Positions 1 through 64,000 of a stretch of 64,000 bases of DNA are shown in pieces. The DNA is taken from assembly GCA_009694185.1 (NCBI GenBank), contig SHVR01000008.1, positions 2,350-66,349 of the forward strand, read 5' to 3'. Below the pieces are notes generated by a model that was not told where the DNA came from, did not search any database, and saw nothing but the letters and a program-made list of their open reading frames with translations. The translations under genes were made by a program, and so were the position numbers. How positions within the stretch are numbered: position 1 is the first letter of the stretch; every line of letters starts with the position of its first letter. The DNA is from Alphaproteobacteria bacterium. Its GTDB lineage: Bacteria > Pseudomonadota > Alphaproteobacteria > SHVR01.

Positions 1-576
1 TCGTCCAATACGGTGGCGGCCGCGGCCGCCGTCGGCACCGGCATCGGGCCGAGCCATGTCGGCTATGTGCTGGGCATCGCCAAGGCCTATTCGACGCGGG
101 TTGGCGCCGGGCCGTTTCCGACCGAGCTGCATGACGCGGTCGGCCAGGGCCTGGGCGAGCGCGGCCGGGAATTCGGCACCGTGACCGGAAGGCGGCGGCG
201 CTGTGGCTGGTTCGACGCGGTGCTCGTCCGTCAGGCGATCCGGGTCGGCGGCATCGACGGCATCGCGCTGACCAAGCTCGACGTTCTCGACGGCCTCGAC
301 GAGATCAAGGTCTGTGTCGGCTACCGGGTGGGTACGCGGCAGTTCGATCGCATGCCGGCTTCGCCCAAGCTGCAAGCGGCGATCGAACCGGTCTACGAGA
401 CCTTGGAGGGCTGGCCGGAGAGCACGCGCGGCAAACGCTCATGGGGCGCTCTGCCGGCAACCGCCATCAAATATGTCCGCCGGGTGGAGGAGCTGATCGG
501 CGCACCCGTGGCGCTGCTCTCCACCAGCCCGGAGCGCGAGGACACCATCATGGTCCGCGATCCGTTCGCGGATTGA
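1..576 (+). CDS. purA: adenylosuccinate synthetase, C-terminal part (5' end lies outside the window)
   Basis: ORF 13..576 contains [19 protein letters not shown] and [18 protein letters not shown], which are typical PurA motifs. The frame is open to the window edge. Confidence 0.9.
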
Positions 577-582
577 TCGGCG

Positions 583-1542
583 CTATTCGGCCGGTGCCGC
601 CGACGGCTTTGCCGGCCCCGTTGCCCTGGCGCCATGCCGGCTCCACCAGGCGAGGATCTCGCCCACCACGCCGCGGCGGAACAGCAGCACCATGATGACG
701 AAGATCACGCCCTGGATCACCAGCACCCACTCGCCGGTCTCGGCCAGATAATTCTGCATGGTGACGATGACGAAGGCGCCGACCACCGGCCCCGCCACCG
801 TGCCGATGCCGCCAATGAGGCTCATCAGAACCACCTCGCCCGACATTTGCCATTGCACGTCGGTCAGCGAGGCGAGGCCGAACACGATCGCCTTGGTGCC
901 GCCCGCGAGCCCGGCCAGCGTCGCCGACAGGATGAAGGCCAAGAGCTTGTAGCGGTCAACGTCGTAGCCGAGCGAGATGGCGCGCGGCTCGTTCTCGCGA
1001 ATGGCCTTGAGGACCTGGCCGAAGGGCGAATAGATCGTCCGATAGATCAAGAGGAAGCCAGCGATACAGATGGCGAGGACGAAGAAATACAGGGTCACAT
1101 TGTCGGCGATCGAAATGAAACCCAAGAGCGGCCGGCGCGGCACGCTCTGGATGCCGTCCTCGCCGCCGGTGAAGGGCGCTTGGAGGGCAAAAAAATACAC
1201 CATCTGCGCCAACGCCAGGGTCACCATGGCGAAATAGATGCCCTGGCGGCGAATGGCGAGCGCCCCGAACACCGTGCCCATGACCATGGCGGCGCCCGCG
1301 CCGGCCAGGATGCCGATCTCGGTCGGCCAGCCCCAGACCTTCACCGCATGGGCGGTGACGTAGGAGGCGCCGCCGAAGAAGCAGGCATGGCCGAACGACA
1401 AGAGGCCGACATAGCCGACCAGCAGGTTGAAGGCGCAGGCGAAGAGGGCGAAGCAGAGCGCCTTCATCAGGAACACCGGATAGACTACGAAGGGTGCCGC
1501 GAGGGCGAGGACCAGGACCGCCAGGATGGCGAGGATTTTCAC
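583..1542 (-). CDS. branched-chain amino acid ABC transporter permease (LivM-type)
   Basis: 319-aa polytopic membrane protein. It lies in a five-gene Liv-like operon and has an LVGYVGLLSFGHA motif. Confidence 0.85.
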   Translation of the reverse strand: MKILAILAVLVLALAAPFVVYPVFLMKALCFALFACAFNLLVGYVGLLSFGHACFFGGASYVTAHAVKVWGWPTEIGILAGAGAAMVMGTVFGALAIRRQGIYFAMVTLALAQMVYFFALQAPFTGGEDGIQSVPRRPLLGFISIADNVTLYFFVLAICIAGFLLIYRTIYSPFGQVLKAIRENEPRAISLGYDVDRYKLLAFILSATLAGLAGGTKAIVFGLASLTDVQWQMSGEVVLMSLIGGIGTVAGPVVGAFVIVTMQNYLAETGEWVLVIQGVIFVIMVLLFRRGVVGEILAWWSRHGARATGPAKPSAAPAE

Positions 1543-1553
1543 GGGCTCGCCTC

Positions 1554-2444
1554 TCAGCGTGTCCGGCCGAAGAGCCCGGCCGGCTTGATCAACAGGACGA
1601 TCGCCATGATCACGAAAATCACCGTGTTGGATGCCTCGGGATAGAACACCTTGGTCAGGCCCTCGACCACGCCCAAGGCGAACCCGGTGACGATCGAGCC
1701 CATGATCGAGCCCATGCCGCCGATCACCACGACGGCGAACACCACCACCATCAGGTTGGAACCCATCAGCGGGTTGACCTGCTGGATGGGTGCGGCCATC
1801 ACGCCGGCCAGCGCGGCCAGACCCACACCGAAGCCATAGGTCAGCATGATCATGCGTGGCACGTTGATGCCGAAGGCGCGCACGAGCTGGGGATTTTCGG
1901 TCGCGGCGCGCAGATAGGCGCCAAGCTTGGTCCGCTCGATCACGAACCAGGTACCGAGGCAGAAGATGAGCGAGCCCACCACCACCCAGGCGCGATAGTT
2001 GGGGAGAAACATGAAGCCCAGATTCTGGCTGCCCTTGAGCGCGTCCGGGATGGCGTAGGGTTGTCCCGACGAGCCGTATTGGTGTCGGAACAGCCCCTCG
2101 ATGATGAGGGCGAGGCCGAAGGTGAGCAGCAGGCCGTAGAGATGGTCGAGATGATAGAGGCGTTTGAGGAGTAGCTGCTCGAGGATGATGCCGGAGGCGC
2201 CGACCACGATGGGGGCCAGAACCAGTGCCAGCCAGTAGTTGACACCCAGATATTTGAGGCCGAGCCAGGCCACGAACGCCCCCATCATATATTGGGCGCC
2301 ATGGGTGAAGTTGATGACGTTCATCAGCCCGAAGATCACCGCGAGCCCGAGACTGAGCATGGCATAGAAGGCGCCGTTGATCAGCCCAAGCAAGAGCTGA
2401 CCGAACAGCGCCTGGGGCGGCACGCCGAGCAGTTCGAAGATCAC
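1554..2444 (-). CDS. branched-chain amino acid ABC transporter permease (LivH-type)
   Basis: 296-aa hydrophobic protein with INGAFYAMLSLGLAVIFG near the N-terminus. Adjacent to the LivM-type gene. Confidence 0.85.
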   Translation of the reverse strand: MIFELLGVPPQALFGQLLLGLINGAFYAMLSLGLAVIFGLMNVINFTHGAQYMMGAFVAWLGLKYLGVNYWLALVLAPIVVGASGIILEQLLLKRLYHLDHLYGLLLTFGLALIIEGLFRHQYGSSGQPYAIPDALKGSQNLGFMFLPNYRAWVVVGSLIFCLGTWFVIERTKLGAYLRAATENPQLVRAFGINVPRMIMLTYGFGVGLAALAGVMAAPIQQVNPLMGSNLMVVVFAVVVIGGMGSIMGSIVTGFALGVVEGLTKVFYPEASNTVIFVIMAIVLLIKPAGLFGRTR

Positions 2445-2474
2445 GTCCCGCCCCTCAAATACCCCGACGTGGCG

Positions 2475-3704
2475 TCAGCTCTTCTTGGCGAACGGGCAGT
2501 TGCCCTGTTCGATCGGCCGGAACGCCTCGGCCGCCGGAATCGTGCGCACCAGCTTGTAATAGTCCCAGGGGCCCTTGGACTCGGCGGGCTTCTTCACCTG
2601 GAAGAGGTACATGTCGCGGATCGTCCGCCCGTCCTCGCGCACCCGGCCGCCCTTGGTGAAGAAGTCGTCGACCGGCAGCTCTTTCATCTTGGCGGCGACC
2701 GCCTTGGCCTCGTCGGTGCCGGCCGCCTGGATCGCCTTCAGATAGTGGGTCACCGCGCCGTAGACGCCGGCATGGATCATGTTTGGGTGCTGCTTGTGGC
2801 GCTGGGTGAAGCGCTTGGTCCAGGCGCGGGTCTCATCGGTCAGATCCCAGTAGAATGCCTCGGTCAGCATCAGGCCCTGGGCCACATCGAGGCCGAGGGC
2901 ATGCACGTCGTTCAGGAACACCAGGAGGCCGGCCAAATTCTGGCCGCCCTTGACGATGCCGAACTCGGCCGCCTGCTTGATCGAGTTGGTGGTGTCGGTG
3001 CCGGCATTGGCGAGGCCGATGATCTTCGCCTTGGACGCCTGGGCTTGCAGCAGGAAGGACGAGAAGTCGGACGAGTTCAGCGGATGGCGCACGACGCCCA
3101 GCACCTTGCCGCCATTGGCCTTCACCACGTCGGTGGTATCCTTCTCGAGCGCATGGCCGAAAGCGTAGTCCGCCGTCAGGAAGAACCAGCTATCGCCGCC
3201 GGCCAGCACCGTCGCCTTGCCGGTACCATTCGCCAAAGCCCAAGTGTCGTAGGTCCAGTGGATGCCGGTCGGCGAGCATTTGTCGCTCGTCAAGGCGGAG
3301 GAGGCGGCGCCAGAGATCAGCAGCATGCGGTTCTTGTTCTTGGTGATCTCCTGGACCGCGAGTGCCACGGACGAGGTCGGCACATCGGCGATCGCATCCA
3401 CCTTTTCCACGTCGATCCAGCGGTTGGCGACCGTCGAGCCCACATCGGGCTTGTTCTGATGGTCGGCGAAGACGATTTCGATCGGCTTGCCGAGCACCTT
3501 GCCGCCGAAATCCTCGGCCGCCAGCCTGGCGGCGATGACCGAGCCCTGGCCGGTTAAATCGGCGTAGAGGCTCGCCTGGTCGTTGAGCACGCCGATTTTC
3601 ACCACGTCGTCCGATATCTGGGCCTGGGCATTACCCAGCGTCGCGCCCAGGGCCACAAGGCTTGCCAGGGTCAGTTTGAGCCACATTGCTAAGGTCCTCC
3701 TCAT
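2475..3704 (-). CDS. ABC transporter substrate-binding protein (LivK/amide-urea type periplasmic binding protein)
   Basis: 409 aa with an N-terminal signal peptide (LASLVALGATLGNAQA). Lies between the permease and ATPase genes. The start could instead be the second Met at 3686. Confidence 0.85.
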   Translation of the reverse strand: MRRTLAMWLKLTLASLVALGATLGNAQAQISDDVVKIGVLNDQASLYADLTGQGSVIAARLAAEDFGGKVLGKPIEIVFADHQNKPDVGSTVANRWIDVEKVDAIADVPTSSVALAVQEITKNKNRMLLISGAASSALTSDKCSPTGIHWTYDTWALANGTGKATVLAGGDSWFFLTADYAFGHALEKDTTDVVKANGGKVLGVVRHPLNSSDFSSFLLQAQASKAKIIGLANAGTDTTNSIKQAAEFGIVKGGQNLAGLLVFLNDVHALGLDVAQGLMLTEAFYWDLTDETRAWTKRFTQRHKQHPNMIHAGVYGAVTHYLKAIQAAGTDEAKAVAAKMKELPVDDFFTKGGRVREDGRTIRDMYLFQVKKPAESKGPWDYYKLVRTIPAAEAFRPIEQGNCPFAKKS

Positions 3705-3717
3705 TTTGAGTCGGCAA

Positions 3718-4440
3718 TTAGACGCCGAGAAAATTATGCAGTTTTTCCATGTTCGCCGGTATGTCTTCGGTGCGCAGCATGTCCACGACGCGGCCGTCCT
3801 CCATGATGTAGTGGCGATCGGCGACGGTGGCCGCGAAGCGGAAATTCTGTTCGACCAGGAGGACGGTGAAGCCGCGCGCCTTGAGGTCGCGGATCACGTC
3901 GCCGATTTTCTGGACGATGACCGGGGCGAGACCCTCGGTCGGCTCGTCGAGCAGGAGGAGCGTGGCACCCGTGCGCAAGATGCGCCCGATGGCCAGCATT
4001 TGTTGTTCGCCGCCCGAGAGCTTGGTGCCCTGGCTCCGGCGGCGCTCGGCCAGGTTGGGAAACAGCGTATAGATCTCGGCGAGCGTCATGCCGCCGGGCC
4101 GCACCACCGGCGGCAGCAGCATGTTCTCCTCGACGCTCAGGCTCGCGAAGATGCCGCGTTCCTCGGGGCAGATCGCAATGCCCAGGCGGGCGATGACGTT
4201 GGAGGCGAGGGCGATGATTTCCTTGCCGTCATAGCGGACCGAGCCGGTGCGCCGGGCGACCATGCCCATGATCGACTTGAGGGTTGTCGTCTTGCCGGCG
4301 CCGTTGCGGCCCAAAAGCGTGACCACTTCCCCCTCGGCCACCTCGATGGTCACACCATGCAGGACATGGGACTCGCCATAGAAGGCTTCCAGATTGTCGA
4401 CCTTAAGCAAGTCCCTTCCCATCCGGGGCGTGTCACGCAT
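3718..4440 (-). CDS. ABC transporter ATP-binding protein (LivF-type)
   Basis: Walker A GRNGAGKTT, signature LSGGEQQ and Walker B LLLLDEP. I chose the start at the Met preceded by GGGGA, which overlaps the upstream stop by 8 nt. Confidence 0.85.
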   Translation of the reverse strand: MRDTPRMGRDLLKVDNLEAFYGESHVLHGVTIEVAEGEVVTLLGRNGAGKTTTLKSIMGMVARRTGSVRYDGKEIIALASNVIARLGIAICPEERGIFASLSVEENMLLPPVVRPGGMTLAEIYTLFPNLAERRRSQGTKLSGGEQQMLAIGRILRTGATLLLLDEPTEGLAPVIVQKIGDVIRDLKARGFTVLLVEQNFRFAATVADRHYIMEDGRVVDMLRTEDIPANMEKLHNFLGV

Positions 4441-5188
4441 GGCCGGTCCCCACATAGGCTTCGATGACCTGCGGGTTCTTGGACACGGTGGTGTAGGGGC
4501 CTTCGGCCAAGATCTCGCCGCGTTGAAGGACGGTGATGCTATCCGAGATATCGGCGACGACGCTCATATTGTGCTCGACCATCAGCACGGTGCGGTTTTT
4601 GGCGACGCGGCGCACCAGATCGCTGATCCGGCCGATATCCTCGTGGGCGAGGCCGGACATGGGCTCGTCGAGCAGCAGCATCTCGGGCTCGAGGGCGAGG
4701 GTGGTCGCGATCTCGAGCGCGCGCTTGCGGCCATAGGCGAGCTCGCCTGCCTGCACCTCGGCAAAGCTGGCGATGCCGACCGACTCCAGCAGCTCGTCGG
4801 CGCGGCCATTCAAACGGTCAAGGTCCGACTCCGGCCGCCAGAAATGGAAGGAATTGCCGAGCTTGCGTTGCAGCGCCACGCGCACATTCTCGCGCACGGT
4901 AAGATGGGGAAAGACCGCGGATATCTGGAACGAGCGCACGAGGCCGCTCCGCGCGATGGCGGCGGGCCGGGCCGCCGTGATGTCGCGGCCGTTATAGGCG
5001 ATGCGCCCCTGGGTTGGTTGGAGGAATTTGGTCAGCAGATTGAAGACGGTCGTCTTGCCGGCGCCGTTCGGGCCGATGAGCGCGTGGATGGTATGCCGGC
5101 GGACCTTCAGGGAAACTTCGCGGACAGCCACGAAACCCTTGAATTCCTTGGTCAACCCACTGGTCTCTAGGATCGTGTCGTCGGCCAT
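4433..5188 (-). CDS. ABC transporter ATP-binding protein (LivG-type)
   Basis: Walker A GPNGAGKTT, LAYGRKRALE and LLLLDEP. The start is set at MADDTILETSGL. The longer ORF to 5308 looks like a spurious extension. Confidence 0.85.
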   Translation of the reverse strand: MADDTILETSGLTKEFKGFVAVREVSLKVRRHTIHALIGPNGAGKTTVFNLLTKFLQPTQGRIAYNGRDITAARPAAIARSGLVRSFQISAVFPHLTVRENVRVALQRKLGNSFHFWRPESDLDRLNGRADELLESVGIASFAEVQAGELAYGRKRALEIATTLALEPEMLLLDEPMSGLAHEDIGRISDLVRRVAKNRTVLMVEHNMSVVADISDSITVLQRGEILAEGPYTTVSKNPQVIEAYVGTGHA

Positions 5189-5369
5189 TCCCGTGCCTGT
5201 GCGGTCGCGCCCGCCCGGCCCTGCCGATACCGTCAATCGGCGAGCCGGGTTTTTGTTGCGTCGAGCGGCTGAAACTAGCGATGTTCCGCCAGGTTTATCA
5301 AGTGGCACCGGAATTTGGGCGAGAGGGGGCGGAGATGGCGGATGGATTGCTGGCGGGCGAGACGGCCTT

Positions 5370-5605
5370 GGTGACGGGCGGCTCGAGATGATCTGCGTCG
5401 ATGGCGGCTCGGGCTTGCTCGCCAGCTTGCCGACGGCTTATCCCGGCATTGCCGTGCGGCGCTGCTGGGCGCACAAGATCAGGAACGTCCTCAACAAGGT
5501 ACGCAAGACCGACCACCCGGCCGTCAAGGCCGGCCTCCACGCCATCATGAATGCCGCGACCCGTCGCAAGGCCCAAGTCGCCGCGCGCCGCTTCGCCGGC
5601 AGGGT
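5370..5605 (+). pseudogene. IS256/mutator-family transposase fragment (about 80 internal residues only)
   Basis: ORF 5001..5711 reads LEMICVDGGSGLLASLPTAYPGIAVRRCWAHKIRNVLNKVRKTDHPAVKAGLHAIMNAATRRKAQVAARRFA. This resembles the DDE-core signature of IS256-type transposases, and the flanking sequence is unrelated. Confidence 0.6.
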
Positions 5606-5665
5606 GGTATACTCCGGTCTCGCCTTGCATGATGGGGTGTCATCCGGCGTAACGGAGCAAGCAGC

Positions 5666-6511
5666 ATGCGGCGGCGGCGGTTCGGCTACATTCGAGGTGA
5701 AGTCGCGCTGATCGGCCAGGGCACCTGGTATCTCGAGAAGGCCGATCGCGCGTCCGCGATCGCCGCTCTCCGCCGGGGGCTCGATCTCGGGATGACCCAT
5801 ATCGACACGGCGGAGCTGTACGGCTCCGGCGCCGCCGAGGCCATTGTCGGCGAGGCCATTGTCGGGCGGCGCGACGAGGTTTTCCTCGTTTCCAAGGTGC
5901 TGCCGCAAAACGCGTCCCGAACCGAGACCAAGGCGGCTTGCGAGCGATCGCTCCGCCACCTCAAAACCGACCGGCTGGACTGCTATCTGCTGCATTGGCG
6001 CGGGCCATATGCCCTGGCAGAGACCATTGCCGCCTTCGATGAGCTCGAACGCGAAGGCAAGATCCTGTCATTCGGTGTCAGCAATTTCGATGTCGCCGAT
6101 CTGGAAGAGGCATGGGCGATCGCCGGGAAAGGCCGGATCGCCTGCAACCAGGTTCTTTATCATTTGGAGCAGCGCGCGATCGAACATGCGGTGATCCCCT
6201 GGTGCGAGAAGCACAATGTGGCGGTTGTCGGCTACAGCCCCTTCGGTCACCGGGCTTTTCCGGGCCCGCGCACGGCCGGTGGCCGCGTGCTCGCCGACAT
6301 CGCCCGAGCGCTGGATGCAACGCCCCGCCAGGTGGCGCTCGCCTTTCTCGTGCGACTTTCGCCGCTGTTCGCCATACCGAAGGCAGCGAATGCCGAGCAC
6401 ACCGCGGAGAACGCGCGCGCGGGATCGCCGGGTCTATCGGATGCCGACGTTGCCCGCATCGACGCCGCATTCCCCCGTGGCCCCCGCCCGCGCTCGCTGC
6501 CGCTGCTGTAA
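5666..6511 (+). CDS. aldo/keto reductase
   Basis: 281 aa with LIGQGTW, GMTHIDTAELYG, LDCYLLHW and GVSNF motifs of the AKR family. Confidence 0.85.
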   Translation: MRRRRFGYIRGEVALIGQGTWYLEKADRASAIAALRRGLDLGMTHIDTAELYGSGAAEAIVGEAIVGRRDEVFLVSKVLPQNASRTETKAACERSLRHLKTDRLDCYLLHWRGPYALAETIAAFDELEREGKILSFGVSNFDVADLEEAWAIAGKGRIACNQVLYHLEQRAIEHAVIPWCEKHNVAVVGYSPFGHRAFPGPRTAGGRVLADIARALDATPRQVALAFLVRLSPLFAIPKAANAEHTAENARAGSPGLSDADVARIDAAFPRGPRPRSLPLL

Positions 6512-6527
6512 TATCTGGATTCCGCGC

Positions 6528-7004
6528 TCAATATTCGAAGATCAAGCAGGTCGTCGTGCCATGCGCGAGAATGCGGCCGTTCTTGTCCGTTAACTTTCCT
6601 TCGGCCGTGCCGATACGCCGCCCACAGGAAATGACCGTGCCCTCGGCCTTCACCAGGCCAGTCTCAGGGGTGACAGGCCGGACAAGAGAAATCTTGAACT
6701 CGAGCGTCGTTTGCGCGAAGCCCTTGTCCAACATGGACTGCACCGCGAGCCCCATGCAGCTATCGAGCAATGTTGCGGCAAGGCCTCCGTGAACGGTGCC
6801 GGCGGGGTTGAGGTGCCCCGCATGAGGCTCGGCGGCGGCAACGACGCGGCCCTTGGAAACCTCGACAATGTCATAGCCAAGGGTTTCCGCCATCGTGTTC
6901 AAGGGCAGGGTGCCATCGACGAGCGCCTGAACAAATTCGAGACCGCTCATGGCTCGTTTCCGGTCGTCATCGATGACGCCAAAGCGCTTCCCAACAGAAG
7001 CCAT
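6528..7004 (-). CDS. PaaI-family (hotdog fold) thioesterase
   Basis: Contains RFGVI...MSGLEFVQALVDGTLP...NPAGTVHGGLAATLLDSCMG, typical of PaaI thioesterases. I set the start at MASVGKRFG rather than at the longer ORF start 7127. Confidence 0.75.
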   Translation of the reverse strand: MASVGKRFGVIDDDRKRAMSGLEFVQALVDGTLPLNTMAETLGYDIVEVSKGRVVAAAEPHAGHLNPAGTVHGGLAATLLDSCMGLAVQSMLDKGFAQTTLEFKISLVRPVTPETGLVKAEGTVISCGRRIGTAEGKLTDKNGRILAHGTTTCLIFEY

Positions 7005-7092
7005 GAATGGCACTCCTACGTCGCTCAGGGCACCGCGCGCATGGTGTCGGGCGATTTCCCCCAGGGCCAAGCACGCTGCCACGAGTACCGAA

Positions 7093-7821
7093 TTATCGGC
7101 GGATAGACAAATCCAATTCCGCGGCAAGGACGCGCTCGCCGGTCCGGGTCACGTTCACGGCGCGTGTGCCATCGAGCCGCCGCACCCAGCCCCGCGCAAG
7201 GCAGCAACGGCAAATGGCAGCACCGACGAACCCCGCGATATGCGGGCGGCGCTCGCTCCAATCGAGGCAGGGACGACAAAACACCCGACCGCCGCGTCGT
7301 CCGCCGGCATCCCTCATGCCCTCATCCAAATCGACGCCGAGACGGCTTAGGAACCTGGCGCCTTCGGCGGTCAGCGCACCGCCGTCGGACGATAAGAGGA
7401 TATAATTGGCCGCCACCAATTTGTCGGCGATTTGTACGGCAAGCCAGCCGGCCAGATGGTCGTAACAGGTGCGGGCCCGGCGAAGTGCCGCGTCGCGCGG
7501 CCCGACCCGGACGACCTGGCGCGGGGATCGGTCGATCTCTCCCCGCCCCGCCGCGACCGCCATGATACTTTCGAGCATGTGCGCGACAGCGGTCGATGCA
7601 ATGCGATGATAGCGGTGCCGCCCCTGCTTCTCGACCGCGAGTAACCGGCCCTCCGTCAGACGCGCCAGATGCCCGCCGGCGGTTTGCGGAGTGATCCCGG
7701 CGGCCTGTGCCAATTCCTTCGCGGTCAAAGCCCGCCCATCCATCAGACCCACCAGCATATTGGCGCGCGCCGGATCACCGACGAGCGTCGCGGCTTCGGC
7801 GAATGCCGATGTACTCACCAT
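7093..7821 (-). CDS. ArsR-family winged-helix transcriptional regulator with C-terminal extension
   Basis: Reads LVGDPARANMLVGLMDGRALTAKELAQAAGITPQTAGGHLARLTEGRLL...GRHRYHRI, followed by a Cys-rich C-terminal domain (CRPCLDWSERRPHIAG). Confidence 0.75.
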   Translation of the reverse strand: MVSTSAFAEAATLVGDPARANMLVGLMDGRALTAKELAQAAGITPQTAGGHLARLTEGRLLAVEKQGRHRYHRIASTAVAHMLESIMAVAAGRGEIDRSPRQVVRVGPRDAALRRARTCYDHLAGWLAVQIADKLVAANYILLSSDGGALTAEGARFLSRLGVDLDEGMRDAGGRRGGRVFCRPCLDWSERRPHIAGFVGAAICRCCLARGWVRRLDGTRAVNVTRTGERVLAAELDLSIRR

Positions 7822-7946
7822 CGCGAGTTCGCTCCCGGCGCATGAAGCACTGTCAGCGATTATCCCTCGCCCGCGACCGGGCATGTTTCGGCGGGGGCCG
7901 AAGCATCAGCCGCGATCCTCATAGTAGTTAAAGAACAGCGTTCGGA

Positions 7947-8180
7947 GTGGATGACATGGCGCGCCTCGGTCTCCGGACGAGCCTGACACCATGGGACATT
8001 GCCGCACTCCGGTTCGGCGTCGGCGGACAGCTCTTGCTCCCCTACCTGTTGCGGAAGGGGCTGGCGATCGAGCGCCTCGGTTGGATCGGCCTGGCTGCCC
8101 TCGTGCTCGGGTGCGGCGCGCCCATGGTGTTGCTGGTGAACGCCGGCTTGATGTTCGCACCGGCGATCCCGCCACGCGGT
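7947..8180 (+). pseudogene. EamA/DMT-family transporter fragment (about 75 internal residues)
   Basis: LTPWDIAALRFGVGGQLLLPYLLRKGL...LGWIGLAALVLGCGAPMVLLVNAGLMFAPA resembles the first EamA repeat. There are stop codons upstream, and the frame runs into the CoA-transferase gene. Confidence 0.5.
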
Positions 8181-8258
8181 CGAATAAACGCCCGGCTTGC
8201 CGTGGCCGGACGGGCGGGCGAGGATGCGGCACGCAAGCATAGAACAGAGGAAACATTC

Positions 8259-9485
8259 ATGGCGGGACCGCTGGTTGGCGTCCGCGTTGTCGATCTGACG
8301 ACCGTGCTGTTCGGGCCCTATTGCACCCAGATCATGGCCGAAATGGGGGCGGACGTGATCAAGGTGGAGCCGCCGGGAGGCGACATCGGCCGCCAGGTCG
8401 GCCCCGCCCGCCATCCGGGCATGGCGGCGGGGCACCTGGTGCGCGCGCGCGGCAAGCGGAGTCTGGTGCTCGACCTGACCAAGTCCCCCGCCCATGACGT
8501 GCTCGGCCGGCTGACCGCCACGGCCGACGTGTTCATCCACAATATGCGGCCCCAGGCGGCGGACAAGCTCGGCATCGCCTATGAGCGGATCGTTCCGCAC
8601 AAGGCGGACATCGTCTATTGCGCGGCCGTGGGCTATGGCCGTGACGGCCCCTATGCCAGGAAGCCCGCCTATGACGATCTCATCCAGGGAGTCTCGGGCT
8701 TCGCCCATCTGATGGAGGGTCTGACCGGCGAGCCGCGCTACGCGCCGAGCGTGATTGCCGACAAGGTGAGCGGCCTGACCGCCCTCTACACCATCATGAT
8801 GGCGCTCTTCCACCGGGCGCGTACCGGCGAGGGCCAGGCGGTGGACGTCGCCATGTTCGAGAGCTTTACCAGTTTTGTCCTGATCGAACATATGCAGGGC
8901 CATATTTTCGATCCGCCCATGGGGCCGCCGGGCTATAGCCGCCTCCTCACACCCGACCGCCGGCCCTATCCGACCGCCGATGGCTATGTCTGCGTACTGC
9001 CCTATAGCGACCGCCACTGGCAGCGCTTCTTCGAGATTGTCGGCCGGCCCGACCTGGCGGCCGACCCGCGCTTTCGGACGGTGGCGAACCGCACGAACCA
9101 TATTGCCGAGCTCTACCGCAATGTCGGCGAAGAGATGGCCAAGCGAACCACGGCGGAATGGCTCGGGGCGTTCGATCGGGCGGATGTTGCCGCCATGCCG
9201 ATGAACCGGCTCGAGGACCTCTTCACCGACCCGCATCTCCAGGCGACCGGCTTCTTCGAGACGATGGACCATCCGAGCGAGGGCGCCATCCGCTACCCGC
9301 GCGCCGGCCCGGTCTTCTCCAAGACCAAGCCGGACCAGGCGTCGCCGGCACCCCTGCTAGGCGAGCATAGCGTGCCGCTGCTCAGGGAACTCGGCTTCGG
9401 TGCCGCCGACATTCGGGGATTGGTCCAGTCGGGCGTCACCCATGACGGGCGTGACGACGCTCCCGCGGCCGCCGCCCTGTCGTGA
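8259..9485 (+). CDS. CaiB/BaiF family (class III) CoA transferase
   Basis: MAGPLVGVRVVDLTTVLFGPYCTQIMAEMGADVIKVEPPGGD is a typical family III CoA-transferase N-terminus. An AGAGGA Shine-Dalgarno lies upstream of the ATG at 8259. Length is 408 aa. Confidence 0.85.
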   Translation: MAGPLVGVRVVDLTTVLFGPYCTQIMAEMGADVIKVEPPGGDIGRQVGPARHPGMAAGHLVRARGKRSLVLDLTKSPAHDVLGRLTATADVFIHNMRPQAADKLGIAYERIVPHKADIVYCAAVGYGRDGPYARKPAYDDLIQGVSGFAHLMEGLTGEPRYAPSVIADKVSGLTALYTIMMALFHRARTGEGQAVDVAMFESFTSFVLIEHMQGHIFDPPMGPPGYSRLLTPDRRPYPTADGYVCVLPYSDRHWQRFFEIVGRPDLAADPRFRTVANRTNHIAELYRNVGEEMAKRTTAEWLGAFDRADVAAMPMNRLEDLFTDPHLQATGFFETMDHPSEGAIRYPRAGPVFSKTKPDQASPAPLLGEHSVPLLRELGFGAADIRGLVQSGVTHDGRDDAPAAAALS

Positions 9486-10357
9486 AGGCCGCCGAATTCG
9501 CCTATGCCCGCGCTCTCTCTGTCGCCGACGCCGTGGCGCTTCTGGCGGCGGCGGCGGGCGAAGCCAAGCTCATCGCCGGCGGCCAGACCCTGGTGCCGCT
9601 GATGGCCATGCGCCTCGCCCGGCCGGCGCTCCTGGTCGACATCGACGGGATCGCCGAGCTGAACGGCATCGCCATGGTGGGCGACACGCTCCGGATCGGC
9701 GCCGGCACGCGCCAGGCCGAGATCGAACGCTCGGGCCTGGTCGGGCGCGAGGTGCGACTGCTTGCCCTTGCCATCGGCCATGTCGGCCATGGCCAGATCC
9801 GTAATCGCGGCACCATCGGCGGCAGCATCGCCCATGGCGACCCGGCGGCCGAGCTGCCGCTGGTTGCCGTCACGCTCGGCGCCACGTTGCTGACCGAGAC
9901 GAGCGCGGGCGCCGGCGAGATCAGCGCGCGCGACTTCTACCTGGGGCCCATGACCACGACTTTGCCGGCCGATGCACTCATTACCCGGATCGACTTGCCG
10001 ATCTGGCGTGGGCGCGTCGGCGCCGGTTTTCACGAAATGAGCCCAAGGCGGGGCGATTTCGCCCTGGCGGCGGCGGCGGCGCAAGTCGAATTGGATGGGC
10101 GCGGCCGATGCCGACGGGCTGTCATCGGCGTGGGTGGTGCCGCGCCGACGCCGATCGCGTGTGCCGATGCGGCGCGCCTGCTGGAGGGTCGCACGCTGGA
10201 CGACACCCTGATCGCCGCCGCCGCCTCGGCCGCCGCGGCCCTGACCGAGCCCGCCTCCGACAGCCATGGCAGCGCCGAATATCGCCGCCGGCTGACGGCG
10301 GTCTTGGTGGCCCGCGCGCTCAAAGACGCCGCCACCATGGCAAGAGCCGTGCCGTGA
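9482..10357 (+). CDS. xanthine dehydrogenase family FAD-binding subunit (CoxM-like)
   Basis: LIAGGQTLVPLMAMRLARPALLVDI and GTIGGSIAHGDPAAELP motifs. The GTG start overlaps the upstream stop as GTGA. Confidence 0.85.
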   Translation: MKAAEFAYARALSVADAVALLAAAAGEAKLIAGGQTLVPLMAMRLARPALLVDIDGIAELNGIAMVGDTLRIGAGTRQAEIERSGLVGREVRLLALAIGHVGHGQIRNRGTIGGSIAHGDPAAELPLVAVTLGATLLTETSAGAGEISARDFYLGPMTTTLPADALITRIDLPIWRGRVGAGFHEMSPRRGDFALAAAAAQVELDGRGRCRRAVIGVGGAAPTPIACADAARLLEGRTLDDTLIAAAASAAAALTEPASDSHGSAEYRRRLTAVLVARALKDAATMARAVP

Positions 10358-10839
10358 ACCGCCAGGCCGTGCGCCTTACGGTCAACGGCAAGCCCTGGCA
10401 TGGCGAGGTCCCAACCCGCCTCACCCTCGTCGATTGTCTGCGCGAGGAAGTGGGTCTCACCGGCACCCATGTCGGCTGCGAGCATGGGGTGTGCGGCGCC
10501 TGCTCGGTCCTGCTCGATGGCGAGCCGGTGCGGTCTTGCCTGATGTTCGCGGTGCAGGCGGATGGCCGGGCGATTACCACCGTCGAAGGTCTCGCCGCGC
10601 CCGATGGCGCGTTGAGCCCGCTGCAAGACGCCTTCTGGGAGTGCCACGCCCTGCAATGCGGCTATTGCACGCCGGGCATGCTGATCGCCGCGCACGCGCT
10701 CATCGCCCGCAATCCGGCGCCGAGCGACGGCGATATTCGCGAGGCGCTGGCCGGCAATCTCTGCCGCTGCACGGGCTACCAGCAGATCGTCGACGCCGTG
10801 CGCTTGGCCCGCCGGCGCATGGGTGAGGTGCCGCCGTGA
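10354..10839 (+). CDS. (2Fe-2S)-binding small subunit (CoxS-like)
   Basis: [16 protein letters not shown] and [10 protein letters not shown]...[11 protein letters not shown] cysteine clusters. GTG at 10354 overlaps the CoxM-like stop as GTGA. Confidence 0.85.
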
Positions 10840-13241
10840 GCGAGTATCGTTATGTCGGGCGGAAGCGCCGCACCAAGGAAGATCGCCGCTTCATCACCGG
10901 CCTCGGCCGCTATGTGGCCGACGTGACTTTGCCGGGCATGAGCCATGTGGCGCTGGTGCTCAGCCCGCATCCGGCGGCGCGCATCGGTGCGATCGACACG
11001 GCCGCGGCGCTGGCACTGCCCGGCGTGCAAGCGGTCGTCACCGGCGCAGAGATTGCCCGGCACACCAATCCGATCCTGCATGGTCTCGCCCTCCCTGGCG
11101 TGCGCTGGTATCCGCTGGCCGTCGGCCAGGTTCGCTATGTCGGCGAATGGGTGGTGGCGGTGGTGGCCGCCTCCCGCCACATCGCCGAGGACGCGGCCGA
11201 GCTGGTGCGGGTGGACTATGAGCCCATGGCCTGGGTCGGCGATCCCGAAGCGGCGTTGGCGCCCGGGGCCCCCCTGGTGCATCCCGACCATGGCAGCAAC
11301 TTGTTCTATCGCCGCACCTTCGTCTGGGGCGACGTGGCCGGCGATTTCGCCAAGGCGCACCACCGGCTTGCCTCGAAGGTCTATTGGGGACGCAGCGCCA
11401 CGGTGCCAATAGAGACCTTCGGCGTCGTCGCCAACTGGAACCGGGGCAACGATCTGCTGGATGTCTGGGCTTCGATCCAGATGCCGAAATATCCCGACCA
11501 GATGGCGCACTGCCTGCGCCTGCCGCTCAACGCCATCCGGGTGCATTACGACGTGGATGTGGGTGGCAGCTATGGCGTCAAGCGCGGCATCAAACATTCG
11601 GTGCTGGTGGGTTATCTGGCGCGCAAGCTCCTCATGCCCGTCAGGCTGATCGAGGACCGGCTGGAGAATATGGTGGGCGGTGACATGCACGGCCCCGACC
11701 GGCGTTTCGACGTGACGCTTGCCTTCGACGCTGACGGCCTGATCCGCTCCATGAAGATGCGCGCCCTCGACGATATCGGCTGCTATCCGGGTCGCTCGCC
11801 CTTGCAGCTTGCCAAGCCGGTGGGTGCCATTGTCGGCCCCTATCGCATCCAGAGCGTCGAATATGAGGCGGTCGCGGTCGCCACCAACAAGACGAGCCAG
11901 GTGGCGGTGCGTGGCTTCGGCCAGGCGCCGACCAACTATGCCATCGAAACCGCCATCGACCGGGTGGCGGCGCATCTGGGCATGGACCGCCTGGCGGTGC
12001 GCCGGCGGAACTTCATCCAGAGCCACGAATTTCCCTATCGCATCCCAAGCGGGACCGACTATGACAGCGGCGACTATGACGCCGTGCTGACCAAGACCGT
12101 GGCGCGCGCCAAGCTGGAGGCGCTGATAGCACGGCGCGACGCGCTTCGCGCCGAAGGCCGGCTGGCCGGCATCGGCTTCGCCACCTGCCTGGAGCCGAGT
12201 GGCGGCAATGGCGCCTTCGAGCCGCTGTTCAATCCCGCCAATGACACCACCACTTGGATGGAATCATGCCAGGTGAAAGTGGACGCGCTCGGCGGTGTGA
12301 CCGCGACCATCGCCACCTCGACGGCGGGGCAGGGCCATCAGACCCTGGTCGCGACCGTCACGGGCGAGGAGCTGGGCTTCGATCCCGACTGCATCCGGGT
12401 GGTGCACGCGGACTCACTCCAGGCTCTGCCGGGCAACAGCCCGGTCGCAAGCCGCATGGCGATCATGCTGGGGGGTGCCGCGGCGGGTGCCGCCCGCCAG
12501 ATCAAGGAGCGCGTCCTCGCCATCGCCGCCCACAATTTGCAACGCCCCGTCGACCGCCTCGTCTATCGGGAGGGCGCGGTCTTCGATCTGGACAATGAAC
12601 TCCGCACCCTCAACTGGGCCGAGCTGGTGCGCATCGCCCACCGCAAATATCACCAGATGCCGCCCGGCATGGAGCCGGGCCTCCAGGCGAGCTATGTCTG
12701 GGAAGTGCCGAAGGGCGGCACCATGCCGACGGCCGACGGCCGGGTGCAGATGTACCCCTGCTATTCCTTCGAATGTCACATAGCACTGGTGGAGATCGAT
12801 CGCGGCACCGGCCAAGTGGCGATCCGCGACTGGTTCATGGGCCATGATTGCGGCACGGTCATCAACCCGGACATCGTGCATGGCATGTCCTATGGCGGCA
12901 TCGCCCATGGCATCGGCGCCGCGCTCTATGAGGAGTTCGCCTATGACGAGAATGGCCAGCTCGTCGCCGGCAGCTTCGTCGACTATTTGCTGCCATCGGT
13001 GCATGAAATTCCGGAGATCGCGCTGGTCGATCACTGCACGCCCTCGCCGTTGACGCCCATGGGCCAGAAGGGCTCCGGCGAGAGCGGCTATCTGGGCGCG
13101 CCCGCGGCCGTGGCGAGCGCGGTTAACGACGCGCTGTCGCCGCTCGGCATCACCATCGACCGCCTGCCGATGCACCCCTCGCGCATCGAGCAGGCACTTG
13201 CCGACAAGCGGGCCGACATGGGAGAACGAGAGGGACCGTGA
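10836..13241 (+). CDS. xanthine dehydrogenase family molybdopterin-binding large subunit (CoxL-like, not CO dehydrogenase)
   Basis: 801 aa with the typical N-terminus YVGRKRRTKEDRRFITGLGRYVADV. The active-site loop reads AVRGFGQAP rather than the CODH AYRCSFR or AYRGAGR. Confidence 0.85.
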   Translation: MSEYRYVGRKRRTKEDRRFITGLGRYVADVTLPGMSHVALVLSPHPAARIGAIDTAAALALPGVQAVVTGAEIARHTNPILHGLALPGVRWYPLAVGQVRYVGEWVVAVVAASRHIAEDAAELVRVDYEPMAWVGDPEAALAPGAPLVHPDHGSNLFYRRTFVWGDVAGDFAKAHHRLASKVYWGRSATVPIETFGVVANWNRGNDLLDVWASIQMPKYPDQMAHCLRLPLNAIRVHYDVDVGGSYGVKRGIKHSVLVGYLARKLLMPVRLIEDRLENMVGGDMHGPDRRFDVTLAFDADGLIRSMKMRALDDIGCYPGRSPLQLAKPVGAIVGPYRIQSVEYEAVAVATNKTSQVAVRGFGQAPTNYAIETAIDRVAAHLGMDRLAVRRRNFIQSHEFPYRIPSGTDYDSGDYDAVLTKTVARAKLEALIARRDALRAEGRLAGIGFATCLEPSGGNGAFEPLFNPANDTTTWMESCQVKVDALGGVTATIATSTAGQGHQTLVATVTGEELGFDPDCIRVVHADSLQALPGNSPVASRMAIMLGGAAAGAARQIKERVLAIAAHNLQRPVDRLVYREGAVFDLDNELRTLNWAELVRIAHRKYHQMPPGMEPGLQASYVWEVPKGGTMPTADGRVQMYPCYSFECHIALVEIDRGTGQVAIRDWFMGHDCGTVINPDIVHGMSYGGIAHGIGAALYEEFAYDENGQLVAGSFVDYLLPSVHEIPEIALVDHCTPSPLTPMGQKGSGESGYLGAPAAVASAVNDALSPLGITIDRLPMHPSRIEQALADKRADMGEREGP

Positions 13242-13662
13242 TCGTCGATTGCCACGCCCATTATGTGCCGGCGGCCCTGTTGGAGCGCCTCAAGACGGCG
13301 GGTGCCCGCTTCCCGTCCATCCAGATGCTGCATGAGGGGGATAATTTCCGCTTCGCCTTCATGGGTGGGCCGCCGACGCGCCCGATCATGCCCAGGCTCC
13401 GCGAGGTGAAGGAACGCTTCTCCTGGATGGACAGCCAAGGCATCGACAAACAGGTGGTGGCCGGCTGGCTCGACATGTTCGCTTATGAGATTCGGGCGGA
13501 CGAGGCGGCCGAGTGGAGTCGCTTCCTCAATGCGGAAATGCTGGCCGCCACGCGCTCTCTCCCGTGCCGCTCAAGGTGGTGGAGGCGGCACGGCTCGGCG
13601 CCCAGGCGCGGAACGCGGTGTTCGGCGGCACGGCCTCGCTGCTGTTCCGGATCGGCGCGTAA
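13238..13662 (+). pseudogene. amidohydrolase-2 (ACMSD-like) gene with internal deletion and frameshift
   Basis: The N-terminus MIVDCHAHYVP... (frame 2) runs for about 108 aa. The typical C-terminal end, LGAQARNAVFGGTASLLFRIGA-stop, continues in frame 1 from about 13564. Roughly 200 central residues are missing. Confidence 0.6.
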
Positions 13663-14382
13663 TCAGGCGCGTTCGCGCGGTTGGGCGCCGGTGTCCACGA
13701 GGACATAGCCCACATTGCGGATGGTCTGGATGATCCGGGGGTTCTTTGGGTCGCGCTCGATCTTGCGGCGGAGGCGACCCATCAGCACGTCGATGGTGCG
13801 GCCCGGCGGCTCCCAGTAGCGGACCAGGTTGGCGCCCAGCAGTTGATCGCGGCTGAGTGTGCGATTGGGGTTTTCGGCTAGCCGCTTCAACAGGCGAAAC
13901 TCGCCGCCGGTGAGCTGCACGTCGTCGCCCGTCGGCGTCTTGAGACGGCGTGAGGTGGCACAAAGCGCCCAATCGCCGAAGGCGATGGGCGGGGCAGGCG
14001 GCGCACTCGCCACGGTGGATGGCAGGCCATCGAGCGCGCGCGCGCGGGCCAACAATTCATGGCCCGGGATTGGTGTGGCGATATAGTCGCTCGCCCCCGG
14101 CTCGAGGCCGGTGACGCTCTCGACCGGAAAGGCCGCGTCGGTCAACAGAATGACGGGCGCCGGGGTCAAACGGCGGAGCTCACGGTACAAGGCGGGGCCG
14201 CCCGCGTCGAACCAGGCCAGATCGAAGAGGATGAGGTCGAAGCGCCGCCGCCGGATCGCATCCAGCATCGCCTGGCGGGTCCGGACGGGCGTGAGGACGG
14301 CATCGCGCCCACCCACGGGCCGTCCGGCACCGGGGAGCGTACCCTCGCCGACCAGCAGCACATGGACCGGTTGTCGTGTCAC
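13663..14382 (-). CDS. OmpR/PhoB-family response regulator with atypical receiver domain
   Basis: The C-terminal winged helix reads LTGGEFRLLKRLAENPNRTLSRDQLL...IQTIRNVGYVLV. The GTG start at 14382 is preceded by GGAGAG. The ORF extension to 14784 is Arg/Pro-rich and looks non-coding. Confidence 0.8.
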   Translation of the reverse strand: MTRQPVHVLLVGEGTLPGAGRPVGGRDAVLTPVRTRQAMLDAIRRRRFDLILFDLAWFDAGGPALYRELRRLTPAPVILLTDAAFPVESVTGLEPGASDYIATPIPGHELLARARALDGLPSTVASAPPAPPIAFGDWALCATSRRLKTPTGDDVQLTGGEFRLLKRLAENPNRTLSRDQLLGANLVRYWEPPGRTIDVLMGRLRRKIERDPKNPRIIQTIRNVGYVLVDTGAQPRERA

Positions 14383-14456
14383 ACGTCTCTCCGCTAAAAA
14401 AGCGCGTCGCCAGAGCGGCCACGGTCCAACGATGGCGGACCGAGGTTTACGAAACG

Positions 14457-16100
14457 TTAGCGCGGCTGGGCGCGGCTGAAATCCCAGTGGCGGCCGGGTG
14501 CGGCGTCGAACAGCGCCTTTGTATAGTCGTGCTGGGGGTGGGCGAAGATATCGGCGGCGGCGCCGTACTCGACCACCTTGCCCTGGTGCATGACGGCAAC
14601 ACTGTCGCAGACCTGGGCCGCCACCCGGAGGTCGTGGGTGATGAACAGCATCGCCAGGTCGAAACGGCGACGGATGTCGTCGAGCAGTTCGAGGACCTGG
14701 GCCTGGACCGAGACGTCGAGGGCCGAGACCGGCTCGTCGGCGACGAGCACTTCCGGTTCCATGGCGAGTGCGCGAGCGATGCAAATGCGCTGGCGCTGGC
14801 CGCCCGAGAACTGATGCGGGTAGCGGTCGATGGAGCGCGGATCGAGGCTGACCAGCTCCATCAGGTCGCGGGCACGCTTGAGCGCCACGGCACGCGAAGT
14901 GCCGAAATTCATCGGCCCCTCGGTGATCGAGTCGCCGACCATGCGGCGCGGGTTGAGCGAGCGGTAGGGGTCCTGGAAGATGATCTGGATGCGCCGCCGC
15001 TGGGCGCGCAATTCGCCCCGCGGCAGATGACCGATCTCATCATTGTCGAGGCGGATTTCGCCCGAGGTCGGCTCGATCAACCTGACGACGCAGCGGGCCA
15101 CCGTCGATTTGCCCGAGCCCGACTCGCCGACGATGCCGAGTGTCTCGCCGCGGCGAACCTCGAGGTCGACGCCGTCGACGGCGCGCACTTGGCGGGCCGG
15201 CTGGAAGAAGCCACGTTCGGAATAGACCTTGGTGAGCGCCAAGGTGGCGAGCACCACCGGCGATTCTCGCGACGGACGCGCCGCGCGCGGCACGATGCTA
15301 GGCACCGCGGCAATCAGCATGCGCGTGTAGGGATGGACGGGCGCCTCCAGGACCTGGCGGGTCGAGCCGGTCTCGACGATTTTGCCTTCCTTCATGACGG
15401 CGACCCGATCGGCGATCTCGGCGACGACGCCGAAATCATGGGTGATGAACATCACCCCCATGTCGCGGTCGCGCTGGATGTCCTTGATCAGTCGCAGGAT
15501 CTGCGCCTGGGTCGTGACATCGAGCGCGGTGGTGGGTTCGTCGGCGATGAGCAGCGCCGGCTCAAGCGCCAGCGCCATGGCGATCATGATGCGCTGGCGC
15601 TGGCCACCCGAGACCTGATGGGGATAGGTCCCGACCAGGCGTTCCGGTTCCGGCAGACGGACGGCGGTCATCAACTCGATCACCCGGGCGTGGCGTTCGC
15701 TCGCCCCCATGTCGGTGTGGGTCGAGAGCACTTCCTCGATCTGGGCACCAACCGGGATCACCGGGTTGAGGGCGGTCATCGGCTCCTGGAAGATCATCGC
15801 CATGCGGCTGCAGCGCAACGCCCGCAGACGCGCGGGCGAGGCCTGGAGCACGTCCTCGCCAAGGAGGCGCACCTCGCCCGCCACCGCCACCAATTGGCGC
15901 TTCGGGAGCAGGCCCATGACGCTGAAGGCGGTGACCGATTTGCCCGAGCCCGACTCGCCGACGACACAGAGGATCTCGCCCGGATAGACCGCGAGGTTCA
16001 CCCTCTCGATGGCGTTTGGCCGGTCGGCGCCGCGCGGCAGGCGGACGGTCAGGCCCCTTATATCGAGGACCGGTTGCTTGTCGGCCATGTCGGGGCTCAC
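14457..16100 (-). CDS. ABC transporter ATP-binding protein, fused double ATPase (DppD/DppF-type, peptide/nickel family)
   Basis: Two nucleotide-binding domains: GESGSGKS occurs twice, with SGGQRQR twice. The GTG start overlaps the upstream permease stop as GTGA. Confidence 0.9.
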
Positions 16101-16987
16101 AGGCGTTTGGCGATGCGCGGATCGAGGGTGTCGCGGAGGCCGTCGCCCAGGACGTTGATGGCAAGCACGGTGAAGGCGAGGAAGAGGCCCGGAAAGAAGA
16201 TGATCCAGGGCGCGATCTGAAAAAAGACCCGGCCCTCGGCCATGATGTTGCCCCAGGTCGGCACTTCCGGTGGGATGCCGGCGCCAAGGAAGCTCAAGAT
16301 CGCCTCCACCAGGATGGCGGAAGCGGCGATGAAGGTGCCCTGGACGATCAGGGGCGCGACCGTGTTGGGCAGCACATGGCGGATCAGGATCCAGGGCAGC
16401 CTGGTGCCCGAGGCGATGGCCGCCTCCACATAGGGTTCCTCGCGAATGGTGAGGACCACGGCGCGGACCAGGCGGACGACGCGCGGAATGTCGGGGATGG
16501 TGATGGCGACGATGACCGTGGTCAGGCTGGCGCCCGAGAGCGCGATCAGGGCGATGGCTAGCAAGATGCCGGGAATGGCCATCAGCCCGTCCATGATCCG
16601 CATGACAATTTCATCAAGCCAGCGGATGTAGCCGGCAACCAGCCCGATTGTGAGGCCGACGGCGAGGCTGAGGGTGGCGACCGTGATGCCGATGACCAGC
16701 GAAATGCGCGCGCCATAGACCACACGCGCATATATGTCGCGGCCGAACAGGTCGGTGCCGAGCCAATGCTCGCCCGATGGGGCCTTGAGGCGGAATACCG
16801 GGTTGATTTCGGTCGGGTCGGCGCTGGCGAGCAGCGGGGCCGCCAGTCCGATCAAGGTCACGAGCGCGATCAGCGATCCGCCGGCGATCACCGCCGGATT
16901 GCGCATGACCTGACGGAGCGTGCGCATGGCGGGCGATACCGCCTTGGGCGTCGATAGGGTAGCGGTTTCGGTGGCGAGCATGGTCAA
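16097..16987 (-). CDS. ABC transporter permease (DppC/OppC-type)
   Basis: 296-aa membrane protein with a BPD-transport EAA-like loop (EPYVEAAIASGT). The start may be the ATG at 16981 instead of the TTG at 16987. Confidence 0.85.
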   Translation of the reverse strand: MTMLATETATLSTPKAVSPAMRTLRQVMRNPAVIAGGSLIALVTLIGLAAPLLASADPTEINPVFRLKAPSGEHWLGTDLFGRDIYARVVYGARISLVIGITVATLSLAVGLTIGLVAGYIRWLDEIVMRIMDGLMAIPGILLAIALIALSGASLTTVIVAITIPDIPRVVRLVRAVVLTIREEPYVEAAIASGTRLPWILIRHVLPNTVAPLIVQGTFIAASAILVEAILSFLGAGIPPEVPTWGNIMAEGRVFFQIAPWIIFFPGLFLAFTVLAINVLGDGLRDTLDPRIAKRL

Positions 16988-17925
16988 TAGCGGATCCTCG
17001 GATCGAACGCCGTATAGGCGATGTCGATCAAGAGGTTGAGGAACACATAGGCGCCCGAGAACACCAGGATCAAGCCCTGGATCGTCGGATAGTCGCGCGC
17101 CAGAACGGCATCGACCGTGAGGCGGCCGAGGCCGGGCAAATTATAGACGCTCTCGGTGACGACGACGCCGCTGATCAGGAGTGCGACGCCGATGCCGATG
17201 ACGGTGACGATGGGAACGGCCGCGTTACGCAGCGCATGGCGCAACAGCACGCGATGTTCCGGCAGGCCCTTGGCGTGAGCCGTGCGGACATAATCCTCGG
17301 CCAGCACTTCGAGCACGCTCGCCCGGGTGATGCGCGCGATCAGCGCTACATAGATGAAGCTCAAGGTGGCCGTCGGCAGGATCAGCCGCTCGGCGAAGGG
17401 CCACAGGCCCTTGCCGATCGGCGCATAGCCCTGGACCGGCAGCCACTGCAATTGCATGGCGAAGCCGTAGATCAAGAGATAGCCCACCACGAACACCGGC
17501 ACCGAGAAGCCCAGCACCGAGAGCACCATCACGCCCCGATCGATCCAGCTACCATGCTGCCAGGCGGCGATGACGCCAAGCGGCACGGCAATGAGGACGG
17601 AAGCGACGATGGTGGTACTGGCCAGCGCGAGCGTCGGCTCCAGCCGCTGGGCGATCAAGGTGGCGACCGGCACGCGGGAATGGATGGAAATACCGAGATC
17701 GCCCTGGAGCAGTGCTCCGAGCCAAGTCACGAACTGGGTCCAGATGGGCTTGTCGAGGCCGAGGGCCGCGCGTATGCGCTCGATATCCTCGGGGCGCGCG
17801 GTCTCGCCGGCCAGGATCGCCGCCGGATCTCCCGGACTCAATCGGAGCAGCAGAAAGACGAACACCGCCACCACGCCCAGGACGGGAATGACGGCGAGTG
17901 TTCGTCTGGCAATGAAGGCGAACAT
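16984..17925 (-). CDS. ABC transporter permease (DppB/OppB-type)
   Basis: 313 aa beginning MFAFIARRTLAVIPVLGVVAVFVFLLLRLSPGDPA, with a YVRTAHAKGL motif. Confidence 0.85.
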   Translation of the reverse strand: MFAFIARRTLAVIPVLGVVAVFVFLLLRLSPGDPAAILAGETARPEDIERIRAALGLDKPIWTQFVTWLGALLQGDLGISIHSRVPVATLIAQRLEPTLALASTTIVASVLIAVPLGVIAAWQHGSWIDRGVMVLSVLGFSVPVFVVGYLLIYGFAMQLQWLPVQGYAPIGKGLWPFAERLILPTATLSFIYVALIARITRASVLEVLAEDYVRTAHAKGLPEHRVLLRHALRNAAVPIVTVIGIGVALLISGVVVTESVYNLPGLGRLTVDAVLARDYPTIQGLILVFSGAYVFLNLLIDIAYTAFDPRIRY

Positions 17926-17963
17926 GGGATGGACCCGCGTTCCGACGCCTTATCCTTGCCCCA

Positions 17964-19553
17964 TTACTTCTTCTCGACGTTCCAAAAGAGGACCGTGGTT
18001 GGCGTATCGAGGAGGCCTGTCACGTTCTCGCGATACGCCTGGGGCTGGGTGTATTCGCCGATCGGCAGATAGGCACCGATCTCGTAGGCGCGCTTCTGGG
18101 CATCCACGGCGATCATGCGCTGCTTGGCCGGATCGGTCTCCTTGGCGAAGGCGACCCGCATGTCCTCAAGCGGCTTGTCGTCGACCCAGCCGAACCAGCC
18201 TCGCTCCTTGCCGCCGGCATTGAAGCCCGCGTTCATCACCGGGTTCAAGAGGTCGGCCGCCGTCCAATTGGTGTGAAACAGGTTCCAGCCGCCTTGGGCC
18301 GTCGGTTCCTTCTTGGCGCGCCGTCCGACCAGGGTCTGCCAGTCCATGGCCTGCATGTCGACCTTCATGCCGATCCGCTCCAGCGCCTGCTTGGAGACGA
18401 CCGGATAGGCGGCAATCGAGCTGACGTCGGTCGGCGCGATCAGCACCACCGGGGTGCCGTCATAGCCGGCTTCCTTGAGGAGCTGGCGACCTTTTTCGAG
18501 GTTGCCCTTGAGTTTGCCTTCGGCGCCCGCGTCGCTCGAGTAGGGAGTCTCGCAGACATACATCGCCGGGCACGCCTGGTAGTATTTCGGATTGCCGATC
18601 CACGCCTTCTGATAGTCGACCTGGTTGATGGCGTAGGCCACCGCCTCGCGAATCTTGGGATTGTCGAAGGGCGGGTGCAAATGGTTGAACCGCAGCATCC
18701 CCTGCAGGCCGTACTTGTTGTGGACATGCAGCTTGATGCCCTTGGCCTTTTCGAGGATCGGCAGCAGGTCGTGGGGCGGCGACTCGACGAAATCGATTTC
18801 GCCGGCAATGAGGGCGTTGACCGCCGTCATGTGGTCGGAAATCGCGATCCACTCGACCTTGTCGACCTTGACCACTTTGCCGCCGGAGGCCCAGCTCGGC
18901 GGCTCCTTGCGCGGGATATAGTTGGTGTTCTTGACGTAAACCGTCTTGACACCCGGCTGGAACTCGGCGGCCACGAACTTGAACGGGCCGGAGCCGATCT
19001 GTTCCTTCACCTGCTCGGTGTGCGGCGTATCGGCCATTCGCTTGGGCATCATGAAGGGGACGTTGGAGCTGACCTTGGCGAGAGAGTCGATGACCAGGCC
19101 ATAGGGTTCCGTGAGCGTGATGGTGAAGGTCTTCCGGTCGACCGCCGCTATGTCCTTCACGAAGCGCATGAGCATCTGGCCCATGCTGTCCGACTTGGCC
19201 CAGCGCTGGACCGACGCGATGCAGTCCTCCGCCGTGACCGGCGGCCCGTCATGCCATTTGAGGCCCTCTCGCAATGTGAAGCTGTAGGTCAGCTTGTCGG
19301 CGCTGACATTCCAAGTGTCCACCATCTGCGGCTGCGCCTCGAACTTGTCGTTCTGGGCAAAGAGGGTGTCGTAAATCATGTAGCCATGATTGCGTGTGAT
19401 ATAGGCCGTGGTGACGACCGGGTCGAGCACCCGAAGCGCGCTGTGCTTCACCACCTTCAGCACGGTCTCGGCGGCGGCCGGCGTGGGCGCCAATGCCGCA
19501 AGAGACACGGCGCCGACAAGGGCCGTCGCCAATAGGGCACGGTGCGTGGTCAT
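17964..19553 (-). CDS. ABC transporter substrate-binding protein, family 5 (peptide/nickel)
   Basis: Signal peptide MTTHRALLATALVGAVSLAALAPTPAAA, preceded by GAGGGAGG 8 nt upstream. The ORF extension to 19805 is rejected. Confidence 0.85.
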   Translation of the reverse strand: MTTHRALLATALVGAVSLAALAPTPAAAETVLKVVKHSALRVLDPVVTTAYITRNHGYMIYDTLFAQNDKFEAQPQMVDTWNVSADKLTYSFTLREGLKWHDGPPVTAEDCIASVQRWAKSDSMGQMLMRFVKDIAAVDRKTFTITLTEPYGLVIDSLAKVSSNVPFMMPKRMADTPHTEQVKEQIGSGPFKFVAAEFQPGVKTVYVKNTNYIPRKEPPSWASGGKVVKVDKVEWIAISDHMTAVNALIAGEIDFVESPPHDLLPILEKAKGIKLHVHNKYGLQGMLRFNHLHPPFDNPKIREAVAYAINQVDYQKAWIGNPKYYQACPAMYVCETPYSSDAGAEGKLKGNLEKGRQLLKEAGYDGTPVVLIAPTDVSSIAAYPVVSKQALERIGMKVDMQAMDWQTLVGRRAKKEPTAQGGWNLFHTNWTAADLLNPVMNAGFNAGGKERGWFGWVDDKPLEDMRVAFAKETDPAKQRMIAVDAQKRAYEIGAYLPIGEYTQPQAYRENVTGLLDTPTTVLFWNVEKK

Positions 19554-19665
19554 GTCGAGAACCTCCCTCGGTCTTCGCGCGGCCGCAAGGGCGCGGCCGG
19601 TTTGGCGATTACACCATGGGGGCGAGATCAACGCCAGCCGTCCCCCCCGGCGCCAGGATGGCTCT

Positions 19666-20262
19666 TCAGGGCGAGGCCGAGGCCACCAAGTCGAGGCGCC
19701 ATCCGTCGCCCTCCCGCTCGAAGTGGAGCGGCGTGGCGTTGGCCACCACCAAGTCGGACAGCACCATGCCGAGTGCCCCCGCGAGCACGCGGAGCGTACC
19801 GCCATGGGCGACGATCAGCGGCATCGCCCCCCGGCCCAAGGCGTCGGCGAGACCGGCCTTGGTGCGGGTGACGAAGGCAAAAAGCGATTCGCCGCCCGGC
19901 GGGTGGGCCGCCCAGTCGAGATGGACGTTGCTGGCACCCGCGAACCGGCCGAACACGCGCTCGCCCAGATTGGGCAGCACGCTGAGGGGCTTGGCTGTCA
20001 CGCGCGCCACCGTCTTGGCGGTCTCATGGGCGCGGCGGAAGTCGCTCGCGAAGATGCGCTCGAAGGGCGCGTCGCGGAGCACCTCGGCGGCGGCCTCGGC
20101 CTGGCGCCGCCCGGTCTCGTTCAGGGGATCGGTCGGCGACTGGATGATCTTGGCGTGATTGCCCAGGGTCTCGCCATGGCGCAGGAAGTAGAAACGCGGC
20201 AAAGATGGCCGCAGCGGCTCGACGCCAGCCAGGGCGTACAGCATTTCCAGATTGCCGGTCAT
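19666..20262 (-). CDS. histidine phosphatase family protein (phosphoglycerate mutase-like)
   Basis: FYFLRHGETLGN catalytic motif. 198 aa. Confidence 0.75.
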   Translation of the reverse strand: MTGNLEMLYALAGVEPLRPSLPRFYFLRHGETLGNHAKIIQSPTDPLNETGRRQAEAAAEVLRDAPFERIFASDFRRAHETAKTVARVTAKPLSVLPNLGERVFGRFAGASNVHLDWAAHPPGGESLFAFVTRTKAGLADALGRGAMPLIVAHGGTLRVLAGALGMVLSDLVVANATPLHFEREGDGWRLDLVASASP

Positions 20263-20345
20263 GAAGGCTCCCCGCGCCCTGTCCTTCGGCCACTGATTAC
20301 ACTATTTTTGAAAGCGCGCGCGAGACAAGGGCAAGGGGTCGTCCG

Positions 20346-20822
20346 ATGACACTTGAAAACGGCCGGGTCGAACCGATGCCGCCGAGCATCGACGACACCA
20401 TCGCCTTCATCCAGAAGGCGCATGCGGGCCAGGTCGACAAGGGCGGCAATCCTTATTGGCTGCACCCGGTCTCGGTGATGCGCCGTCTTGGCCCCGATGC
20501 CGCGGAGCCGGAGCGGCTTGTGGCACTCCTCCACGACATCATCGAGGATACGCCGGTGACGGCCAACGATTTGCGCGCCATGGGCTATGGCGACGACATT
20601 GTGGCGGCGGTCGAGATGCTTTCCCGCCCGCCCGGCCCCACTTACATGCAATGGGTGAAGTCGCTGGCGGCGTCGGGCAATCGGCTCGCGATCCGGGTCA
20701 AGATCGCCGATAACGAGGATAATTCGGACCCGGTCCGGATTGCCCTGTTGGCGCCCGAGCAACAAGGCATCGCCAAGCGCTATGCGGGCTCGCTCAGGGT
20801 GCTGCGCCAGGCTCTGGCATAA
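20346..20822 (+). CDS. HD-domain protein resembling small (p)ppGpp hydrolases (RelA/SpoT HD type)
   Basis: KAHAGQVDKGGNPYWLHPVSV ... LLHDIIEDT motifs. 158 aa. Confidence 0.65.
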   Translation: MTLENGRVEPMPPSIDDTIAFIQKAHAGQVDKGGNPYWLHPVSVMRRLGPDAAEPERLVALLHDIIEDTPVTANDLRAMGYGDDIVAAVEMLSRPPGPTYMQWVKSLAASGNRLAIRVKIADNEDNSDPVRIALLAPEQQGIAKRYAGSLRVLRQALA

Positions 20823-20827
20823 AGGCC

Positions 20828-21319
20828 GTGCCGATGGCGCTCGCGAACAGCTCGGTCCAACGGGTCCAGGCGGCCCTCCGGGAAGCCGGCTCGGCGGCGC
20901 GGGTGATCGAATTGGCCGCGACAGCGAGAAGCGCCCAGGACGCGGCCGCCAGCATCGGCTGCCCGCTCGGCGCCATCGTCAAGTCGCTGGTGTTCGTCGT
21001 CGGCGACCAGCCGGTCCTCGCCCTTGTGGCGGGCGACCGGCGCTGCGATACGGCGGTGCTCGGGTCCAGCATTGGTTTGGTGGGTCAGGCGCGGCGCGCC
21101 GATGCCGGCATGGTGCGCGCCGCCACGAGCTTTGCCATCGGCGGCGTCGCCCCGCTCGGTCACCCCTCGCGCCTGCCGGTGGTCGTGGATCAGAGTCTCG
21201 GTCGGTTCGCGTCCATCTATGCCGCCGCCGGGCACCCGCATTGCGTCTTCGAGACCAATGTTGGCGAGCTGGTTCGCGTGACCCGGGGCGTCCTCAGCCC
21301 CGAACTCGCCATCCCATAG
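20828..21319 (+). CDS. YbaK/EbsC-type aminoacyl-tRNA deacylase domain protein
   Basis: About 160 aa with SAQDAAASIGCPLGAIVKSLVFVVGD and FAIGGVAPLGH, typical of YbaK-like editing domains. Confidence 0.7.
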   Translation: MPMALANSSVQRVQAALREAGSAARVIELAATARSAQDAAASIGCPLGAIVKSLVFVVGDQPVLALVAGDRRCDTAVLGSSIGLVGQARRADAGMVRAATSFAIGGVAPLGHPSRLPVVVDQSLGRFASIYAAAGHPHCVFETNVGELVRVTRGVLSPELAIP

Positions 21320-21336
21320 GAGGGGGGAACCGGACC

Positions 21337-21789
21337 ATGCAATGTCGCCGCCCGGTAATCGAAGCGTGGCTGATCGTGGCATGGCTGGCGGCATTGCTGC
21401 TCGGCCCCCCGGGCATGGCCGGGGCGGCCGAGGTTTCCGCCGCCGACCGGTCGGAGATCCAGGCTGTCATCGGCCGCCAGGTCGAGGCGTTTCGCCAGGA
21501 TGACGCCGCACTCGCCTTCGGTTTGGCGGCACCCACCATCCAGGCCCAGTTTGGCACGGCGGAGAACTTCCTTGCCATGGTACGGACGGCCTATCCGGCG
21601 GTCTATCGGCCGCGGCGCTTCGAGTTCCGCGAACTCATCGATCTGGACGGCGTGCCGGCCCAGACGGTGCTGGTGGTGGGTCCCGACGGCCGGCCGAAAC
21701 TGGCGATCTATCCGATGGAGCGGCTTCAGACCGGCGAATGGCGGATCGGCGGCTGCTATCTGGTGGAGCTCCCCGGCACCGATACTTAG
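21337..21789 (+). CDS. DUF4864-like secreted protein
   Basis: A signal-like N-terminus is followed by IQAVIGRQVEAFRQDDAALAFGLAAPTIQAQFGTAENFLAMVRTAYPAVYRP. The DUF4864 assignment is from memory of that family. Confidence 0.55.
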   Translation: MQCRRPVIEAWLIVAWLAALLLGPPGMAGAAEVSAADRSEIQAVIGRQVEAFRQDDAALAFGLAAPTIQAQFGTAENFLAMVRTAYPAVYRPRRFEFRELIDLDGVPAQTVLVVGPDGRPKLAIYPMERLQTGEWRIGGCYLVELPGTDT

Positions 21790-21812
21790 AGCCTAGTCCG
21801 TGGCTGGCCCCG

Positions 21813-22991
21813 TCACGCCAGCATCGCCCCCGGCCGCCAGTTGCGGCCGAGCAGCAGGGCGGCCCCGGCGCTCGCCGCCGAGAGGCCCGCCATGACGAGA
21901 AACGCGCCGCTGCCCCAGGCCGCGTACATGTGGCCCGAGAACAGGGTCGTGAGGCCGACAATGACCCCCATGCTGAGCGAGGAATAGAGTGCCTGGGCGC
22001 TGCCGGCGACGGTGGCCGGTATGGCGTTCTGGAGCAGGTAGGTGGCACCCAGATGGGTGGCGCCAAAAGTCAGTGCGTGCAGAAGCTGCAGGGCGGCCAG
22101 CGCCCAATAGGCGTCGGCATAAGCGAGGCCCAGCCAGCGCGCGAGGCCGGCCGCGGCGCCGACGACCAGCATGGCGATGGGGCCGATGCGGCGGGTGAGC
22201 CCGCCGGCGACCGCAAACAGGACGATCTCGCCCACCACGCCCAAGGCCCAGAGCAGGCCAATGGCGTCGTCGCCATGGCCGAGTGCTCGCCAATGCAGGG
22301 TGCCGAAGCCGTGCAGGATGCTGTGGCTTGCCATGTTGAGGGCGGCCGCGAGCACCATCAGGAGAAAGAGCGGCCGCGCGAGCAGCCTGCGGACGGGCCG
22401 GCTCCGGGGCGGGCTGGGCGGCATCTCGGGTGCCGGCAGAAATTGGGTCGCAATCGCGGTGGCGGCAATGCAGCCCGCAATCAGCCAGAGGATCAGGGAT
22501 TCCGGCCGGCCGGCGATCAGCCAGCCGGCGCCGACCGACGCGGCGATGAAGGAAACCGAGCCCCAGAGGCGGAGCCTGCCATAGTCGAGGCCCTGTTGGC
22601 GCATGGTCGCGAGCGACAGGCTCTCGGCGAGCGGCATCACCGGCGCGTAGATGGCGACATAGAGGCTCATCAGGAGCAGCACCGGCCAGAAGCCCTGGGC
22701 GAAGCCGAGCGGCAGGCAAGCGAGGAAGCCGCCGATGGCGAGGCCCTGTACCAGGCGGCGCCGCGCGCCCAGGCGGTCGGCGAGGGCTGCTACCAGCGGG
22801 TTCACGGCCACGCGAACCGCCATCATGGTGGCGAGCACGAAGCCGATTTCGCGGGCATCGAGGCCGCGCGAGGCGAGCCATACCGGCGTGAACGGAACCG
22901 AGATGCCGACCGCCGAAAACAACGCGGCATAGTAGCAGGCGAGCCTGCGCGCTGCGCGATCCGTGCTCATCTCGGCCGATCGGCGTGGCAA
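21813..22991 (-). CDS. MFS transporter
   Basis: 392 aa with about 12 predicted hydrophobic segments. The general composition fits the major facilitator superfamily. Confidence 0.8.
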   Translation of the reverse strand: MPRRSAEMSTDRAARRLACYYAALFSAVGISVPFTPVWLASRGLDAREIGFVLATMMAVRVAVNPLVAALADRLGARRRLVQGLAIGGFLACLPLGFAQGFWPVLLLMSLYVAIYAPVMPLAESLSLATMRQQGLDYGRLRLWGSVSFIAASVGAGWLIAGRPESLILWLIAGCIAATAIATQFLPAPEMPPSPPRSRPVRRLLARPLFLLMVLAAALNMASHSILHGFGTLHWRALGHGDDAIGLLWALGVVGEIVLFAVAGGLTRRIGPIAMLVVGAAAGLARWLGLAYADAYWALAALQLLHALTFGATHLGATYLLQNAIPATVAGSAQALYSSLSMGVIVGLTTLFSGHMYAAWGSGAFLVMAGLSAASAGAALLLGRNWRPGAMLA

Positions 22992-23047
22992 TTGCCGCCC
23001 GCATCGTGTAAGAGCGCCCGGTCGCGAGTGTGGGAGGGTGGTCGGCG

Positions 23048-23569
23048 ATGACGGAGTGGCAAGACGATATTCATCGGATTTTGCGCGACGCCGACATTCG
23101 CCAGGTCTGCTATGTGCCGGATGCCGGGCACAGCCGGCTGATCGAGTTGTGCGAAGCCGATCCGGCCATATCGTCGACTTTACTCAGCACCGAGGAGGAA
23201 GGCGTGGCGCACCTCGCCGGCGCCTGGCTCGGGGGCCAGAAGGGCGCCTTGCTCATGCAGTCGAGCGGGGTCGGCAATTGCATCAACATGCTCTCACTCA
23301 CCAAGACCTGCGCCTTTCCCCTGCTGATGCTGATCACCATGCGTGGCGAATGGGGCGAGTTCAACCCTTGGCAGGTGCCCATGGGATCGACCACCCAGCA
23401 GCATCTGGAACTCGCGGGTTGCAAAGTCTATCGCTGCGATGCGCCGGGGGAGGTTGCGGAGACGATCGGCACCGGTGCCCGTTTCTGCTGGTATACCAGC
23501 TCGGCGGTGGCGGTGCTGCTCGGCCAGCGCCTGATCGGCGCCAAGATCTTCGTGGAGGACGGCCGATGA
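23048..23569 (+). CDS. thiamine-diphosphate enzyme, N-terminal (pyrimidine-binding) subunit, sulfopyruvate/phosphonopyruvate decarboxylase alpha-like
   Basis: VCYVPDAGHSRLIE...STEEEGVAHLAGAWLGGQKGALLMQSSGVGNCINML. GGGAGGG lies upstream of the ATG at 23048. Confidence 0.7.
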   Translation: MTEWQDDIHRILRDADIRQVCYVPDAGHSRLIELCEADPAISSTLLSTEEEGVAHLAGAWLGGQKGALLMQSSGVGNCINMLSLTKTCAFPLLMLITMRGEWGEFNPWQVPMGSTTQQHLELAGCKVYRCDAPGEVAETIGTGARFCWYTSSAVAVLLGQRLIGAKIFVEDGR

Positions 23570-24156
23570 GCGCGGACCATAGCCTGAACCGGCGCGCCGT
23601 GGTGAAGAGCCTGCTCTCGAACCGGGGCGACATGCTGGTGGTGGCCGGTCTCGGCCAGTGCACCTATGACTGCTTTGCGGCCGGCGACGATCCGCGCACC
23701 TTCTATCTCTGGGGCGCCATGGGCGGCGCGGTGCCGGTCGGGCTCGGCATGGCGATCGCCCAGCCGGAGCGGCGGGTGATGGTGATCACCGGCGACGGCG
23801 AACTGCTGATGGGCCTGGGCAGCCTGGCCACGGTCGCGGCCAAGGCGCCGAACAACATGGCGGTCGTGGTGTTGGACAATGAGCGCTATGGCGAGACCGG
23901 CCAGCAACCGACCCACACCGCCATGGGCACCGACCTTGCCGGGGTGGCCCGCGCGGCCGGTTTCAAGTCGGCGCTCGTCATCGCGGACGAATCCGGCCTG
24001 CCGGCGGCGATCATGGCCGCCCGCGAGGCGCCGGGGCCGGTCCTCGTGGTCGTCAAGGTGAGTGCCGCGCCGGAGCCGAGGGCGTTGCCGCCGACCGATG
24101 GCGCCTATCTCAAGCACCGCTTCCGCGAGGCGGTGGTCGGCAAGGCGACCGTGTAG
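23566..24156 (+). CDS. thiamine-diphosphate enzyme, C-terminal (diphosphate-binding) subunit, decarboxylase beta-like
   Basis: GAMGGAVPVGLGMA...ITGDGELLMGLGSLATV...VVVLDNERYGETG is a TPP-binding motif. The ATG overlaps the upstream stop as ATGA. Confidence 0.7.
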   Translation: MSADHSLNRRAVVKSLLSNRGDMLVVAGLGQCTYDCFAAGDDPRTFYLWGAMGGAVPVGLGMAIAQPERRVMVITGDGELLMGLGSLATVAAKAPNNMAVVVLDNERYGETGQQPTHTAMGTDLAGVARAAGFKSALVIADESGLPAAIMAAREAPGPVLVVVKVSAAPEPRALPPTDGAYLKHRFREAVVGKATV

Positions 24157-24194
24157 TCAGGGCGGGCGCCCCGACCTGTTCTTCGACCAAGCTC

Positions 24195-24509
24195 TCAGCG
24201 ATCTGGGTGAGCCTCCATATAGGCCCGCAACACGGCGTTGATGCGAGTCTGGTAGCCACGGCCTTGGCCCCGGAAATAGGCCATCACGTCGCGATCGAGG
24301 CGGAGCCCCACCCGCTCCTTCGGCACCGGCACCACCAGGCGGGCAGTCTTCCAGAAATTGGCGTCCGCCATGCTTTGATCGGGGTCGGACTTCACGGCGT
24401 GCCGAATCTCGGTGTCGGTCAGCGACCGCACCCGCCGCCAGTCAGTCAGGCTCTTCCGGTGCCCGAGTTCGGCGCTGGAGATGCGTGTGATAGAGCCTTT
24501 CTTCGGCAC
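24195..24509 (-). CDS. brnA: BrnA/DUF4415-type antitoxin
   Basis: My hand translation gives SLTDWRRVRSLTDTEIRHAVKSDPD...KERVGLRLDRDVMAYFRGQGRGYQTRINAVLRAYMEA. The GTG start is preceded by AAGGAGGG. Confidence 0.75.
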   Translation of the reverse strand: MPKKGSITRISSAELGHRKSLTDWRRVRSLTDTEIRHAVKSDPDQSMADANFWKTARLVVPVPKERVGLRLDRDVMAYFRGQGRGYQTRINAVLRAYMEAHPDR

Positions 24510-24747
24510 GGCTTGCCCTCCTTGCGCTGATGATCCGGCGTGCATCCCGGCGGGGGCTATAGACGACATACAGCATGTCTTCGCCGCACATTCCGATGGC
24601 CCGAATGCGGTGCTCGCCATAGTTCCGTCTACGATCTTCTGTCTCGAACTCCGGGAAACTTGCTTCGAAGATGCGGGCGGCGTCCGCAAAGTCGATGCCA
24701 TGCTTACGGCGGTTGGCGCGGCTCTTCCGGTCATCCCATTCTTACAT
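24442..24747 (-). pseudogene. brnT: BrnT/DUF497-type toxin with a TAA stop at codon 2
   Basis: The reverse-strand frame reads ATG TAA GAA TGG GAT..., giving M-stop-EWDDRKSRANRRKHGIDFADAARIFE...YGEHRIRAIGMCGEDMLYVVYSPRRDARRIISARRA. The next in-frame start is the Met in IGMCGED. Confidence 0.65.
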
Positions 24748-24800
24748 GGCTATTTTGCGCCGAACGCCAGCGCCATCGTCAAGACAATTGTGGCCACACG
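24748..24800 (-). promoter_or_regulatory. candidate brnTA promoter/operator
   Basis: The minus strand reads TGTGGCCACA (10-bp palindrome), ACAATTGT (8-bp palindrome), TTGACG, 17-19 nt, CAAAAT, then AGCC-ATG. Confidence 0.25.
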
Positions 24801-24950
24801 GCCATCAAGGCGGCGCTGGAGGCGCCGGGGCCGGTCCTGGTGGTGGTCAAGGTCGGCGCCGCGCCGGAGCCCATGGCGCCGCCGCCCAAGGACGGCGCCT
24901 ATCTCAAGCACCGCTTCCGCGCGGCGGTGGTGGGCAAGGCGGCCCTATAG
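24801..24950 (+). pseudogene. orphan duplicate of the last 49 codons of the decarboxylase beta-like gene
   Basis: AIKAALEAPGPVLVVVKVGAAPEPMAPPPKDGAYLKHRFRAAVVGKAAL-stop aligns with 24007..24156. About 125 of 150 nt are identical by my hand alignment. Confidence 0.7.
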
Positions 24951-24972
24951 CCGCCCTGCCGCTGGTCTTCCG

Positions 24973-25404
24973 CTACGACGCCGGCCGCTCGCAGGGCACG
25001 GTGTCCATCTTGGCCGGCACCGAGAGTTCCAGGATCTCCACATCGGCGGAGGTCGCGATCTCGTTATGCTTCATGCCGCCCGGGATGAACAGCGACTCGC
25101 CGGCCTTGAGGTGGACCTTCTTGCCGCCCTCGAATTCGAGGTCGGCCCAACCCTTGAGGGCATAGACGAACTGCCCCTCGCAGGCATGATAATGCCAGCC
25201 GGTCGGCTCGGTCATGCCGGTGATGGCGGTCATGGTCTGGGCGCGCAGCCGGCCTTGGCTCGCGTCGGTCACACCCAAGTCCCGGTACTCGAAGAAAGTA
25301 CGCCGGCCCGGCGCCGACTTCGCCGTGGCGGCAGTCGCATGGGCGAGCGTCATCTTGGAAGTCGCGGCCTTGGGCTTTTCCTTCACGCGGGTGCTGGACG
25401 TCAT
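24973..25404 (-). CDS. cupin domain protein
   Basis: GWHYHACEGQFVYALKGWADLEF...GESLFIPGGMKHNE are the two cupin motifs. GGAGA lies upstream of the ATG at 25404. Confidence 0.7.
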   Translation of the reverse strand: MTSSTRVKEKPKAATSKMTLAHATAATAKSAPGRRTFFEYRDLGVTDASQGRLRAQTMTAITGMTEPTGWHYHACEGQFVYALKGWADLEFEGGKKVHLKAGESLFIPGGMKHNEIATSADVEILELSVPAKMDTVPCERPAS

Positions 25405-25551
25405 GTCGTGGTCTCCATGCTGCCTGGGGTGATCGTCGTACAGCATAACGCCAGCCGGCCGAGATCCAAAATGTCCCGATGCGGTTGATCCGGCCCCGCC
25501 CTTCGGACAGGATAGCCCCTGACCTATTCCGTGGCCGGGAGCGGCGAACCC

Positions 25552-26460
25552 ATGGCGACCGAGATTCCCTTCAATCGGAGCTTCGAGATCGAACCCGACC
25601 GGGTCTACGCGCTATCGCCGCTGTTGCGCCGGATCACGGCGAAGAATCCGAGCAACTTCACCTTTCGCGGCACCAATACCTACATCGTCGGGCAGGGCCG
25701 GGTGGCGGTGGTCGATCCGGGCCCCGACCGGCCGGAGCATACCGAGGCGATTTTGGCGGCGCTCGCGGGCGAGACCGTCAGCCACATCCTAGTGACTCAC
25801 ACCCACATGGATCATTCGCCGGGCGTGCCGGCGCTCAAAGCCAGGACCGGCGCGCCGGTCTATGGTTATGGCCCGCACGGCGTCGGCGTGCCGGGTGACT
25901 GGCCATGGCCGGCACCCGAGGGTGGCGACTTGAACTTCCGGCCCGATGTGCGGATTGGCGACGGCGCCCTGGTCCGGGGAGACGGCTGGACGCTCGAGGC
26001 CGTCTTCACGCCCGGCCATATCTCCAACCACCTCTGCTTTCAGCTCCGCGAAGAGAATGTCCTGCTCTCGGGCGACCATGTCATGGGCTGGTCGACCTCG
26101 GTCATCTCGCCGCCGGACGGCAACATGACCGACTATATGGCGAGCCTCGCCAAGCTGCTCGGCCGGGGCGAGCGGCGCTATTGGCCGGGCCATGGCGGGC
26201 CGGTCGAGGATCCGCGGCCGTTCGTCAAGGCCTTCATCGCCCATCGCCACGACCGCGAGCGGCAGATTCTCGACTGCCTCGCCGCTGGTCCCAAGACCAT
26301 CAAGGAGATGGTGCCGATCATGTATGCCGATGTGGCGCCGGCGCTGCATGGCGCGGCCGGCCGCTCGGTGCTGGCCCACCTGATTCACATGCATGGCGGC
26401 GGGCGCGTGGCGGCCGAAGGGGGCCGCGCCGGCCCCGACACGATCTATCGTCTGCCGTGA
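25552..26460 (+). CDS. MBL-fold metallo-hydrolase
   Basis: HILVTHTHMDHSPG metal-binding motif. About 300 aa. Confidence 0.8.
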   Translation: MATEIPFNRSFEIEPDRVYALSPLLRRITAKNPSNFTFRGTNTYIVGQGRVAVVDPGPDRPEHTEAILAALAGETVSHILVTHTHMDHSPGVPALKARTGAPVYGYGPHGVGVPGDWPWPAPEGGDLNFRPDVRIGDGALVRGDGWTLEAVFTPGHISNHLCFQLREENVLLSGDHVMGWSTSVISPPDGNMTDYMASLAKLLGRGERRYWPGHGGPVEDPRPFVKAFIAHRHDRERQILDCLAAGPKTIKEMVPIMYADVAPALHGAAGRSVLAHLIHMHGGGRVAAEGGRAGPDTIYRLP

Positions 26461-26484
26461 TCGCCGGCCACGGACGCGAACGCC

Positions 26485-27681
26485 ATGGCTCGCTTCCGCA
26501 CGCTCGACGATCTTGCCGTTGCCGGCAAACGCGTCCTCGTCCGGGTCGATTTCAACGTCCCCATGCGCGACGGCCGGGTGAGGGAGCCATCCCGCATCGA
26601 GCGCACGCTGCCCACCATTCGCGAGCTTCGCGAGAAGGGGGCGCGGGTGATTCTGCTTTCCCATCTCGGCCGGCCGGACGGCAAATATGATCCCGCCCTG
26701 TCGCAGAAACCGTTTGCGGACCTGCTCGCGACGTTGCTCGGCCGGCCGGTGGCGTTCGCCGCCGATTGCATTGGCCCGCCCGCCGAACGGGTGGTGGCGG
26801 CCTTGCCGGCGGGCGGCGTCGCCCTCCTGGAGAATGTCCGCTTTCACGCGGGCGAGGAGGCGAACGACAGGGGATTCGCTCAAGAGCTTGCCAGGCTCGG
26901 CGATCTCTATGTGAACGATGCCTTCGCGGTCTCCCACCGCGCCCACGCCTCGATGGCGGGGTTGGCGCATCTGTTGCCGGCAGCCGCCGGTCGGCTGATG
27001 CAGGCGGAGCTCGATGCGCTAGACGGCGCCCTCGACAATCCGGCTCGGCCCGTGGGCGCCGTGGTGGGCGGCGCCAAGGTATCGAGCAAGCTTGCCATTC
27101 TGGAGAACCTGGTGGGCCGGGTCGACGCGCTGTTTATCGGTGGCGGCATGGCCAACACGTTTTTGCACGCGCTCGGCAATGACGTCGGCCGGAGCCTCTG
27201 CGAGAAGGGCCTGGCCGAGACGGCGCGGCGCATCGCCGCCGTCGCCCGGGACGCCGGTTGTGCCCTGGTCCTGCCGGCGGATGGGGTGGTCGCGGCGGCG
27301 TTCCGGGCGGGCGAGCCAACGACCGTGGTGCCGGTGACGAAGGTGCCGGCCGAGGCCATGATCCTCGATGTGGGGCCGGCGACCGTCGCCGATATGATCC
27401 GGCGGCTCGATGGCTTGAAGACCCTGGTCTGGAACGGCCCGCTTGGCGCCTTCGAGGTGCCGCCCTTCGATGCCGGCACCAACGCCGTGGCGCGGGCGGC
27501 GGCGGCCCGCACCAGGGCCGGCCAACTGTTGAGCGTCGCGGGTGGCGGCGACACGGTCGCCGCCCTTGCCCATGCCGGGGTGGTCGATGATTTCAGCTAC
27601 GTCTCGACGGCGGGTGGCGCCTTCCTCGAATGGCTCGAGGGACGCGCGCTGCCCGGGGTAGCGGCGCTTTCCACGGAGTGA
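26485..27681 (+). CDS. pgk: phosphoglycerate kinase
   Basis: KRVLVRVDFNVPM, SHLGRP, and FIGGGMANTFL motifs. 398 aa. Confidence 0.95.
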   Translation: MARFRTLDDLAVAGKRVLVRVDFNVPMRDGRVREPSRIERTLPTIRELREKGARVILLSHLGRPDGKYDPALSQKPFADLLATLLGRPVAFAADCIGPPAERVVAALPAGGVALLENVRFHAGEEANDRGFAQELARLGDLYVNDAFAVSHRAHASMAGLAHLLPAAAGRLMQAELDALDGALDNPARPVGAVVGGAKVSSKLAILENLVGRVDALFIGGGMANTFLHALGNDVGRSLCEKGLAETARRIAAVARDAGCALVLPADGVVAAAFRAGEPTTVVPVTKVPAEAMILDVGPATVADMIRRLDGLKTLVWNGPLGAFEVPPFDAGTNAVARAAAARTRAGQLLSVAGGGDTVAALAHAGVVDDFSYVSTAGGAFLEWLEGRALPGVAALSTE

Positions 27682-27686
27682 CCGCC

Positions 27687-27944
27687 ATGCGAACGCTCGT
27701 CATGACCATCGGATCGGTGGCGATTGAGCCGGACGCCCGCGCCGTGGTCCAGGTGGGCGAGCTCGCCTTCTGGGTCGAGGGGGATTCGATCGCGATCGGC
27801 TATGGCCCGACCCCGATCTCCAAGGGTGACGAGATTCGCCTCGCGGCGCCGACCAACATCTGGGGAAAGGCCGTGGGCGGCGTGCGACGGCGGGCTAACG
27901 TCAAGGCGGGCCAGCCTATTCGCGTCGAGCGGAAAACCGGGTAG
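27687..27944 (+). CDS. small hypothetical protein, possibly a shortened cyclophilin-like-fold protein
   Basis: 85 aa. GELAFWVEGDSIAIGYGPTPIS...IWGKAV resembles the C-terminal half of cyclophilin-like (PF18050-type) proteins as I remember them. Confidence 0.35.
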   Translation: MRTLVMTIGSVAIEPDARAVVQVGELAFWVEGDSIAIGYGPTPISKGDEIRLAAPTNIWGKAVGGVRRRANVKAGQPIRVERKTG

Positions 27945-27947
27945 CCT

Positions 27948-29051
27948 TTAGTTGACGCGGCGCGGGGGGCCGGCCTCGCGGCGAATGAAGTCCACCGCCG
28001 CCGTGGCGCCGGCGAGCGTCGTATTTTCGAAGAAGGCCAGGACGGCGCCGATCGTCTTCGCGTCGAGCGGGGCTTGTGTCGGCTCGGCGCTGCGAAGCAG
28101 CACGAAAATCGACGCGAATTCGGCCTTCTCGATCCCGCTGGCGCGGCAGAGTGTCGCCAGGCTCCGGCCGCTCGGCTCGTAGGCCATGCGGCGCACCTTA
28201 GCAAGGTTCAGGCCGGTCACGCGGGAGAACAAGGCTTCGAACAGCGACACGTCGCCATGGCGGAGGACCTGGACGAAGAGCGCCGGCGAAATCGCGCCGG
28301 ATTGCGATAGATGGTCCGCGAGCGCGCCCGCCTCGCCCGCCTCGGAAGGCCCGCGATGGCGCAGCACGTCGTCGGCACTTCTGGCCAAGGCTTGGTCGAT
28401 CGCGGCGAGCGGCAAGTCGACACGGCTGGCGAGCCGGGCGCGGAGCGCACTCGATACCCAGCTCACCAGCCGGCGAGCCAGCACCGGATCGAGGTAGTGG
28501 CGATCGACCAGCGGCTGGTGCAGCTCCGGCGTGTTCCGGGACCGCTCGACCAGGAGCGCCATGGTGGCCGGCATGATCGCCGCCCGCTCGTTCCCGATGG
28601 TTGCCACCAGAACCGGGGTATTGCCGGTCTGAACGAGCGCGTCGCAAACCGCCGCGTTGAGCGGCTGGCGCATGGCGATGGCGAGGCGGTGACCGAGGGA
28701 GCGATGTTCGACAATCTCGATGAGATCGGGGTCGCTCAGGACGGGGCTGTTGAGGAGGACCGCGCGGGCCACGCCGATCGTGTCTTCCGCCAAGGCGCGG
28801 ACGATCTCGTGCGGGGCCTCGGGCATGGTGGACAGTTGCTGGGCCAGCGCCGCCCGGACCGACTGTTCGACGTCGCTCACCAGGCGATGAAAGATGTCGA
28901 GCATCAGTGTTTGCTCGACGGCCTTCAGGCTCGAACGTTGGTCGTGATAGAGATCGGCGACGGCGGCGGCCAGTCGCTCGCGCCCGGCGACCGACCTGTC
29001 GCGCGCCAGATCCAGGACGTGTTCGACCTCGCTATTGCTGCCCAGGTTCAT
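27948..29051 (-). CDS. DUF2336 domain-containing protein
   Basis: 367 aa of helical-repeat-like sequence (VRRMAYEPSG... LLNSPVLSDPDLIEIV). This matches my memory of the alphaproteobacterial DUF2336 family. Confidence 0.65.
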   Translation of the reverse strand: MNLGSNSEVEHVLDLARDRSVAGRERLAAAVADLYHDQRSSLKAVEQTLMLDIFHRLVSDVEQSVRAALAQQLSTMPEAPHEIVRALAEDTIGVARAVLLNSPVLSDPDLIEIVEHRSLGHRLAIAMRQPLNAAVCDALVQTGNTPVLVATIGNERAAIMPATMALLVERSRNTPELHQPLVDRHYLDPVLARRLVSWVSSALRARLASRVDLPLAAIDQALARSADDVLRHRGPSEAGEAGALADHLSQSGAISPALFVQVLRHGDVSLFEALFSRVTGLNLAKVRRMAYEPSGRSLATLCRASGIEKAEFASIFVLLRSAEPTQAPLDAKTIGAVLAFFENTTLAGATAAVDFIRREAGPPRRVN

Positions 29052-29510
29052 GTCCGATCTCGATCTTCGTCAGGCCCGACTTTGGCTCGGAAGCGGTTAA
29101 CGAACTGTAAAAATTGTGCGGCGAATGCTGCGACGAGCGCCAAATTGTGACCCGGAGTTTAACAAAATTTGCCGCCAATTAACTTGTTCGAAACCGGACG
29201 GGCGTTATGGATCGGCTAACTCTAGATTGTGGCCAGCCCTATGCAAATCCCACCCTTGACCATGATGTTGAAGGTTCCGGGCGTGCTTGCGCCGGCACGG
29301 GCGGGCGGGCCGGCGCCTGGCGTTGCTGTCAGGTCCGAATCCGAAAATGGCCAGGCGGCGACATTGCCGTCCTTGCGCGCCGCCCACAAAGTTGGGCCAA
29401 TACCCGCCGCGCCCAATCCGACTTTGCCGCGTGGCAGCCTGATCGATATTCGAGTTTGAGGGCGAGGTCGCGCGCGGCATGCTGGGCGCCTGGTCCGGAG
29501 ACGCACGGCC

Positions 29511-29954
29511 ATGCAACGCGACTTGTTCACCATCGGTTATCAGGGTTACGGCCTGGACGCCTTCATCGCCAGGTTACGGGCGAATAATGTGAGCCAACTG
29601 GTCGATGTGCGGGCCGTCGCCTGGTCGCGCAAGCCGGGCTTCGCCAAGCGCCAGCTTGCCGACGCGCTCGAAGCGGCCGGCATCGCCTACAGCCATGTCC
29701 AGGCCCTCGGCACACCCAAGGCCGGCCGCGCGGCGGCCAAGAGCGGCGACCGCCGGGCCTTTGAAACCCTGTTCCATGCCCACCTGGCCCGCCCCGAGGC
29801 CGTGGCTGCCGTGGCCGACGTTGGCGCCATGGCGACGGCGGCGCCCATCTGCCTGATGTGCCTGGAACGCGATCCCGGTGACTGCCACCGGACTCTGGTG
29901 GCACACGCGGTCACCCGGCACACCGGCCAGCGCGTCGTCGATATCGGCCCTTAG
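29511..29954 (+). CDS. DUF488 domain-containing protein
   Basis: LFTIGYQGYGLDAFIARLRANNVSQLVDVR...ICLMCLERDPGDCHR is the typical DUF488 pattern. Confidence 0.75.
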   Translation: MQRDLFTIGYQGYGLDAFIARLRANNVSQLVDVRAVAWSRKPGFAKRQLADALEAAGIAYSHVQALGTPKAGRAAAKSGDRRAFETLFHAHLARPEAVAAVADVGAMATAAPICLMCLERDPGDCHRTLVAHAVTRHTGQRVVDIGP

Positions 29955-30904
29955 CGCGCCGCGTCGAGCCCCATCAGGCTCCGGGCGAAGTCCTGGGGAT
30001 CGAAGGGCCGGAGATCGTCCGCCTGTTCGCCAACGCCCACCGCATGCACCGGCAGGCCGAAGCGCTCGGCGAGCGCCACCAGCACGCCGCCCCGCGCCGT
30101 GCCATCCAGTTTGGTCACCACCAGGCCGGTCACCTGCACCATGTCGCGGAAAATCTGCACCTGATTGTGGGCGTTCTGCCCGGTCGTGGCGTCGAGGACC
30201 AGCAGCACGTCATGGGGTGCCTCGGGGTCGACCTTCTTCAGCACGCGGATGATCTTCTGCAATTCCGCCATCAGGTCCGCCTTGTTGTGCAGTCGGCCGG
30301 CGGTATCGACCAGGAGGCAGTCGACCCCGGCTTGCCGGGCCTGGCGGAGCGCGTCGAAGGCGAGGCCCGCGGCATCGGCGCCTGGCGATCCCGAGACGAC
30401 CGGCGAGCCGGTGCGCTCGCCCCAGATTTTGAGCTGCTCGACGGCGGCGGCGCGGAAGGTATCGCCGGCCGCCATGACCACCTGGCGCCCCTCGTCCCGG
30501 AAGCTCCGGGCGAGCTTGCCGATGGTGGTGGTTTTGCCGCTGCCGTTCACGCCGACCACCAGCACCACATGCGGCTTGTTGGTCGGCGCCAGCACCAGCG
30601 GCTTGGCGACCGGCGCCAGGATGGTGGCGATCGTGGCCGCCAGTGCCTCGCGCACATCATCGGCCGTCACGTCCCGGTCGAAATGACTCTGGCGGAGGGC
30701 GTGCACCAGTTTGGTGGCGGTCGCGGGGCCGAGATCCGCTTCGATCAGCAGCTCTTCGAGCTCTGCCAGGCTCGCATCGTCGAGGCGCTTGCGCGTGAGG
30801 ATGCGGGCGATGCCACCCGTCAGACGTTCCGTCGTCCGCTGGAGGCCCTCCTTGAGGCGGGCGAACCAGCCGCGTTTGGCTGGCGTCTCGTTGACTTCGC
30901 TCAC
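29951..30904 (-). CDS. ftsY: signal recognition particle receptor FtsY
   Basis: VVGVNGSGKTTTIGKLA, DTAGRLHNK and TKLDGTARGG are the SRP GTPase motifs. 317 aa. Confidence 0.9.
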   Translation of the reverse strand: MSEVNETPAKRGWFARLKEGLQRTTERLTGGIARILTRKRLDDASLAELEELLIEADLGPATATKLVHALRQSHFDRDVTADDVREALAATIATILAPVAKPLVLAPTNKPHVVLVVGVNGSGKTTTIGKLARSFRDEGRQVVMAAGDTFRAAAVEQLKIWGERTGSPVVSGSPGADAAGLAFDALRQARQAGVDCLLVDTAGRLHNKADLMAELQKIIRVLKKVDPEAPHDVLLVLDATTGQNAHNQVQIFRDMVQVTGLVVTKLDGTARGGVLVALAERFGLPVHAVGVGEQADDLRPFDPQDFARSLMGLDAAR

Positions 30905-32160
30905 GCCTCAATCCGACCTTGCAGGCGGCCGTCCTCGACCGCTCGGACCTGGGTGCGCACGATCGAGCCGGGTGCGACGCGGCGGTCGACGGTGACCGGC
31001 GCGTAATGCTCGCTGCGTCCCTCAAAGTCCCGCTCGACCAGGACGTCGGCGGTCCGGCCGATGCGCGTGGCGAGAAAGCGGCCCAGCGCCGCATCGCCCC
31101 GGGCGCGCAATCGGGCGGCCCGCTCGCGCCGGCATTCGCCCGCCACCTGCGGCATGCGCGCCGCCGGCGTGCCGGCGCGGGCCGAGAACGGAAACACATG
31201 CAGGAAAGCGAGGTCGCACTCCTCGATGAGCTCGACGCTCCGGGAGAACATCGCCTCGGTCTCGGTCGGGAAGCCGGCGATGATGTCGGCACCGAAAGCG
31301 GTGTCGGGCCGCAAGTCCCGGATTCGCCGGCAGAGCCGGATGGCGTCGGCGCGGCTGTGGCGCCGCTTCATGCGCTTTAGGACCAGATCGTCACCAGACT
31401 GCAAGCTGAGATGGAGGTGCGGCAGCAGGCGCGGTTCGCGGGCGATCACGTCGAGGAGATCGTCGTCCACCTCGACGGGATCGAGCGACGAGAGCCGAAG
31501 GCGCGGCAGTTCGGGCACCGCCCGGAGCACGCGCCGCACCATCTGACCGAGGCTCGGCCGGCCGGGCAGGTCGGGGCCGTAGGCGGTGATGTCGACCCCG
31601 GTCAGCACCACCTCATTGTGGCCATTCGCCACCAGACGCCGGACCTGATCGGCGATGTGGCCCATGGGCACACTCCGGCTCGGACCGCGGCCGAAGGGGA
31701 TGATGCAGAAGGTGCAGCGATGGTCGCAGCCCTGTTGCGCCTGGACGAAGGCGCGGGCCCGGCCGGCAAAGCCGTCGATGGGCTGAACGGTGGCGGCGCC
31801 GGCCGCCATGATATCGCCGGCACGAACCCGGGCCGGGGTCACTTCCGCCCAGACGCTCGGGTCGAGCTTCTCGGCGTTGCCCAGCACCTGGTCGACTTCC
31901 GGCATGGCGGCGAAGGCGGCCGGGTTTACCTGCGCCGCGCAACCGGTCACCACAATGCGCGCCTCGGGACGCTCGCGCCGGGCGCGCCGGATCGCCTGGC
32001 GTGCCTGGCGCTCGGCCTCGGCGGTGACGGCGCAGGTGTTGAAAATAATGGTATCGGGGGCATCCAGCGATCGGGCCGCGTCGGCGAGCCGGCGAATGAC
32101 GGCCGATTCGAAACTGTTCAATCGGCAGCCGAAGGTGACAATATCGCTCGACCCGCTCAT
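30901..32160 (-). CDS. mtaB: MiaB-like radical SAM methylthiotransferase (MtaB-type)
   Basis: FGCRLNSFES N-terminal motif, CDHRCTFCIIP radical SAM cluster motif, and a TRAM-like C-terminus. Confidence 0.8.
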   Translation of the reverse strand: MSGSSDIVTFGCRLNSFESAVIRRLADAARSLDAPDTIIFNTCAVTAEAERQARQAIRRARRERPEARIVVTGCAAQVNPAAFAAMPEVDQVLGNAEKLDPSVWAEVTPARVRAGDIMAAGAATVQPIDGFAGRARAFVQAQQGCDHRCTFCIIPFGRGPSRSVPMGHIADQVRRLVANGHNEVVLTGVDITAYGPDLPGRPSLGQMVRRVLRAVPELPRLRLSSLDPVEVDDDLLDVIAREPRLLPHLHLSLQSGDDLVLKRMKRRHSRADAIRLCRRIRDLRPDTAFGADIIAGFPTETEAMFSRSVELIEECDLAFLHVFPFSARAGTPAARMPQVAGECRRERAARLRARGDAALGRFLATRIGRTADVLVERDFEGRSEHYAPVTVDRRVAPGSIVRTQVRAVEDGRLQGRIEA

Positions 32161-32996
32161 CGGGCGGCAAGGAGAGCTGGATCGAAGGCGCCGGTGAAGC
32201 TGGTGGCAACGGGTCCGGTCATCAGCACATGGCCGTCATGGCGCCATTCGAGCCGGAGCGGGCCACCGTCGAGCAGGATTTCCGCGCGCCGTTCCGTCAG
32301 GCCACGCCTGGCCGCCGCGACCATGGCGGCCGCAGCGCCCGATCCGCAGGCGCGCGTGATGCCTACACCCCGCTCCCAGACCCTGAGCCGCAAACGCCCG
32401 GGCGAGAGCTGCTGGGCAACACCGATATTGGCCCGCTTCGGGAACATGGCGTGGTGCTCGAGCGCGGGTCCCAAGCTGGCGAGATCGACCGACTCGGCGT
32501 CGGCGACGAAGAACGTCGCATGGGGATTGCCGATATTGGTTGCGACCGGGTCCGAGAGCGGGCCCATGGCGAGCGGCACATGGTTGGTGTCGCAGGCCGC
32601 GGCGAGCGGGATGTCGTGCCAGTCGGTGCGGGCGAGGCCCATGTCCACGGTGACGTTGCCGCCCTCGGCCAGGCTGGCGTCAAGGCGGCCGGCCATGGTC
32701 TCGACGACGACCCGGTCGCGCCCGCTCTCTGCCATCAGCAGCGCCGCCACGCAGCGTGTGCCATTGCCGCATGCTTCCACTTCGCCGCCATCGGCATTGC
32801 GGATTTCCATGTAGGCGTCGGTGCCCGCCTGGCGCGCCGGGCGGACAATGATCAGCTGGTCGCAGCCGACCCCGGTGTGGCGGTCGGCGATCCCGCGCGC
32901 CGCCGCGTCGGCCAGGTCGAACGCCTCGCGGCGCGCGTCGAGCACGACGAAGTCGTTGCCGAGGCCATGCATCTTGATGAAAGCAACGCCGTTCAT
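32157..32996 (-). CDS. dapF: diaminopimelate epimerase
   Basis: FIKMHGLGNDFVVLD start and two active-site cysteines (EACGNGTRC, TRACGSGA). Confidence 0.9.
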   Translation of the reverse strand: MNGVAFIKMHGLGNDFVVLDARREAFDLADAAARGIADRHTGVGCDQLIIVRPARQAGTDAYMEIRNADGGEVEACGNGTRCVAALLMAESGRDRVVVETMAGRLDASLAEGGNVTVDMGLARTDWHDIPLAAACDTNHVPLAMGPLSDPVATNIGNPHATFFVADAESVDLASLGPALEHHAMFPKRANIGVAQQLSPGRLRLRVWERGVGITRACGSGAAAAMVAAARRGLTERRAEILLDGGPLRLEWRHDGHVLMTGPVATSFTGAFDPALLAAR

Positions 32997-33066
32997 CGGC
33001 CAGTCATAGGGCGGGCGGCGGCCCTAAGTCCAGCCGATTTCCGCCGCCGGCCTCGTGGCGGATTGG

Positions 33067-33267
33067 TTAGTCGCGGCCCCGGCCGCGCCAGAAGTCGTGG
33101 CTGCCGTCATACCGATTGGAACGGGTGTAGCCGCCGTGATGGCCGCCACCCTGCCAATTGCGGTGTGGGGCATAGATGGGGGCGCCGTAACCGCCGCCAT
33201 AGCCGTGACCATGGCCGTAGCAGCCGGCAAGCAGCGAGACGAGGGCAAGAACGACGACGATACGCAT
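33067..33267 (-). CDS. small Gly/His/Tyr-rich lipoprotein
   Basis: MRIVVVLALVSLLAGC lipobox, followed by YGHGHGYGGGYGAPIY...GGGHHGGY. Confidence 0.5.
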   Translation of the reverse strand: MRIVVVLALVSLLAGCYGHGHGYGGGYGAPIYAPHRNWQGGGHHGGYTRSNRYDGSHDFWRGRGRD

Positions 33268-33486
33268 GACACTCCACCTGTTTTTGGTCACCTGTTTTTG
33301 GCGACCTGATTTGGTGACAGGCAGGGTAATGCGATCTGTGCGCGGGTGGCCTTAAACCCCGTTCATGGGCGCGTTAATTTGAAACTTGAACAAAAGAGAA
33401 ATTATCGCTCTGAATCAAAATATTACGATCTTTATTTCGATCTTTTGGAGAAGTTGAGACAGGTTAAGGTTTGGTTAGCCTGGCGC

Positions 33487-33515
33487 TTGACAGGCCAGCG
33501 GCCGGTTTCTATGGT
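33487..33515 (+). promoter_or_regulatory. sigma-70-like promoter candidate upstream of ffh
   Basis: TTGACA (33487..33492), a 17-nt spacer, then TATGGT (33510..33515). It lies about 115 nt upstream of the ffh ATG. Confidence 0.35.
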
Positions 33516-33631
33516 CCGGCCGTCCCCAATGAGGTGACGAGAGGCTTTGCCGCCATGGCGGTCCGCCAGTCCGCGAGGTTCGCGCACTGGCGCGTGCACG
33601 CTTTGGCGAGCCCTCGTGACGGAGCGCGCGT

Positions 33632-34984
33632 ATGTTTCAGGCCTTGAGCGATCGGCTCGGCGGCGTCTTCGACCGCCTCAGGCGACGCGGCGCGCTCAAC
33701 GAGGGCGACGTCGATGCGGCGCTGCGTGAGATCCGGGTAGCCCTGCTCGAGGCCGATGTGGCGCTCGGCGTCGTTAAGCGCTTCGTTGACGAGGTGCGCG
33801 CGAAGGCCGTTGGCCAGCAGGTGCTGCGCAGCGTCACGCCCGGCCAGATGGTCGTCAAAATCGTCAACGACCATCTGGTCGAGATGCTGGGCGGCGAGGC
33901 GGTCGAGCTCAATCTGCGGGCCACGGCGCCGGCCGCCATTCTGATGGTGGGCCTGCAAGGTTCGGGCAAGACCACCAGCACGGCTAAGATCGCGCTCCGT
34001 CTCAAGGAGCGCGAACGCAAGAAGGTGCTGATGGCCTCGGTCGACGTGCACCGCCCGGCGGCCCAGGAACAGCTTGCCCAGTTGGGCCGACAGGCGGAGA
34101 TCGCCACACTCCCGGTTGTCTTTGGCGAGATGCCGGTGCAGATCGCCCGCCGCGCCATGGAAGTGGGCCGGCGCGAGGGCTACGACCTGGTCTTCATCGA
34201 CACGGCCGGGCGCCTGCATATCGACGACGCGCTGATGGACGAGGCGTGCCGGGTGCGCGACGCGGTGCAGCCGGTCGAGACACTCTTGGTGGCCGATGCC
34301 ATGACCGGCCAGGACGCCGTCAATGTGGCGACCGCTTTCAACGAGCGTATCGGCATCACCGGCATCGTGCTGACGCGGGTCGACGGCGATGCGCGCGGCG
34401 GCGCCGCCTTGTCCATGCGCGCCGTCACCGGCAAGCCGATCAAGCTCGTCGGCGTCGGCGAGAAACTTGACGCCCTCGAGGTGTTCCACCCCGACCGTAT
34501 TGCCAGCCGCATCCTCGGCATGGGCGATGTGGTGGGCCTGGTCGAGCGCGCCGCCGAGACGATCGAACAGGAAGAGGCCGAGAAGCTTGCGGCCAAGCTC
34601 GAAAAGGGCAATTTCGATCTGTCGGATTTCGGCAGCCAGCTGCGTCAGATGCGCAAGATGGGGGGGCTCTCCGGTCTCATGGCGATGCTGCCGAACGTCA
34701 AGGACGTGCAGCGCCAGATGGCCAATGCCGGTGTCAACGAAGCCATGCTGTCGCGCCAGGAGGCGATCATCCTGTCGATGACGGCAAAGGAGCGGGCGCG
34801 GCCGGAGCTCATCAAGGCATCGCGCAAGCAGCGCATCGCCACCGGCTCCGGCACCAAGGTGCAGGATGTGAACCGTCTCCTGAAGCAGTTTCAGCAGATG
34901 CAGACCATGATGAAGCGCGTCAACAAGCTCGGCCAGAAGGGTTTGATGCGGGCCGGTATGCCCGGCCTCATGGGGCCGCGCTGA
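33632..34984 (+). CDS. ffh: signal recognition particle protein Ffh
   Basis: GLQGSGKTTSTAKIA, DTAGRLHID and TRVDGDARGGAALS motifs, with a Met-rich M domain. Confidence 0.95.
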   Translation: MFQALSDRLGGVFDRLRRRGALNEGDVDAALREIRVALLEADVALGVVKRFVDEVRAKAVGQQVLRSVTPGQMVVKIVNDHLVEMLGGEAVELNLRATAPAAILMVGLQGSGKTTSTAKIALRLKERERKKVLMASVDVHRPAAQEQLAQLGRQAEIATLPVVFGEMPVQIARRAMEVGRREGYDLVFIDTAGRLHIDDALMDEACRVRDAVQPVETLLVADAMTGQDAVNVATAFNERIGITGIVLTRVDGDARGGAALSMRAVTGKPIKLVGVGEKLDALEVFHPDRIASRILGMGDVVGLVERAAETIEQEEAEKLAAKLEKGNFDLSDFGSQLRQMRKMGGLSGLMAMLPNVKDVQRQMANAGVNEAMLSRQEAIILSMTAKERARPELIKASRKQRIATGSGTKVQDVNRLLKQFQQMQTMMKRVNKLGQKGLMRAGMPGLMGPR

Positions 34985-35026
34985 CGGGATCAGGGATCAA
35001 CCTCCGAGGCAGAGGATAGCGACACG

Positions 35027-35377
35027 ATGGCATTGAAAATTCGCATGACGCGCGGCGGCGCCAAGAAGCGCCCCTTTTACCGGATCGTCGTCGCCGAGGG
35101 CAGCGCGCCACGCGACGGGCGGTTCCTCGAGCGGCTTGGCACCTACAATCCGATGCTGCCCAGCGAGCATCCGGAGCGCGTCGTACTCAATCTCGATCGC
35201 GTCAAGCACTGGCTCCAGCACGGCGCCACGCCCTCGGAGCGGGTCACGCGCTTTCTCGTGCAAGCCGATGTCGTCCCAGCCCCCGGCGCACCCAAGCAGA
35301 CCAAGCAGCAACTCCCCAAGGCCAAGGCGCAGGAGCGCCTGAAGGCGCGGCAGGCGCAGCCCACCGACGCCGGTTGA
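35027..35377 (+). CDS. rpsP: 30S ribosomal protein S16
   Basis: [23 protein letters not shown] is the canonical S16 N-terminus. Confidence 0.95.
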
Positions 35378-35408
35378 CCGGCGGCGAGCGGGACTAGAGA
35401 GCAAGGCC

Positions 35409-35987
35409 GTGACGCCAGTGAATATCAGACCCGGGAACGAGACGGCGGATGCGGCCGAACGCCTGGTGTGCGTCGGCATCGTCGCCGGCGCCCATGGCGT
35501 GGGCGGTGCCTTCCGGGTCAAGACGTTCACCGTCCGGGCGGCCGATATAGCGACCTACGGGCCGGTTTCAGAGGCGGCCGGCGGCCGCGACTTCGAGCTC
35601 ACCCTGCTCTCCGTCAAGGGTGATATGGCGGTGGTGCGCGCGGCGGGCGTTCAGGATCGGGACGGGGCCGAGGCGTTGAGGGGCGTTCGCCTCCACGTCC
35701 CCAGACGCGCGCTCCCGGGTCCGGCGGCCGACGAGTTCTATCATGCCGACTTGATCGGGCTTCGCGTCGAGCTCGCCGACGGTAGGCCGATTGGCACGGT
35801 CAGGGCGGTCTTCGATTTTGGCGCCGGCGATCTCTTGGAAGTGGCGGGCGAGGGCGAGGACGCGCTGATGGTGCCGTTCAGCCGCGACACGGTTCCGGTG
35901 GTCGATCTCGCGGCCGGCCGGCTGGTGGTCGAACCGCTGCCGGGTCTCATCGAGGCGGCTTGCAAGACCGAGGGGGTGGCGCCATGA
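35409..35987 (+). CDS. rimM: ribosome maturation factor RimM
   Basis: [20 protein letters not shown] and PRC-barrel-like C-terminus. Position between rpsP and trmD. Confidence 0.85.
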
Positions 35988-36703
35988 GCGGGGCATCCTG
36001 GACGGCCGTCGTCCTGACGCTGTTCCCCGAGATGTTTCCGGGGCCGCTCGGCCAGTCGTTGGCGGGCAAGGCGCTGGCCCAGGACATCTGGCGGCTGGAG
36101 GCGATCGACATTCGCCGATTTACCCCGGACAAGCACCGGACGGTGGACGACACGCCCTTCGGCGGCGGCCCGGGCATGGTCATGCGGCCCGACATCCTCG
36201 ATGCGGCGATCGCCGGCGGGGCGGACCCCAGGGGACCGGTGCTTTATTTGACGCCGCGTGGCCGGCCGCTCGGCCAGGCGCATGTCCGGCGCCTCGCCGC
36301 GGCGCCCGCCATCACCCTTCTCTGTGGCCGTTATGAAGGGATCGACGAACGAGTGATCGAGGCGCGCCAGGTCGAGGAGGTCAGCATTGGCGACTTCCTC
36401 TTGTCCGGCGGCGAGCCGGCGGCGATTTGCCTCATCGATGCCTGCGTGCGCCTGTTGCCGGGCGTCGTCGGCGAGGCGCAATCGCTCACGGACGAAAGTT
36501 TCGAGCAGGGCCTCCTGGAGCACCCCCTCTATACCAGGCCACAGGATTGGTGCGGGCGGCTTGTGCCGGACGTCTTGCTCTCCGGCCATCATGAAAAGAT
36601 TCGTGCCTGGCGGCTCGCCGAGGCCGAGGCGGCGACACGGACACGCCGACCCGACCTCTGGGCGCGCTACCGGTCGAGCAAGGTCATGGCAACTCGCGAT
36701 TAA
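35984..36703 (+). CDS. trmD: tRNA (guanine37-N1)-methyltransferase
   Basis: [24 protein letters not shown] and [11 protein letters not shown] motifs. ATGA overlap with rimM. Confidence 0.9.
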
Positions 36704-36728
36704 CGGATCGAGCATTGGGGATAGACCG

Positions 36729-37154
36729 ATGAACATCATCGAGCAGATCGAACAGGAACAGGTCGCGCGCTTGAGTGCCGGCAAGCCCAAGCCGACATTC
36801 CGGCCCGGCGACACGCTGCGCGTGAACGTCAAGGTGACGGAGGGCACGCGTCAGCGTATCCAGGCCTTCGAGGGCGTGTGTATCGCGCGCAAGAATGCCG
36901 GCCTCAATTCCGCCTTTACGGTGCGCAAGATTTCGTTCGGCGAGGGGGTGGAGCGCGTCTTCCCGCTGCATTCGCCGATGATCGACAGCATTGAGGTGGT
37001 TCGTTCGGGTCAGGTAGCCCGGGCCAAACTTTATTATTTGCGCGGGCGAACCGGTCGTGCCGCCCGTATCGCCGAGCGCACGCGCGGCCGGGGCGAGGCC
37101 GGTGGCGCGAAAAAGCCCACCGGCGGCGCGAACAAGCCCGTCGACACCCCATAG
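36729..37154 (+). CDS. rplS: 50S ribosomal protein L19
   Basis: [33 protein letters not shown], with a basic C-terminal tail. Confidence 0.95.
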
Positions 37155-37179
37155 GACCGCTGAACGAGAAGGAGCCGCC

Positions 37180-38589
37180 ATGGCGAAGCCGCGCACCTTG
37201 TTCGACAAGATTTGGGACAATCACGTCATCGAGACCCAGGCGGACGGCACTTGCCTGATCTATATCGACCGGCATCTGGTGCATGAGGTCACGAGCCCGC
37301 AGGCTTTCGAGGGTCTCCGGCTTGCCGGGCGCAAGGTCCGGCGGCCCGACGCGACGCTTGCGGTCGCCGACCATAATATCCCGACGACCGACCGCGCCGG
37401 GGGCATCAGCGACGAGGAATCGCGCATCCAGGTCGAGACCCTGGAGAAGAATTGCACCGATTTCCAGGTGCCCTATCTGCCGGTGCTCGACGTGCGCCAG
37501 GGCATCGTCCACATCATCGGACCGGAACAGGGCCTGACCCAGCCGGGCATGACCATCGTGTGCGGCGACAGCCATACCTCGACCCATGGCGCCGTCGGCG
37601 CGCTGGCGTTCGGCATCGGCACCTCGGAGGTCGAGCATGTGCTCGCCACCCAGACGCTGATCCAGCGCCCCGCCAAGAACATGCGCGTGACAGTGTCCGG
37701 CACCCTAGCGAAGGGCGTCGGTGCCAAGGACGTGATCCTGGCGATCATCGGCAAGATCGGCACCGCCGGCGGCACCGGCCATGTCATCGAATATGCGGGC
37801 GACGTGGTGCGTAACCTTTCGATGGAAGGGCGCATGACTGTCTGCAACATGTCGATCGAGGCGGGTGCCCGCGCTGGCCTGGTGGCCCCCGACGAGGCGA
37901 CATTCGAGTATCTGAAGGGCCGGCCGATGGCTCCCAAGGGGGCCGCGTGGGAGCAGGCGATCGCCTTCTGGAAAACGCTGCCCTCCGACCCCGGGGCGCG
38001 CTACGACACGGAGCTGACGCTGGCGGCCGGCGACATCGCGCCGCTGGTCACCTGGGGCACGAGCCCCCAGGACGTGCTGCCGATCACCGCCAACGTTCCC
38101 AATCCCGCCGACGAGGCGGACCCGGGCAAGCGGCAGTCGATGCAGCGCTCGATCGACTATATGGGCCTCACGCCCGGCATGGCGCTCAACCAGGTCAAGG
38201 TCGATACAGTTTTCATCGGCTCTTGCACCAATGGCCGGATCGAAGACATGCGCCAGGCGGCGGCGGTCGCCAAGGGCCGCCGGGTGGCCGCCCATGTCCG
38301 CGCCCTGGTGGTGCCGGGCTCGGGCCTCGTCAAGGTGCAGGCCGAGGAAGAGGGCCTCGATCGGGTCTTTCTTGAAGCGGGCTTCGAATGGCGCGAGCCC
38401 GGCTGTTCGATGTGCCTTGCCATGAACGAGGACAAGCTGAAGCCGGGCGAGCGGTCGGCTTCCACCTCGAACCGCAATTTCGAGGGCCGGCAGGGTCCGG
38501 GCGGGCGAACCCATCTGGTCAGTCCGGCCATGGCGGCCGCGGCGGCGATCCGGGGAACGCTTGCCGATGTGCGCGAGCTGCTGTCGTGA
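37180..38589 (+). CDS. leuC: 3-isopropylmalate dehydratase large subunit
   Basis: [24 protein letters not shown] and [10 protein letters not shown] aconitase-family motifs. Confidence 0.95.
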
Positions 38590-38792
38590 GCGCCCGCCTG
38601 CAACGCCACGGCATCGACCGGTGCGGCCGACTGGCTGGCGCGGGAATGGGCGAGATGCTGCTCCGCGATCAGCGGACCGGGCGGTTGCAGCCGATCGCCT
38701 CGATCGACTTCGGCCTGCCGGACGATTTCGGCGACGATGACGACGACCTGGATCTCGGTCTCTGGGCCATGCTTGGCCGAGAGCGTTCGTAG
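38586..38792 (+). CDS. small hypothetical protein with acidic C-terminus, between leuC and leuD
   Basis: 68-codon ORF with host-like high GC3. The GTG overlaps the leuC stop as GTGA. I recognised no homology. Confidence 0.3.
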
Positions 38793-38805
38793 GAGGCATC
38801 ATCCG

Positions 38806-39417
38806 ATGGACAAATTCGCAAAGCTGAGCGGCATCGCCGCGCCCTTGCCCGCCATCAACATCGACACCGACAAGATCATCCCGGCCCGCTTCCTCAAAAC
38901 CATCAAGCGCACTGGGCTCGGCAAGAACCTGTTCAACGACTGGAAGCTCAATGCCGACGGCACCGAGCGGGCGGATTTCGCGCTCAACGAGCCGGCCTAC
39001 AAAAAGGCCGAGATCCTGGTCGTGGGCGAGAATTTCGGCTGCGGGTCAAGCCGCGAGCATGCGCCCTGGGCGCTCACCGACGCCGGCATCAAATGCGTTA
39101 TCGGGACAAGTTTTGCCGACATCTTCTTCAACAACAGCTTCAAGAACGGCCTCTTGCTGATCAAGCTTGCACCAACCGACGTTGAGAAGCTGATGGAAGA
39201 CGCCAAGGGCGGCCATAATGCCCGGATCACGGTCGATTTGGAGCAACAGGAGATCGTGCGGCCGAACGGCGCGGTCATCCGCTTCGACATCGAACCCTTC
39301 CGCAAGAAGTGCCTCACGGAAGGGCTGGACGATATCGCCTTGAGCCTGAAACAGGCGCCCGCCATCGATGCGTTCGAGGGGCGGGACCGGCTCTCGCGAC
39401 CCTGGCTCTATAGCTGA
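38806..39417 (+). CDS. leuD: 3-isopropylmalate dehydratase small subunit
   Basis: [31 protein letters not shown] and [17 protein letters not shown]. Confidence 0.95.
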
Positions 39418-39443
39418 CGATCGGGCGGAAAAGGGCATCGGAG

Positions 39444-40559
39444 ATGGCGGCGAACAAGAAGTTGCTGGTGTTGGCGGGCGATGGCATCGGGCCGGAAGTG
39501 GTGGGGCAGGTGCGCCGCGTCATCGACTGGCTGGATAAGCGACGGCATGTCAGCTTCGACGTTAGCGAGGGGCTCTGCGGCGGGGCGGCGCTCGATGCGC
39601 ACGGCACGCCGCTCAAGGACGAGACCCTGGCCGAGGCACTCGCCGCCGACGCGGTGCTGTTCGGCTCGGTGGGCGGCCCGAAATGGGACAATCTGCCCTT
39701 CGAGAAGAAGCCCGAGCGGGGCCTCCTGCGCCTCCGCAAGGAGATGGACCTGTTTGCCAATCTCCGACCGGCCATGGTCTTCGAGGCACTCGCCGACGCC
39801 TCCAGCCTGAAGCCCGGTCTGGTCAAGGGCCTTAACATCATGATCGTGCGCGAGGGGACGGGCGGCATCTATTTCGGGTCGCCCCGCGGCATCGAGACCC
39901 TGCCGGACGGGTCGAGGCGCGGCATCAACACCCAGGTCTACACCACGGCGGAGATCCAGCGCGTGGCGCGCGTCGCGTTCGAGCTGGCGGGCAAGCGCGC
40001 CAAGCGGGTCTGCTCGGTCGAGAAGGCCAATGTCATGGAGAGCGGCCAGCTTTGGCGCGAGGAAGTGCAGGCGCTCCGCGACAAGTCCTTCGCCCATATC
40101 GAGCTCTCGCACATGTATGCCGATAACTGCGCGATGCAGCTTGTCCGCCAACCGATGCAGTTCGACGTCATCGTCACCTGCAACCTGTTCGGTGACATCC
40201 TGTCCGACTGCGCGGCGATGCTGACCGGCTCGCTCGGCATGCTGCCTTCGGCCTCGCTTGGGCCGCTCGATGCCAAGACCGGCCGCCGCCACGCGCTCTA
40301 TGAGCCGGTGCATGGCAGTGCGCCGGATATTGCCGGCCAGGGCAAGGCCAACCCGCTCGCCGAACTGCTGAGCTTCGCGATGCTGCTCCGCTATTCCTTC
40401 GACATGGGCGAGGACGCCGATCTCATCGAAAACGCGGTCCAGAACGTGCTGGCGGCCGGGGTGCGCACGGGCGATATCCTCGGCCCCGGCATGCAGCCGG
40501 TCTCGACTAGCGCCATGGGCGATGCGATCCTCAAACAGCTCGATCGCCTGGCGGCCTGA
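39444..40559 (+). CDS. leuB: 3-isopropylmalate dehydrogenase
   Basis: [21 protein letters not shown] and [12 protein letters not shown] motifs. Confidence 0.95.
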
Positions 40560-40656
40560 GGGCGGCCCCTTGCAAAGGGGGGGTGCGGCGCGTATCTGAG
40601 CGGAACGGCGCGGCGCGCGTTGCCGCGTCTAATCCTTATGTTGTTGGGAACAGATC

Positions 40657-41670
40657 ATGGGTTATCGGGTCGCGGTCGTTGGTGCCACGGGCGCCGTCGG
40701 GTATCAGCTTCTCTCCATTCTGGCCGAGCGCCAGTTTCCCGCCGACGAGGTGGTGGCGCTGGCGTCCACCCGGTCGGCCGGCGGCGAGGTATCCTTTGGC
40801 GAGGACATCACGCTCAAGGTTCGGGACCTGGAGAAGTTCGACTTCAAGGGCGTCGATATCGCATTGTTTTCGTCGGGCGCGGCGATTTCCAAGCTGCATG
40901 CGCCGCGCGCCGCCAAGGCGAACTGCATCGTCATCGACAATAGCTCCGAGTTCCGCATGGAGCCGGACGTGCCGCTGGTGGTGCCGGAAGTCAATCCCGA
41001 CGCCATCGCGGACTATAACCAGCGCTACATCATCGCCAACCCCAACTGTTCCACCATCCAGATGGTGATGGCCCTGAAGCCGCTGCATGACTTGTCGCCC
41101 ATCAAGCGCGTGGTGGTGGCGACCTACCAGTCGGTCTCGGGCGGCGGCAAGGAGGCGATGGACGAGCTCTGGTCCCAGACCCGTGGCCTCTATCAGCTCG
41201 AGAACGCCAAGCCGCAACAGCACACCAAGCAGATCGCCTTCAACGTCATCCCGCATATCGACATGTTCATGCCGGACGGGTCGACCAAGGAAGAATGGAA
41301 GATGGCCGAGGAGACCAGGAAGATCCTGGACCCTGAAATCCTGATCTCGGCGACCTGTGTCAGGGTGCCGGTTTTCGTCGGTCATTCCGAGGCGGTGAAT
41401 ATCGAGTTCTGGGAGGCCATGGACGAGAAGGCGGCGAGGCGTGCCCTTGCCCAAGCGCCGGGCGTCGTCGTCGAAGACAAGCGCGACGATGGCGGCTATG
41501 TGACGCCGATCGACTGCGTTGGCGAGAATGCGGTCTATGTTAGCCGTATTCGCCGCGACCCGACGGTGGAGCACGGCCTCAATCTCTGGATCGTCTCCGA
41601 CAATCTGCGCAAGGGGGCCGCCTGGAACGCCGTCCAGATCGCCGAGAAGCTGGTCTCGGATTATCTCTGA
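40657..41670 (+). CDS. asd: aspartate-semialdehyde dehydrogenase
   Basis: VAVVGATGAVG, IANPNCSTIQMV (active-site Cys) and RVPVFVGHSE motifs. Confidence 0.95.
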   Translation: MGYRVAVVGATGAVGYQLLSILAERQFPADEVVALASTRSAGGEVSFGEDITLKVRDLEKFDFKGVDIALFSSGAAISKLHAPRAAKANCIVIDNSSEFRMEPDVPLVVPEVNPDAIADYNQRYIIANPNCSTIQMVMALKPLHDLSPIKRVVVATYQSVSGGGKEAMDELWSQTRGLYQLENAKPQQHTKQIAFNVIPHIDMFMPDGSTKEEWKMAEETRKILDPEILISATCVRVPVFVGHSEAVNIEFWEAMDEKAARRALAQAPGVVVEDKRDDGGYVTPIDCVGENAVYVSRIRRDPTVEHGLNLWIVSDNLRKGAAWNAVQIAEKLVSDYL

Positions 41671-41801
41671 GCGGGGCCGGGATACTATTTCGCATCGGGC
41701 GCCGCGGGCGGGATTAAGCCGTTTGGGCTTTGCCTGATAGGTGGACGTTTGGCCGTGCTCGCTCTGGCCATCGTCGTGCAGCCAATCTGGATCGAGTAAG
41801 C

Positions 41802-42212
41802 ATGGCGCGTCAACCGCAACAACTGCCGCCCCGAGTTCCCTTATCACCCGAGCAGATCAGAGCGGCCAGCTATGTCGGAAGTAGCGAACATAAGGTTAAG
41901 CGCTGGTGGGGTGGCCTGCCAGGCGCCTATGCCGGCCCGAACGGCAAAGCCACGCGACCGAAGAAGCAGCTGACGACAATTTGCCCGCTTACGACCGAAG
42001 CCGACCTTCTAAAGGCGACGGGGTGGGTGCGTGCCGCACTCACCGCCGGGCAGATGAGGCACTACGAGGGGGACAAGGACTTCCCGCGCCGTATTTGGTA
42101 CCGTGAAACGGCGACAGGCCAGTTGTGGACCGGCTACTGCGTAAACGGTGTTCAGGGCCAGTATAAGGGATGGCCTATTGAGGAGGACCAACGTGTTGCG
42201 GTATTCGGTTGA
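41802..42212 (+). CDS. hypothetical small basic protein (136 aa), first gene of a two-gene cassette
   Basis: Clean ORF in which about 30% of codons end in A or T, against a strongly GC3-biased host. The C-terminal motif is DKDFPRRIWYRE...GQYKGWPIEED. I could not assign a family. Confidence 0.6.
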   Translation: MARQPQQLPPRVPLSPEQIRAASYVGSSEHKVKRWWGGLPGAYAGPNGKATRPKKQLTTICPLTTEADLLKATGWVRAALTAGQMRHYEGDKDFPRRIWYRETATGQLWTGYCVNGVQGQYKGWPIEEDQRVAVFG

Positions 42213-43470
42213 ATGGCATGAGGATGCGTCCAATGCCGCGCCCGAGGAACGCGCGACAGTGGCCGATGTCAGGCTGGTCTTGCAGCAGCAGAACGTCTCA
42301 CTCCACCTGCGTGGAAACGAGAGCGCCGACCACCTCACGATCCCGTTGTACAGCTTGGCCGAGGGTTTGGCGCATGACTGGTGGACCTTGTTTGGGGGAC
42401 GTGATCGCGAGCTTTCGTTGATCAAACATCGAAGTGGCTATGCGGTGCCCGATCTGCGCATGAGCTTCGATGGAACCGTCTTCCAAATCTCGGCGCATCA
42501 ATGCACTTACCATAATCCGGACGTCCGATTCTGGGCTGGTCCGACCGAGGTCATGAGCCGGGACCCAGCAGAAGCCATCCTCAGCGACTTCGTCCAACGG
42601 GTCCTCGATAGGCTCAGCGCGCGTGGGGTGCTTGGAACGAGTGCCGCGCTTCGGTGGGCGCGCGTACAAAAATCCAGAGCCAACCCGGATGAAGCAGTTT
42701 TCTGCGAGGCGGCGGGTGCACTTGGCCGTGATCCTTACCAGATTGATGAACAAAGCACAGGACTGATCGCGCAGGCCGCCGCTTTGTTTGAAGGCGAAGC
42801 CCTACTAGAATTCCTCGCTGGTGCCGGTCCCGCAAACCAACCTGACCTTATGAAATGGGTCGACGCCGTCGAACGTCGCCCGCGATATAAGGCCCGGGTC
42901 GCCGAGCTTCGGCGGGTTGCCGCAGATACCGTTCGGGGGGCGCCGGAGCGTGACTTCGAAAAGAGCTGGGCTCTAGGTTACCGCCGAGCCAGGGCCATGC
43001 GCCGCGTTCTCAATCTCCGGGAAAGCGACCGCTTCCGCTCGTTCAGAACCCTGGCGGAGCGGCTCGGTGCGAGCCAATCCTATGCTCTAGCCGGCCCCGT
43101 GGATGGCTTGCGCGCGCTCCGAAGCGATCGAGCCGATGGTGCTTACATCCATATGCGCGCTCACGGCAACTCGAATGAAGCGAAGGCCGCGCACCTGTTC
43201 AGTTTTACGCGAGCCGTGGGAGATGTCGTCTGCTTTCCTGCCGAGGATAGGGCGCCCATAAACGAGCTCCATTCCGCATACCGGCAAGAGGCGGGACGCG
43301 CTTTTGCCGCGGAGTTCCTAGCGCCTATCGATGAGCTGCGTTCGATGCGCGAGGGTGGACGGGATACCGTTTCGATCGCTGATGAATTCGGCGTGTCTAC
43401 GGCGGTAATCGAGCGACAATGGGAAAATAGGGACAGGATCGAAGAGGTGCGCGCGCAGCAGCCAGCCTAA
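42193..43470 (+). CDS. hypothetical 425-aa protein with an unknown N-terminal domain and a degenerate ImmA/IrrE (COG2856)-like C-terminal domain
   Basis: GTG at 42193 lies 6 nt after GAGGAGG and overlaps the upstream gene by 20 nt. The C-terminus QEAGRAFAAEFLAPIDEL...IADEFGVSTAVIERQ resembles ImmA/IrrE. The expected HExxH position reads FTRAVGD. Confidence 0.65.
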   Translation: MLRYSVEWHEDASNAAPEERATVADVRLVLQQQNVSLHLRGNESADHLTIPLYSLAEGLAHDWWTLFGGRDRELSLIKHRSGYAVPDLRMSFDGTVFQISAHQCTYHNPDVRFWAGPTEVMSRDPAEAILSDFVQRVLDRLSARGVLGTSAALRWARVQKSRANPDEAVFCEAAGALGRDPYQIDEQSTGLIAQAAALFEGEALLEFLAGAGPANQPDLMKWVDAVERRPRYKARVAELRRVAADTVRGAPERDFEKSWALGYRRARAMRRVLNLRESDRFRSFRTLAERLGASQSYALAGPVDGLRALRSDRADGAYIHMRAHGNSNEAKAAHLFSFTRAVGDVVCFPAEDRAPINELHSAYRQEAGRAFAAEFLAPIDELRSMREGGRDTVSIADEFGVSTAVIERQWENRDRIEEVRAQQPA

Positions 43471-43488
43471 CCTCTGTGCTTGCACACG

Positions 43489-44328
43489 CTACGCGACCTT
43501 CGTGACCGCCACCAGCCGGGGCGGTGCCAGGACGGCATCGAGCGCCGCCAGGAGGGCGAGTTCGTCGCCCGCTTCCGCCTCTGTCGCCAGCAGGACAGCT
43601 TGAACGGTGGACGCCGCAAGCCCGAGTGCCCGCGCCGGGTCCGCCTTCTCCAGATAACGGCCGAGAAAGACGGCGGTAAAGAGGTCGCCCGCGCCATTCG
43701 AGGGCACGTTGATCCGGGGCACCGTCACCGACCAGACGGCGGCATGGGTGACGGCAAGGGTCTCGATCGCCGTTCCAGACCCAATCCCCGTGACGACGAC
43801 GAGGCGCTGTCCGCGCCCGAGCAGCAGCCGTGCCGCCCGGACCGCCTCGACGCGGCCGGTCACCGGCTGGCCGGTCAATTGCTCGAGCTCGAAGGCGTTC
43901 GGTGTCGCGAGGTCGGCCAGCGGCACCAGGCGGTCACGGAAGACCGCTGGGATGTCCGCTTGCACGAACAGGCCCGTGGGTCGATCGCCCATGACCGGAT
44001 CGCAACAATAGAGGGCTCCCGGATGGGCGGCGCGGACCGCGTCGACCGCTTCGCTCACCACCCAGCCGGTTTCGGCAAGGCCGAGATAGCCACTGAGTAC
44101 GGCGGCGGGGCGGGCCAGCAGTCCGCGTTCGGCAAGGCCCTGGAGCAGATCGCGCAAGTTCGCCGCCGGCACCGGGCGGCCGCGATAGCCGCCATGGGCC
44201 GGATGGTTGCTGAGCACCACGGTATCGAGCGGCCAGGCGCCGATGGCGAGCCGCTGGAGCGCTGGCACGGCAATGCTGTTGCCGACATGACCATAGACGA
44301 CCCGCGACTGGATGGAGAGGACAGTCAT
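43489..44328 (-). CDS. pdxY: pyridoxal kinase (PdxY-type)
   Basis: VLSIQSRVVYGHVGNSIA...WPLDTVVLSNHP...SGYLG...CDPVMGD...GAGDLF aligns with E. coli PdxY as I remember it. Confidence 0.85.
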   Translation of the reverse strand: MTVLSIQSRVVYGHVGNSIAVPALQRLAIGAWPLDTVVLSNHPAHGGYRGRPVPAANLRDLLQGLAERGLLARPAAVLSGYLGLAETGWVVSEAVDAVRAAHPGALYCCDPVMGDRPTGLFVQADIPAVFRDRLVPLADLATPNAFELEQLTGQPVTGRVEAVRAARLLLGRGQRLVVVTGIGSGTAIETLAVTHAAVWSVTVPRINVPSNGAGDLFTAVFLGRYLEKADPARALGLAASTVQAVLLATEAEAGDELALLAALDAVLAPPRLVAVTKVA

Positions 44329-44342
44329 CGCCCGAGAATCGT

Positions 44343-45029
44343 TCAGGCCGACGCCTTGTCGCGTATCCACGCGAAGCGCAGCGCCACTCCATCGAGGATG
44401 CGCTCGACGCTCACCTGGTTCGCGGCCATCACCGGTGCTCCGATCGTGGCGGTAAAGGCGCGAAACTCCTCGAAGCCCGTGTCCTTGTCGCTGAAGGAAT
44501 GAACCAGCAGCATGGCGTGCTTAGCTTGCTCGTGCTGCGCCTCGAACAAGGCCGACGCGGTGCGCCGGACGAGAGGATAGTTCAAGGCCTGGCAATCCTT
44601 GGGATCGACCGAGAGTGTTTGGCAAAGCGTATTCAGTCGTCGCTCGCGCGCCACGCTGTCTTTCCAATGGGCGACGCTCGGGCCGAAATCCTCGTCGCGC
44701 TTGCCTTCGACCGCGATCACGGCGCGCCCGTCCTTGAGCTCGGCGGACACCATCAGGTTGGTGTCGTTCGGGCCGCCGAACGAGCGAAGGTCGGTCTGCT
44801 TGACGAAAATCGCCTTGAGCAGCTTGATCCCGGCATAGGCCGGCACGGTCGCGAGCACCTGGCGCACGGCTGGCGGGAAGTCGCCCGCGTTGACCCAGGC
44901 GAAGGCCAGTTCGAAGGCACTGCTGCCCGGGAGCCATTGCGCATCCGGATCGGGGAGCGAGCGGCGTACGTCACGCGCGTCTATCACGGGGATGGTGTCC
45001 CCGAGGCGTTCGCGGAAAAAAAGTGTCAT
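44343..45029 (-). CDS. hypothetical protein with a PD-(D/E)xK nuclease-like core
   Basis: 228 aa. DTNLMVSAELKDGRAVIAVEGKRDEDFG fits a D...E-x-K motif. It also has a RRTASALFEA...AMLLVHSFS segment. GC is locally lower, about 52% in a sampled 60-mer. Confidence 0.55.
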   Translation of the reverse strand: MTLFFRERLGDTIPVIDARDVRRSLPDPDAQWLPGSSAFELAFAWVNAGDFPPAVRQVLATVPAYAGIKLLKAIFVKQTDLRSFGGPNDTNLMVSAELKDGRAVIAVEGKRDEDFGPSVAHWKDSVARERRLNTLCQTLSVDPKDCQALNYPLVRRTASALFEAQHEQAKHAMLLVHSFSDKDTGFEEFRAFTATIGAPVMAANQVSVERILDGVALRFAWIRDKASA

Positions 45030-45168
45030 AGAGGTTCGGCGCTCTTGTTATCTGTTGCTTAAGCGGCCCCTAGCTTGCCACATGCGGAGCGCGGTTTGTA
45101 GTGTTCCGCGCGGGTGCCGGATTGTCCCTAGAGGTCGTCATGGTACGAAGCACGAACTATAAGGCACG

Positions 45169-46050
45169 ATGGAACCAATGAACGAGGCAATTCGCCCCCG
45201 GCGCGGCGTCCTTTATATGCCGGCCTCGCGCGCCGGCGCCCTGGAGAAGGCCCGGGCGCTGCCCGCCGACGGCCTGATCTTCGATCTTGAGGATGCTGTC
45301 AGCCCCGATTCGAAGGAGCTCGCGCGCGCCCAGGCCGTCGCGGCCTGCCGGTCCGGTGCCTATGGGCGGCGCGAACTGATCGTGCGTGTCAACGGGCTCA
45401 ATACGCCCTGGGGGTATGGCGATCTCGCGGCCGTGGCGGCATCCGGCGCCGACGCCGTGCTGTTGCCGAAGGTCGAGGACGCGGCCCTGATCGGCCAGGC
45501 GGATGAAATATTGCGGGCGCATGGCGCGCCGAGTGGTCTGGCCATCTGGGCGATGGTGGAGACGCCATTGGCCATGTTGCGGGTCGACGACGTCGCCCGC
45601 GCCGGACGGTTATCGGTGCTGGTCATGGGGACATCCGACCTCGCCAAAGAGTTGCATGCCGCCCATACACCGCTCCGCCTGCCGTTCGTGACCGGCCTCG
45701 GCCTCGCGCTGCTGGCGGCCCGGGCCTATGGCCTCGGCATCCTGGATGGTGTGCATCTCGATCTCGACGACGCGGCCGGCTTCGAGGCGGAGTGCCGCCA
45801 GGGTCTCGAATTCGGCTTCGACGGCAAGACCTTGATTCACCCCAAACAAATCGAGCCCTGCAACCGCGTCTTTGCGCCGTCGTCGGCGGACGTGGCGTGG
45901 GCCGAGCGGGTCATCGCGGCGCATGCGGCGGCGCTGGCGGAAGGTAAGGGGGTGGTGCTGCTCGACGGCCGGTTGATCGAGAACCTGCATGTCGAGGGCG
46001 CCCGGCGGGTGCGGGCGCTGGCTGCCGCCATCAGGGCGCTTGCCCATTGA
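45169..46050 (+). CDS. HpcH/HpaI aldolase / citrate lyase beta (CitE)-like protein, malyl-CoA lyase/thioesterase type
   Basis: RRGVLYMPAS...DGLIFDLEDAV...MVETP...LVMGTSDL is the pattern of the CitE family. Confidence 0.8.
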   Translation: MEPMNEAIRPRRGVLYMPASRAGALEKARALPADGLIFDLEDAVSPDSKELARAQAVAACRSGAYGRRELIVRVNGLNTPWGYGDLAAVAASGADAVLLPKVEDAALIGQADEILRAHGAPSGLAIWAMVETPLAMLRVDDVARAGRLSVLVMGTSDLAKELHAAHTPLRLPFVTGLGLALLAARAYGLGILDGVHLDLDDAAGFEAECRQGLEFGFDGKTLIHPKQIEPCNRVFAPSSADVAWAERVIAAHAAALAEGKGVVLLDGRLIENLHVEGARRVRALAAAIRALAH

Positions 46051-46133
46051 CGGCGGCCCAGTTGCATTGACTTGGCCTTGGCCGCGCCGTACACCAGCGA
46101 GCGTTGGCTCGGCGGAGAGGAGAGGCGGCAAAT

Positions 46134-46535
46134 ATGGCTCGCGAGGCTACGGATAACCGCCCCCTTTCCCCGCATCTCCAGATCTACAAGCCTGAGTACA
46201 CATCGGTCCTGTCGATCACCCACCGCGCCACGGGTGTGGCGCTGGCGCTCGGCACGTTGCTGCTGGTGTGGTGGTTGCTCGCGGCGGCGATGGGGGCGGA
46301 CGCCTATGCGACCGTCCAGGCCTGCCTGCGCTCCTGGTTCGGCCGGTTGCTGCTGTTCGGTTGGTCCTGGGCGCTCTTCTATCACCTCGCCAATGGCATC
46401 CGGCATCTGTTCTGGGACGCGGGTTATGGCTTCGAACTCGCGACCGCCCAGAAGTCCGGCTGGGCCGTGGTCATCGCCGCGGCGGCCTTGACCATCGTCG
46501 CGTGGGTCGTTGGCCTCACGGCTCGGGGAGGGTGA
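46134..46535 (+). CDS. sdhC: succinate dehydrogenase cytochrome b556 subunit
   Basis: RPLSPHLQIYKPEYTSVLSITHRATG motif. GGAGAGGAGAGG Shine-Dalgarno upstream. Confidence 0.9.
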   Translation: MAREATDNRPLSPHLQIYKPEYTSVLSITHRATGVALALGTLLLVWWLLAAAMGADAYATVQACLRSWFGRLLLFGWSWALFYHLANGIRHLFWDAGYGFELATAQKSGWAVVIAAAALTIVAWVVGLTARGG

Positions 46536-46539
46536 TCCG

Positions 46540-46920
46540 ATGAGCCTCAGATCGCCGCTCGCTCGGGTTCGCGGCCTCGGCTCCGCCAAGGAAGGCGTAC
46601 AGCATTGGTGGATGCAGCGCCTGACGGCCGTCGCCCTGGTGCCGCTCTCGCTCTGGTTCGTGGCGGCAATCGTCTGCCATGCCGGCGCCGGCCATGCCCA
46701 GATGCGCGCCTGGATCGCGGCGCCCACGGTCGCCATCCCGATGCTGCTCTTGATCGTCGCCACCTTTCACCATGCCCAGCTCGGCCTGCAGGTGGTGATC
46801 GAGGACTATGTCCATCATGAGGGAGTCAAGGTCGCCAGCCTCATCGCGGTCAAGTTCCTGGCGGTCGTGCTCGCCGCCATATCCGTCTTCGCCGTCCTCA
46901 AGCTCGCCTTTGGAGGCTAG
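46540..46920 (+). CDS. sdhD: succinate dehydrogenase hydrophobic membrane anchor subunit
   Basis: [23 protein letters not shown] motif. Lies between sdhC and sdhA. Confidence 0.9.
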
Positions 46921-46924
46921 TTCG

Positions 46925-48718
46925 ATGCCCAGCGCCTACGAGATCGTGGACCACAGCTATGACGTGGTGGTCGTCGGCGGCGGCGGCGCGGGCCTCCGCG
47001 CCACCCTCGGCATGGTGCAGGCGGGCCTCAAGACGGCCTGCATCACCAAGGTGTTCCCGACCCGTAGCCACACGGTGGCGGCCCAAGGTGGCATCGCCGC
47101 CGCGCTCGCCAACATGTCGGCGGACGACTGGCGCTGGCACATGTATGACACGGTCAAGGGGTCGGACTGGCTGGGCGACCAGGACGCCATCGAATACATG
47201 TGCCGCAATGCCGTGCCGGCGATCCATGAACTCGAACATTTCGGCATGCCCTTCTCGCGCACGGCCGATGGCAAGATCTATCAGCGGCCGTTCGGCGGCC
47301 ATATGCGGAATTTCGGCGAGGCACCGGCCGAGCGCGCTTGCGCCGCCGCCGACCGGACCGGCCACGCGCTGCTGCACACCCTCTACCAGCAGAGCCTGCG
47401 CCACGAGGCCGAGTTTTTCGTGGAATATTTCGCCCTCGACCTGATCATGGACCCGGCGGACGGTTCGTGTCGGGGCGTCATCGCCTGGAACCTGGATGAC
47501 GGCACCATGCATCGCTTCCGCGCCCATATGACCGTGCTGGCCACCGGCGGCTTTGGCCGCTCCTATTTCTCATGCACGTCGGCCCACACTTGTACCGGCG
47601 ACGGCAACGGCATGGCGGCCCGCGCCGGCCTTGCCAACCAGGACATGGAGTTCGTCCAGTTCCACCCGACCGGCATCTATGGCGCCGGGTGCCTGATCAC
47701 CGAGGGGGCGCGCGCCGAAGGTGGCTATCTGGTCAATGCCGCGGGTGAGCGGTTCATGGAGCGTTACGCGCCAACCGCCAAGGACCTGGCCTCGCGCGAT
47801 GTGGTCAGCCGTTCGATGACCATTGAGATCAGGGAAGGCCGCGGCGTCGGCCCGAACAAGGACCATATCTTCCTGCATCTCGAGCACCTCGGCTCCGACC
47901 TCCTGCATGAACGCCTGCCCGGTATCACCGAGACGGCCAAGATTTTCGCCGGCGTCGATGCCACCAAGCAGCCGATCCCGGTGCTGCCGACCGTGCATTA
48001 CAATATGGGTGGTATTCCCACGAACCATATGGGCGAGGCGCTGCGCCCGGCGCCGGGTGATCCGGACGCGGTCTGTCCGGGCTTGATGGCCGTGGGCGAG
48101 GCGGCCTGTGTTTCGGTCCACGGCGCCAATCGGCTGGGCGCCAATTCGCTCCTGGATCTGGTGGTGTTCGGGCGGGCCGCCGCCCAGCGGGCTAGCCTGC
48201 TGGTTACGGCGGGTGCCGCGCACAAGCCCTTACCCAACGATTCGGCCGACCAGGCGCTCGCCCGCCTGGATCGCCTGCGCCATGCCAAGGGCTCGGTGCG
48301 GACCGCCGACATTCGGCTCGGCATGCAGCGCACCATGCAAAACAACGCCGCCGTGTTCCGCACCCAGGACGTGCTGGCGGAAGGGGTACGTTTGGTCGAC
48401 CAGGCCAGTGCCGCCATCGGCGATATCCAGGTGAACGACCGCTCGCTCATCTGGAATTCCGATCTGGTGGAGGCGCTTGAGCTCGAGAACCTGATGATCT
48501 GCTCGCTCTCGACCATGCATGGCGCGGAAGCGCGCAAGGAGAGCCGGGGCGGCCATGCGCGTGAAGACTGCCCGGACCGCGACGATACGACCTGGATGCG
48601 GCACACCCTGGCCTGGGTCGACGATGATGGCCGCGTCAGCCTCACCTACCGGCCGGTGCACATGAACCCGCTGAGCCCGGATGTCGAGCCGATTCCGCCT
48701 CAGGAACGGGTCTACTGA
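46925..48718 (+). CDS. sdhA: succinate dehydrogenase flavoprotein subunit
   Basis: [25 protein letters not shown] and [13 protein letters not shown] motifs. Confidence 0.95.
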
Positions 48719-48759
48719 CCCCAAAATCAACGCGAAAGACATAGAAAGGGTCCCCTCGG

Positions 48760-49539
48760 ATGGCCGAATTCGCCCTTCCCGCCAACTCCAAGATCGGGGT
48801 CGGCAAGACCCATAAGGCGCGGGCGCCGGCCAAGCGCGTGAAGACCTTCCGCATCTATCGCTGGAACCCTGACGACGGCGCCAATCCGAGGATCGACAGC
48901 TATGAGGTCGATCTCGACGGGTGCGGGCCGATGGTCCTCGACGCCCTGATCAAGATCAAGAACGAGATCGATACGACGCTGACCTTCCGCCGGTCCTGCC
49001 GCGAAGGCATCTGCGGCAGTTGCGCCATGAACGTCGACGGCACCAACACGCTGGCTTGCACCAAGCCGATCGACGACGTCTCCGGCGACGTGAAGGTCTA
49101 TCCCCTGCCGCACATGAAGGTGGTGAAGGATCTTGTGCCGGACCTGACCACGGCCTATGCCCAGCTCGCGTCCATCGAGCCATGGCTGAAGACCAGGACG
49201 CCGGCGCCACCCGACCGGGAACGCCTGCAAAGCCCGGAGGAACGCAAGCGCCTCGACGGCCTTTGGGAATGTATCCTCTGCTTTTGCTGTCAAACGAGCT
49301 GCCCGAGCTATTGGTGGAACGGCGAGCGATATCTGGGGCCGGCCGTCCTCTTACAGGCCTATCGCTGGATCGCCGACAGCCGCGATGAATATACCGGCGA
49401 GCGGCTCGACGCGTTGGAGGACCCGTTCCGGCTGTATCGCTGTCACACGATCATGAATTGCACCAAGACCTGCCCCAAGGGCCTGAACCCGGCCAAGGCT
49501 ATCGCCGAGATCAAGAAGCTGATGGTGGTGCGGCGTTAG
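48760..49539 (+). CDS. sdhB: succinate dehydrogenase iron-sulfur subunit
   Basis: [27 protein letters not shown] and [12 protein letters not shown] clusters. Confidence 0.95.
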
Positions 49540-50102
49540 GAAGCGGCCCTGGCGACATTGGTACCAGCGTATATGTCGCGTAGCGCCAAGCCGGCGGCCG
49601 GTTCTGCCAGTTGAATCACGGCGTCGATGCCAGCGAGTGTCGTGTGCTGCCAGCCGTCGCCGGTGCGCGCATCGAGTTCGACAAGCGCCTCGTTCTGGGC
49701 CACCAGGACGTAGTAACGCAGCGTCGGTATTGTCCGATAGTGAAGCCACTTGCGGCCTCGATCATCGGCCGCCGTGCTCGGCGACAGAACCGCCACGATC
49801 ATGACCGGGGCCGGTACGATGTCCACCTGGTCCGGCACCTGGCTGCAGGTCACCACCACATCCGGATAGAAGATCGCCCGATCCATCTGGACCTTCAGGC
49901 CTTCCTGAAACGCCTCGCACGGGCCTCCCTGAAGCTGCCCCCGCAGGATCGCCGAGACATTGCTGGCGATCCGGCTGTGCGCGGCGGTGCCACCGACCAT
50001 GCAGTAGATCGCGCCGTCGTCATACTCGAAGCGCAGCGACTGCTCGCGCTCCCAGCCGAGGAACGCTTGCTGCGTCAGCTTTTCTGCGGCAGGCTCCGCC
50101 AT
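49536..50102 (-). CDS. Uma2-family (DUF820) endonuclease
   Basis: The last 188 aa of the long ORF 49536..51188 read [25 protein letters not shown]...YPDVVVTC...[38 protein letters not shown]. This is a Uma2 pattern with a PD-(D/E)xK core. Confidence 0.8.
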
Positions 50103-50228
50103 GGCATCGCCTCGTCCATCGCCTATCTGGCAGGATAACGGGCGCCCAGTTCGGCGGCAAGCAGCGCTCCGACCGGCTGCGCTCCGACCGGGTACGCCAG
50201 TGCTTGAAGTATGCGGAGGAGCCGAATC

Positions 50229-51038
50229 ATGACCCGTGCAATCCCCAACACACCCGACCGTGTCGCCGTGGCCAGGGCGCACCGGGCCGACATTCGGGCG
50301 GGCCGGCACGACAGGGTGACCACCGGCATGGCACCCGGCGTCGTCCAGGCCAATATCTGCATCGTGCCGGCGGACTGGGCGGCGGAGTTCCTGCGCTTCT
50401 GCCAGGTCAATCCAAAGCCCTGCCCGCTGATCGGCATGACCGAGCCGGGCGATCCCCGCTTTCCCATGCTCGGCGACGACATCGACATTCGCAGCGACGT
50501 GCCGCGCTATCGCGTTTTTCGCGATGGCGTCGAGGTCGAGGAAGAGACCGACATCAAACATCTTTGGCGCGACGATCTGGTGGCCTTCGCCATGGGCTGC
50601 TCCTACTCCTTCGAGGAGGCGCTCCAAGACGCCGGCCTCCGCGTCCGCCATCTCGACAACGGCACCAAGACCACGGTCTATGTCACGGACATCGCGTGCA
50701 CGCCGGCCGGCCGCTTCCGGGGACCCCTGGTGGTCTCCATGCGGCCCTTTATGCCGAAGGACGCGATTCGCGCGGTCCAGGTGACGTCGCGCTTTCCGAG
50801 CGTGCATGGCGCGCCGGTGCATTTCGGCGACCCCACCCAGATCGGTATCGCCGACTTCGACAAGCCCTATTCGGGACCCAAGCCCGATATGCGGGCCGGC
50901 GAAGTGCCGGTGTTCTGGGCCTGCGGCGTCACGCCGCAGCTTGTCGTCGAGCATGCCCGCCCACCGCTCTGCATCACCCACAAGCCGGGTCACATGCTGC
51001 TGACCGACCGGCTCAACGCCGAATTTTCGGTATTGTAG
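50229..51038 (+). CDS. putative hydro-lyase, UPF0317/DUF1445 family (D-glutamate cyclase-like)
   Basis: [38 protein letters not shown]...[10 protein letters not shown]...[17 protein letters not shown] precedes the ATG at 50229. Confidence 0.75.
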
Positions 51039-51051
51039 GCGCGGCACCCCC

Positions 51052-52407
51052 ATGAACCTCCACCGCCTCCTGCAACAACGCGCCGCAGCCGGCAATCCGG
51101 TACGGGTCGGCGTCATCGGCGCCGGGAAGTTCGGCTCCATGTATCTGGCCCAGGCGATCCGCACGACGGGGACCCATGTGCTGGGCATCGCCGACCTCTC
51201 GCTCGACCGCGCGCGGGCGGCGCTGGCCAGGGTCGGCTGGCCGGCCGAGCGTTACGCGGCAGCCTCGTTTGCCGCCGCCCTCAAGGACGGCAGTACCTAC
51301 CTGACCGAGGACGCGGCGGCGCTGATCGCCGCCCCCGGTCTCGAAGTGGTGATCGACGCCACCGGCAGTCCCATCGCCGGTATCCGGCACGCGCTGCTCG
51401 CCTTCCAGCACAAGTGCCATGTGGTGGCCGTCACGGTCGAGGCCGACGTCCTGGCCGGTCCCCTGCTGGCGCAGAAGGCCGCCGAGGCCGGGGTCGTCTA
51501 TTCGCTTGCGTATGGGGATCAGCCGGCGCTCATCTGCGAGCTGGTGGACTGGTGCCGCGCCGCCGGCTTCGAGGTCGTCGCCGCCGGCAAGGGGACCAAA
51601 TATCTGCCGCAATTCCACCAGTCGACGCCGGACACGGTCTGGGACAATTACGGCCTCTCGACGACGCACGCCCAGGCGAACGGCCTCAATCCGCAGATGT
51701 TCAATTCCTTCATCGACGGCACCAAGTCGGGCATCGAAATGGCGGCCGTCGCCAACGCCTGCGACTTGATGCCGGGCCCTGATGGCCTTGGTTTCCCGCC
51801 GGCCGACCTCTCGGAATTGCCCCACCTCCTCAAGCCGGCGACGGAGGGCGGCACGCTGGCCCGGCGCGGCACCGTCGAAGTGGTCTCGAGTGTGCGGCGC
51901 AACGGCCAGCCGATCGAGCAGAACCTGCGCTGGGGCGTCTATGTGACCTTCGAGGCGCCGGGTGACTATCAGGTGCGCTGCTTCGGCGAATATGGCCTGG
52001 TGACCGACGACAGCAAGCGCTTCAGCGCGCTCTGGCGGCCCTATCATCTGATCGGCCTCGAACTCGGCATATCGGTCGCGAGTGTCGCGCTCCGCCACGA
52101 GGCGACTGGTTCGCCGACCGGCTGGCGGGCCGACGTGGTGGCGACCGCCAAGCGCGACCTGAAGGCGGGCGAGACGCTGGACGGCGAGGGCGGCTACACG
52201 GTCTGGGGCAAGCTGATGCCGGCTTCGGCCTCGCTCGCCCTCGGGGGTCTCCCCATTGGCCTCGCCCATGGGGTGCGATTGAAGACCGCCATTGCCACCG
52301 GCCGGCCGGTGCGTTGGCAGGATGTCACCTTCGATGCCGCCGATCCGACGGTCGCCTTCCGGCGCGAGATGGAGCAGGCGTTCGGAGCCCGTAAGGCGGC
52401 CGAGTGA
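51052..52407 (+). CDS. NAD(P)-dependent oxidoreductase with C-terminal SAF-like domain
   Basis: VGVIGAGKFGSMY Rossmann motif at the N-terminus. The C-terminal KRDLKAGETLDGEGGYTVWGKL is SAF-like. The family name is from memory. Confidence 0.65.
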   Translation: MNLHRLLQQRAAAGNPVRVGVIGAGKFGSMYLAQAIRTTGTHVLGIADLSLDRARAALARVGWPAERYAAASFAAALKDGSTYLTEDAAALIAAPGLEVVIDATGSPIAGIRHALLAFQHKCHVVAVTVEADVLAGPLLAQKAAEAGVVYSLAYGDQPALICELVDWCRAAGFEVVAAGKGTKYLPQFHQSTPDTVWDNYGLSTTHAQANGLNPQMFNSFIDGTKSGIEMAAVANACDLMPGPDGLGFPPADLSELPHLLKPATEGGTLARRGTVEVVSSVRRNGQPIEQNLRWGVYVTFEAPGDYQVRCFGEYGLVTDDSKRFSALWRPYHLIGLELGISVASVALRHEATGSPTGWRADVVATAKRDLKAGETLDGEGGYTVWGKLMPASASLALGGLPIGLAHGVRLKTAIATGRPVRWQDVTFDAADPTVAFRREMEQAFGARKAAE

Positions 52408-53159
52408 GCCGCGCCGGCCGCGGCGTCCTGATCGTCACCGGGGGCGGCCGCGGCATCGGGGCGGCGGTGGCTCGCCTTGCCGGCGCCAGGGGCTATGACG
52501 TTGCCGTTAATTACCTGGCCGATCATCGGCGCGCCGCCTCGGTCGTCGCCGACATCGAGCGCGCCGGTGGCCGCGCCCGCGCCATCGCCGGCGATGTTTC
52601 CCGTGAGGCCGACGTTGCTACGCTGTTCGACGCCGCATTCGAGCTCGGCCCGCTCTCCGTTCTGGTCAACAACGCGGCGATCATGGGCGGCTTTGCCCGC
52701 GTCGACCAGGTCGAGCGGGCGACCCTCGATCGGGTCCTGGCGGTCAACGTCATCGGCCCGTTCCTGTGTGCCCGGGCGGCGGTCCGGCGAATGTCGACCC
52801 GCCATGGCGGGTCGGGCGGGGTCATCGTTAACGTCTCGTCGACGGCGACCAAGGCGGGCAGCCCCGGGGAGTGGGTGCATTACGCGGCCTCGAAAGGCGC
52901 CATCGACGTCATGACCGGGGGGCTCGCCCGCGAGGTCGCGGGCGAAGCCATCCGGGTCAATGCGGTGTCACCCGGCCTGACCGATACCGAAAGCCATGCC
53001 GCCAATGGCGCCCCCGATCGCGTCCGGCGAATGGCGCCGACGCTTCCGATTGGCCGAGCCGCCCATCCCAACGAGGTGGCCGAGGCCATTCTCTGGTTGG
53101 CGTCCGACGCGGCCTCCTATGTCACCGGCGCGGTGCTGGAGGTTGCCGGCGGCCGTTAG
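52404..53159 (+). CDS. SDR-family oxidoreductase
   Basis: TGGGRGIGAA, NNAA and YAASKGA motifs. The start overlaps the upstream stop. Confidence 0.85.
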   Translation: MSRAGRGVLIVTGGGRGIGAAVARLAGARGYDVAVNYLADHRRAASVVADIERAGGRARAIAGDVSREADVATLFDAAFELGPLSVLVNNAAIMGGFARVDQVERATLDRVLAVNVIGPFLCARAAVRRMSTRHGGSGGVIVNVSSTATKAGSPGEWVHYAASKGAIDVMTGGLAREVAGEAIRVNAVSPGLTDTESHAANGAPDRVRRMAPTLPIGRAAHPNEVAEAILWLASDAASYVTGAVLEVAGGR

Positions 53160-53165
53160 CGCGCC

Positions 53166-54230
53166 TCAGCGCCCGACATCGGCGATTTCGACCTGGACCG
53201 TGCGGGTGCGCCCGTCCCGGAGCACGCCGAGTGTCGCCTTGCCGCCAATGCCGGTGCGCTCGATCTCGCGCGCGAACGCCGAGAGTGTCGGGGTCGCCAC
53301 GTCGCCCACATGGGTGATGATGTCGGCGAGGTGGCGGGTCGTCGGCGACAGGCCGTGCAGCCCGGCCCGGGCGGCGGGCGAATTGGGTACGACTTGCGCC
53401 ACGACCAGGCCGTTGACCCCGAGGCGCGCGGCCAGTTCGTCGGGCGCCACGGTGATGCCAATCCCCGGGCGGGGCACGCGACCATCGCGGATCAGGGCGG
53501 GGACGATACGGTTGACGATGTCCACCGGCACGGCGAAGCCGATGCCGGCAAAGCTGCCGGTCTCCGAGATGATCGCGGTGTTGACGCCGATGAGCCTGCC
53601 GGCCGAATCGAGCAGGGGGCCGCCGGAGTTGCCGGGATTGATCGCCGCGTCCGTCTGGATCACGCCGGCGATCTCGCGGCCGCTCGCCACCGGCAGCCGG
53701 CGGTCGAGGGCGGAGATGATGCCCGTGGTCAGGGAGCGGTTGAGGCCGAACGGATTGCCGATGGCATAGACTGCTTGGCCGACTTTGAGGTCGGCTGAAC
53801 TCCCGACCGGGATCGGACTGAGGGCGCTACGGGTCGTCGCCAGCTTGACGACCGCGAGATCGTGATCGGGGGCGACGCCCGTCAGGCGAGCCGACACGGT
53901 GTCGCCGCCGTCGAGGCGGACGCGAATCTGGCTGGCGCCTTCGATGACGTGATAGTTTGTGACGACATGGCCCACGGCGTCCCAGATGAAGCCCGAGCCG
54001 GTGCCACCCTCGCTATTGGCGGATTGCGAGAGGATCGAGACCACCGAGGGCGCGCTGTTCTGGAACAGATCGACGGTGTGGCGCTCGCCCGGAGCCAGAT
54101 CGGCGCGTGGCTCCACCGTGCGCGGCCGATCGCCGGTCAACAGCAGCGAGCGAACCAGGCTGTCGGCCACGAACAGGCTCAAGAGCAGCAAAACCCAGAC
54201 GAGCACATAGCGGGTAAAGCGATTGTTCAT
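53166..54230 (-). CDS. S1C (DegP/HtrA-like) trypsin-type serine protease with one PDZ domain
   Basis: N-terminal membrane anchor, then HVVTNYHV, DLAVVKL and GNSGGPLLD (the catalytic triad context), with a PDZ-like C-terminus. Confidence 0.8.
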   Translation of the reverse strand: MNNRFTRYVLVWVLLLLSLFVADSLVRSLLLTGDRPRTVEPRADLAPGERHTVDLFQNSAPSVVSILSQSANSEGGTGSGFIWDAVGHVVTNYHVIEGASQIRVRLDGGDTVSARLTGVAPDHDLAVVKLATTRSALSPIPVGSSADLKVGQAVYAIGNPFGLNRSLTTGIISALDRRLPVASGREIAGVIQTDAAINPGNSGGPLLDSAGRLIGVNTAIISETGSFAGIGFAVPVDIVNRIVPALIRDGRVPRPGIGITVAPDELAARLGVNGLVVAQVVPNSPAARAGLHGLSPTTRHLADIITHVGDVATPTLSAFAREIERTGIGGKATLGVLRDGRTRTVQVEIADVGR

Positions 54231-54318
54231 GATTTGATCAGACTGTGATCGTGCTTTCAGGTCTCGGCCCTATGCGCTATCAGACCGGCGCGACCGAGGA
54301 TAGAGCCATCTGTAATCC

Positions 54319-55431
54319 ATGACCCAAGGCCCCGTCGAGGCACTCCGCGCCATCCGCCGCGCCGGCCACCTGAAGACCGATCCGGCCCAGGAGTTGGCGG
54401 CGGAAAAGTTGCAGAGCCTGCACCATGCCTTGCTTGGCTATCGGGCCCAGGCCGGCAAGCGCGGTTGGAAGGCGCGTTTCGGTCTCGATCGAGGCCGGGG
54501 CATGCCGCCGCTCGGCCTATATATCTCTGGGCCGGTCGGCCGGGGTAAATCCATGTTGATGGACATGTTCTTTCAGAGCGCGCCGGTCGAGCAAAAGCGG
54601 CGCGTCCATTTTCATGCCTTCATGCAGGAAATACACGATCGCGCCCACGCGCTTCGCCAGCAAGGCGCCGGCGAGGACCCGGTCGTCGCCATCGCCCGGC
54701 AGATCGTGGCGGAAGCGACGTTGCTCTGCTTCGACGAGTTCCAGGTGGACAATATCGCCGACGCGATGATCCTCGGCCGTCTGTTCCAGCAACTCTTCGA
54801 CCTTGGCGTCGTCGTCGTGGCGACGTCCAACACACCGCCTGACGCGCTCTACAAGGACGGCCTGCAACGCGAGTTGTTCTTGCCATTCATCGCCTTGATC
54901 AAGGATCGCCTCGACCTGCTGGAACTCGATGGTGGGATCGATCATCGCATCCAGCGGCTCCGGGGCCGGCGGGTCTACCATGTTCCGGCCGACGCCGCTG
55001 CCGAACGGGCGCTCGACCAGGCGTTCGCCGATTTGACCGATGGTGCCGCCGGCGGGCCCCAGGCGCTCGAGGTCAAGGGGCGGCGGGTACAGGTGCCGCG
55101 CGTGGCGCGTGGCGTGGCCCGGTTCGCGTTCCCCGAACTTTGCGAACAGCCGCTTGGTCCCGCCGACTATCTTGCCATCGCGACCCACTTCCATACCTTG
55201 GTCCTCGATCGCGTGCCCAAGATGCGCCCCGAGCAGCGCAATGTCGCCAGACGATTCATCACCCTGATCGACGCGCTTTACGAGCATCGCGTCAACCTGA
55301 TTTGCTCCGCCGACGGCGAGCCCGGGGAACTCTACGGCACCGGCGATGGCGCGCGCATGTTCCTGCGTACGGCATCGCGCCTGATCGAAATGCAGGCGCG
55401 GCACTATCTCGATTCGCCCCACCTGACATGA
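54319..55431 (+). CDS. zapE: cell division protein ZapE (AFG1-family ATPase)
   Basis: GPVGRGKSMLMD Walker A and LLCFDEFQV Walker B. 370 aa. Confidence 0.85.
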   Translation: MTQGPVEALRAIRRAGHLKTDPAQELAAEKLQSLHHALLGYRAQAGKRGWKARFGLDRGRGMPPLGLYISGPVGRGKSMLMDMFFQSAPVEQKRRVHFHAFMQEIHDRAHALRQQGAGEDPVVAIARQIVAEATLLCFDEFQVDNIADAMILGRLFQQLFDLGVVVVATSNTPPDALYKDGLQRELFLPFIALIKDRLDLLELDGGIDHRIQRLRGRRVYHVPADAAAERALDQAFADLTDGAAGGPQALEVKGRRVQVPRVARGVARFAFPELCEQPLGPADYLAIATHFHTLVLDRVPKMRPEQRNVARRFITLIDALYEHRVNLICSADGEPGELYGTGDGARMFLRTASRLIEMQARHYLDSPHLT

Positions 55432-55648
55432 TGACGGCATTGTTGCACCAGAATCACACATGTGACGAAAGGGTCGTATTTACTGGTCTAACCGCATCTT
55501 GGTGTGGGGCGGAGTTGATCGTCGATTCGATCTGCTGTACGAGATTCGACACGGAGGTTCCGTGCCGTCGTGCGTCATGAGTGGTCGCAAGCGGCATCAA
55601 CCAATGCAGATCGCCACGTGAAACGTCGCGATGATGTCCGAGGGGTAG

Positions 55649-56656
<1,008 letters not shown>

Positions 56657-56748
56657 GGGGCTGCTCGAGGTGGGCCATGGCGGTCCGCCCGGTCTTGCGG
56701 CGGGTTCGGTAGAGAGTGTTGTCGGTTAACCTAATGGAGGTACTTGAA

Positions 56749-56943
56749 ATGGCTATGGCTGCGAAGAAGAAGACCGCGAAGAAGACGACTGTGAAGAAGT
56801 CTCCCGCGCGTAAGACGACCGTGAAGAAGACGGCCCCGGCGAAGGCGACGTCCGCGAAGGCGGCGAAGAAACCGGCCGCGAAGAAGACCGCCGCGAAGAA
56901 GCCCGCCGCGAAGAAGAAGTCAGCGAAGAAGGCGTCCCGCTAA
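56749..56943 (+). CDS. histone H1-like Lys/Ala-rich small basic protein
   Basis: 64 aa built from AAKK(P/T) repeats. GGAGG lies 8 nt upstream of the ATG at 56749. Confidence 0.6.
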   Translation: MAMAAKKKTAKKTTVKKSPARKTTVKKTAPAKATSAKAAKKPAAKKTAAKKPAAKKKSAKKASR

Positions 56944-56990
56944 CAGAGCGAGGCCCATCTTTGCTGCGTCGTCCGTGTGACGACGTGCGG

Positions 56991-57020
56991 AGCTCGGGTT
57001 TTGCCGGCCCGAGTTGTCGT
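56991..57020 (+). terminator. candidate intrinsic terminator after the H1-like gene
   Basis: CTCGGG-(9 nt loop)-CCCGAG hairpin followed by TTGTCGTGTG. A second hairpin, CGTCGT-(7)-ACGACG, lies at 56967..56985. The U-tract is weak. Confidence 0.3.
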
Positions 57021-57127
57021 GTGCTCCGGTTTAGTGTAATGCCAGGCGTCCGATCCTATCGACGCGGCGGTCGGCACCATTTGTGGGAGCCGGCGGCGCC
57101 GTCGAATAGACGGATTAGGATGGCTGG

Positions 57128-58297
57128 ATGAATATTCACGAGTATCAGGCCAAGGGCCTTTTGTCCCGCTATGGCGTTGCCACACCGCGGGGCGCCGTGG
57201 CCTACACGCCGGAGGAGGCCGCCGATCAGGCGGAACTCCTGGGCGGTTCGGTTTGGGTGGTCAAGGCCCAAATCCATGCCGGGGGGCGCGGCAAGGCTGG
57301 AGGTGTGAAGGTCGTCAAATCTATTGCCGAGGTCCGCCGATCGGCCCTGGCAATGCTTGGGACGACGCTTGTCACACCGCAGACCGGGCCGGCGGGCCGC
57401 GAGGTCAAGCGGCTCTATGTCGAAGAAGGGTTGGAGATCGCCCGCGAGCTGTATGTGGGGATGCTCGTCGATCGCGTGAGCGCCCGGGTCACGGTCATAG
57501 CCTCGACCGAGGGCGGCATGGAGATCGAGGAAGTGGCGCGCGACGCGCCCGAAAAAATACTACAGATCAGCATCGACCCGGTAAGCGGCTTGCAGGCGTT
57601 CCATGCCCGTAGGATAGCCTTTGCGCTCGGGTTGGGTGGCCAGCATGTCAGCCAGATGGTTGCCGTTCTTGGCGGCATGTATCGGGCGTTCGTCGAACTG
57701 GATGCGAGCACGATCGAGGTCAACCCTCTCGTTATTACCGGCAACGGCAAGCTTGTGGCGCTCGATGCGAAAATGAGCTTCGACGCCAACGCGCTATTCC
57801 GCCACACCGAGGTGGAGGACCTCCGGGACGAGAGCGAGGAGAACCCAGTCGAGCGCATGGCCGCCCGCCAGGAACTCAGCTACGTCAAGCTCGACGGTAA
57901 TATCGGTTGCCTCGTCAATGGGGCTGGGCTCGCCATGGCGACCATGGACATCATCAAATTATATGGAGCCGAGCCCGCCAACTTTCTCGACGTGGGCGGC
58001 GGCGCGACCAAGGAGCGGGTGACAGCGGCGTTCAAGATCATCCTGTCCGATCCCAGTGTCGAGGCCATTCTCGTCAACATCTTTGGTGGTATCATGCGCT
58101 GCGATGTCATCGCCGAGGGGGTGGTGACGGCGGCCCGCGAAGTCAGTCTCCAGATGCCGCTGGTCGTGCGCCTCGAGGGTACGAATGTCGCACTCGGTAA
58201 GAAGATACTGGCGGAGTCCGGGCTCGCCGTTATCGCCGCCGACAACTTGGCCGATGCGGCGGAGAAGGTTGTGCGCGCCGTGAAGGAGGCGCGCTGA
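57128..58297 (+). CDS. sucC: succinyl-CoA synthetase beta subunit
   Basis: [17 protein letters not shown] and the ATP-grasp pattern. 389 aa. Confidence 0.95.
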
Positions 58298-59175
58298 TGG
58301 CGGTCCTGGTCGGTCGCGAGACCAAGGTCATCTGCCAGGGCATCACTGGCGCGCAAGGTACCTTTCATACCGAACAGGCGATCGCCTATGGCACGCGGAT
58401 GGTCGGTGGGGTGACGCCCGGCAAGGGCGGTGGTACCCATCTCGATCTGCCGATCTTCGATACGGTCGACGCGGCCGTGCGCCAGACCGGCGCCAATGCT
58501 TCGGTCATCTATGTCCCGCCGCCATTTGCCGCCGATGCCATCTTGGAGGCCATCGACGCGGGCGTGCCGCTCGTGATCTGTATCACCGAGGGCATCCCCG
58601 TTCTTGACATGGTGCGGGTCAAGCGGGCGTTGGTCGGCACCGAGACCCGCCTCATCGGCCCGAACTGTCCTGGCGCGATCACGCCAGGACAATGCAAGAT
58701 CGGCATCATGCCCGGCCATATCCACCTGCCGGGTCGAATCGGCATCGTGTCGCGGTCGGGCACGCTCACCTACGAAGCCGTGGCGCAGACCACGGCGGCC
58801 GGGCTCGGTCAGTCCACCTGTATCGGCATCGGCGGCGATCCGGTCAACGGCACTAGTTTCATTGACTGTTTAGATATGTTTCTCCGCGATGATGACACCG
58901 ACGGCATCATCATAATCGGTGAAATCGGGGGTAGTGGCGAGGAGGATGCGGCCGACTTCCTCAGGCGAAGGCGCCGCAAAAAGCCGATGGCGGGCTTTGT
59001 TGCCGGTGTGGCGGCGCCGCCCGGCCGGCGCATGGGGCATGCCGGCGCCGTGATTTCCGGCGGCCGCGGCTCCGCCGGCGACAAGATCGAGGCATTTCGT
59101 CGGGCCGGTATCCTGGTTGCTGACTCGCCCGCGAGCATCGGTAGCACTATGCTCAAGGCGCTGAAGGGTTCGTAA
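58297..59175 (+). CDS. sucD: succinyl-CoA synthetase alpha subunit
   Basis: [24 protein letters not shown] and MGHAGA motifs. Confidence 0.95.
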
Positions 59176-59250
59176 TCTTCAAGGCGACGCACGGTTAGTC
59201 AAGACTTCACGACAGGGAGGACGTGCCGCAAGGGCGCGCGCCGGTGAACC

Positions 59251-62112
<2,862 letters not shown>

Positions 62113-62158
62113 GCAGCGCGCGCCGGCCGACCGTATGGCGCCGCCAAGCGGGAGTGTC

Positions 62159-63331
62159 ATGACGACGGAAATCAGGGTGCCGACCCTCGGCGAATCGATC
62201 ACCGAGGCGACCGTCGCGAAGTGGTTGAAGGCGGTCGGCGACCATGTGGCGGCCGACGAGCCGCTGGTCGAGCTCGAGACCGACAAGGTGACCGTGGAAG
62301 TGCCGGCGTCGGTCAACGGCACGCTCACCCAGATCATGGCCGATGTGGGTGTGAACGTGGCGGTCGGCGCGATCATCGGTGTCATCCAGCCGGGCGCGGG
62401 TAAGGTGGCCCTGGCACCCAGGCCCCAGGCGGCGAGACCCGCGCCGGCACTGGCCGCAAGACCGGCGCCGGCTGCCGCACCCCTCTCGCCCGCGGTCCGC
62501 CGTCTGGTGAGCGAGCACCAGCTTGCCCCCCGGGTGATCCTGGCGACCGGCAAGGACGGCCGCCTGACCAAGGGCGACGTGCTGACTTTCATCGAGGGCA
62601 AGGGTGAGGCGCCTGCCGCCGTGGGCACGGGACGGGCCGAGCGCCGCGTGCGCATGACGCGCTTGCGCAAGCGGATCGCCGAGCGCCTGAAGGAGGCGCA
62701 AAACACGGCCGCCATGCTCACCACCTTCAACGAGGTGGATATGACCGCCGTGCTCGCCGCGCGTGATCGCTACCGCGATAGGTTCGAGAAGCGGCATGGT
62801 GTTCGCCTCGGTTTCATGTCGTTCTTCGTCAAGGCGGCGATCGTCGCACTCAAGGAAGTGCCCGCCGTCAATGCCCAGATCGAGGGCGAGGAAGTCGTCT
62901 ACAAGGATTATTACGATATCGGGGTTGCCGTCGGCACCGCCCAGGGTCTCGTGGTGCCCATCCTGCGCGACGCGGACCGGCTTGGGTTCGCCGAGATCGA
63001 AAAGGCGATCGCCGAGTTCGGACACCGCGCCCGCGACGGCAAGCTCACCCTTGACGATTTGACCGGCGGCACATTCACCATCTCGAACGGTGGCGTCTAT
63101 GGCTCGCTGCTCTCGACGCCGATCCTCAATCCACCCCAATCCGGCATCCTCGGCATGCACAAGATCCAGCCGCGGCCCATCGCGGTCGGCGACAAGGTCG
63201 AAATTCGGCCGATGATGTATCTCGCGGTTTCTTACGACCATCGCATCATCGACGGGTCGGAGGCGGTGACTTTCCTGGTGCGTCTCAAGGAGTGCATCGA
63301 GGACCCGCAGCGTATCCTGTTCGACATGTAG
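62159..63331 (+). CDS. sucB: dihydrolipoyllysine-residue succinyltransferase (2-oxoglutarate dehydrogenase E2)
   Basis: Lipoyl domain [13 protein letters not shown], an Ala/Pro linker, and catalytic SYDHRIIDG. Confidence 0.95.
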
Positions 63332-63349
63332 TGGGCAGGGGTGACCGAT

Positions 63350-64000
63350 ATGGCTGAGAGCTATGACGTTGTCGTCATCGGCGGCGGTCCCGGCGGCTAT
63401 GTGGCCGCGATCCGGGCGGCCCAGCTTGGTCTCAAGGTCGCCTGCGTCGAGAGACGCCCGACCCTCGGCGGTACCTGCCTCAATGTCGGCTGTATTCCCT
63501 CGAAAGAATTGCTGCACTCCTCCCATCTCTTCGAGCAGGCGGCGCACGATCTGGCGGCCCACGGCATCGCCACCGGCAAGGTGACTTGCGATCTCGATGT
63601 GCTGTTGGCCCGCAAGGACAAGGTGGTGGGCGATCTCACCAAGGGCATCGAGTTCTTGTTCCGTAAAAACAAGGTCGACCACGTCAAGGGCACGGGCCGC
63701 ATCGCCGAGCCCGGCACCGTCGCCGTAACGCTGCCGGGCGGCAAAGGCGCGGAACAAATGCTGGCCGCCAAGGCCATCGTCATCGCGACCGGCTCCGAGG
63801 TGGCGCGGGTGCCGGGCCTCGACGTGGACGAGGTGCGGATCGTTTCCTCGACCGGGGCGCTCGCGCTCAAATCCGTGCCGAAGCATTTGGTGGTCGTCGG
63901 CGGCGGCTATATTGGCCTCGAAATGGGTACCGTTTGGCGACGGCTCGGCGCCGAGGTCACGGTGATCGAGTTCCTGGACTCGATCCTGGCCAATTTGGAT
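63350..64000 (+). CDS. lpdA: dihydrolipoyl dehydrogenase, N-terminal part (3' end lies outside the window)
   Basis: My hand translation gives [27 protein letters not shown]...[13 protein letters not shown] (the redox disulfide). The frame is open to the window end. Confidence 0.9.

Follow-up and report, generated by a model that had tools for sequence, protein, structure and literature searches.

We find that the 3' end of a gene for a putative decarboxylase beta subunit occurs twice in an alphaproteobacterial genome, as a direct repeat of about 150 nt that brackets an oppositely oriented brnT-brnA toxin-antitoxin pair. The explanation that we favour, and consider probable on balance, is that a bare brnTA operon inserted with a long duplication of its target in a common ancestor of this genome and a relative, that the two copies of the gene end have since drifted apart, and that the cassette is now decaying. 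Throughout, the window is the whole 64,000-nt stretch of DNA that was analysed, from Alphaproteobacteria bacterium (GTDB lineage SHVR01; contig SHVR01000008.1). All coordinates are positions in the window on its forward strand, and those of the features are collected in Table 1. The source genome is a metagenome bin (77% complete), and no close kin was found among species representatives, all of which are related merely at the level of the same class.

The repeated gene end and the brnT-brnA cassette

The repeated sequence belongs to the second of two adjacent genes, alpha and beta, whose products are predicted to be the halves of a split TPP-dependent decarboxylase. The enzyme is similar to sulfopyruvate decarboxylase and to phosphonopyruvate decarboxylase, with a score below the curated cut-offs for both. 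The beta gene has a GC content of 71%, and its homologues are full-length at 192-199 amino acids.

Table 1. Features of the locus (positions in the window)
Feature	Position	Strand	Basis
TPP-dependent decarboxylase alpha (N-terminal TPP-binding) subunit	23030..23569	+	Pfam TPP_enzyme_N; NCBIfam sulfopyruvate decarboxylase alpha 113 bits, below cut-off
TPP-dependent decarboxylase beta subunit, intact, 196 aa	23566..24156	+	Pfam TPP_enzyme_C 81 bits; TIGR03846 146.7 bits (cut-off 221.5)
Repeat copy A, the beta gene's final 49 codons and stop	24005..24156	+	Alignment, repeat search
Inserted segment, 642 nt, 62.5% GC	24157..24798	.	24211-24798 common to the L034 cassette at 87%
brnA antitoxin gene, intact, 104 aa, GTG start, AAGGAGG 7 nt upstream	24195..24509	-	Pfam BrnA_antitoxin 63.7 bits (cut-off 26.1)
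brnT toxin gene, pseudogene	24442..24747	-	Pfam BrnT_toxin 80.3 bits (cut-off 34.5); translation
brnTA promoter/operator stretch, 51 nt, predicted	24748..24798	-	TTGACG, CAAAAT, palindromes ACAATTGT and TGTGGCCACA
Repeat copy B, orphan beta-gene 3' end, 49 codons and stop, frame intact, without upstream gene body	24799..24950	+	Alignment, repeat search, whole-genome search
Native spacer from original gene end to convergent cupin gene, 22 nt	24951..24972	.	Equal spacer length in L033
Cupin-domain gene, convergent downstream neighbour	24973..25404	-	Pfam Cupin_2; syntenic in L033

A repeat search of positions 22500-26500 returns a single long direct repeat, 152 nt at 84% identity, ungapped and with a spacing of 794 nt, which consists of the beta gene's conserved 3' end (copies A and B in Table 1). 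In codon register (24007-24156 against 24801-24950) the copies agree at 126 of 150 nucleotides and 40 of 49 residues, and their differences are distributed 4/6/14 over codon positions 1/2/3. The recurrence of a 150-nt gene end had been proposed in a reading made from the sequence only, and its coordinates and peptides prove right; a BLAST comparison of left and right flanks, a check of the kind which that reading had suggested, gives a significant match (E = 2e-39). Copy B starts directly at the edge of the cassette, where the outer palindrome ends (24798). In the whole genome the beta C-terminus is found at high identity in these two places only, other paralogues reaching at most 39%. As the sequence-only reading had held, copy B, with no gene body upstream of it, is therefore a 3' end left behind as an orphan; it does not belong to a second, intact gene. 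Which of the copies is native is not told apart by tests of codon position and conservation: copy A carries two replacements seldom seen in the family (M25R and K30T), and so does copy B (R6L and L27P, where conservation of the residues is 89%).

Between the two copies we find brnA, brnT and their promoter, and no other open reading frame family, just as had been read from the sequence, with the qualification that the toxin gene is broken. BrnT_toxin and BrnA_antitoxin domains lie in adjacent genes with the toxin first; the brnT 3' tail and brnA overlap by 68 nt, as one operon. The toxin reading frame is interrupted: brnT begins ATG TAA GAA TGG, the TAA being codon 2 (24742-24744), and there is no in-frame start before residue 51. 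Upstream of brnT, in the predicted promoter stretch, the outer palindrome TGTGGCCACA occupies 24789-24798. At the other end, 38 nt separate copy A from brnA.

BrnT is an RNase. BrnT and BrnA (Pfam PF04365 and PF14384) reportedly form a type II toxin-antitoxin system in Brucella abortus, said to have been described by Heaton et al. in 2012. The pair in the window resembles that system in that both domains score well above their cut-offs, the toxin gene comes first and the genes overlap; it differs in that the toxin gene is broken at codon 2, and a toxin-antitoxin function for the window pair is putative.

For annotation, the consequences are an intact beta-subunit gene, a gene fragment and no gene at 24799-24950, and a brnT pseudogene next to an intact antitoxin gene. 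A 136-aa open reading frame at 24540-24950, which includes copy B, was rejected as a functional gene: it lies on the strand opposite brnT in DNA of high GC content, copy B by itself matches no family, and the frame is lost in the relative L033 that we describe below.

Relatives of the locus and other brnTA loci

Two close relatives, L033 and L034, came from a large protein collection only; a BrnA scan of metagenome and genome contigs gave no cassette closer than about 60%, and the nearest brnTA relatives outside the clade are less than 65% identical. L033 is a 4.4-kb contig in which the order of genes is that of the window (a ybaK-like gene, DUF4864, MFS, alpha, beta, cupin), with a beta subunit that is 86% identical in amino acids and with nucleotide identity of 80-84%. 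Behind its beta gene lies a remnant of brnA, the N-terminal 63 codons in the same orientation at 85-87% nucleotide identity. The remnant is followed by GTCGGCAAGGCGGCCTTTTAG, which repeats the final 21 nt of the gene, and then by a 22-nt spacer and the cupin gene, such that the second gene end, GGCAAGGCGGCC..TAG, stands 22 nt from the cupin stop. L033 has thus lost brnT, the promoter and most of copy B including its left edge, and its brnA is truncated. By parsimony, L033 would carry this very insertion, at the same site and with decay further advanced, and because L033 has it too, the insertion is probably old. The sequence CCGCCTC follows the first stop codon of L033 as it follows the second, and the duplicate would therefore have extended about 7 nt beyond the stop codon. 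The window, for its part, has probably lost 14 nt after its first stop.

L034 is a contig of 994 nt which holds an intact brnT-brnA pair, 87% identical to 24211-24798 of the window, between flanks that are unrelated to those of the window; we therefore regard the brnTA pair as an insert. The homology ends exactly at the outer palindrome on one side. On the other side it leaves out 24157-24210 of the insert, which contains the last five codons of brnA. Neither decarboxylase-like sequence nor a flanking repeat is found in the 994 nt of L034, and the gene end therefore appears to lie outside the mobile unit. The comparison would delimit that unit as 24211-24798, from the promoter to near the end of brnA. 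Over the promoter stretch the window and L034 show 9 differences in 51 nt. Where codon 2 of brnT is TAA in the window it is TAC (Tyr) in L034, and since the brnT differences between the two fall 7/9/23 over the codon positions, the nonsense mutation appears to be recent.

An empty site was sought in several ways. Searches with beta-subunit, BrnA and cupin homologues found no cassette-free close relative, and cupin homologues gave no cassette-free beta-cupin junction, none exceeding 78% and none lying adjacent to a beta gene. The beta and cupin searches brought up no additional members of the clade. The flanks of L034 are absent from the window's genome, which thus offers no empty site for the L034 insertion. 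A more distant relative, L035 (75% amino acid identity), has one gene end followed directly by a gene of the metallo-beta-lactamase fold, a downstream neighbour other than that in the window.

We also compared left and right flanks at 160 distant brnTA loci. Under a strict rule, in which both copies of a repeat must be at least 40 nt long and lie within 250 nt of the cassette, 101 loci are testable, and 322 shifted intervals at the same loci serve as controls. Direct repeats tightly bracket the cassette at 12 of the 101 loci (12%) as compared with 2 of the 322 controls (0.6%; Fisher P = 1.2e-6), where the loci are not all independent of each other. Repeat lengths across loci range from 72 to 347 nt; for metagenome contigs, the contig alone does not give the genome-wide copy number of a repeat. 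The bracketed loci are mixed in kind. At L107, a 347-nt duplication of the upstream gene's 3' end, stop codon included and about 90% identical between copies, brackets an unrelated brnTA, in what appears to be a clear second case. At L164 the bracketing repeat occurs exactly twice in the genome, which is of 6.1 Mb; because brnA is present there in several copies and in decay, a search of 30 relatives gave no clear empty site, and the other brnA copies have no bracketing repeats. The repeats at L178 and L185 are dispersed multi-copy elements, and several Nitrospira-type loci have hairpin-rich intergenic repeats. Rfam returned no match to the bracketing repeats of other loci except for true rRNA in L188.

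Divergence of the copies and routes of entry

The age of the duplication can be approached by comparing the two copies with the gene end of L033. In 150 nt, A and B differ at 24 positions, A and L033 at 24, and B and L033 at 22 (identities of 84.0, 84.0 and 85.3%), and these distances give branch lengths of 13, 11 and 11. When sites are polarised with six outgroups, 3 group A with B, 2 group B with L033 and 1 groups A with L033, which is a trichotomy whose topology is unsettled. Housekeeping genes of the window and L033 differ at 14.3/9.8/32.4% of codon positions 1/2/3. The divergence of A from B is therefore that of ordinary orthologues, and age alone explains the 16%. Provided that copy B has not evolved more slowly than working copies, a starting difference of 5% between A and B has P = 0.027, with P = 0.0004 for 10% and P of about 0 for 16%. 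Given that rate, the copies would have been identical or nearly so at insertion, with room for a donor allele less than about 5% different.

The substitutions in copy B are somewhat at odds with this age. Its own ten changes fall 1/3/6 over the codon positions, indels are absent, and GC3 stands at 96%. First and second positions together account for 4 changes, where 10-16 are expected if copy B were neutral (P from 0.03 to 0.0004); the direct test of its position bias gives P = 0.08, which is not significant. If copy B has been a relic ever since the two species separated, it should show more decay than it does. Possible reasons for its preservation are small numbers, GC-biased fixation, refreshment through recombination with cassette-free alleles, or a stranding that came later, in the window lineage, and the three derived states common to A and B are a hint of gene conversion or of a later duplication.

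In the explanation that we favour, an ancestor of the window and L033 lineages would have acquired a bare brnT-brnA operon, from promoter to stop and lacking any mobility gene, where the beta gene ends. In that one event about 157 nt of the target would also have been duplicated, namely the last 150 nt with the stop codon and about 7 nt beyond. Copy A would have stayed joined to the gene body, leaving the enzyme whole, and copy B would have been cut off, with the cassette on one side and the cupin gene on the other. Such an insertion could survive selection, as the stop codon lies within the duplicate and the gene is left intact. From an identical or nearly identical start the copies would then have drifted to 84%, the divergence between the two species, as the cassette decayed (through the nonsense codon of brnT in the window, and through loss of brnT and truncation of brnA in L033). 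The comparisons show the duplication with its extent and age, the limits of the insert, its presence in a relative, the equal distances between the gene ends, and the decay; both the single event and its molecular route are what we infer. The route that we prefer is the copying of foreign DNA during repair of a break, or through a template switch in replication, with rejoining about 157 nt upstream; it would take one step and no recombinase. No microhomology is visible at either junction. The same signature is seen at the unrelated cassettes of L107 and L164.

An alternative that we judge unlikely, while taking it seriously, is that homology assisted the entry of DNA from a very close relative. 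A small circle with the last ~150 nt and the cassette could have entered by a single crossover of the Campbell type, or a linear fragment by one-sided homology and an illegitimate join. Either way the homologous stretch would come to lie as direct repeats around the cassette, with differences between the copies at the level of strains. A single crossover would produce exactly the architecture that we see, with a repeat that ends cleanly at the edge of the cassette; the small initial divergence that it calls for is compatible with the data, and the gene-like substitutions of copy B fit a resident end that was stranded after the species split. However, the donor must already have had the cassette beside the same gene end, so that the question is only moved, and two-sided recombination, which is far likelier, would leave no duplication. 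The cassette of L034, with its lack of a decarboxylase piece, also speaks against this route, as do L107 and L164, where the same signature is found at unrelated targets.

The sequence-only reading had taken the copies to be too diverged for a recent duplication and had proposed recombination with a homologous allele from another genome, one that carried the cassette. Where that allele is clearly diverged, such that copy A is foreign and copy B resident, we regard the proposal as improbable. It would account directly for the 16% between the copies, for the rare replacements of copy A and for a GC content of the insert below that of its flanks. Against it, the two copies and the L033 end are equidistant, 16% being the orthologue divergence to a relative which has the same insertion, and the starting divergences of 10% and 16% fare poorly under the rate condition given above. 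Copy B has rare replacements too, and there is no step in divergence along the gene when it is compared with L033. What survives of the proposal is its weaker form, with an allele less than about 5% different, which the gene-like pattern of copy B keeps alive.

We give still less weight to the idea that a larger element with site-specific integration, of the kind found in icd as e14, once lay here, and that its integrase and cargo were deleted and the stabilising toxin-antitoxin pair was left. The layout is the same as that of icd - e14 - icdC in E. coli K-12, as it is outlined in PMC13626634. Yet there is no integrase on the 93-kb contig (PF00589 matches are on other contigs only), brnTA is all that lies between the repeats, and the L034 cassette is without a piece of the gene end. 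Moreover, the copies would have been near-identical at the start, where an element-borne end would normally differ, and the length of the repeat varies between loci.

An assembly artefact or a chance similarity is very improbable: the genome is an incomplete metagenome bin, but the repeat has the E value reported above, the independent sample L033 has two gene ends, and the Logan assembly of run SRR8561391 (L199), from a second assembler, is 100% identical to 23257-27009 of the window. Because this identity extends over 3.75 kb, which covers both copies, the cassette and the TAA, the repeat structure is no assembler artefact. The identical BrnA protein is found on four contigs in the public collection, and the DNA was compared for L199.

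Relation to known insertions

Chromosomal toxin-antitoxin pairs move between genomes, and the entry of bare cassettes without a mobility gene is poorly documented. A tentative generalisation, which we hold to be more doubtful than the account of the window locus itself, is that small toxin-antitoxin cassettes may commonly enter chromosomes without a recombinase, duplicating tens to hundreds of target bases as they do so. If this were true, insertions at gene ends would heal themselves, with flanking repeats through which later precise excision or amplification could occur. If the signature were general, it would provide a recognisable scar for dating and tracing the acquisition of toxin-antitoxin systems, and would be an argument for placing the mechanism in the repair or replication machinery of the host and not in the cargo. 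The recurrence of bracketing repeats among brnTA loci is the part that deserves a wider survey.

Two more familiar kinds of element were considered and rejected for the window locus. A transposon or insertion sequence does not fit, as there is no transposase open reading frame, no inverted repeat pair at the ends of the insert, and a duplication of 152 nt where a short one of fixed length would be expected. An integron gene cassette does not fit either, for the flanking repeat is beta-gene coding sequence and not attC-like, and the contig is without an integrase.

Homology-facilitated illegitimate recombination in natural transformation, which de Vries and Wackernagel are said to have described in 2002, reportedly deletes recipient DNA as a rule and joins at microhomologies. 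The window locus is like it in that foreign DNA lies beside a homologous anchor with no recombinase of its own, and unlike it in having a duplication instead of a deletion and no visible microhomology.

The e14 prophage in icd of E. coli K-12, which leaves the fragment icdC, measures 15 kb and brings its own integrase and a substitute gene end (Hill et al. 1989, as given in PMC13626634). As far as that account describes it, the likeness is in the order of a working gene, an insert and then an orphan C-terminal copy, from which recombination of one copy with the other would bring back an intact, chimeric gene; the insert in the window differs in being 642 nt long, in lacking a recombinase and in having a related cassette elsewhere without a gene end. 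A partial duplication of an rRNA gene has also been reported, in which 270-nt direct duplicates have foreign DNA between them (Lim, Furuta, Kobayashi 2012, PMC3457768). As that case is outlined there, the target is an rRNA gene and the insert is of 21 nt and without genes, unlike that of the window.

The closest known kind of event is 'insertion with long target duplication', here with a brnTA cassette. The name was given to insertions of restriction-modification genes of every type (Nobusato et al. 2000, Gene 259:99; Furuta et al. 2010, PMC2853133), in which the direct repeats measure 46 to ~420 bp and in some cases extend over the 3' end of an adjacent gene (PMC2853133). Three of the four criteria of Furuta et al. 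2010 find their counterpart in the window: an addiction module without any other mobile-element gene (only brnT and brnA lie between the repeats), an insert below 20 kb with a direct repeat above 30 bp (642 nt and 152 nt), and a repeat that is host target sequence and not dispersed (two high-identity places in the genome). The fourth calls for an empty site in a sister genome whose single-copy sequence matches both repeats, and no cassette-free close relative was found. In the limited collection of literature that was searched there is no direct report of a toxin-antitoxin cassette with a long target duplication.

Like the restriction-modification cases, the window locus has a small, addiction-type unit without a mobility gene, between repeats of host sequence that are far longer than the target duplications of transposons. 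Together with L107 and L164 it thus shows the signature described by the Kobayashi group, a long and variable target duplication of host sequence. The repeats in the window are 84% identical, as fits an old event, whereas those of the restriction-modification cases are mostly above 90%. The two also differ in their cargo. For restriction-modification genes the authors suggested a common cause in DNA breakage by the restriction enzyme (PMC2853133); the cargo here is a type II toxin-antitoxin pair with an RNase toxin, to which that cause is inapplicable. If the generalisation to small toxin-antitoxin cassettes is true, insertions of this kind would, since BrnT is an RNase, have no dependence on the cutting of DNA by the cargo, which would count against the suggestion made for restriction-modification genes.

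Knockout of the toxin gene and the related cassette

We find that codon 2 of brnT in the window is TAA, where the intact brnT-brnA cassette of a 994-nt contig (L034; 87% identity) has TAC, and that the brnA antitoxin gene beside the broken toxin gene is still intact. Because the differences between the two brnT genes fall 7/9/23 by codon position, the nonsense knockout is, judged from this sequence comparison, a recent event. The surroundings of the L034 cassette are unrelated to the window locus and lower in GC; at one edge the homology stops exactly at the palindrome TGTGGCCACA, and at the opposite edge it stops five codons short of the brnA stop.

Two features of the reading frames are common to both contexts. 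The brnT frame overlaps brnA by 68 nt in the window, where it continues for about 20 residues past the Pfam domain, and this overlap is also kept in L034. A frame antisense to the brnT start is open in both and continues in phase into the flank (into the orphan repeat of the beta-gene 3' end in the window, into an unknown ORF in L034), which is probably chance in GC-rich DNA.

Coordinates of the features discussed, by sequence
Feature	Sequence	Positions
brnT frame within brnA	window	24442-24509
Open antisense frame	window	24540-24950
Open antisense frame	L034	1-228 (minus)
brnT codon 2	window	24742-24744
brnT-brnA contig	L034	1-994
Region matching L034	window	24211-24798
14 nt after beta-gene stop	L033	3722-3735
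Site lacking the 14 nt	window	24157
Cupin gene	window	24973-25404
Repeat copies	L107	2-358; 974-1317
Repeat copies	L164	2513-2608; 3249-3340
Dispersed repeat	L185	2546-2667
Dispersed repeat	L178	312-405

Traces at the beta-gene junction

Directly after the beta-gene stop, the syntenic relative L033 carries 14 nt, CCGACCGCCTCAAC, that are lost from the window and hold the trace of the duplicated downstream bases. Separately, the window cupin gene sits between the beta gene and a metallo-beta-lactamase-fold gene; these two genes abut in a 75%-identical relative (L035) without the cupin gene. The cupin gene, too, may have been inserted here, at an earlier time.

Direct repeats around other brnTA loci

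Among 160 distant brnTA loci (L037-L196), direct repeats of 44-339 nt tightly bracket 12 of the 101 testable ones; when the intervals are shifted as controls, the count is 2 of 322 (Fisher P = 1.2e-6). The bracketed set is a mixture of unique duplications and dispersed hairpin-rich repeats. The repeats flanking L185 and L178 belong to dispersed families, with 46 and 11 matches in their respective genomes, and are partly arranged as tandem arrays adjoining the cassette. The repeat flanking L164 occurs only twice in its 6.1-Mb alphaproteobacterial genome (G041), where at least five additional brnA copies, decayed or frameshifted, lie on other contigs with no bracketing repeats around them. At L107, an unrelated brnTA pair has the 3' end of an upstream gene on one side and, on the other, an orphan duplicate of that end, 347 nt long, which matches it at about 90% identity and includes the stop codon, making this a second clear case of brnTA bracketed by a duplicated gene 3' end.

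Follow-up and report, generated by a model that had tools for sequence, protein, structure and literature searches.

A probably mobile gene pair of toxin–antitoxin-like layout, combining a small basic protein with a pseudo-protease partner related to TumE-associated proteins

Two described groups of toxin–antitoxin systems come close to the gene pair analysed here. In RosmerTA-like systems, the ImmA domain serves as a hub antitoxin that is combined with many unrelated toxins, with the toxin gene coming first in 58% of cases, and in RosmerTA systems antitoxins with this domain protect against phage; RmrA-type proteins carry an HTH followed by the ImmA domain (PMC10440598). The second group is built on TumE, an experimentally validated family of translation-inhibiting toxins; the pairs validated in that study belong to another subcluster than the one compared below, and TumE in that cluster group is mostly encoded downstream of its partner (PMC10584680).

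A literature search on COG2856 toxin–antitoxin systems, RosmerTA, pseudoprotease antitoxins, DUF6516 and NetFlax returned no description of the present pair. The initial annotation of this DNA had gone further, knowing of no described system with this composition, which is too strong in view of the ImmA hub antitoxins (PMC10440598) and of a sister family of TumE partners (PMC10584680). What is still undescribed, as far as found, is this pair, the family of gene 1 and a conserved dead active site. The cassette is probably a mobile, self-contained type II toxin–antitoxin-like module, made of a new putative toxin and a pseudo-protease putative antitoxin. A toxin–antitoxin or abortive-infection module had already been proposed from the sequence, and this is still the best available reading, backed by the homology of gene 2 to TumE partners and by the finding that gene 1 never occurs without gene 2.

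Position, gene starts and composition of the cassette

The cassette lies within the window, that is, the whole stretch of 64,000 nucleotides that was analysed, between asd and a pyridoxal-kinase-like (pdxY-like) gene; all coordinates below refer to the forward (+) strand. As first annotated, it consists of two co-oriented and overlapping ORFs: gene 1 (41802..42212, from an ATG at 41802 to a TGA at 42212) encodes a putative toxin of 136 aa, and gene 2 (42193..43470) a putative antitoxin or neutraliser of 425 aa. Public gene calls for this contig likewise list products of 136 aa and 425 aa. The asd protein of the window was found on record only from this same 93-kb contig.

Gene 2 has two candidate start codons, a GTG at 42193 that overlaps gene 1 by 20 nt and a TTG at 42196 that overlaps it by 17 nt and gives a product of 424 aa. 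The Shine-Dalgarno sequence GAGGAGG, which was read inside gene 1 at 42180..42186, precedes the GTG by 6 nt, as had been annotated, and the TTG by 9 nt. The TTG is the more likely start, because it yields the N-terminus typical of the family (MRYSVEW) and because family pairs most often overlap by 17 nt. The presence of GAGGAGG within gene 1, together with the overlap of the genes, indicates that translation of gene 2 is coupled to that of gene 1.

The third codon position sets the cassette apart from its surroundings, gene 1 having a GC3 of 0.664 and gene 2 one of 0.646, compared to 0.846 for asd, 0.799 for the pdxY-like gene and 0.82-0.88 for leuBCD, sdhCDA and DUF6946. Total GC differs little (0.609 versus 0.623 for asd), with the compositional signal sitting in the third codon position. 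The atypical composition noted initially thus holds for GC3 (0.65-0.66 versus 0.80-0.88 in the flanks), whereas the contrast in total GC with asd is weak. The view of a coupled and horizontally acquired cassette, also put forward in the initial annotation, agrees with the internal Shine-Dalgarno, the overlap and the deviant GC3.

The intergenic region between asd and gene 1 (41671..41801) is the presumed site of the cassette promoter; a search of this region detected no sigma-70-like site or terminator above shuffled controls. The junctions of the cassette showed no sign of an integrase, a tRNA or a terminator. An imperfect direct repeat of 24 nt (79%), one arm of which covers 41669-41692, was considered as an insertion scar and set aside as a probable chance match.

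The pair in other genomes: conservation, mobility and decay

Conservation of the two genes as neighbours, in the same order and with an overlap of 17-38 nt, extends to more than 150 loci, which come from at least eight phyla and include plasmids. When loci were located through gene 2, gene 1 was found directly upstream and overlapping in 76 of 81, and when they were located through gene 1, the start of gene 2 followed directly downstream in all 78 loci with room for it. The overlap was always 17, 26, 29 or 38 nt, the first of these in 69 of the 104 intact pairs, and 86 of the 104 have a Shine-Dalgarno-like motif 4-18 nt ahead of the start of gene 2. The identity matrices of the two proteins are correlated (r = 0.857, Mantel p <= 0.001) and, as judged from their sequences, the two proteins co-evolve. 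No conserved third gene was found, the next largest cluster of neighbours occurring at 9 loci, and the genomic context differs among loci. More distant versions were also detected: at locus L080 a gene-1-like plus gene-2-like pair adjoins a HigBA-like pair, and at loci L082 and L083 a gene-1-like gene is followed by an overlapping ORF with a gene-2-type N-terminal domain, cut by the end of a short contig.

The cassette is rare: a search of 185,579 species genomes found only 117 relatives, which are dispersed among Alpha-, Beta- and Gammaproteobacteria, Verrucomicrobiota, Acidobacteriota, Spirochaetia, Chloroflexota, Gemmatimonadota and Latescibacterota. Sequence identity is out of step with taxonomy (a relative in Prosthecobacter reaches 66%, many in Alphaproteobacteria 51-58%), and the nearest relatives, at 79% and 69% identity, stand in differing genomic contexts. 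One copy resides on the Agrobacterium conjugative plasmid pAt2, where it adjoins repABC, with Mrr-type nuclease genes on one side and an integrase on the other, and a further plasmid copy on Tistrella pTM2. IS elements interrupt the pair at loci L020 and L033, and there are genomes with two copies of it. By distribution and composition, the cassette appears to be horizontally acquired and mobile.

A role in abortive infection or phage defence, and not in plain addiction, would extend the toxin–antitoxin reading without contradicting it: gene 2 would sense a phage protein, through its pseudo-protease cleft or its N-terminal domain, and release or activate the gene 1 effector. Besides the antiphage activity of RosmerTA antitoxins with an ImmA domain (PMC10440598), this proposal is favoured by the company that some copies keep. 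On pAt2 the pair is flanked by an Mrr_cat+nSTAND3 gene and an Mrr_cat gene, at locus L020 it has a nuclease-like gene on one side and a gene for an OLD/GajA-like ATPase on the other, matches to GajA, AriA and AbiLi were found among neighbour genes, and a sister system of Xanthomonas (TumE plus partner) shares an integrase island with an OLD-like gene. The strong conservation of gene 2 would also suit a sensor. However, such company is not the rule, as the 145 immediate neighbour genes are mostly metabolic, with a handful matching defence models, so that enrichment in defence islands was discarded as weak; moreover, neither protein matches PADLOC and the copy of the window is flanked by housekeeping genes. 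The location in defence islands or prophages that had been envisaged for the pair is therefore not usual. No relatives were found in GenBank phages or IMG/VR, on which ground a phage origin of the cassette was rejected; this absence argues only against such an origin. Taken on both sides, we consider a defence system unlikely.

The toxin–antitoxin reading leads to an expectation about which gene can be lost. Among 78 loci, none had an orphan gene 1. In contrast, of about 84 loci, 13 had gene 2 with no intact gene 1 beside it; at four loci no gene 1 was detectable upstream of it, and a fifth (L080) keeps a 28-codon remnant. In the loci found via gene 2, gene 1 alone was damaged or missing in 13 and gene 2 alone in 2 (binomial p = 7e-7 in a test that weighs gene length, gene 2 being three times longer than gene 1), and even in those found via gene 1 the counts were 5 for gene 1 and 4 for gene 2 (p = 0.04); these numbers are partly biased by the route through which the loci were found, and some assemblies derive from long reads prone to frameshift errors. 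The absence of gene 1 without gene 2 and the excess decay of gene 1 form the asymmetry expected of a toxin and its antitoxin. Four lineages with a frameshifted gene 2 beside an apparently intact gene 1 (L032/L100-102, L107, L135 and L161) count against this reading; under a strict toxin–antitoxin relation, they are predicted to be sequencing errors or to carry crippled toxins.

The two proteins and the TumE-partner family

Profile searches placed neither protein in a family, with no match above threshold in Pfam, NCBIfam, PADLOC or PHROGs for gene 1 or for gene 2; against the PADLOC models, RosmerTA included, neither gave a match at E <= 1. Comparison with PDB sequences gave nothing significant for either protein, and Foldseek searches of the PDB with the AF2 models gave no match at E <= 0.001 for either one.

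The gene 1 product is basic (pI 9.8), with a basic N-terminal half that bears the motif Y24-x-G-S-x-x-H30-K31 ... C61, whose residues are conserved across the superfamily. In the AF2 model (pLDDT 76.6), the C-terminal half, with values above 90, is formed by a helix, three antiparallel strands and a helix, and ends in G-x-Y-K-G-W-P, whereas residues 29-63 are below 50. The protein has 254 homologues, with at least 150 representatives at 50% identity, and appears from these searches to belong to a previously unnamed family, none being annotated in the libraries searched. Motifs of small RNases had been suspected in it, a suspicion that found no significant support: the Foldseek leads to RelE, HigB and CdiA were non-significant (E 1-4), and a lax Pfam scan of 66 superfamily members gave scattered weak matches to DUF4258 (0.0011), to the barnase-type Ribonuclease (0.12) and, three times, to DUF1707. 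As these were single weak matches, none recurrent enough, the Pfam families were not accepted as the identity of gene 1. A kinship with TumE/DUF6516 was likewise rejected (probability of 0.1% in an hhalign comparison of the gene 1 family with a TumE sequence), and a 679-aa lysin, P0367, with repeats that resemble gene 1, was taken as a similarity by chance or at the level of beta-hairpins. That gene 1 has no known toxin family or significant fold match and is unrelated to TumE counts against the toxin–antitoxin reading.

The gene 2 product was modelled with high confidence (pLDDT 94, pTM 0.90) and is divided into a beta-rich N-terminal domain (residues 1-143), a helical region (about 150-250), an HTH-like stretch (258-296) and a pseudo-M78 domain (300-425). 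For the N-terminal domain, the Foldseek leads were Whirly/MRP and sliding-clamp folds (E 0.16-3). The HTH-like stretch (42964..43080; ...FRTLAERLGAS...) includes model helices at 258-272 and 284-290 and a weak match to Pfam HTH_50 (residues 279-296, E 0.017). By analogy with the order of HTH and ImmA in RmrA-type proteins, we infer that it is a degenerate HTH. The lack of a convincing DNA-binding domain for autoregulation in gene 2 is a further point against the toxin–antitoxin reading.

The ImmA/IrrE-like domain of the initial annotation (43090..43467) proved to be a real resemblance that recurs in relatives, but one that stays below the Pfam threshold. Peptidase_M78 (PF06114) matches gene 2 with 19.3 bits (gathering score 22; E 0.001) over residues 360-410 only, corresponding to profile positions 70-122, and of 37 family members examined, 19 gave a weak match of this kind (E 1.4e-4 at best). 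By Foldseek, whose scores are lowered by the multi-domain query, gene 2 matched IrrE (3dte/3dti; probability 0.84, E 0.23-0.26) and phage 'IrrE protein' models (probability 0.92-1.0, E 0.036-0.08). A further weak structural match was the M78-like domain of M. tuberculosis PrpR (6cz6), which we take to be a cofactor-binding domain and not a protease.

The predicted absence of the zinc ligands and of the catalytic Glu was borne out, as no HExxH occurs anywhere in gene 2. The helix expected to bear it reads F-T-R340-A-V-G-D344, the codons for R340-A-V-G-D344 (43210..43224) occupying the position of HExxH in active M78 peptidases, and these residues are nearly invariant: among 93 unique relatives, R340 is kept in 93, G343 in 92, D344 in 90 and C347 in 89. 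The same R-x-x-G-D is found in the TumE-partner family and in the distant gene 2 paralogue at locus L080. The canonical third-ligand motif of COG2856 is ExxANxFAxxLLxP, with its Glu as the third zinc ligand. In gene 2 the register is R364-Q-x-A-G-R-A-F-A-A-E-F-L-A-P378, where Q365 (43285..43287) takes the place of that Glu in 93 of 93 relatives and the remainder, GRAFAAEFLAP, is kept. The C-terminal domain is IrrE/ImmA-like by sequence pattern and probably by fold and has lost its catalytic residues, so it cannot be expected to act as a zinc protease.

This loss bears on the idea that the pair is a non-selfish regulatory or stress pair, derived from a switch of the ImmA/ImmR or IrrE/DdrO type and devoid of a toxic component. 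The probable fold family of the C-terminal domain, the mostly housekeeping or metabolic surroundings and the name 'ImmA/IrrE family metallo-endopeptidase' that NCBI gives to some members are in line with such an origin, but the protease residues are lost family-wide, no XRE-type repressor partner or conserved target gene lies nearby, and the rare and patchy spread, odd codon usage, location on plasmids, interruption by IS elements and frequent decay into pseudogenes are not what a resident regulator would leave. As the sister family, in addition, partners a toxin, we hold this explanation to be very improbable.

With 584 homologues and a mean column identity of 57% in their alignment, which spans several phyla, gene 2 is unusually conserved for an antitoxin, with many invariant residues in all domains, which would suit an enzyme or a sensor also. 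The roles could then be reversed, gene 2 being an active enzyme, based on the Arg, Asp, Cys and Gln residues, or a toxin, and gene 1 its regulator, substrate or antitoxin. The polar residues R340, D344, C347, R364, Q365 and R369 at the former active site, invariant polar residues in other domains of gene 2, and the low-confidence modelling of the basic N-terminal half of gene 1, as in many antitoxins and substrates, all fit this possibility, as does the weak match to the non-protease domain of PrpR. Yet gene 2 is found alone and outlasts gene 1 in decayed copies, and gene 1 is never alone, which is the opposite of what reversed roles would produce; in the sister family, this body comes with a fused winged helix of antitoxin type and is encoded downstream of a validated toxin family; and ImmA-domain proteins are the antitoxins of RosmerTA systems (PMC10440598). 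Reversed roles are accordingly improbable.

In an hhalign comparison with the sister family of TumE partners, gene 2 residues 31-415 were aligned over 374 columns with a probability of 100% (E 1.4e-41). The TumE partners are proteins of 520-535 aa, with an N-terminal winged helix of the HVO_A0114/ArsR type in 22 of 22, and their genes lay directly downstream of tumE, overlapping it, in all four loci examined. By analogy, the long partner is the putative antitoxin of its subclass. This homology, together with the asymmetry between gene 1 and gene 2, strengthens the toxin–antitoxin or abortive-infection reading.

Proposed mechanism and comparison with known systems

On the toxin–antitoxin reading, the cassette would have been gained horizontally and would have settled between asd and the pyridoxal-kinase-like gene, with the small basic product of gene 1 as the putative toxic effector; RNA or translation is the leading guess for its target, and a guess only. 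Translation of gene 2 would be coupled to that of gene 1 through the internal Shine-Dalgarno and the 17-20 nt overlap, so that, as we propose, the neutraliser is made whenever the toxin is made. The gene 2 product would keep the toxin in an inactive complex, neutralising it by binding. Its dead cleft, with near-invariant Arg, Asp, Cys and Gln, may bind instead of catalyse, candidate ligands being the conserved and predicted-disordered N-terminal segment of gene 1, or a trigger. Such a module could serve in phage defence or in plasmid maintenance.

A further, tentative and rather doubtful step is to see the 400-aa dead-M78 body as a promiscuous scaffold for toxin caging and sensing (compare Panacea and the active ImmA hub), with a pseudo-substrate cleft that works as an abortive-infection switch. 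At least two toxin families without kinship to each other, TumE and the Y-x-G-S-x-x-H-K family (subfamilies included), would have come to be paired with the body, and the ex-protease cleft would be a high-affinity pseudo-substrate site gripping the conserved N-terminal segment of the toxin. A trigger, either a phage protein or a stress signal, would displace that segment and free a new toxin directed at translation or RNA.

If gene 1 is toxic, it would represent a new toxin family whose hundreds of members occur in bacteria of soil, peat and freshwater belonging to at least eight phyla. The ImmA/IrrE hub antitoxin would have a long-lived branch unable to act as a zinc protease, and the 'cleave repressor or antitoxin' logic proposed for Rosmer-type systems could therefore not be general. 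The TumE-TumA superfamily would be extended, some TumE toxins being partnered by the same large pseudo-protease body, and two independent toxin families would become available to test how one scaffold neutralises unrelated effectors. Current annotation misnames the members as 'ImmA/IrrE family metallo-endopeptidase', 'ArsR family regulator' or 'hypothetical protein'.

With type II modules in general, the cassette shares its compact two-gene form with no other fixed gene, a patchy distribution, plasmid and multiple copies and the lack of orphan copies of gene 1. HigBA, HicAB and MqsRA resemble it in their toxin-first order and small basic first product, and RelE/HigB appeared among the non-significant Foldseek matches of gene 1; they differ from it in that no significant similarity was detected and that the partner here has 425 aa, in place of a small HTH antitoxin. 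Panacea (PanA, DUF4065; Kurata et al. 2022, as cited in PMC10440598) offers an analogy only, in which one neutraliser scaffold is combined with unrelated toxins; the two are related neither in sequence nor in fold, and in the present case promiscuity would be based on two partner families only.

The COG2856 switches ImmA/ImmR of ICEBs1 and IrrE/DdrO of Deinococcus have in common with gene 2 the probable fold family of its C-terminal domain. Unlike them, gene 2 has no catalytic residues and no gene for an XRE repressor substrate beside it, its partner is a small non-HTH protein, and its distribution is that of a mobile element. RosmerTA and the ImmA hub systems (NetFlax node D25; Ernits et al., PNAS 2023, PMC10440598; Millman et al. 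2022) resemble the cassette as two-gene systems with an ImmA/IrrE-type protein, often with a small HTH in front, in which the partners are diverse small toxins and toxin-first order is common. The present pair differs from them in the lack of a PADLOC match, in the degenerate HTH of gene 2 and in its 250-aa N-terminal extension of no recognised fold; since HExxH and the Glu ligands are replaced, the cleavage mechanism proposed for RosmerTA cannot apply to gene 2.

A close counterpart is found in the TumE-TumA superfamily, in the subclass with tumE before the gene for a 520-535-aa partner (Durairaj et al., Nature 2023, PMC10584680). Its toxin, TumE/DUF6516, is no relative of gene 1, and gene 2 is devoid of the N-terminal winged helix, but the homology of gene 2 extends over the entire body of the partner, with the motifs WW-x-(I/L)-(F/Y), FC-x-(A/T)-AGALG-x-x-PY, R-x-x-G-D and RQ-x-x-GRAFAAEF-x-AP in common, and both have the same layout, a small gene first and a large gene overlapping its end.

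Anatomy and distribution of the gene pair

The putative toxin gene (gene 1) runs on the forward strand from an ATG at 41802 to a TGA at 42212 and encodes 136 aa; the gene of its putative neutraliser (gene 2) starts on the same strand at a GTG at 42193 (425 aa) or a TTG at 42196 and ends at 43470. The pair is flanked by asd (40657..41670, +) and, in convergent orientation, by a PfkB/pyridoxal-kinase-like gene (43489..44370, -), whose stop is 18 nt from that of gene 2. The two overlapping, co-oriented ORFs between asd and a pdxY-like gene described in the initial annotation were confirmed at the same coordinates, and the gene call published for this 93-kb contig has the same 136-aa and 425-aa products. 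The Shine-Dalgarno sequence GAGGAGG (42180-42186, +) is located within gene 1, 6-9 nt before the gene 2 start codons. With the TTG start, the protein begins MRYSVEW, exactly the family N-terminus in the alignment of relatives, and the overlap with gene 1 is 17 nt, the most frequent value among them.

The codon usage of the cassette is clearly foreign, with a GC3 of 0.664 for gene 1 and 0.646 for gene 2 compared to 0.80-0.88 in asd, leuB/C/D, the kinase gene, the DUF6946 gene and sdhC/D/A. The earlier proposal of horizontal origin from atypical codon usage is therefore supported at the third codon position, but not by a marked contrast in total GC, which is close to that of asd. At the cassette junctions, neither a promoter nor a terminator was found, nor an integrase, a tRNA or a convincing target-site duplication. 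The sole repeat roughly bracketing the cassette is an imperfect 24-nt direct repeat (19/24 bases), with one copy at 41669-41692, from the asd stop codon onwards, and the other at 43351-43374, within the 3′ end of gene 2, a match that is probably due to chance. The gene for a DUF6946 protein (228 aa, Pfam E 7e-51; 44343..45029, -) adjoins the pyridoxal-kinase-like gene, its ORF overlapping the longest ORF of the latter by 28 nt, and was placed outside the cassette because its GC3 is host-like (0.82).

When one genome per species was scanned (185,579 genomes), 117 gene 2 relatives were detected, with identities independent of taxonomy. The best 80 belonged to Alpha-, Beta- and Gammaproteobacteria, Verrucomicrobiota, Acidobacteriota (Vicinamibacterales), Spirochaetia, Chloroflexota (Dehalococcoidia/SAR202), Gemmatimonadota and Latescibacterota. 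Gene 1 was found immediately upstream of gene 2 in 76/81 loci, and in the reverse test with 79 metagenome loci reached via gene 1, gene 2 began directly downstream in all 78 with any sequence there. The overlap was fixed at 17, 26, 29 or 38 nt in 104 intact pairs, 86 of which had a Shine-Dalgarno-like motif ahead of gene 2, and the pairwise identity matrices of both proteins were correlated (r = 0.857, Mantel p <= 0.001). No conserved third gene was found around the pairs. The expectation that the two genes remain neighbours across genomes was thus borne out, and the feature is a real, widespread, unannotated two-gene module.

Of the relatives examined, the two closest (79% and 69% identity) had unrelated contexts. 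The 145 immediate neighbours of the pairs were mixed, mainly metabolic genes, few of them matching defence models (e.g. GajA, AriA, AbiLi, AAA_15/21), and searches of GenBank phages and IMG/VR yielded no relatives, so defence islands or prophages are not the usual location of the cassette. An abortive-infection role, the second half of the initial proposal of a toxin-antitoxin or abortive-infection cassette, is possible in view of some of these neighbourhoods and of the Rosmer precedent, although most genomic contexts give no such indication. On the conjugative plasmid pAt2 of Agrobacterium tumefaciens (L084, NZ_CP048577.1, 3443-10635), the pair is 3 kb from repABC and flanked by genes for a 762-aa Mrr_cat+nSTAND3 protein, a 327-aa Mrr_cat protein and a site-specific integrase, surroundings that look like a compact defence or maintenance islet. 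A further plasmid copy is present on Tistrella pTM2.

The two proteins and the dead active site

The gene 1 product is basic (pI 9.8, and 10.7 for the N-terminal 63 residues). Searches of Pfam, NCBIfam and PADLOC gave no match for it, its only hit in PHROGs was non-significant (E 0.47), and PDB sequences yielded nothing significant. In an AlphaFold2 model built with a 28-homologue alignment, residues 64-136 form a helix, three antiparallel strands and a helix with pLDDT above 90; residues 29-63 have pLDDT below 50, yet hold the best conserved residues. Foldseek of this model against the PDB returned nothing significant, with RelE, HigB and CdiA-complex chains at E 1-4 and probability up to 0.2. 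A gene 1 profile gave at least 150 matches in 1.84 billion representative proteins. A second tier among the matches listed consists of ~130-aa proteins with Y-x-G-S-x-x-H-K and an invariant Cys in common, which also share (F/Y)P-x-x-(V/I)W and G-x-Y-(K/H)-G-(W/Y)-P. Also among the matches listed was a lysin-like protein with CHAP and Amidase_2 domains (P0367, 679 aa), whose four tandem repeats (…NDIWFKDAKGYAWSGGF…) align to profile positions 72-119 (E 3.7e-5). The beta-hairpin part of gene 1 may accordingly resemble SH3b-type cell-wall-binding repeats, or the match may be due to chance.

The AlphaFold2 model of the gene 2 product (pLDDT 94, pTM 0.90) has four parts: a beta-rich N-terminal domain (1-143), a helical domain, a short HTH-like stretch (258-296) and a C-terminal alpha/beta domain. 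Its sole recurring family signal is Peptidase_M78, at 19.3 bits for the window protein, below the Pfam gathering score of 22, and as a weak match in 19/37 relatives. Foldseek retrieved IrrE (3dte/3dti, probability 0.84) and phage 'IrrE protein' models (0.92-1.0), with weak E-values. No HExxH is present anywhere in gene 2. The helix at its place in active M78 peptidases reads F-T-R340-A-V-G-D344-V-V-C347-F, and the next helix R364-Q365-E-A-G-R-A-F-A-A-E-F-L-A-P378. COG2856 proteins carry an ExxANxFAxxLLxP motif, and we take the R364-P378 helix to be in its register, with Gln365 at the third zinc ligand position. Therefore, in this register other residues occupy the positions of the catalytic base and of all three metal ligands, in agreement with the loss first noticed in this ImmA/IrrE-like domain. 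R340 and Q365 are invariant in 93 non-identical relatives, of which 92, 90 and 89 conserve G343, D344 and C347, respectively. The replacing residues are strongly selected themselves, which suggests that the cleft has acquired another role instead of decaying.

Asymmetric loss of the two genes

Gene 1 was never found without gene 2 (0 of the 78 loci reached via gene 1 with downstream sequence). Gene 2 was found without detectable gene 1 in four loci from other genomes or metagenomes (L048, L058, L063, L065) and with only a 28-codon remnant in L080, and it was of full length beside a gene 1 damaged by frameshift, truncation, an IS element or reduction to an in-frame N-terminal stub in eight (L004, L010, L017, L020, L044, L068, L079, L087). 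An IS3-type element lies inside gene 1 in L020 (8340-10017); in L033 (8986-11038), one separates gene 1 from gene 2, both of which are truncated. In L068 (9827-11317), the first ~60 codons of gene 1, including YVGSAEHK...WWGGLP, are fused in frame to full-length gene 2.

Subject to ascertainment bias and to the frameshift errors of long-read assemblies, damage was restricted to gene 1 in 13 cases and to gene 2 in 2 in the set reached via gene 2, with gene 2 presenting a target three times as large (binomial p = 7e-7), and in 5 and 4 cases, respectively, in the set reached via gene 1, with the opposite bias (p = 0.04). Exceptions to the asymmetry are four lineages in which gene 2 is broken but gene 1 seems intact. 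In one of them, a G4/G5 homopolymer polymorphism in the invariant FGGRD codons of gene 2 was detected in several peat-bog contigs; an error of assembly, decay in progress or an on/off tract could explain it. In these Acetobacteraceae contigs (L032, L099-L103), the tract reads TTCGGGGGACGC or TTCGGGGACGC ~200 nt into gene 2, which is frameshifted in four contigs from different samples and intact in two others.

Relation to TumE and RosmerTA-like systems

Three distant gene-1-like genes were examined. The overlapping next gene is a full-length distant gene 2 relative in L080 (hhalign probability 97.6%) and an ORF with a gene-2-type N-terminal domain in L082 and L083, where the contig ends early. 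In L080 (Candidatus Azotimanducaceae MAG, 3279-11257), a HigB/HigA-like pair lies beside this distant small and large gene pair (4127-4534 and 4510-5832), and the same 8 kb hold the gene 2 copy preceded by the gene 1 remnant; the three elements resemble a small cluster of toxin-antitoxin genes.

Among plasmids, tblastn revealed a Rhizobium etli protein of 529 aa that bears the annotation ArsR regulator and shares 27.6% identity with gene 2 over 85% of its length; its gene follows one for a TumE toxin (PF20126). Its family comprises at least 162 proteins of 520-535 aa, with an HVO_A0114/ArsR-type winged helix at the N-terminus in 22/22 members scanned, and in Bradyrhizobium, Xanthomonas and Castellaniella tumE precedes and overlaps the family gene, the same small-gene-first, overlapping layout as in the cassette. 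In a profile-profile comparison, this sister family and that of gene 2 matched with probability 100% (E 1.4e-41) over 374 columns (gene 2 residues 31-415), with R-x-x-G-D and R-Q motifs in common. Therefore, the same large body accompanies at least two unrelated small-protein families, and in one of these pairings the small protein is a member of a known toxin family. TumE is a validated translation-inhibiting toxin family neutralised by the adjacent TumA, the pairs tested excluding the long winged-helix partner (PMC10584680). Gene 1 was also considered as a TumE relative and rejected, as no relationship was found. In Xanthomonas (L170/L171, 1845-9575), tumE and the long partner directly follow a phage-type integrase gene; their island has an OLD-like TOPRIM/AAA_15 gene as well.

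The pair is fairly likely to be a toxin-antitoxin-like module of type II, in which gene 1 would be the effector and gene 2 the neutraliser, because its anatomy, mobility, asymmetry and homology to a toxin partner fit; on these grounds the toxin-antitoxin half of the initial proposal is favoured. The main rivals, with gene 2 itself as the enzyme or toxin or with the pair as an ordinary regulatory switch, fit the orphan and decay pattern and the sister family less well. In a type II module, gene 1 would be neutralised by binding to gene 2, whose former active-site cleft may hold the conserved, predicted-disordered segment of gene 1.

The ImmA protease domain is a hub antitoxin of RosmerTA-like systems, with many unrelated toxins, and is often encoded after the toxin gene (PMC10440598). 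The cassette likewise has an ImmA-type partner encoded after a small gene. In contrast to those systems, the protease of gene 2 cannot work, its HTH is degenerate, a highly conserved N-terminal part of 250 residues with no recognised fold is added, the toxin candidate is outside known families, and no defence-system model (PADLOC) recognises either product. The initial view that no described system has this composition is thus too broad, as the ImmA hub antitoxin is a precedent. The module is a good lead for experiment and no surprise of principle. Toxin-antitoxin modules with an ImmA-type partner were already known, and its two elements not found described are the family of gene 1 and the pseudo-protease body, which is conserved and also ties the module to TumE systems.
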